This document shows positions 1 to 25,615 of a stretch of DNA of 25,615 nt, piece after piece. The DNA comes from Okeania sp. GTDB taxonomy: Bacteria > Cyanobacteriota > Cyanobacteriia > Cyanobacteriales > Microcoleaceae. Numbering within the stretch: position 1 is the first letter of the stretch; each line of letters starts with the position of its first letter. The notes below the pieces were generated by a model. It was not told the DNA's origin. It was given only the letters and a program-made list of their open reading frames with translations, and did not search any database. The stretch spans positions 1-25,615 of the forward strand of contig NZ_JAYKGW010000112.1 in the NCBI RefSeq assembly GCF_035285525.1. The letters run 5' to 3'. The position numbers and the translations under genes are program-made.

Positions 1-212
1 AGGTTTATATAAAGTGTGAAAATAACCATGAAAATTTTACTTAAAACCCACCCCTAATATTTGTGAAGGCAGGTTTATATAAAGTGTGAAAATAACCATG
101 AAAATTCTGGTGAAAACCCACCCCTAATATTTGTGAAGGCAGGTTTATATAAAGTGTGAAAATAACCATGAAAATTCTATTGAAAACCCGCCCCTACTAT
201 CCTACAAAATAA
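1..212. repeat. 70-bp tandem repeat with three units (1-70, 71-140, 141-about 205); the array is cut by the window start
   Basis: Units 1 and 2 are identical except for 4 substitutions, all within unit positions 37-42. Unit 3 diverges after about nt 189. Each unit contains ATG AAA ATT NNN NNN AAA ACC CAC CCC TAA. Confidence 0.95.
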
Positions 213-235
213 CCACCAATTACTATGACTAACTT

Positions 236-619
236 ATGGAATTTTATTCTTCTTTTTTCCTTATTTCTTCTTCCTTAATCTTAGTACAAAAAACTGATGT
301 CAACCAAAGAAAAGTATTAAGCGAAATAGAAATTCAGCAACGCTTACAAAAGTTACCAAATTGGCAAATAAAAGATAATAAATTATCCTATACTCATCAA
401 TTTCAAAACTTTGTTGAAGCCATCAATTTTGTCAATTGTTTAGTTACACCAGCAGAAACAGCAAATCATCATCCAGATATTGCTATTTACTACAATCAAG
501 TGACGATAAATTTGACAACTCACGACCTCGGTGGATTAACCTTATTAGACTTTGATTTAGCAACAACTATTTCTCAGTTAATTAAAACTTGGAAATCAGA
601 CAAAAAATGCAAATATTAG
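236..619 (+). CDS. phhB: pterin-4-alpha-carbinolamine dehydratase (PCD/DCoH family)
   Basis: The translation has the family core: LSEIEIQQRLQKLPNWQ...FQNFVEAINFVNCLVTPAETANHHPDI...YNQVTINLTTHD. The first ~17 codons (MEFYSSFFLISSSLILV) are encoded by a TTCTTCC-type pyrimidine tract, so the true start is uncertain. No other in-frame ATG exists. Confidence 0.85.
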   Translation: MEFYSSFFLISSSLILVQKTDVNQRKVLSEIEIQQRLQKLPNWQIKDNKLSYTHQFQNFVEAINFVNCLVTPAETANHHPDIAIYYNQVTINLTTHDLGGLTLLDFDLATTISQLIKTWKSDKKCKY

Positions 620-665
620 AAGGAAGAGAGAGGAACGAAGAAGTAAGAAGAAAAAGGAAGAAAGT
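620..665. repeat. purine-rich GGAAGAA-like tract starting directly after the stop codon
   Basis: The sequence aaggaagagagaggaacgaagaagtaagaagaaaaaggaagaaag follows the TAG at 617-619. It is complementary in character to the pyrimidine tracts at 240-285, 1200-1240 and 1540-1600. Confidence 0.7.
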
Positions 666-1020
666 TAATTAAAAAAAATAGCTTTTTACAGTGCTTTCCG
701 CTGTGATAAGGTATATCTATCGTGGGCAAGATGCCCGCACTAAAAAGTTTTCATATATCTATTATTAATTATTCATTGCCTCCTTTTTCAAAAAGAAAAA
801 TTAATTCTAATAGATAATATCAGGCTGTATTAATTAACTACAATACAAAAAGAAAGTATAGATAATTTAGTCATCTAAAGATGACTTAAGCTATTAGCGA
901 AGGATTTCAATCCTTGGCGAACCATCTCAGGTATTTACTTCAAAAAAGGTGAGCTAATCTGCTTTGAAAGTAACTTCAAATTTTTTCTCAATTTTTCAAT
1001 TATATCTCTTCTTTCAAAAA

Positions 1021-1640
1021 GAATAAATTAATAACTGAAAGCTAAGATATATAGTTATTCTGAATAAGAATGAAACATTTTTTTAGCTGAAACCCTTTCA
1101 CAGTAAGAAATTATTGTCTCAGTCTAAACCAGAACGACTATAACTGTTTAATGATTACAAATATTGAGCAAGAGACATCTTCTGTAAAGTAAGGAAACTT
1201 AAATTTTCTTCCTACTTTTTACTTCCTTCTTCCTTATTACCTGAAATGACTTTATTTAGAACATTTATTAGTGGAATTGTAAAAATAATAAATTAATAAC
1301 GGAAAGCTAAGATATAATTGTTTAATCATTACAAATATTGAGCAATAGACATCTTCTGTAAAGTAAGGAAATTTAAGTTTCCTTCTTCCTTCTGAGATGA
1401 AATTTCCTAGTTTTGAAGAAGAAAGTTCTCATATCAGTATTGGTAAAAATTTCTAGTTTGTAGAGGGTTTGGAGACCAAACCACTACAGTCTTAAATTCT
1501 ACGGATACTATCAGATTTGAGATGAACTTTTTCTGATGATTTCTTACTTTTTCCTTCCTACTTCTTACTTCCTTTTTCCTTCCTACTTCTTCCTTCTTAA
1601 CTGAAATGACTTTATTTATAACATTTATTAGTGGAATTTT
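1021..1640. repeat. tandem duplication of the lnt upstream region plus the first ~35 nt of lnt (unit A about 1021-1286, unit B about 1287-1640, each with its own indels)
   Basis: Three blocks occur twice in the same order: aataaattaataacNgaaagctaagatata, tgtttaatNattacaaatattgagcaaNagacatcttctgtaaagtaaggaaa, and a pyrimidine tract followed by ctgaaATGACTTTATTTANAACATTTATTAGTGGAATT. The upstream ATG copy at 1246 stops after 16 codons. Confidence 0.85.
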
Positions 1641-3225
1641 AATGGGAATAACCACAGCACCAATAGGTGCATGGTTTTTCGGATGGATAGCTTTAGCTCC
1701 TCTTTGGATATTAGTAATCCAACAGGAAAAGCTCCTAAATAAATTTTTATTAGGTTTAATTTGGGGAATAGGTTATCACGGTTTTGCCTTGTTTTGGATA
1801 ACCGGAGTTCATCCAATGACTTGGTTAGGAGTTCCTTGGTTAGTTAGTTTAGCGATCGCTCTATTTTGTTGGATTTTTATTACTCTTTGGGGAGCAATTT
1901 TAGTTGCTATTTGGGCAGTTTTATTTGGATGGTTAATTCCTGTATATTTTTCAGAGAAAATATCTTCATTGATCAGAATTTTATTAGGGGTAAGTTTATG
2001 GTGTTGTTTAGAAAAAATCTGGAGTTCAGGAAATCTTTGGTGGACGTCTTTAGCTTTTACTCAAAGTCCGAATAATTTAGTAATTTTACACCTTGGTCAA
2101 TTATCGGGACCGATAACAATTACAGCAGCTATTGTTACGGTAAATGCTTTATTTGGAGAAGCTTTTATTCAAGGAAAACCACATAAAAAACCAAATAATT
2201 CAAAGCAACTTAACCCATTTATTAAACCTCAATTATTAATTATTAATTATTCATTATTAATTATTGATTATTCCTTTTTCTTTCCCATAATTGCTTTAAT
2301 ATTTTTCCATATTATAGGATTTAGCTTATACAATACTCCTTTAAATTCAGAACCAGAAGCAGCTTTAAAAATTGGAATTATTCAAGGAAATATTCCCAAT
2401 GAAATTAAACTTAATTCTCAAGGTTGGTATCGTGCATTAGAAGGTTACACTCAAGGATATAAAAAATTAGCAGAACAAAAAGTTGATGCTGTATTAACTC
2501 CAGAAACAGCTTTACCTTTTTTATGGACGAATCAAAATAATCGGAGATTTTTTTCCTTTTATCAAGCAATTTTAGAGAAAGGAGTAGTAGCTTGGGTAGG
2601 AGGTTATGGCAAACAAGATAATAATCTGACAAATAGTTTATTTACCATTGACAAAACAGGAGAAATTTTTAGCCGTTATGACAAAATTAAATTAGTACCT
2701 TTGGGAGAATATATTCCCTTTAATGAAGTGATAGGAAAATTAATAGATAGACTGTCACCTTTAGATGCTAATTTAGTACCAGGAAAAACCAACCAAATAT
2801 TTGATACACCCTTTGGCAAAGCCATAGTTGGAATTTGTTATGACTCAGCTTTTTCCGAAGTATTTCAAAGACAAACATTAGCAGGAGGAGAATTTATTTT
2901 AACTGCTGCTAATAACGCTCATTATAGTTCTATTATGCCAGCTCAACACCATGCTCAAGATATTATGCGGGCAATAGAAAATGATAGATGGGCAGTAAGA
3001 GCAACTAATACAGGTTATTCGGGAATTGTAGATCCTCATGGTCGAACAATTTGGTTATCATCTATTAATAATTATGAAATTTATACAACTATGATTTATC
3101 GGCGAAATACTCAAACTTTATATGTAAAATTAGGTGATTGGTTAACACCGCTATTATTTGTCGGAGGAGCATTAACAAAAATAATTTTCTGGATATTTTT
3201 AGGGAGTAGGAAATATTGGAAGTAG
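1606..3225 (+). CDS. lnt: apolipoprotein N-acyltransferase
   Basis: It has a multi-TM N-terminal half followed by a CN-hydrolase domain. The Lnt triad context is present: LTPETALPF (Glu), YDKIKLVPLGEYIPF (Lys) and VGICYDSAF (Cys). There is a C-terminal TM helix. Confidence 0.9.
   Translation: MTLFITFISGILMGITTAPIGAWFFGWIALAPLWILVIQQEKLLNKFLLGLIWGIGYHGFALFWITGVHPMTWLGVPWLVSLAIALFCWIFITLWGAILVAIWAVLFGWLIPVYFSEKISSLIRILLGVSLWCCLEKIWSSGNLWWTSLAFTQSPNNLVILHLGQLSGPITITAAIVTVNALFGEAFIQGKPHKKPNNSKQLNPFIKPQLLIINYSLLIIDYSFFFPIIALIFFHIIGFSLYNTPLNSEPEAALKIGIIQGNIPNEIKLNSQGWYRALEGYTQGYKKLAEQKVDAVLTPETALPFLWTNQNNRRFFSFYQAILEKGVVAWVGGYGKQDNNLTNSLFTIDKTGEIFSRYDKIKLVPLGEYIPFNEVIGKLIDRLSPLDANLVPGKTNQIFDTPFGKAIVGICYDSAFSEVFQRQTLAGGEFILTAANNAHYSSIMPAQHHAQDIMRAIENDRWAVRATNTGYSGIVDPHGRTIWLSSINNYEIYTTMIYRRNTQTLYVKLGDWLTPLLFVGGALTKIIFWIFLGSRKYWK
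2231..2272. repeat. six AATTATT-type heptamers (42 nt) lying in frame inside lnt
   Basis: The array reads aattatt aattatt aattatt cattatt aattatt gattatt and translates as (Q)LLIINYSLLIIDYS. The same heptamer family forms intergenic arrays at 11446-11476, 13856-13884, 15004-15030, 18181-18204 and 25315-25340. Confidence 0.9.
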
Positions 3226-3416
3226 GATAGGAAAAAAGTAAAAAATATATCAGCATTTAGCTATTAGTAATCAGCAGTCAGCTCCTAGCTTTTTAATAAA
3301 AATGAATCAAGACAGCATTTTTGTAACTCTTACTAAATTTTCAACTTTTTCCTATTTTTCTTTCTTCTCCCTTCCTCCTTGTTTCTACAATCTGTAACAA
3401 ACATTTATAAAATTGC

Positions 3417-3422
3417 TATAAT
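3417..3422 (+). promoter_or_regulatory. candidate -10 box (TATAAT) upstream of the first SBP gene
   Basis: A perfect TATAAT lies 64 nt upstream of the ATG at 3486. The best -35 candidate is TGTAAC with an 18-nt spacer, which is weak. This is a sequence pattern only. Confidence 0.3.
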
Positions 3423-3485
3423 AGCTCTTTGGGGAACATTCTACAGGAAATACTTAGGTCAAAAGTCTAATAAACTAGAAAAAAA

Positions 3486-4868
3486 ATGAACAAAAAATTG
3501 TTGATATTTATCCTTTTTCTGGTCAGTTTGCTTATAGTAACCTGTACCAATCAATCTGCTAAATTAGACTCTCAAAAAACATCTTTACCAGAAACAAAAC
3601 CATTAACAATCTGGTGGACAAAAGGTTTTTATCCTGAAGAAGATGAAGCCATTAAACAAATAGTTGAAGAGTGGCAGAAAAACAGTGGTTATCCAGTTGA
3701 ACTTCTTTTTTTCAACGATGATGAAAGTTTAAAAATAACTCTTCTTGAGGCTGTAGCAGCAGAAAAACCTCCAGATATTGTTTATAATTATGGTTTAGAA
3801 TTTGGTATAAGTCCTCGTCTAGCATGGGAAGATAAATTAGCAGATGTTTCTGATGTGATTGAACCTGTTAAATCTCTTTACACTCAAACAGCTCTTACAT
3901 CTGTTTATCTAAACAATAATGTAACTAAAAAACGTAGTTATTATGCAGTGCCAATCCAGCAACAAACTTTACATATTCATTATTGGCAAGATTTGCTCAA
4001 AGAAATTAATTTAACAACGTCAGATATACCTAATGAATGGAATAAGTTTTGGCAATTTTGGCAAAATACTCAAAAGATAATTCGTCAAAAAGATCAATCA
4101 GAAATCTATGGCATTGGTTTAACTATGTCTGCTGCTTCTGTAGATAACTTTTATGAATTTGAACAAATGTTGGAAGTTTATGATGTTAATTTATTAGATA
4201 AAAATGGAAAACTGCAAGTAGATAAACCCGAAGTTCGCCAAGGAATAATTAAAGTTTTAAATTGGGTTACTAATCTTTACAAAGATGGATATATACCTCC
4301 AGATTCAGTTCAATGGGCCGCAGTAGATAATAACGTTAGTTTTCTCAATCGTAATTTGTTAATGGTAGCTAATCCTACTTTATCAATTCCTACTTCTCAA
4401 CGACAAGATTTAGAAGTTTATCAAGACCAAATTAAAACAATTGAATTTCCTAATGAACCAGATGGAGAACCAGCAAAATACCTAGTATCTGTTAAACAAA
4501 TACTTACTTTTCAATCATCCTCTAATTTAGAGCAAGCTAAGAACTTTTTATCCTTCTTTATTCGCCCAGAAAATATAAGCGAATATCTACAACTTTCAGG
4601 AGGAAGATATTTCCCAGTAATGCCACAATTATTATCAGATAAATTTTGGCAAGATCAAACTGACCCTCATATTTCTGTAGCAGTTAAACAATTTCAAGAA
4701 GGTGCTACTCGACCTTTTAATTATGTAGTTAATCCTGCTTACTCTGAAGTATTATCACAAAATATTTGGGGCAAGGCAATTAAAAGAGTAATTGTTGATG
4801 GATTATCAACAGAAGATGCTACTGATGAAGCAATTTCTAAAATACAAGAAATATTTGCTCAATGGTAA
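3486..4868 (+). CDS. ABC transporter substrate-binding lipoprotein (extracellular solute-binding family 1, carbohydrate-type)
   Basis: It has a signal peptide with a Cys lipobox-like site (LLIVTC/TNQ). The family pattern is present: LTIWWTKGFYPEEDEAIKQIVEEWQK...PPDIVY...FLNRN...RYFPVMP. It is a paralog of the next gene. Confidence 0.85.
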   Translation: MNKKLLIFILFLVSLLIVTCTNQSAKLDSQKTSLPETKPLTIWWTKGFYPEEDEAIKQIVEEWQKNSGYPVELLFFNDDESLKITLLEAVAAEKPPDIVYNYGLEFGISPRLAWEDKLADVSDVIEPVKSLYTQTALTSVYLNNNVTKKRSYYAVPIQQQTLHIHYWQDLLKEINLTTSDIPNEWNKFWQFWQNTQKIIRQKDQSEIYGIGLTMSAASVDNFYEFEQMLEVYDVNLLDKNGKLQVDKPEVRQGIIKVLNWVTNLYKDGYIPPDSVQWAAVDNNVSFLNRNLLMVANPTLSIPTSQRQDLEVYQDQIKTIEFPNEPDGEPAKYLVSVKQILTFQSSSNLEQAKNFLSFFIRPENISEYLQLSGGRYFPVMPQLLSDKFWQDQTDPHISVAVKQFQEGATRPFNYVVNPAYSEVLSQNIWGKAIKRVIVDGLSTEDATDEAISKIQEIFAQW

Positions 4869-4985
4869 ACCAATTATTAATGGATAATGGATAATGGATA
4901 ATTTATAATTGCTAATGGATAATGAATAATGGTAATCATTCAGCTATTAGCTAGCCCTTTATTAATGAATAATGGATAATTAATA
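4869..4985. repeat. ATGGATA-heptamer-rich spacer between the SBP paralogs, duplicated at 6360-6455
   Basis: The run taaaccaattattaatggataatgg...ggtaatcattcagctattagctagccctttattaatgaa...ggataattaataATG is nearly identical after both SBP stop codons. Confidence 0.85.
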
Positions 4986-6359
4986 ATGAGACATAAATTT
5001 TTAGCAATAGTTTTGTTATTTATACTGAGTTTAATATTAGTTACTTGTAGCTCTAATCAACCTCAAAATTCTGTTCAAACACCTCCTTCAGATCAAGTTT
5101 TAACTATTTGGTGGAATCGAGGATATTATCCAGCACAAGATGAAGCTATACAAAAAGTTATTGCTAACTGGAAAGAAAAAACTAACAACGAAGTTGAAAT
5201 TTCGTTTTTGACTACAGACAACCTTTTTGAAGCAGGTACTAATGCTCTAGCAGCAGGCAAACCACCAGATATATTTTTTTCTTCTATAGGAGAATATACT
5301 GTGATTCCTCAATGGGCTTGGGAAGGTAAATTAGTAGATTTTTCAGATGTAATTGAACCTGTCAAAAATTTATACAATGATACTGCTTTAAAGTCTGTTT
5401 ATTTGTACAACAATGTTGAAGGTAAATATTCTAATTATGGATTACCAATTATGGAACAAGGTCTCCATATTCACTACTGGTATGATTTAATTAGTGAGGC
5501 AAATTTAGGAGAAGAAATACCAAAAAATTGGGATGAATTTTGGCAGTATTGGCAAAATGCACAAAAAAATTTACGTCAACAAGGTAAAAGTAATATTTAT
5601 GGTTTAGGTTTGCCTATGTCTATTGATGGTATAGATACTTCTATTATCTTTGAACAAATTTTGGAGGCTAACAATTTACAAATACTAGATAAGGAAGGCA
5701 AACTACAAATAGATCAACCAGAATTCAGACAAAAAATTATTAATATTTTAGAATGGTACACTAACTTTTATAAAAATGGTTATGTTCCACCTAATGCAGT
5801 TAATTGGCGCAATTCTGATAATAATACTAATTTCCTCAATCGCAATAGTTTAATGACTATTAATCCAACTATGTCGATTCCTAGTTCCCAACAAGAAGAT
5901 GAAGAAATTTACTTTAATCAAATGAGAACTATTGAGTTTCCTAATAATCCTAATGGAACCAAACCTATATCTTTAGTATCTATCAAACAACCTGTAATTT
6001 TTACATCTTCTGCTCATCCTAAATTAGCAAAAGAATTTTTATCATATTTAATACAACCAGAAAATTTAGGAGCTTATATTAAAGGTGCTAGAGGTCGTTA
6101 TTTTCCAATAATGCCTCAACTTTGGGAAGACCCATTTTGGAACAATACAAAAGATCCCCATATTTCTGTAGCATCTCAACAGTTAACTGCCAATCAAACT
6201 CGTTTATTTAAAAATTCGATTAATCCTGCTTATTCTCAAGTACATTCAGAAAATATTTGGGGTAAGGCAATGCGACAAATTTTAATAGAAGGTTTATCGC
6301 CAACTGAAGCAACTGATATAGCTATTAAACGAATTACAGAAATATTTGCTCAGTGGTAA
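4986..6359 (+). CDS. ABC transporter substrate-binding lipoprotein, tandem paralog of 3486-4868
   Basis: It is collinear with the upstream gene over its full length. Shared blocks include LTIWWNRGYYPAQDEAIQ, KPPDIFF, SDVIEPVKNLY, HIHYW, FLNRNSLM, TIEFPN, RYFPIMPQL, DPHISVA, NPAYS, NIWGKA and EIFAQW. The lipobox is LILVTC/SSN. Confidence 0.85.
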   Translation: MRHKFLAIVLLFILSLILVTCSSNQPQNSVQTPPSDQVLTIWWNRGYYPAQDEAIQKVIANWKEKTNNEVEISFLTTDNLFEAGTNALAAGKPPDIFFSSIGEYTVIPQWAWEGKLVDFSDVIEPVKNLYNDTALKSVYLYNNVEGKYSNYGLPIMEQGLHIHYWYDLISEANLGEEIPKNWDEFWQYWQNAQKNLRQQGKSNIYGLGLPMSIDGIDTSIIFEQILEANNLQILDKEGKLQIDQPEFRQKIINILEWYTNFYKNGYVPPNAVNWRNSDNNTNFLNRNSLMTINPTMSIPSSQQEDEEIYFNQMRTIEFPNNPNGTKPISLVSIKQPVIFTSSAHPKLAKEFLSYLIQPENLGAYIKGARGRYFPIMPQLWEDPFWNNTKDPHISVASQQLTANQTRLFKNSINPAYSQVHSENIWGKAMRQILIEGLSPTEATDIAIKRITEIFAQW

Positions 6360-6479
6360 ACCAATTATTAATGGATAATGAATAATTAATAATGGTAATC
6401 ATTCAGCTATTAGCTAGCCCTTTATTAATGAACAATGGATAATGGATAATTAATAATGAGACATAAATTATTAGCAATA
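6360..6479 (+). pseudogene. 5' stub of a third SBP copy (the duplicated spacer plus the first ~8 codons of the 4986 gene)
   Basis: ATGAGACATAAATTATTAGCAATA at 6456 matches ATGAGACATAAATTTTTAGCAATA at 4986. Similarity then ends, and the frame stops after 25 codons. Confidence 0.75.
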
Positions 6480-6594
6480 AGTAAAAGGTTGAAAATAAAG
6501 CTTTTATCCTATACCAAAAATAATAGTTAATTGCTGAGGTGCTAACAGCTCAATGCTGACAATACAGCAAAGTAAAAAATGAGGATATTAAGTC

Positions 6595-8670
6595 ATGTAT
6601 TTCTGGAAAAAAAGCCTCCTAATTCAAATTGTTGGTTCTTTTGTAATATTGTCATTGATAACAATATCAATTGTCGGATATACGACTTTTAATCAAGCAC
6701 GAGAATCTTTAAAAGAATCAGTATTTCAACGCCTAAACTTTGCTATAAAATTTAAAGAGAATGAACTTAATCGTTGGACATTAGACCAACGAAAAAATAT
6801 CTTAGCCATCACTGAGTTAACAGAAATTAGTAACCAAACAAAAATATTATTAACAACCAAAAAATCTACACCAGAATATAAATCAGCTCAAACTTCACTA
6901 GAGACTTCTTTAAAGTCTTTCACTAATAATCTTGACAACTTACAAGAAATTTTTGTTTTAAGTAGAAATGCTAGAATTTTAGTTTCTACTAATGCTAATC
7001 AAGTAGGCAAATATCAACCCTTAGTACAATATAGTGAGGTAACAAAAACTCCCACAGAAAATTTAGTTTCCAACTTTTACCCCTCTTCAGAAACAGGTAA
7101 ACCTATGATTACCTTCGCTGTTCCTATTCTCAATGAAAATGGTAAACAATTAGGACTATTAGCTACTCATCTTAACCTAGAAAGAATTGATACTATTATT
7201 AGAAAACAAGCAGGATTAGGAGAAACATCAGAAACCTATTTAGTAGGTAATATTGGTAGTAGTTTGTCAAGAAGAAATGTATTTGTTTCCGCCACAAAAT
7301 TTGGTTCAGAGGAATTTCCTGATGGCATTAGTAGTCAAGGTATTAATACTGCTATTAATGGTAAAAATGGTCAAGGTTTGTATCTAAACTATAGGGGAGT
7401 ACCAGTTATTGGTGTTTATCGGTGGCTGGAATATCAAGACTTAGCATTATTAGTAGAAATAGAGCAAACAGAAGCATTTGCTCCTGCTCGTCATCTTGCT
7501 AGTTCAATTTTAATAATTGGTTTGATATTAGCTTTGCTAATGGCAGTAGCTATGTTATTATTAGGCCGTCAAATTGTACGACCAATTTTAGTGATCGCTC
7601 ATACAGCTAAGTTAGTAAGTAAAGGCGATTTAACTCAAAAAGTGCCAGTATTAACTAAAAACGAAATTGGTTTCTTAGCTCAAACTTTTAATCAAATGAT
7701 TCAAAAGTTAAACAGTTCATATCAGGAACTATCTAATTACAGTCAGTTTCTCGAAGTTAAAGTTGATGAAAGAACTCAAGAATTAAAAGAAAAAAATACA
7801 GATTTAGAACAAACACTTCATAAGCTAAAAGAAACTCAAGGTCAATTAATTCAGAATGAAAAAATGGTGGGTTTAGGTCAGTTAGTTGCTGGAATTGCCC
7901 ATGAAATTAATAATCCGGTTAACTTTATTTCTGGCAACATTATATATGCCAGAGATTATGCAGAAAACTTGTTAGATTTAGTCAACCTTTATCAGGAATG
8001 TTACCCAGAACCAGTAGTTGAAATTAAAGATAAAGAAGAGATAATAGAGTTAGAATTTATTAGAGAAGATTTACCTGATTTACTAAATTCTATGCAACAA
8101 GGAACTAAAAGAATTCAAGAAATAGTTCTATCTATGCGCAACTTTTCTCGCCACGATCAATCTAGTCAAAAACAAGTTAATATTCACGAAGGTATAAACA
8201 GTACCCTACTAATTTTGCAACATCGGCTTAAACAAAAAGAAGGATTTCCAGAAATTAAGCTAATTAAAGAATATGGTAATTTGCCATTAGTCGAATGTTT
8301 AGCAGGTCAAATTAATCAGGTTTTTATGAATATTTTGGCTAATGGTATTGATGCTTTAGAAATGTCACCGGAAAAATCTAAATCTAAATTTATTTCTATT
8401 CAACCTCATATAAAAATTAAGACAGAAACTATCAATAAAGACTATATATCTATCCGCATTAGTGATAACGGACCAGGAATACCAGAAGAAGTAAAAAACA
8501 GAATATTTGAACCTTTTTATACAACTAAACCTGTAGGAAAAGGTACTGGTTTAGGATTATCTTTAAGTTATCAGATTATAGTTGAAAAGCATGGGGGTAA
8601 TTTTTACTGCAATTCTATACTTGGGGAGGGTACAGAATTTGTGATTGAATTGCCTATCGTCTATAACTAA
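6595..8670 (+). CDS. sensor histidine kinase with TM, an extracytoplasmic Cache-like domain, TM, HAMP, a coiled coil, and HisKA/HATPase domains
   Basis: There are two TM helices (aa ~8-30 and ~300-323). A HAMP-like segment reads RPILVIAHTAKLVSKGDLTQKV...IGFLAQTFNQMIQKL. The catalytic boxes are present: H-box AGIAHEINNPVNFI, N-box NILANGIDAL, G1 DNGPGI and G2 GKGTGLGLS. No response regulator lies in the window. Confidence 0.9.
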   Translation: MYFWKKSLLIQIVGSFVILSLITISIVGYTTFNQARESLKESVFQRLNFAIKFKENELNRWTLDQRKNILAITELTEISNQTKILLTTKKSTPEYKSAQTSLETSLKSFTNNLDNLQEIFVLSRNARILVSTNANQVGKYQPLVQYSEVTKTPTENLVSNFYPSSETGKPMITFAVPILNENGKQLGLLATHLNLERIDTIIRKQAGLGETSETYLVGNIGSSLSRRNVFVSATKFGSEEFPDGISSQGINTAINGKNGQGLYLNYRGVPVIGVYRWLEYQDLALLVEIEQTEAFAPARHLASSILIIGLILALLMAVAMLLLGRQIVRPILVIAHTAKLVSKGDLTQKVPVLTKNEIGFLAQTFNQMIQKLNSSYQELSNYSQFLEVKVDERTQELKEKNTDLEQTLHKLKETQGQLIQNEKMVGLGQLVAGIAHEINNPVNFISGNIIYARDYAENLLDLVNLYQECYPEPVVEIKDKEEIIELEFIREDLPDLLNSMQQGTKRIQEIVLSMRNFSRHDQSSQKQVNIHEGINSTLLILQHRLKQKEGFPEIKLIKEYGNLPLVECLAGQINQVFMNILANGIDALEMSPEKSKSKFISIQPHIKIKTETINKDYISIRISDNGPGIPEEVKNRIFEPFYTTKPVGKGTGLGLSLSYQIIVEKHGGNFYCNSILGEGTEFVIELPIVYN

Positions 8671-8722
8671 GGAAGAAGGAAGGAAGAAGAAGAAATAAGG
8701 AAGAAGCCAGAAGGCAGAAGCT
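8671..8722. repeat. purine-rich GGAAGAA-type tract directly after the kinase stop codon
   Basis: The sequence ggaagaaggaaggaagaagaagaaataaggaagaagccagaaggcagaagc begins immediately after the TAA at 8668-8670. Confidence 0.75.
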
Positions 8723-9103
8723 TTAAGAGAATAAAAAACCTAATATTACGGTAGATATTCCTCCAACTTTTACACAAATGATACCAACGGAAATAATATA
8801 ATTAATAATTTCTGAATAATATTGTCAGCATTCAGCATTCCGCAGAAAATACTTACATAATATTTGATAATGTATAGCGTTTCACAGAGCTATAAGGTAC
8901 ATCTATTTTTATTTTTGTCCTAAATGAAATCTCTATTTCTGTAAATATCAAAATTAATGCAGTTTGTTTGTGGGTAGACCAAACTTATAATTTTCAACAT
9001 TATTTCACATTACTTCACAACATCTGTTACCATAGTTAAAAAAAGGTTAAGATATTTCTGGCCAAAAAAAAGGGTATCAAGATTCCAGTTTCAACCGGAA
9101 AAA

Positions 9104-9145
9104 CTGATAACTGATAACTGATAACTGATAACTGATAACTAATAA
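9104..9145. repeat. (CTGATAA)x6 heptamer STRR array ending 5 nt before the purF ATG
   Basis: There are five perfect CTGATAA units plus one CTAATAA unit. Shorter copies of the same word lie before trpB (16826-16839) and at 19972-19986 on the other strand. Confidence 0.95.
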
Positions 9146-9150
9146 CTAAA

Positions 9151-10614
9151 ATGGATACAGAGCAATATTTAGAAAATTACCCCGAAATAGATAAACCGCA
9201 AGAAGCTTGTGGAGTGTTCGGGATTTATGCCCCAGGAGAAGATATAGCTAAACTTACCTATTTTGGTTTGTATGCTCTACAGCACCGAGGTCAAGAGTCA
9301 GCAGGAATTGCTACTTTTCAAGATGATCAACTATACATACACAAGGGAATGGGGCTAGTATCTCAGGTATTTAAGGAGTCTGTCCTACAACAATTACCAG
9401 GCAACTTAGGGATTGGTCATACTCGCTATTCTACTACTGGTTCTAGTCATATTAGAAATTCTCAACCTGCTGTGGTTGATACTCAGTTAGGTTCATTAGC
9501 TATAGCACATAATGGTAATCTTGTCAATACAGTAGATTTAAGGGAAGAATTAATCAAACGTGGGTGTGATTTTAATACCACTACAGATTCAGAAATGATT
9601 GCCTTAGCGATCGCCACAGAAGTAAAAATGGGCAAAACTTGGCTAGAAGCTGCTATTAGTGCTTTTCACCTCTGTGAGGGAGCCTTCAGTTTAACCATTG
9701 GTACTCCAGAAGGTGTGATGGGAGTACGAGACCCCCACGGTATAAGACCTCTGGTGATTGGTATTCTGGAAGATATAAACCCAAAAAGATATGTCCTCGC
9801 TTCAGAAACCTGTGCATTAGATATTATTGGTGCAGGATATCTGCGGGATGTGGAACCAGGAGAGTTAGTTTGGATTACAGAAGAAGGTATGGCTTCTTTC
9901 CACTGGAATCAAAAACCTCAGAGGAAACTGTGTGTGTTTGAAATGATTTATTTTGCCCGTCCCGATAGTATGATGGAAGGGAATAGTTTATATACCTACA
10001 GACTCAGAATTGGACGGCAGTTAGCCAAAGAATCCTATGTAGACGCTGATATGGTGATAGGTGTTCCTGATTCTGGCATTCCCGCGGCGATCGGTTTTTC
10101 CCAAGAATCTGGTATTCCTTATGGAGAAGGATTAATAAAAAATCGGTATGTTGGTCGTACTTTTATTCAACCAACTCAGCACATGAGGGAATCAGGTATT
10201 CGTATGAAACTTAATCCCCTCAAAGATGTGTTGGAAGGTAAAAGAATAATTATAGTTGATGACTCAATTGTTCGGGGTAATACCAGCAAGAAAATTGTTA
10301 AAGCTTTACGAGATGCTGGTGCCAAAGAAGTCCATGCCAGAATTTCTTCCCCAGCAGTAACTCATCCCTGTTTTTATGGACTTGACACAGATAACCAAGA
10401 ACAATTAATAGGAGCAACAAAATCAGTAACAGAAATTGCTGAACAAATAGGTGTTGACTCTCTAGTATATTTGAGTTGGGAGGGAATGTTGACTTTAACA
10501 GAACAAGATCCTAAAACTTTTTGTTCTGCCTGTTTTACTGGTGACTATCCTATTCCTTTATCAGAAGAATTAAAGCGTTCCAAATTAATTTTGGAAAACA
10601 TAGTTCAAGTTTAA
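9151..10614 (+). CDS. purF: amidophosphoribosyltransferase (glutamine PRPP amidotransferase)
   Basis: A propeptide precedes the Ntn nucleophile in CGVFGI. Other family blocks are ALQHRGQESAGIA, GIGHTRYSTTG and the PRPP loop IIVDDSIVRGNTS. The Fe-S Cys pattern is present (CVFEMIYFARPDS, HPCFYGLD, FCSACFTGDYP). Confidence 0.95.
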   Translation: MDTEQYLENYPEIDKPQEACGVFGIYAPGEDIAKLTYFGLYALQHRGQESAGIATFQDDQLYIHKGMGLVSQVFKESVLQQLPGNLGIGHTRYSTTGSSHIRNSQPAVVDTQLGSLAIAHNGNLVNTVDLREELIKRGCDFNTTTDSEMIALAIATEVKMGKTWLEAAISAFHLCEGAFSLTIGTPEGVMGVRDPHGIRPLVIGILEDINPKRYVLASETCALDIIGAGYLRDVEPGELVWITEEGMASFHWNQKPQRKLCVFEMIYFARPDSMMEGNSLYTYRLRIGRQLAKESYVDADMVIGVPDSGIPAAIGFSQESGIPYGEGLIKNRYVGRTFIQPTQHMRESGIRMKLNPLKDVLEGKRIIIVDDSIVRGNTSKKIVKALRDAGAKEVHARISSPAVTHPCFYGLDTDNQEQLIGATKSVTEIAEQIGVDSLVYLSWEGMLTLTEQDPKTFCSACFTGDYPIPLSEELKRSKLILENIVQV

Positions 10615-10623
10615 GAGAGAAGA

Positions 10624-10684
10624 GAAGAAGGAAGAAGGAAGAAGGAAGAAGGAAGAAGGAAGAAGGAAGAAGGAAGAAGGAAGG
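10624..10684. repeat. (GAAGAAG)x8 perfect heptamer array plus a partial unit
   Basis: Phase was counted directly: 8 exact 7-nt units span 10624-10679. The array starts 10 nt after the purF stop. Confidence 0.95.
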
Positions 10685-10702
10685 TAAACATCAATATATC
10701 TT

Positions 10703-10780
10703 GACTATCCTATTCCTTGATCAGAAGAATTAAAGCGTTCCAAATTAAAATTAATTTTGGAAAAGATAGTTTAAGCTTAA
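10703..10780 (+). pseudogene. decayed duplicate of the last ~24 codons of purF
   Basis: gactatcctattccttGatcagaagaattaaagcgttccaaatta[aaaatt]aattttggaaaaGatagtttaagCttaa matches 10543-10614. It carries a TTA>TGA stop and a 6-nt insertion. Confidence 0.85.
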
Positions 10781-11445
10781 ATCGTATGATGTGTGCTTAA
10801 ACGATAGGGGTTAGGTGTACAGATATCTGCAAAAATTAAAAATAAAATCATTCTTATGAAAAAAACACACTTCTTTTCAGATTACGGTGTTTTTTTTTAT
10901 CAAAAGCAATCTTTACTGACTCATGTTATCAATTCTTGTTTGATATTCATCCTTATTTTCTGTTTTAAATAAATTATCCATCAGTCAACTTAATAACTGA
11001 GATTCATGATTATCAACATAATAATCGTCTTTACCAAAAATTTTCAAGAAATACATTAAACTTTTATTTTCAAGATTATCATAAACTTATTCTCTTATTT
11101 CATTATCAGAAATATTGTCGTCCTTCTTTGCCTCTTTGGCTGGTTTGATTAACTCTTGAAATTTTTCTCTGTCTTCTTCGTTAGTCATATTTTATCTAGC
11201 GTATAAACTTTCAATTTAAAATATTGAATAGATACCTTAGTTAAATTATTTCATACAACTTTTACAGTTGTCTACTTTTTAGAATTTATTAATATTAACA
11301 ATAATTTCAATGAAATACACTTTGAGATAGGAACTTGAAATTAGTTGACAAAATTTAATATAGTTAGTTTTTTTCGTGTTGATATGATGGCTGATGGGTG
11401 AATGCTGACAAATTTTGAGTATAATAGAATAGAAAAGAGCAGTTA

Positions 11446-11598
11446 AATAATTAATAATTAATAATTAATAATTACCTCTTTTGATAAAGAAGAGAATTGA
11501 CAAAAAGGAATTTTTTTCTCTTATCTTAGTCGATTATATATGGCGTTTCGCTGGGGAAAGCTTTCCTTACGGAATGCTATCGCAAATTCTAATTACCG
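11446..11598 (+). mobile_element. MITE-like element, copy M4 of the family also seen at 13557, 15004(-) and 18080
   Basis: It has the family layout: heptamer array, then ATTACCTC, then a short hairpin (ctcttttgataaagaagag), then AAAAGGAA-T-run, then a core, then aatt..attaccg. The core carries a short relative of the GC-rich insert of M1 (ggcgtttcgctgggg...ggaatgctatcgc). Boundaries are approximate. Confidence 0.5.
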
Positions 11599-11665
11599 CT
11601 TTTTTCTCCATGAATGGAGAAACTTTATACCTTTATTTTTCAGTAATCTTGGGTAAGAAAAACTA

Positions 11666-13291
11666 ATGAATAAAAAACAGGAATCATCCTTCTGGAAATC
11701 AATGACTAATCAAGCATCAAAAGTCAGAGAAAATTTTAGCAAAGAAGTATCTAAAGCAAGTAAATCAATCAGTGAGCAAGCCGCAGAAGTAACCAAGAAG
11801 AAAGCATCAGAAATGGAAGAAGCTATTAGCAATAAAGCATCGAATGTTAGTAAATATTTTCGAGAAAGTACCCAAAAATATACTGGGAAAAACCAGAAAG
11901 TTAATTCTGAAGTATGGCAAGAAACAGAAAATAATTTAGAGCAAGAAGAAATATATCATATTTTTATTGGTTATCAGACTGCTAATCAGGGAAGCACTCA
12001 GAAAGTTACTCTAAAATCAGGTAAAAGTTATAACGTTAGAATTCGCCCTAATAGTACGGAAGGTTCAACTTTACGACTACAAAAATGTGGTTTACAAGGT
12101 AATGATGCCTTTCTAGTTTTACATACTTTTTATAATCCCGAATTAAACCTAGACCGTCGAATAAATAGTTTAGTAATTCGTGCTTCAATTTATGACAGAA
12201 GTAAGACTAGATGTTTAGAAGCTTATAACAGAATTAATGCTGGTTTATATACTTATGATTTAGCAGCAATGAATTTATTAGATTTTCTTGTAGAGTTATC
12301 AAATATAGATTCATTAGTTGGTTTGCGCTACAGAATAGCCAGTGAAAATTCTCGGTGGGTTGGTATTGATAAAGGTTTGGAACAAGTTTTAGATTCTAGT
12401 AATTTAATGGAAGTTGAAAAACATAATTTGAAAGGAAGTTATATCTTTATTAAATCTGGAGAACCTCTACCTAATCTTGATAAATTTAGACAGTTAAATA
12501 CAATTATTTTAAATTCAGCGATCGCTCCAGGATTAAAAGATAAATATTTATTAGCAAGTGCAACTTCTATGGCAACCAGAATAGATATTTTAATCCTCAA
12601 TTTAATTTATAATAGTACGGAAATAGATCAGAATCAGCATGGTAAATATTTATCTGTTTATCAACAACTTAGAGAAGGTGTAAAAGTAGATAATGAAGTT
12701 CTAGAAAATTTAGATACTTTAATTTTTCAAGCTGAAATTCCCCAGATTTGTAAAATTGTATATCAGCTTTTAAGAGATAGATATTTTGAATCAGAATTAG
12801 AAGTAAATCAAAATAATTTCCATACAGCTTTTAGCAAATTGAAGAAAGCAGAAAAATTTGTAAAAAAGGCAGAAAATTCAGAAAAAATTACCAACAGTTT
12901 TGGTAATATTGCTATTCAAAAAGGTATGTTAATAGCAGGAATGGATGATGCTGTAATTAATGGTGGTGTGGGAGTATTAGCAGGAGTAAAAGTTTTAAAA
13001 GGCGGAGAAGCTTTAATTGGAGCAGTAGGCTTAGTAGTGATCGCTGCGACTTTAGAAACCAGTACGCAGGAGAAAATAAAATTAGGAATTACTGAAGAAG
13101 GTAATTTTTCTGGAGAAGTTGCTTATAGTGGAATTATAAATGCTATTAATCAAGTTAGTTGGGTTATTGGTAATAAAACAGAAAGAAAATTAGAACAAGA
13201 ATTTGATGTTTTGAAGATGTTTAAAGGGAATCAAAATAGGCAGGAAATTTTACAAGAATTGGAAACTAAATTGTATACTGCAAATCCATAA
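11666..13291 (+). CDS. hypothetical protein with a charged repeat N-terminus, a DnaJ-C-terminal-like beta segment, a helical region, and a Gly/Ala/Val-rich glycine-zipper hydrophobic segment
   Basis: It is a long open frame in very AT-rich DNA. Residues 95-155 (IYHIFIGYQTANQGSTQKVTLKSGKSYNVRIRPNSTEGSTLRLQKCGLQGNDAFLVLHTF) resemble the DnaJ CTD pattern. Residues 411-463 read GNIAIQKGMLIAGMDDAVINGGVGVLAGVKVLKGGEALIGAVGLVVIAATLE. I do not recognise a family. Confidence 0.75.
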   Translation: MNKKQESSFWKSMTNQASKVRENFSKEVSKASKSISEQAAEVTKKKASEMEEAISNKASNVSKYFRESTQKYTGKNQKVNSEVWQETENNLEQEEIYHIFIGYQTANQGSTQKVTLKSGKSYNVRIRPNSTEGSTLRLQKCGLQGNDAFLVLHTFYNPELNLDRRINSLVIRASIYDRSKTRCLEAYNRINAGLYTYDLAAMNLLDFLVELSNIDSLVGLRYRIASENSRWVGIDKGLEQVLDSSNLMEVEKHNLKGSYIFIKSGEPLPNLDKFRQLNTIILNSAIAPGLKDKYLLASATSMATRIDILILNLIYNSTEIDQNQHGKYLSVYQQLREGVKVDNEVLENLDTLIFQAEIPQICKIVYQLLRDRYFESELEVNQNNFHTAFSKLKKAEKFVKKAENSEKITNSFGNIAIQKGMLIAGMDDAVINGGVGVLAGVKVLKGGEALIGAVGLVVIAATLETSTQEKIKLGITEEGNFSGEVAYSGIINAINQVSWVIGNKTERKLEQEFDVLKMFKGNQNRQEILQELETKLYTANP

Positions 13292-13556
13292 ACTAATAAA
13301 CCAGCTATCTTTAATTTTAGGAGAAAATATCAGGTATTTCTTGTTCCCTAAAAACCATGCAATATTGATAATTGATAATGAAAATGATATAGGAGTAGAT
13401 TATTTCCTAACATCAATCTTCAAGAATAAAGAAATTATCAAAATAATTATTATTACCCCATTGATAAATACTAAAATCTTTGATATCTAGAGATAAAATT
13501 CGTCCTGTTTGGCATTTTTCGGCTAAGAGAACAAGGGAAGCATCTGCTAAATCCAT

Positions 13557-13884
13557 CGTTCAATAATGGATAATGGATAATTACCTCTCCCTAAAACGGA
13601 TAGGATTGAATAAAAGGAAAAAATTTATTTCTCAAGGGGAGATTAGATATGGTTAGGGAACCGATCCATCTCACCCTGGGGGAAGCTCGGCTTTTTCCTC
13701 CGGAATGCTTCGCTTTCCATGTGGCGCAGCGTTTTCGTATAGGGAATGCTGCGCTTTCCATCTCGGCTTAAGGGCCGTTTCGCTGCGCGACATATAAAGC
13801 GAAGCGCAAAAACGACCGCTTTTTGCCCTATCCAAGGGGAGACTTCAAGGCGCGAATTATTTAATTATTTAATTATTAATTATT
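13557..13884 (+). mobile_element. MITE-like element copy M1, inserted in vapC and itself carrying a nested insert
   Basis: The left part is (ATGGATA)n-ATTACCTCTCCCTAAAA..GGATTGAATAAAAGGAAAAAATTTATTT and the right part is AATTATTTAATTATTTAATTATTAATTATT. These match 18080-18204 and the reverse complement of 15004-15106. It is flanked by CG on both sides. Confidence 0.7.
13642..13833. mobile_element. 192-bp GC-rich insert nested in M1, flanked by a 9-bp direct repeat AAGGGGAGA
   Basis: AAGGGGAGA occurs at 13633-13641 and 13834-13842. The interior has the direct repeat GGAATGCT(T/G)CGCTTTCCAT twice. It also has long-range complements: GCTTCGCTTT (13706-13715) with AAAGCGAAGC (13795-13804), and GCGCAGCG with CGCTGCGC. 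Its composition contrasts sharply with the surroundings. Confidence 0.55.
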
Positions 13885-14017
13885 CGGTAAATCTCTATAT
13901 TTAGTCATTAATTCTCTAATTCTGAGAACATCGTTATTTTGAATTTCAAATACTTCAAATAATTCCTCAGAAATAGCATTAATAAAAGTAATTGCTGCTT
14001 GAGGAGTGCTTGAGGAG

Positions 14018-14153
14018 TAGGGTGTGAAAGCGCTCGCGTAACGCACCATTTTTCAAACGTAACCCGCTTTAAAAATTACTTAATTATTAATTTATTATAG
14101 TATTTTTAAATTATGATAATGGTGCGTTACGGTGCTAGCGGTAACGCACCCTA
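14018..14153. mobile_element. 136-bp miniature element with ~33-bp terminal inverted repeats built from the GTAGGGTGCGTTAC...GTAACGCACC hairpin unit
   Basis: The left end is tagggtgtgaaagcgctcgcgtaacgcaccat and the right end is atggtgcgttacggtgctagcggtaacgcacccta, with an AT-rich core between them. It sits between the N-terminal and middle pieces of vapC. A solo hairpin unit lies at 14878-14908. Confidence 0.65.
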
Positions 14154-14221
14154 CTGAACTGAAAACAAGTTGATAACTGAAAAGCTAAAGAAACCCAAAA
14201 TCCGGTATCAACAATAATCAT

Positions 14222-14461
14222 TTATTCTCCCATTTCTTTCATCAAAATTGCCTCGGAATTTTCAGCTAAATCTGGTTCTGCCTCAATACAACCAAGTTGG
14301 TTAAATTTTTCTAGCTGTTTTCGAGAGTCTTTGAAGACTTTTTCGTAATAATCTTCTCAGGCATCTCTAATAATTTAATCAATATTTTGTTGAGTTTTTT
14401 TATTGGATAAAAGCCAGCTTTTTTTAGCTTATAATTCGTCGATTTTAGTAGCAATTTCTAT
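14222..14461 (-). pseudogene. decayed antitoxin gene upstream of vapC, with three in-frame stops
   Basis: The frame reads IEIATKIDEL*AKKSWLLSNKKTQQNID*IIRDA*EDYYEKVFKDSRKQLEKFNQLGCIEAEPDLAENSEAILMKEMGE*. Its TAA is immediately followed by the vapC ATG (gagaaTAAATGatt), which is typical TA operon coupling. The family was not identified. Confidence 0.45.
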
Positions 14462-14589
14462 CCTTTATTTTTTTTATTAGATAGAGCAATCTTATTATAA
14501 CAACTGATGTTATAATTTATAGGCATTAAATATTACTATTTGTCATAAAAATGTCAAGATAAAATATAGCAACTATTGTAAAACTTTGA

Positions 14590-14780
14590 GAATATTTTTC
14601 TGATGAACAGCAGGAAAGAATTATTGAGCATTTAAGAGAATATATTGCAGATTTTCAAGATGAATTAAAGTGGGATAAATCTTTTGAAAAAAACAAGGTA
14701 ATTTAGTAGCAGCAGCAAGAAAAGTGAAGCAAGAAATTACTGAAGGAAAAGGGCAGATAATCAGTTATAATAAGTTATGA
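14590..14780 (+). pseudogene. frameshifted antitoxin-like gene, 5'-truncated
   Basis: EYFSDEQQERIIEHLREYIADFQDELKWDKSFEK reads on to QGNLVAAARKVKQEITEGKGQIISYNKL* after a 1-nt shift in the A7 run near 14687-14693. There is an upstream in-frame TGA at 14587. Its stop overlaps the next ATG (ATGA at 14777-14780). Confidence 0.5.
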
Positions 14781-14881
14781 AGTCATTTAAGTTATCAGTA
14801 ACTTTGAGTTTTTTCGGTGAATTTAAAAGTTAGAAAGTTGGCGATAACTATTTTATTTACTTTAAAAAACAAATTAAGTAG
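14777..14881 (+). pseudogene. stub of the cognate small toxin (RelE/ParE-like guess), interrupted by a stop and cut off by a hairpin repeat
   Basis: It reads MKSFKLSVTLSFFGEFKS*KVGDNYFIYFKKQIK* and ends where the GTAGGGTGCGTTA hairpin begins. The family assignment rests only on position, size and an SF..EFK-like motif. Confidence 0.3.
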
Positions 14882-14908
14882 GGTGCGTTACATTTCATTA
14901 ACGCACCA
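14878..14908. repeat. solo GTAGGGTGCGTTA-loop-TAACGCACC hairpin unit
   Basis: A 9-bp stem pairs 14882-14890 with 14899-14907 around an 8-nt loop. It is the same unit as the termini of the 14018-14153 element. Confidence 0.75.
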
Positions 14909-15003
14909 CCCCCAGATATTGCATCCATCCGTGTATCCGTGGCAAAATTCGTGTGTGCTTTCTTCTCTCTTTAAACCTAATTTAAAAATGAATAATTTTA
15001 CCG

Positions 15004-15106
15004 AATAATTAATAATTAAATAATTAAACAATTCAGCTTTATTGACCTCTCCTTTTAGGGAGAAGTAATTATCCATTATCCATTATCCATTATCCATTAC
15101 CCATTA
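15004..15106 (-). mobile_element. MITE-like element copy M3 (short form), abutting the ubiX start codon
   Basis: The reverse complement reads (AATGGAT)n-AATTACTTCTCCCTAAAAGGAGAGGTCAATAAA...TTTAATTATTTAATTATTAATTATT. Its heptamer end finishes at 15106 and the ubiX ATG is at 15107. Confidence 0.6.
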
Positions 15107-15730
15107 ATGAAATCTATATCTCAACTACCCATAGTTATCGGTGTTACAGGAGCATCAGGACTCATTTACGCTGTCAGAAGTATTAAATATTTACTAGCAG
15201 CTAACTACACCATTGACTTAGTAGCATCAAAAGCATCCTATTCAGTGTGGCAAGCAGAACAAAATATTAAAATGCCTGCTGAAACAACTAAACAAGAAAT
15301 ATTCTGGCGGGAACAAGCTGGAGAAGAAAACAATGGCAAACTCCGTTGTCATCCTTGGCAAGATATCGGGGCAAATATTGCCAGTGGTTCCTATCGAACT
15401 CAGGGTATGATAATTATTCCTTGTAGCATGGGAACTGCTAGTAAGTTAGCTGCTGGATTCAGTTCAGATTTATTAGAGCGGGCAGCAGATGTACAATTAA
15501 AGGAAGGTGGAAAATTAGTTATCGTACCACGAGAAACACCTTTGAGCTTAATTCATTTACGAAACTTAACTACTCTGGCAGAAGCAGGAGCCAGGATTGT
15601 TCCAGCAATTCCCGCGTGGTATCATAATCCCCAAACCATAGAAGATTTGGTAGACTTTGTGGTAGCTCGTGCTTTAGACCAATTTGATTTAGATTGTGTT
15701 CCTCTGAAACGGTGGGTTGGCCATGAATAG
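15107..15730 (+). CDS. ubiX: flavin prenyltransferase UbiX (prenylated-FMN synthase)
   Basis: Family blocks are present: VIGVTGASGLIYAVR, MIIIPCSMGTASKLAAGFSSDLLERAADVQLKEGGKLVIVPRETPLSLIHLRN and GARIVPAIPAWYH. Confidence 0.9.
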   Translation: MKSISQLPIVIGVTGASGLIYAVRSIKYLLAANYTIDLVASKASYSVWQAEQNIKMPAETTKQEIFWREQAGEENNGKLRCHPWQDIGANIASGSYRTQGMIIIPCSMGTASKLAAGFSSDLLERAADVQLKEGGKLVIVPRETPLSLIHLRNLTTLAEAGARIVPAIPAWYHNPQTIEDLVDFVVARALDQFDLDCVPLKRWVGHE

Positions 15731-16382
15731 AAATCCGGATTTATTATTACCAGCAACTTCAATAGTCATTATCGGTGGGTTGGCCTTATTTACTTGGCAA
15801 AATTGGTCCCCTAGTTTGTCCTTAACTTTTCTGGGGTTAACATCTATACCTCTACCTGTTTCTATATTAGTTTTGGGCGGTTTTGTTGCAGGTATCGCTA
15901 CTTACTCATTGATATATAGTATTTTTGAACTTTCAAATTATCTGTTAACACTAAATTTAGAACCTGCCAGACCTCAATCTAGAAATATTCAGGATCGAGA
16001 GAAACGAAGGGAAAGTACGAAGACATACATACAATCTGATGAAATCTCAGATTCTCAAAGTTTTATTAACCTCAATAAAGATAAGGAAACAGGGGAGGAA
16101 GATGAAAATTTTGATGACTGGGAAGAAGGACCTCCTAAAGTTAAAAAATCTTGGGATAATAGCACAAAAGAAGAAGATATTGAAGAGTCAGAAGAAGCAA
16201 AAACGGAGTCTAAGTCTGGTTCTGTTTATTCTTATGGTTATCGGGAACCCAGTGGTTCTGGGGTTGGTCAAACTGAGTCTGTATATGATGCAGATTTTCG
16301 GGTGATTACTCCACCACCGCCTAGAGATACATCTAAATCTAGTGAGGATAAAGAGACTGAATCTGATGAGACAATCAAGTGA
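15723..16382 (+). CDS. membrane protein with a two-TM LapA/DUF1049-like N-terminus and a long acidic Ser/Glu/Lys-rich tail
   Basis: The ATG at 15723 overlaps the ubiX stop; the ORF track starts at a TTG at 15717. Two hydrophobic helices are separated by QNWSPSLSLTF. The C-terminal ~130 aa are low-complexity and acidic. Confidence 0.7.
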   Translation: MNRNPDLLLPATSIVIIGGLALFTWQNWSPSLSLTFLGLTSIPLPVSILVLGGFVAGIATYSLIYSIFELSNYLLTLNLEPARPQSRNIQDREKRRESTKTYIQSDEISDSQSFINLNKDKETGEEDENFDDWEEGPPKVKKSWDNSTKEEDIEESEEAKTESKSGSVYSYGYREPSGSGVGQTESVYDADFRVITPPPPRDTSKSSEDKETESDETIK

Positions 16383-16403
16383 AAGTCTGGAGCGTAATAA
16401 GTG

Positions 16404-16550
16404 GTGACACAACCTTCTAGGTTGTTACAGCAAAAGAAGGCTGTGCTACAGGAATTTGTAACACAACCTTTTGTTACAGCAAAAGAAGGCTGTGCTACAG
16501 GAATTTGTAACACAACCTTTTGTTACAGCCTAGAAGGCTGTGTTACAAAT
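16404..16550. repeat. 49/54-bp tandem repeat, about 2.9 units
   Basis: Units start at 16404 (54 bp), 16458 (49 bp) and 16507 (partial). The unit reads GTAACACAACCTTTTGTTACAGCAAAAGAAGGCTGTGCTACAGGAATTT and has small internal hairpins. Confidence 0.85.
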
Positions 16551-16568
16551 AGCTATAATGATAATTCT

Positions 16569-16600
16569 GTAGGGACGCTCCATGGAACGTCCCTACTTTT
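16569..16600 (+). terminator. near-perfect 28-nt palindrome followed by a T-run; candidate intrinsic terminator
   Basis: The sequence is GTAGGGACGCTCCATGGAACGTCCCTAC followed by TTTT. The 9-bp outer stem pairs 16569-16577 with 16588-16596. Confidence 0.6.
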
Positions 16601-16659
16601 ATAATAAAAATTGTTCTATTTTTGAGAAACAATCTGTGACCGAAAAATAACTTCAAGAC

Positions 16660-16820
16660 TTAGGCAAAGAAACCCGGTTTCTGGGTTCGCCTAATCCAGT
16701 TCCCCCCTTACAAAGGGGGGTTAGGGGGGATTTATCTTTAATTCTCTCCCTGCCCTAGCCTCCTTTATTTGTAAGGGGGGAGCTTTATCCCCCCCTTTCC
16801 CCCCTTACAAAGGGGGGAGT
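16660..16820. repeat. cluster of G/C-run palindromes (CCCCCCTTACAAAGGGGGG twice plus partial copies, and AGAAACCCGGTTTCT)
   Basis: Perfect 19-nt palindromes lie at 16702-16720 and 16799-16817. GGGGGG...CCCCCCC lies at 16775-16797, and AGAAACCCGGTTTCT lies near 16669-16683. Confidence 0.8.
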
Positions 16821-16839
16821 AATATACTGATAACTGAAA

Positions 16840-18069
16840 ATGACTGTTACACCTTTAAATCCAACTACAACTCAACAACCAGATTCCTTGGGCAGATATG
16901 GCCAGTTTGGCGGTAAATATGTCCCAGAAACATTAATGCCTGCCCTCTTTCAACTAGAGGCAGCTTACAAACAATATAGTCAAGACCCGACTTTTCAACA
17001 AGAACTACAACAATTATTAAAAGATTATGTAGGTCGTCCTAGTCCTCTCTATTTTGCCGAACGTCTGACTGCTCATTATGCTAGACCAGATGGCACAGGA
17101 CCACAAATATATTTGAAACGGGAAGATCTCAACCATACTGGAGCGCACAAAATTAATAATGCTTTAGCACAAGCTTTATTAGCTTGCAGAATGGGCAAAA
17201 AACGGATTATTGCGGAAACAGGTGCAGGTCAACATGGTGTTGCTACTGCTACAGTTTGCGCTCGGTTTGGTTTGGAGTGTGTGATCTATATGGGCGTTCA
17301 CGATATGGAACGTCAAGCTCTGAATGTATTCAGAATGCAACTGATGGGAGCGGATGTGCGGCCAGTAGAAGCTGGTACGGGTACTCTGAAAGATGCGACT
17401 TCGGAAGCTATTCGCGACTGGGTGACAAATGTGGAGACTACTCATTATATTTTGGGTTCGGTTGCCGGACCTCATCCTTACCCAATGATGGTGCGTGATT
17501 TTCATGGGGTTATTGGGGTGGAAACCCGCGCTCAATGTTTGGAAAAGTGGGGCGGTTTACCTCATATTTTGATGGCGTGTGTTGGCGGTGGTTCTAATGC
17601 GATGGGTTTATTCCATGAGTTTATGAATGATACGTCAGTGCGAATGATCGGTGTGGAAGCTGCTGGCGAGGGAGTTGATACTAATAAGCACGCTGCAACT
17701 TTGACTCTGGGTCGTGTGGGTGTGTTGCATGGAGCGATGAGTTATTTGTTGCAGGATGAGGAAGGTCAGATAATAGAACCCCATTCTATTAGTGCTGGTT
17801 TAGATTATCCTGGAGTCGGTCCTGAACATAGTTTTTTGAAGGATAGCGGTAGAGCGGAGTATTATAGTGTGACTGATAAGGAAGCGGTGGATGCTTTTCA
17901 ACGTTTGTCTCAGTTGGAGGGTATTATTCCGGCGCTGGAAACTGCTCATGCGATCGCTTATTTGGAAACTCTTTGTCCGCAGTTAAGTGGTAGTCCGCGT
18001 ATTGTGTTGAACTGTTCGGGACGTGGGGATAAGGATGTACAAACTGTGGCGAAGTTTTTGGAAGGATAG
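16840..18069 (+). CDS. trpB: tryptophan synthase beta chain
   Basis: The PLP-lysine motif HTGAHKINN is present, along with [20 protein letters not shown] and the [11 protein letters not shown] blocks. No trpA lies in the window. Confidence 0.95.
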
Positions 18070-18079
18070 TTAATTTTTT

Positions 18080-18204
18080 AATAATGGATAATTGATAATT
18101 ACTTTTTCCTAAAAGGAAGAGGATTAAATAAAAGGAAAAAATTTATTTTTTTCCCTTTTAAAAGGGAAGCTTTCAACCTTAATTATTTAATTATTTAATT
18201 ATTT
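18080..18204 (+). mobile_element. MITE-like element copy M2, without a nested insert
   Basis: It reads AATAATGGATAATTGATAATTACTTTTTCCTAAAAGGAAGAGGATTAAATAAAAGGAAAAAATTTATTT...TTTCCCTTTTAAAAGGGAA...AATTATTTAATTATTTAATTATTT. It begins 11 nt after the trpB stop. Confidence 0.6.
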
Positions 18205-18220
18205 ACCGAAGAATTAATTT

Positions 18221-18247
18221 GTAGGGGTTTGGTTTCCAAACCCTCTA
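18221..18247. repeat. GTAGGGGTTTGG-loop-CCAAACCC hairpin repeat
   Basis: An 8-bp stem pairs 18225-18232 with 18236-18243. Related copies lie at 1460-1487 and 24239-24266. Confidence 0.65.
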
Positions 18248-18407
18248 AATAGTTTAGTAATTAATATTAACAAGACTTACGCAGTACCGCTGTATCTATT
18301 TATTTATGGGCAAATGCCATTTACCCCTACGTTTGGTGTATTATTGAATATTTTGTGTAAGTTCTGATTAATCATTAAAATACTATAGTTTCCCTAATCT
18401 ATAAATA

Positions 18408-19949
18408 CTAATTACTTTTCTTTGTTGTTTCCTTTTTTGTTTGATTAATAATTGCATCGCAAATATAGTCACATATTCCTTTAACATTCCACGAGTATTT
18501 CCCATCATTACCTGGTAAATTTACCTCCAGTTTTTCTAACTGAATTTTAAATTCTTTTTCTAGTGCCATTTGCAATTCCATTAATACCAATTTAAATTTC
18601 ATATTATCTAATTTATCTACACTAAAACTTGTCTCTAATTCAACTCTTTCTATATTAATTTTCAATTCCTGACTAATTACTTTTTTAACCCTTTCTAAGA
18701 TTTTACTTCTAACTAAAACTTTACTTCTAAGTTTATCGGCATTTTTTTCAGCATCTTTTGTAATTAACTTTAATCCTATTTCTGCAAACTGATTTTCCTC
18801 AAGACTTTCTATGATCTGACTATTTATTAACTCTTCTAATGTCCGATGATAGACTTTAAGAAGATAGGCTTTTATCATCTCTTTTCTGTACCCGACAGGA
18901 ATACCACCAATATTTTCTCCATACTCTTTTTCAATTTCAATTTCTTCTGAATAAACATAATATTTAGGAACTGAATTTTCCATAAACAACATTAAATATG
19001 GATATTCTTGATTATTTTTGGTTTGAACTTGACTCAACAAAACTAGGAATAGTTCATCTAAGTGAGTAAATACAATTCTTAGGTTAGAGGGCAAATCAAA
19101 TTTTTTGCAGTGAACAAGATTAATTTTATTTAACTCTAATTTTAAGTTTTCAGTTAAGAATTTAACAACTATTTTTTTGAAAATAATCAAGTCAAATAAA
19201 TCTCCAACTGTGGTATAAAGTATATTATCTTCCATCTCCAATGGAAATTCTTTTTTTAGTGCTTTAGCTAGAGGAGTATCAGAAAATTTTGTCTCAGTTG
19301 TTAATCCTAAATTATCGATCAGATGACTATCTAAAGTTATTTCCTCTAAACTGACTTTTAAGTATTTACTAATCATATTTTGTACCTTCATAAATTCTGG
19401 AAGCTGATTTTTATCTCTGCCAGACTTTTCTAAAGCTATCTCTATATTTTTAATTCTTTTGGCTTCAATTATCCGTTTTTCTTCCTCAGCTTTCCTGCGA
19501 ATTTCTGATTCAATACGGAGTTTTTCTTCTTCAACTTTCCTCCGCCTTTCTACTTCAAGTACCTTGGTTTTTCTGATTATTTCCTCTTGAATATATTGAA
19601 CAATAAATTCTTTGGAAATTTCCACAAATTCTGATTGAGAAATATTTTCTCTTGTCTGAGTATTTCTGGCTTTATCTATTATTTCATCATAACCATAAAT
19701 TATGAATTTTTTAGTCTCATTTTCTTCAGCATAAACTGTATATTTAGGATTTCCTTTTTCTAACAAAATGAGCAAATATTGATACTTTTGATTATTCTTA
19801 GTTTGGAGTTGATTTAACAAAATTATTTCTAATTGATCTGGATAATTAAATATCTTGATATTTGACTGAGATGGTAAATTAAATTTTTTCCGAGCGACCA
19901 GATTAGAGTTAGAAATATTTTCTCTGATTTCAGTAATTTTTCTGGGCAT
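18408..19949 (-). CDS. hypothetical protein with a two-fold internal duplication of (novel N-domain, helical linker, ACP-like module lacking the conserved Ser)
   Basis: It is a 513-codon open frame in AT-rich DNA. Residues 17-87 align with residues 278-354. Residues 187-255 and 415-500 fit an acyl-carrier-protein helix pattern, but they have LTTE and DNM in place of DSL. Residues 130-165 are coiled-coil KE-rich. Confidence 0.8.
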   Translation of the reverse strand: MPRKITEIRENISNSNLVARKKFNLPSQSNIKIFNYPDQLEIILLNQLQTKNNQKYQYLLILLEKGNPKYTVYAEENETKKFIIYGYDEIIDKARNTQTRENISQSEFVEISKEFIVQYIQEEIIRKTKVLEVERRRKVEEEKLRIESEIRRKAEEEKRIIEAKRIKNIEIALEKSGRDKNQLPEFMKVQNMISKYLKVSLEEITLDSHLIDNLGLTTETKFSDTPLAKALKKEFPLEMEDNILYTTVGDLFDLIIFKKIVVKFLTENLKLELNKINLVHCKKFDLPSNLRIVFTHLDELFLVLLSQVQTKNNQEYPYLMLFMENSVPKYYVYSEEIEIEKEYGENIGGIPVGYRKEMIKAYLLKVYHRTLEELINSQIIESLEENQFAEIGLKLITKDAEKNADKLRSKVLVRSKILERVKKVISQELKINIERVELETSFSVDKLDNMKFKLVLMELQMALEKEFKIQLEKLEVNLPGNDGKYSWNVKGICDYICDAIINQTKKETTKKSN

Positions 19950-20117
19950 TTTTTCTAGGAGTGTTATTTTAGCTATCAGTTATCAGTAAACATCCAATAA
20001 ATTTGGAGCCTTGAAATACTGATTTATCGGGAACCGTGTTAAATATTTTTTATCCCCTTAAAAAGGGAGGCACATACCCTCATTTTTTGGTAAAATTATA
20101 AAAAATTTAGGCGATAA

Positions 20118-21367
20118 AATTATATCATTTTAAACTTATCTAATAAATATTTTATAGCGATCGCCAAATTTTACTTTTCTAATAATCATTAAACAAAGCT
20201 TGTTTTAATTATTCTTATATCTACGGAAATTCCATGAAAATTTTCTACTGATAAAATTTAGAAAAGTTGTTGATAAATGTTATGATATTTATCGTTAATA
20301 CAAGATAATTTTTGATAAAGGATAATGCCAGCTACACCAGAAAGTATCCACAGTTTTCTTAACTATTGTCGAGAATATATTAGTGGTAGAGAAAGAAGTG
20401 ATAGTCAGTTATTTTTAGATAGATTTTTTCAAGCATTTGGATATGCAGGTTTAAAAGAAGCAAGTGCTAAATGTGAAGAGGTAGTTCCTGATGGTAGTCG
20501 CCAGGGAAAAACGGGATTTGCCGATTTATTTTGGCAGGGTGGAAATCTAGCTTCAGTATTAGTTGAAATGAAATCTAAACAGATAAAAAATCTCCATAAA
20601 TATTACGGTCAAACTTGGGAATATGCTAGAAATTTAACACCACAACCAAAATATGTAATTCTCTGTAACTTTGAAGAATTTTGGATTGATGATTTTGACA
20701 GACTTTGTTGATACTCCTATTGATATTATTTCCTTAATTGAATTATATCATTTTAAACTTATCTAATAAATATTTGTTAGCGATCGCCCTCGTTTTACCT
20801 TTCTAATAATTATTAATCGGAGGGGGTACTGATTATTCTTATATGTACAGATATTCCGTGGAACATTTATACTCATAAAATGTATAAAATTCCTCGATAA
20901 ATGGTATTATATTTATCGTTAATACAAGATAATTTTTGATCAAGGATAATGCCAGCTACACCAGAAAGTATCCACAGTTTTCTTAACTATTGTCGAGAAT
21001 ATATTAGTGGTAGAGAAAGAAGTGATGGTTGGTTATTTTTAAATAGATTTTTTCAAGCATTCGGATATGGAGGTTTAAAAGAAGCAGGTGCTAAATATAA
21101 AGAGATAGTTTCTGATGGTAGTCGCCAGGGAAAAACAGGATTTGCCGATTTATTTTGGTCGCGTCAAAATCTAGCTTCAGTATTAGTTGAAATGAAATCT
21201 AAACGGATAAAAAATCTCCATAAACATTACGGTCAAGCTTGGGAATATGCTAGAAATTTAACACCACGACCAAAGTATGTAATTCTCTGTAATTTTGAAG
21301 AGTTTTGGATTTATGATTTTGACAAATTAGTTGATACTCCTATGGATATTATTCCTTTAGTAGAATT
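20118..21367. repeat. tandem duplication (period about 624 bp) of the promoter region plus the first ~140 codons of the MmeI-family gene
   Basis: Copy 1 spans about 20118-20740 and copy 2 about 20741-21367. The two ATGs at 20325 and 20949 are 624 nt apart. The junction has GAATT/AAATT microhomology at about 20738-20744. The copies are diverged: many substitutions in the coding part and more in the upstream part. Confidence 0.9.
20325..20711 (+). pseudogene. truncated, frameshifted duplicate of the MmeI-family N-terminal (PD-D/ExK nuclease) domain
   Basis: The 128-aa product aligns with residues 1-125 of the 953-aa protein, including FADLFW...LVEMKSK. A 1-nt insertion near 20697-20703 (gacagactttgttgat versus gacaaattagttgat) leads to a stop. 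Confidence 0.8.
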
Positions 21368-23810
21368 GCCGGAACGTTTGAATGTTTTTACCTTTATGGA
21401 ACACACTTCAACTATTCCTAAATTTCGTAATTCTCAAGTTGTAGAAGTAACGAAAAGAGCTGCTGAAAGAATGGGAGAATTATTTCAGAAACTTAAAGCT
21501 AGAAGTGGGAGTAATTTTACTGTTGAAGAAGCTCAAATATTTGTACTCCAATCTGTCTTGGCAATGTTTGCTCAATGGCGAGGTTTATTACCAGAAAATC
21601 TGTTTACTAATTCTATTCAAAAATGTCTAAAAGGAGAAAGCACTTATGACATTTTATCTGGTCGTTTATTCCAAGAAATGAATAATCCAGGAATTACAAA
21701 AGTTGGTATGTGTAAAGGTGTAGATTTTTTCAAGGTTGGATTATTTGCGACTATTCCTCAAATTGAATTACATCGAGAAGAATTAGAATATTTAGAAGCT
21801 TCAGCGCAGGAAGATTGGAGTAAAGTTCGACCTACAATTTTTGGTAATATTTTTCAAAGTATGATGGATGAAAAAGAACGTCATGCAGGAGGGATTCACT
21901 TTACTTCAGAAAATGATATTATGAAAATAATTCGACCGACGATTAGTAAATTTTGGGAAGACAAAATTGAGGGAGCTAATACTGTTAAAGAATTAGAATT
22001 TATCAAAACAGAAATGGGGAATTATCGAGTTCTCGATCCTGCTTGTGGTTCGGGAAATTTTCTTTATATGGCTTATCAAGAATTGAAACTTTCCGAACAG
22101 TTATTATTAGATAAATTAGCCGAAATTTCTCAATCATCTCAGTTAGAAAAGGGGTTTGTTACGCCCTTACAATTTTATGGCATAGACAATAATTCTTTTG
22201 CCGTGGAACTAGCACGAGTAACATTAACTATTGCTCGTAAAGTTGCCATTGATAAACTAGGAATAAATGAAACAGTTTTACCTTTAGATACCCTCAACAA
22301 AAATATTGTTTGTAAGGATGCTTTATTTTGTAAATGGCCTCAAGTAGATGCCATTATTGGCAATCCTCCTTTTCAGTCTAAAAATAAAATGCAGGTCGAA
22401 TTAGGTCGTAGTTATCTTAATAAATTAAGAGAGAAATATTCAGAAGTTCCAGGGAGAGCAGATTATTGTGTTTATTGGTTTAGAAAAAGCCATGATGAAT
22501 TACCAGAAAATGGTCGTGCTGGTTTAGTAGGAACTAATACAATACGGCAAAATTATTCTCGCGAAGGAGGGTTAGATTATATTGTTAATTCGGGTACTAT
22601 TACGGAAGCTGTTTCGAGTCAACCTTGGTCTGAAGATGCCGTAGTTTATGTTTCAATTGTTAATTGGGTTAAGGGAAAAGTAATTGGTAAAAAGAAGCTT
22701 TATAATCAAATTGGAGATAAAGAAAATAACTCTTGGGAAATGATGGAACTAGACTATATTAATTCTGCTCTTTCTGCAGGATTTGATGTTACTCAAGCTA
22801 AACGATTAAAGATTAATTCTGATTCCCAAAGTTGTTATCAAGGGCAAACTCACGGACACGAAGGTTTTTTATTAACTCCAGCAGAAGCAAAAGAAATGAT
22901 GGTTAGTTCTAGTAAAAATTCTGAGGTAATTTTTCCTTATTTAACTGGGGATAATTTATTGTCAAGTATTCCACCACAACCACAACGATATGTAATAGAT
23001 TTTTACCCACGAGAAATAGACGAAGCTAAAAAATATAAACTGCCATTTCAACGAATTAAAAAATTAGTTTTACCCATCAGAGAATTAGCAGCAGAAACAG
23101 AAATTAAACGGAATGAAATAGCTCGTAAAAAAAATCCTCAAGCCAAAGTTAATAGACATCATCAAAACTTTCTAGCTAAGTGGTGGTTGCTTTCTTATTC
23201 CAGACCAGAATTAATCCGCAAAATTGCAAATTTATCTCGATATATTGTTTGTAGTAGAGTCACAAAAAGACCTATTTTTGAATTTATTAATTCTGCTATT
23301 CGACCTAGCGATGCTTTACAAGTTTTCCCACTTGATGATGACTATTCTTTTGGTATTTTACAATCAAGTATTCATTGGCTTTGGCTTACCGAACGTTGTT
23401 CAACTTTAAAAGGTGATTTTCGTTATACATCTAATAGTGTTTTTGATACATTTCCCTGGCCGCAAAATCCAACTTCAGAACAAATTATTAATGTGGCAAA
23501 TGCAGCCGTAGAATTAATCAAAGTTCGTCGTCAACTTATGGATAAAAATCAAATTAGCTTGAGAGAAATTTATCAAAATTTAGAGCAAACCAAAAACACA
23601 AAATTACACCAAGCAGAGAAAAATCTTGATAATAAAGTATGTTCTGCTTATGGAATAAAAAATAATGAAGAACCTCTGAAATTTCTCTTTGAACTTAATT
23701 TAGAAGTAGCCAAAATGGAAACTGATAATCAATCAGTTATTTCTCCAGGAATACCGCCTTTTATCACAAATAATAGTAAATTAATTAGTGATAGTTGTAT
23801 AATGGTTTAA
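20949..23810 (+). CDS. MmeI-family single-chain type IIL/IIG restriction-modification enzyme (nuclease, N6-adenine methyltransferase and target-recognition domain)
   Basis: The N-terminal nuclease motif D-x12-ExK is present (FADLFWSRQNLASVLVEMKSK). Other family blocks are AAERMGELF, RPTIFGNIFQSMMD and IHFTSENDIMKIIRP. The methyltransferase motifs are SAM motif I VLDPACGSGNFL and motif IV IIGNPPFQSK. The C-terminal block is YTSNSVFDTFPWP. Confidence 0.9.
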   Translation: MPATPESIHSFLNYCREYISGRERSDGWLFLNRFFQAFGYGGLKEAGAKYKEIVSDGSRQGKTGFADLFWSRQNLASVLVEMKSKRIKNLHKHYGQAWEYARNLTPRPKYVILCNFEEFWIYDFDKLVDTPMDIIPLVELPERLNVFTFMEHTSTIPKFRNSQVVEVTKRAAERMGELFQKLKARSGSNFTVEEAQIFVLQSVLAMFAQWRGLLPENLFTNSIQKCLKGESTYDILSGRLFQEMNNPGITKVGMCKGVDFFKVGLFATIPQIELHREELEYLEASAQEDWSKVRPTIFGNIFQSMMDEKERHAGGIHFTSENDIMKIIRPTISKFWEDKIEGANTVKELEFIKTEMGNYRVLDPACGSGNFLYMAYQELKLSEQLLLDKLAEISQSSQLEKGFVTPLQFYGIDNNSFAVELARVTLTIARKVAIDKLGINETVLPLDTLNKNIVCKDALFCKWPQVDAIIGNPPFQSKNKMQVELGRSYLNKLREKYSEVPGRADYCVYWFRKSHDELPENGRAGLVGTNTIRQNYSREGGLDYIVNSGTITEAVSSQPWSEDAVVYVSIVNWVKGKVIGKKKLYNQIGDKENNSWEMMELDYINSALSAGFDVTQAKRLKINSDSQSCYQGQTHGHEGFLLTPAEAKEMMVSSSKNSEVIFPYLTGDNLLSSIPPQPQRYVIDFYPREIDEAKKYKLPFQRIKKLVLPIRELAAETEIKRNEIARKKNPQAKVNRHHQNFLAKWWLLSYSRPELIRKIANLSRYIVCSRVTKRPIFEFINSAIRPSDALQVFPLDDDYSFGILQSSIHWLWLTERCSTLKGDFRYTSNSVFDTFPWPQNPTSEQIINVANAAVELIKVRRQLMDKNQISLREIYQNLEQTKNTKLHQAEKNLDNKVCSAYGIKNNEEPLKFLFELNLEVAKMETDNQSVISPGIPPFITNNSKLISDSCIMV

Positions 23811-24361
23811 AGTAAGCAGTCAGCTATCAGCTTTTGAAGCAAATCTATAATTTTCGGCCATAAATACATAGTGCTTGCTGATTAAATGTCAAATCATTAA
23901 CAGAGAGATATTAAAGGCTATTTATTGCTCATTGCCAAGCTTCAACAAGAGACTTTTTCAGCAACCTATATATAGGATTTAACAATGTCAGATATATGGT
24001 TGAAAAGTAGAAATTCAAAGAATGTTTGCCATTCATTTTTATTGCCATTGAGCTGAATGCTTGCCGCTTAATAGACCTGCTCTAATGTAAAATTTTTCTT
24101 GATTCCTTAGATTTCCTAGAAAATAGAAAGATGCAGGGTGACACAGACATTTTGCCTGTAAAATAATTACTTCAATGAAAGAAAATCTCCTCTAAAACTT
24201 AGAGTATAATAATCCTAAATAGGTTGTAATATTTTCTTGTAGGGGTTTAGTCTCCAAACCCCCATAGTTTCCACAAATAATTTAGGATTGCTATATTTCG
24301 ATTTTCTCCTGCAAAAAGTAAACTTAAATAAATCGTACATACTAGAGAGTATATTAAATAA

Positions 24362-25306
24362 ATGAATCATAAATATTTTCAACCAATTTTCTGGAGTCTC
24401 ACGATATTTTTGAGTAGTTGTAATTATCAACAATTAACTCAAAACTTACCAGAAATGCTTAATCTCAAACAAATCTATATTTCTATATCAAATGCAGCAG
24501 TTCCACAAGATATTAATCAGTTAGAACAATCTGTATTTGCTCAAATAAATCAATATCGAAAATCTCAAAGTTTACCCCCTCTCCAGTGGGATAATACTAT
24601 TGCTCAACAAGCAAAAATTCATGCTCAACAAATGGCAAATGGAGAAACAACTTTTAGCCATGATGGATTTCAACAAAGAGTAGAAATAATCAAGCAAAAA
24701 ATTCCTTACGGAGGTGGTGCAGAAAACATAGCTCAAAATATGGGTTATAGTAATCCTGGAGAAGTAGCTGTAGAAGGTTGGATTAAAAGTCCTGGTCATC
24801 ATCAAAATATAGTAGGTGACTATGATTTAACAGGTATTGGTATTGCTCAAAATTCTCAAGGAACATATTACTTGAATCAACTTTTTATTAAAACGAGAGC
24901 TTCACTTAATATTAATATTAATCAGTTGGAAAAATCTGTATTTGCTCAAATAAATCAATATCGAAAATCTCAAAGTTTACCCCCTCTCAAGTGGGATAAT
25001 ACTATTGCTCAACAAGCAAAAATTCATGCTCAACAAATGGCGAATGGAGAAACAACTTTTAGCCATGATGGATTTCAACAAAGAGTAGAAATAGTCAAGC
25101 AAAAAATTCCTTACCAGGGTGCTGGGGAAAATATAGCTAATAATCTGGGTTATAATAATCCTGGAGAAGTAGCTGTAGAAGGTTGGATTAAAAGTCCTGG
25201 TCATCATCAAAATATAGTAGGTAACTATGATTTGACAGGTATTGGTATTGCTCAAAATTCTGAAGGAACATATTACTTGAATCAGCTTTTTATTAAGACT
25301 AGATAG
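24362..25306 (+). CDS. secreted lipoprotein with two tandem CAP/SCP/PR-1 (YkwD-like) domains
   Basis: The lipobox is FLSSC. Each half carries QINQYRKSQSLPPL.WDN..AQQAKIHAQQMA...FSH...GENIA...GWIKSPGHHQNI...GIGIA. The internal repeat has a 405-nt period (24512-24898 and 24917-25303). Confidence 0.85.
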   Translation: MNHKYFQPIFWSLTIFLSSCNYQQLTQNLPEMLNLKQIYISISNAAVPQDINQLEQSVFAQINQYRKSQSLPPLQWDNTIAQQAKIHAQQMANGETTFSHDGFQQRVEIIKQKIPYGGGAENIAQNMGYSNPGEVAVEGWIKSPGHHQNIVGDYDLTGIGIAQNSQGTYYLNQLFIKTRASLNININQLEKSVFAQINQYRKSQSLPPLKWDNTIAQQAKIHAQQMANGETTFSHDGFQQRVEIVKQKIPYQGAGENIANNLGYNNPGEVAVEGWIKSPGHHQNIVGNYDLTGIGIAQNSEGTYYLNQLFIKTR

Positions 25307-25470
25307 GAAAGATTAATTAATAATTAATAATTAATCATGGATAATTAATCATGGATAATTGATAATGAAAACTATCTCTAATTATCAATTATCCATTGGT
25401 AAGTTAATCTAGTACTGTATTGTTTCACCTAAAACTGTGCATTAGCTTTTAACTTGAAAATTCTGACTTT

Positions 25471-25615
25471 TAACTGTTGAATGAAAATCTCTGACTTAGG
25501 AATTCTTATTTTTAACTGTTGAATGAAAATCTGTGACTTAGGAATTCTTATTTTTAACTGTTGAATGAAAATCTGTGACTTAGGAATTCTTATTTTTAAC
25601 TGTTGAATGAAAATC
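25471..25615. repeat. 42-bp tandem repeat, at least 3.4 units, running off the window end
   Basis: Units start at 25471, 25513, 25555 and 25597. The unit is TAACTGTTGAATGAAAATCT(C/G)TGACTTAGGAATTCTTATTTT. A degenerate partial unit lies just upstream at about 25450-25470. Confidence 0.95.

What the first reader, a model, noticed from the sequence alone, without database searches (positions are those of the whole stretch)
18408..19949. Orphan 513-aa protein built as two copies of (unknown domain, linker, serine-less ACP-like module), head-to-head with an MmeI-type R-M gene
Two segments of the translation align. The first is aa 17-87 (LVARKKFNLPSQSNIKIFNYPDQLEIILLNQLQTKNNQKYQYLLILLEKGNPKYTVYAEE). 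The second is aa 278-354 (LVHCKKFDLPSNLRIVFTHLDELFLVLLSQVQTKNNQEYPYLMLFMENSVPKYYVYSEE). Each is followed by a helical linker; the first linker is an RRRKVEEEKLRIESEIRRKAEEEKR coiled coil. Each linker is followed by a ~65-85-aa segment with the acyl-carrier-protein helix pattern. Module 1 reads ISKYLKVSLEEITLDSHLIDNLGL...ALKKEFPLEMED..TTVGDLFDLI. Module 2 reads VKKVISQELKINIERVELETSFSVDKLDNMKFKLVLMELQMALEKEFKIQL...ICDYICDAI. In both modules the phosphopantetheine-accepting DSL serine is missing (LTTE and DNM). There is no synthase, PPTase or other carrier-dependent enzyme nearby. The gene sits 375 bp upstream of, and divergent from, the duplicated MmeI-family locus, in an islet bounded by trpB and a CAP-domain gene. 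I cannot place the N-domain in any family. I infer a non-carrier ACP-fold adaptor that is possibly linked to defence or the R-M locus. Of everything in this window, this gene is the most likely to be part of an undescribed system.
Basis: partly seen in the sequence, partly recalled or inferred. Interest (0 to 1): 0.7.

Follow-up and report, generated by a model that had tools for sequence, protein, structure and literature searches.

The report
Okeania-only duplicated protein with dead ACP modules
This is a real gene, found almost only in the marine cyanobacterium Okeania, for a protein made of two copies of an unplaced beta-rich domain, a helical stalk and an acyl-carrier-protein-derived module that has lost its cofactor serine; it is unrelated to the neighbouring restriction enzyme and its function is unknown.

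Summary
ORF 18408-19949(-) encodes 513 aa made of two homologous ~255-aa units (BLASTP E=6e-21). Each unit ends in a module that matches FAS-type ACPs over their full length but lacks the phosphopantetheine serine.

- No coupling to MmeI. Across eight Okeania loci every combination of intact or broken gene with intact or deleted MmeI occurs. A single-unit relative lies in an unrelated context. PADLOC, phage, plasmid and viral searches are empty.
- The family is tiny. An exhaustive HMMER search of 1.84 billion representatives gave 13 hits: Okeania fragments, one single-unit metagenomic lineage, and a cyanobacterial 'coiled coil + SGRDK + ACP-like' group that shares only the stalk and ACP part and usually also lacks the serine.
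- The N-domain (pLDDT 80-90) has no sequence or Foldseek match.
- Six of the eight Okeania loci (five distinct alleles) carry in-frame TAA stops, mostly in linkers. Domain cores still avoid stops (1 observed, ~10.5 expected if neutral), so the gene looks split rather than dead.

Best reading: a weakly constrained, lineage-specific, non-carrier binding or scaffold protein. It is an uncharacterised variant of the ACP superfamily, not a defence component. Interest is moderate to low.

The parts
18408..19949 (-). Whole gene, 513 codons plus stop. Identical to an NCBI 'hypothetical protein [Okeania sp.]', which UniRef names 'acyl carrier protein'.
   Evidence: Zero stops over 162 nt differences to the ortholog, against about 10 expected if neutral.
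19638..19901 (-). N-domain copy 1 (aa 17-104). Beta-rich, with the motifs NLPS..I.F, LLNQ.QTKNNQ.Y.YL and PKY.VY.E. It lacks the 20-aa hairpin insert of copy 2.
   Evidence: Omega is 0.19 over aa 1-90.
19404..19637 (-). Helical stalk 1 (aa 105-182). It includes the charged coiled-coil-like run ERRRKVEEEKLRIESEIRRKAEEEKR and the ESGRDKNQ motif shared with the cyanobacterial coiled-coil/ACP group. In relatives, most stop codons fall here.
19176..19403 (-). ACP-like module 1 (aa 183-258). Thr218 sits at the Ser36 position of AcpP (Lys in the ortholog).
19122..19175 (-). Junction between the two units (aa 259-276). Codon 267 (GAA) is TAA in five related loci.
18810..19121 (-). N-domain copy 2 (aa 277-380). 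AF2 predicts an antiparallel sheet with a long hairpin at pLDDT 80-90. No structural neighbour was found.
18714..18809 (-). Helical stalk 2 (aa 381-412), shorter and less charged than stalk 1.
18441..18713 (-). ACP-like module 2 (aa 413-503). Lys446 sits at the Ser36 position, and there is a ~19-aa insert (NLPGNDGKYSWNVKG) before the last helix.
   Evidence: Omega is 0.19 over aa 413-513.
19950..20324 (.). Divergent intergenic region shared with the MmeI_N fragment. It presumably holds the gene's promoter, which is inferred only. Part of it (from 20118) belongs to the 624-bp tandem duplication.
   Evidence: The promoter scan is no better than shuffles (20 found, 17.8 expected).

Best explanation
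The ORF is a genuine accessory gene under weak to moderate constraint, restricted to Okeania and one unidentified metagenomic lineage.

Origin: it arose by tandem duplication of a single-unit gene of the type still seen in P0012. That unit is a beta-rich N-domain, a helical stalk and a four-helix module derived from FAS-type AcpP.

The ACP modules have lost the phosphopantetheine serine: Thr/Lys in module 1 and Lys in module 2. The residue is Asp in the single-unit relatives and Ala, Gly or Glu in the sister cyanobacterial group. They therefore cannot carry acyl groups.

Inferred mechanism, not shown: the protein acts without catalysis as a binding or scaffold protein. The charged helical stalk would mediate self-association, and the ACP-derived modules and beta-domains would serve as protein- or ligand-binding surfaces.

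The gene works independently of the adjacent MmeI restriction-modification gene. The units are separable: in most Okeania genomes nonsense mutations in the linkers cut the gene into two or three ORFs, while the domain cores stay protected from stops and frameshifts.
For: Shown:
- Internal duplication, E=6e-21, over the whole unit.
- ACP homology over the full ACP length, E=3.7e-8, with both modules hit.
- Serine site replaced, with a 3-aa insertion.
- hhalign links the SGRDK segment plus the ACP module to the cyanobacterial coiled-coil/ACP proteins at 98.5% probability, E=1.8e-15. That group matches E. coli ACP at about 1e-20 and has ADALD, ADGLD, ADECD or ADELD at the site.
- P0012 is a 254-aa single unit with the unit-1 leader (ENISNSNLV) and the unit-2 hairpin insert.

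Selection:
- Omega is 0.38 in frame, against 0.53 and 1.31 out of frame.
- A/T sites at codon position 2 change 2-3 times more slowly than at positions 1 and 3.
- There are 0 stops over 162 differences, with ~10 expected under neutrality.

Fission:
- 8 of 9 stop positions lie in the leader, stalk 1, junction or tail, which hold 25.7% of the mutational opportunity (P=1.3e-4).
- 1 core stop is observed against 10.5+-3.1 expected since the clade ancestor; 0 of 2000 simulations gave as few.
- Most indels are in frame: 6, 18, 33, 3 and 6 nt.

Independence from MmeI.
Against: - No experiment or expression data bears on function. 'Scaffold/binding' is inferred by exclusion.
- AF2 did not fold the ACP part confidently (pLDDT 45-75), so the four-helix fold rests on sequence homology alone.
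- Omega of about 0.4 is high for a functional protein (trpB in the same genomes: 0.03-0.075).
- There is no conserved restart codon after the codon-267 stop. TTG follows one codon later in L002, but the first start lies 18-52 codons downstream in L003, L005 and L006.
- Two lesions are destructive: a stop at codon 64 inside N1 in L005, and an 8-nt deletion that removes the last ACP2 helix in L006.
- Alleles recombine, so shared stops may be younger than the divergence they sit in. That would weaken the post-fission selection argument.
Confidence: 0.45

Rival explanations
1. The gene is a decaying orphan. It was functional in the past, is now being lost across Okeania, and has no current role. 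The window copy is simply one that has not yet been hit.
For: - Six of eight Okeania loci (five distinct alleles) carry in-frame stops. Further ORF fragments P0003, P0008, P0010, P0011 and P0024 come from other samples.
- The P0012 lineage also has truncated remnants, P0019 and P0015.
- Omega is about 0.4.
- L005 and L006 carry destructive lesions.
- No conserved restart codon follows the stops.
Against: - Domain cores are strongly depleted of stops relative to neutral simulation: 1 observed against 10.5 expected.
- The coding signature (position-2 conservation, lowest omega in the true frame) is as strong within the stop-bearing clade as between the intact copies.
- Stops cluster in linkers (P=1.3e-4).
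- In-frame indels predominate.
Confidence: 0.27
2. The protein is an accessory, regulator or anti-restriction partner of the divergently transcribed MmeI-type IIG restriction-modification enzyme, or part of another defence system.
For: - The gene lies head-to-head with MmeI across a 375-bp shared intergenic region.
- In all eight Okeania loci at least a remnant of the MmeI 5' end lies next to the gene's upstream region.
Against: - All four combinations of intact or broken gene with intact or deleted MmeI occur.
- The intact gene persists with only a 52-aa MmeI remnant in L001.
- P0012 and the sister family have unrelated neighbourhoods.
- There is no PADLOC hit and no phage, plasmid or viral homolog.
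- MmeI-type enzymes are single-polypeptide systems (established knowledge).
Confidence: 0.06
3. It is a true carrier protein. A non-canonical residue (Thr218 or the conserved Ser223 in module 1) would be modified by an unlinked PPTase, and the protein would serve a synthase encoded elsewhere.
For: - Pfam PP-binding scores above its gathering threshold.
- Annotation pipelines name the family 'acyl carrier protein'.
- Ser223 is conserved in all orthologs.
- One sister protein, P0016, keeps DSL in its first ACP-like module.
Against: - The residue at the canonical position is not conserved even between 81%-identical orthologs (Thr against Lys).
- Module 2 has no Ser in the loop.
- A 3-aa insertion disrupts the DSL turn.
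- NCBIfam scores are far below the equivalog cutoffs, 44 against 71 bits.
- No synthase or PPTase lies in the window.
- Relatives have Asp, Ala, Gly or Glu at the site.
Confidence: 0.05
4. The in-frame TAA codons in relatives are read through or bypassed, so the full-length two-unit protein is still made in the 'broken' strains.
For: - The stops that interrupt the reading frame upstream of the C-terminal tail (codons 64, 114, 134, 142, 149, 267) are all GAA to TAA changes and preserve the frame.
- Constraint continues downstream of them, including stretches before any canonical restart codon.
Against: - No TAA recoding is known in cyanobacteria (general knowledge; not tested here).
- L005 has a 1-nt deletion and L006 an 8-nt deletion that readthrough cannot rescue.
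- GAA to TAA is simply the commonest path to a stop in a Glu-rich, AT-rich gene (spectrum).
Confidence: 0.05

Closest known systems
Type II FAS acyl carrier protein AcpP (Pfam PF00550 PP-binding; e.g. E. coli 1acp, T. thermophilus 1x3o)
   Same: Both C-terminal modules are homologous over the full ACP length, helices 1-4. The helix-2 'ALEKEF/ALKKEF' stretch and the helix-1 'VKKVISQEL' stretch are recognisable.
   Different: - The phosphopantetheine serine is absent and a 3-aa insertion sits at the DSL turn.
- Helix 2 is more basic.
- Scores fall below the NCBIfam cutoffs.
- The modules are fused to a stalk and a beta-domain and are duplicated.
- There is no FAS, PKS, NRPS or PPTase context.
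Uncharacterised cyanobacterial 'helical N-domain + charged coiled coil + SGRDK + ACP-like' proteins. Examples are Dulcicalothrix desertica PCC 7102 WP_127079892.1 (P0014) and Lyngbya sp. CCY1209 WP_324702342.1 (P0016, 4 ACP-like modules), both auto-named 'acyl carrier protein'.
   Same: - The coiled-coil stalk, the ESGRDK motif and the ACP-like module align at hhalign probability 98.5%, E=1.8e-15.
- The serine is usually replaced (Ala, Gly, Glu).
- There is an insert before the last helix, and modules can be repeated.
- No conserved neighbours are seen.
   Different: - Their N-terminal domain is helical (YxxxILKxxxNxYLD...VWxxAxxIYxQSG) and unrelated to the Okeania beta-domain.
- Their ACP module is much closer to canonical ACP (E about 1e-20).
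P0012, a 254-aa single-unit metagenomic protein (JGI 3300081957/3300081922)
   Same: It has the same N-domain, stalk and serine-less ACP module (GDDDLD), at 37-46% identity (E=3e-26).
   Different: - It has one unit, not two.
- It has a long insert in the ACP loop and Asp at the serine position.
- Its genomic context differs: SOUL, MazE/PIN and MscS genes.
ACPs used as structural subunits rather than carriers (mitochondrial ACP in complex I and with LYR proteins)
   Same: This is a precedent for the ACP fold serving as a protein-binding module. The PDB hits include NDUFAB1 chains.
   Different: Those ACPs keep the serine and their acyl-pantetheine is part of the interface (general knowledge). 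Here the serine is gone. The resemblance is functional analogy only and was not tested.

Membership tests
PP-binding / acyl carrier protein (PF00550) | Profile score above the curated threshold | tested here: met
   Pfam scores 26.6 bits against a cutoff of 20.8, but on a partial match at aa 188-216. The NCBIfam ACP models reach 44 bits or less against cutoffs of 65-106, so those are not met.
PP-binding / acyl carrier protein (PF00550) | Conserved (D/H)S(L/I) serine at the start of helix 2 that accepts 4'-phosphopantetheine | tested here: not met
   The position is Thr218 (Lys in the ortholog) in module 1 and Lys446 in module 2, with a 3-aa insertion at the site.
PP-binding / acyl carrier protein (PF00550) | Four-helix bundle fold | tested here: inconclusive
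   AF2 modelled the region as long helices at pLDDT 45-75. Sequence homology covers all four helices.
PP-binding / acyl carrier protein (PF00550) | Actual phosphopantetheinylation and acyl carriage | not testable with these tools
   This needs mass spectrometry after co-expression with a PPTase.
PP-binding / acyl carrier protein (PF00550) | Genomic association with a synthase, ligase or PPTase | tested here: not met
   None was found in the window or in loci L001-L008.
Accessory of a type IIG (MmeI-like) R-M system or other defence system | Match to a known defence-protein model | tested here: not met
   PADLOC gives 0 families at E<=1, while the neighbouring gene scores 1265 bits as REase_MTase_IIG.
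Accessory of a type IIG (MmeI-like) R-M system or other defence system | Conserved co-occurrence and co-retention with the R-M gene | tested here: not met
   All four intact/broken combinations occur. P0012 has no R-M neighbour.
Cyanobacterial coiled-coil + SGRDK + ACP-like proteins (unnamed group, P0014 type) | Stalk, SGRDK motif and ACP-like module | tested here: met
   hhalign probability 98.5%, E=1.8e-15, aligning query positions 169-258 to target positions 120-223.
Cyanobacterial coiled-coil + SGRDK + ACP-like proteins (unnamed group, P0014 type) | Helical N-terminal domain (ILK..N.YLD...VW..A..IY.QSG) | tested here: not met
   The HMMER and hhalign matches start only at the stalk. The Okeania N-domain is beta-rich.
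Known folds for the N-domain (Hsp70 substrate-binding domain, SAS-6/XRCC4 head, MS2 coat, UTRA) | Significant structural superposition | tested here: not met
   The best Foldseek E-values are 1.1e-2 (PDB) and 1.3e-2 (BFVD), with TM <=0.25 among the listed PDB matches and no significant match in either library. The AlphaFold DB was not available.

The most novel reading that the evidence does not exclude
Cyanobacteria would hold an undescribed class of 'retired' acyl carrier proteins. These are AcpP-derived modules with the cofactor serine replaced, mounted on coiled-coil stalks, that act as non-carrier binding modules, for example as decoys or regulators of ACP-dependent enzymes or as modular scaffolds. 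The Okeania branch would have attached them to a beta-domain with a new fold, duplicated the unit, and be able to function either fused or split into separate polypeptides.
Probability: 0.2. Interest if true: 0.6.

Novelty: new variant of a known kind. Interest (0 to 1): 0.33.

Why it matters
If the non-carrier reading is right, this protein and its cyanobacterial cousins are natural examples of the ACP fold being reused for something other than acyl carriage. Annotation pipelines currently name them all 'acyl carrier protein', which is probably wrong and could mislead searches for biosynthetic gene clusters in a genus mined for natural products.

The Okeania alleles also give a small natural experiment in gene fission: the same gene exists fused, split in two and split in three among close relatives, with the domain cores still constrained.

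The family is confined to one genus plus a metagenomic lineage. It has no conserved partners and no phenotype, so its wider importance is limited. It does not open a defence-system lead.

Tried and rejected
- **Family libraries.** Pfam, NCBIfam, PHROGs and PADLOC scans of the protein gave only ACP/PP-binding signals.
- **PDB sequence searches.** Profiles of the whole unit and of the N-domain alone gave only ACPs, and nothing for the N-domain.
- **AF2 on the full length.** With a 2-sequence alignment the model was unusable at pLDDT 38.8. It was replaced by a half-unit model built on 14 sequences.
- **Foldseek.** Searches against PDB and BFVD gave no hit at E<=1e-3. The top hits, DnaK substrate-binding domain and SAS-6 head plus coiled coil, have TM <=0.25 and were rejected as noise.
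- **Homolog searches.** Two further word-index searches with N-domain profiles returned only Okeania fragments.
- **Mobile-element link.** tblastn against plasmids and phages and a viral-contig scan found nothing, so a mobile or phage origin has no support.
- **Failed scans.** Locus scans with alignment A4 failed for lack of conserved columns and were redone with A6.
- **Simple pseudogene reading.** After finding three stops in O. hirsuta I first read the gene as a pseudogene. Omega inside the stop-bearing clade equals that of the intact pair, and neutral simulations predict about 10 times more core stops than are seen, so I revised this.
- **Raw omega as evidence.** I rejected taking omega 0.38 at face value and calibrated it with out-of-frame controls and per-position rates.
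- **Fusion hypothesis.** I tested whether the ~120-aa ORFs upstream of the sister-family genes are homologous to the Okeania N-domain. By inspection of their translations they do not resemble each other, and the Lyngbya ORF does not match the N-domain profile (hhalign probability 0.2%).
- **Foreign origin by composition.** The gene's GC is 27.6% against a window mean of 32%, but much of the window is about 30%, so this is not distinctive.
- **Literature.** Searches for DUF1493, serine-less ACPs and Okeania R-M found nothing relevant.
- **P0004 context.** The 90-kb contig that carries it could not be retrieved.
Full report
**1. What is in the sequence**

The window equals a 25,615-bp Okeania sp. 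contig. The protein is 100% identical to an NCBI 'hypothetical protein [Okeania sp.]' whose longest contig has that length.

ORF 18408..19949(-) encodes 513 aa. It lies between trpB (16840-18069, PALP) and the MmeI locus. That locus holds a 128-aa MmeI_N fragment at 20325-20711 and a complete 953-aa type IIG enzyme at 20949-23810. A CAP-domain gene follows at 24362-25306.

The two halves of the protein are homologous: BLASTP gives 32% identity, E=6e-21. With the ortholog added, the alignment runs through the whole ~255-aa unit (A2).

The C-terminal module of each unit is ACP-derived:
- Pfam PP-binding scores 26.6 bits against a cutoff of 20.8.
- NCBIfam ACP models hit aa 186-253 and aa 415-473 at E down to 1.4e-11, below the curated cutoffs.
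- The unit profile finds only ACPs in the PDB, end to end (1x3o_A, E=3.7e-8).

The carrier serine is missing. HMMER shows a 3-residue insertion exactly at GAD|SL. A direct alignment with E. coli AcpP puts Thr218 (Lys in the 81% ortholog) and Lys446 at the Ser36 column.

**2. How wide the family is**

The word-index search of 5.8 billion proteins found only the protein itself and one 81%-identical metagenomic ortholog. An exhaustive HMMER scan of 1.84 billion cluster representatives gave 13 hits at E<=1e-3. They fall into three groups:
- Okeania ORF fragments.
- A single-unit lineage from JGI metagenomes: P0012 (254 aa, E=3e-26) plus the truncated P0019 and P0015.
- Cyanobacterial proteins (Dulcicalothrix P0014, Lyngbya P0016, and P0017, P0018, P0020, P0021) that match only from the charged stalk through an 'SGRDK' motif and the ACP-like module.

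hhalign confirms the link to the third group at 98.5% probability, E=1.8e-15. That group is clearly AcpP-derived (E about 1e-20 to E. coli ACP). It usually has Ala, Gly or Glu instead of the serine. Pipelines name all of these 'acyl carrier protein'.

P0012 combines the unit-1 leader (ENISNSNLV) with the unit-2 hairpin insert. It looks like the unduplicated ancestral form.

No relatives were found in phage, plasmid or IMG/VR collections.

**3. The N-domain**

There was no hit in Pfam, NCBIfam, PHROGs, PADLOC or PDB sequences.

With 14 aligned sequences, AF2 models unit 2 at mean pLDDT 73.7. The N-domain scores 80-90. It is predicted as an antiparallel sheet with a long hairpin (strands 41-51, 56-65, 68-88, 91-109 and 114-121 in unit numbering), followed by a long helix.

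Foldseek against PDB and BFVD gives nothing at E<=1e-3, and TM is <=0.25 among the listed PDB matches. The fold is unplaced. The AlphaFold DB could not be searched. The ACP part was poorly modelled, so its fold rests on sequence homology.

**4. Neighbourhood and the R-M hypothesis**

Eight Okeania loci share the arrangement trpB, the gene, MmeI or its remnant, then CAP.

| Locus | The gene | MmeI |
|---|---|---|
| Window | intact | intact |
| L001 | intact | 52-aa remnant |
| L006 | broken | >=783 aa, 89% identity, runs off the contig end |
| L002-L005 | broken | deleted, with the same aa73-to-aa840 breakpoint |
| L010 | broken | only a 5' remnant visible on the contig |

P0012 lies between a SOUL-domain gene and a MazE/PIN pair. 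P0014 and P0016 lie in further unrelated contexts. There is thus no conserved partner and no co-retention with MmeI. The defence link is not supported.

**5. Is it a live gene?**

Six of the eight Okeania loci (five distinct alleles, since L003 and L004 are identical) have in-frame TAA codons:
- Codon 267 is TAA in L002-L006.
- Codon 142 is TAA in L002-L005 and in L010.
- Private lesions: L002 has a stop at codon 134 and an 18-nt deletion. L005 has a stop at codon 64 and a 1-nt deletion. L006 has an 8-nt deletion. L010 has stops at codons 114 and 149 and a 33-nt in-frame deletion.

Three results argue against simple decay:
- Nei-Gojobori omega is 0.38 between the intact copies and 0.34-0.42 within the stop-bearing clade. 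The same alignments read out of frame give 0.5-1.4. A/T sites at codon position 2 change 2-3 times more slowly than at positions 1 and 3, in both sets.
- Eight of nine stop positions lie in the leader, stalk 1, unit junction or C-terminal tail. Those segments hold 25.7% of stop-reaching mutational paths (P=1.3e-4).
- Simulation with the empirical substitution spectrum predicts 10.5+-3.1 stop gains in domain cores over three stop-bearing lineages. One is observed, and 0 of 2000 simulations gave as few. It predicts ~10 stops between the two intact copies, where none is observed.

The gene has therefore been under purifying selection, and the domain cores appear still constrained after the interruptions. 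The simplest reading is fission at the linkers into single-unit or single-domain polypeptides. In L003 an 80-aa ORF starts exactly at Met187, the first residue of ACP module 1, and in L002 a TTG follows one codon after the codon-267 stop.

Caveats:
- The restart codon is not conserved.
- Two lesions are destructive.
- L010 is a recombinant mosaic, so shared stops may be younger than they look.
- Sequences that carry the codon-267 stop already differ within six codons of it, which argues against a recently spread short tract.

**6. Mechanism**

Shown:
- A duplicated unit.
- ACP ancestry.
- Loss of the carrier serine.
- No carrier-dependent enzyme nearby.
- Coding constraint.
- Independence from MmeI.

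Inferred: a non-catalytic binding or scaffold protein. Its charged stalk would mediate self-association, and its ACP-derived and beta modules would bind partners. The closest precedent is the structural use of ACP in mitochondrial complexes, which is general knowledge and analogy only. I give this 0.45.

Rivals are a decaying orphan (0.27), an R-M or defence accessory (0.06), a true carrier using a non-canonical residue (0.05) and stop-codon readthrough (0.05).

**7. Comparison and novelty**

The protein belongs to the ACP/PP-binding superfamily by homology, but it fails that family's defining functional feature, the serine. I therefore do not file it as an acyl carrier protein.

It is closest to an unnamed, uncharacterised cyanobacterial coiled-coil/ACP-like group, from which it differs in its N-domain.

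I rate it a new variant of a known kind. Interest is 0.33. The misannotation point and the fused-versus-split allelic series are worth noting. However, the family is tiny, has no conserved partners and suggests no testable phenotype.

The two-unit architecture fits a genome prone to tandem duplication. The two neighbours carry younger duplications, of 624 bp at the MmeI 5' end and 405 bp inside the CAP gene.

Noticed in passing
window 20118-20744 and 20741-21367: A 624-bp tandem duplication (88-96% identity) covers the MmeI promoter region and 5' end. It creates the 128-aa MmeI_N fragment ORF (20325-20711) upstream of the complete 953-aa gene.
   Followed up: partly
window 24510-25303: A 405-bp tandem duplication (94-95% identity) lies inside the CAP-domain gene and gives a 314-aa protein with two CAP domains. 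Okeania relatives have a 182-188-aa single-domain version.
   Followed up: partly
window 4878-4936, 8669-8720, 9102-9147, 10613-10683, 15068-15106, 25314-25366: There are many heptanucleotide tandem arrays (TAATGGA, AAGGAAG, AACTGAT, ATTATCC) in intergenic DNA. They resemble the short tandemly repeated repetitive sequences of filamentous cyanobacteria. One array type is also present in L001.
   Followed up: no
window 11450-11521, 13559-13630, 18077-18148: A dispersed ~72-nt element occurs in three copies at 68-100% identity. One copy lies just downstream of trpB next to the gene's 3' end. Copies also lie at the contig ends of L001 and in L002. It may be a small mobile or regulatory repeat.
   Followed up: no
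window 1-200, 16422-16547, 25459-25615: Longer tandem arrays of unknown meaning: 70 nt x 2.9, 49 nt x 2.6 (two copies 100% identical) and 42 nt x 3.7 at the contig end.
   Followed up: no
window 11666-13291 and 15717-16382: Two sizeable ORFs (541 aa and 221 aa) have no Pfam or PADLOC hit. The second overlaps the end of a Flavoprotein (PF02441) ORF at 15107-15730.
   Followed up: no
L005 10553-11800: In Okeania sp. SIO2C2 an IS605 OrfB/TnpB (Cas12f-like TNB) gene is inserted beside trpB at this locus. It is absent from the window and the other loci.
   Followed up: no
L010 370-1880 compared with L001 3187-4728: The L010 allele of the gene is a mosaic. It is identical to L001 over gene nt 1201-1350 but has 20 differences per 150 nt at nt 601-900. 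It also shares the codon-142 stop with the otherwise distant O. hirsuta clade. This is evidence of recombination between Okeania alleles.
   Followed up: partly
L002 9440-9714, L003 6525-6799, L004 843-1117, L005 6511-6752: The MmeI deletion in four Okeania assemblies has the same breakpoint, joining aa 73 to aa 840, so it is a single ancestral deletion. L001 has an independent, larger deletion that keeps only aa 1-52.
   Followed up: partly
window 19633-19665 and 19906-19938: A 33-nt direct repeat (79% identity) lies within the gene. It corresponds to the peptide motif RENISNS (aa 9-15) recurring as RENISQS (aa 100-106). The leader helix before the N-domain therefore recurs after it.
   Followed up: no
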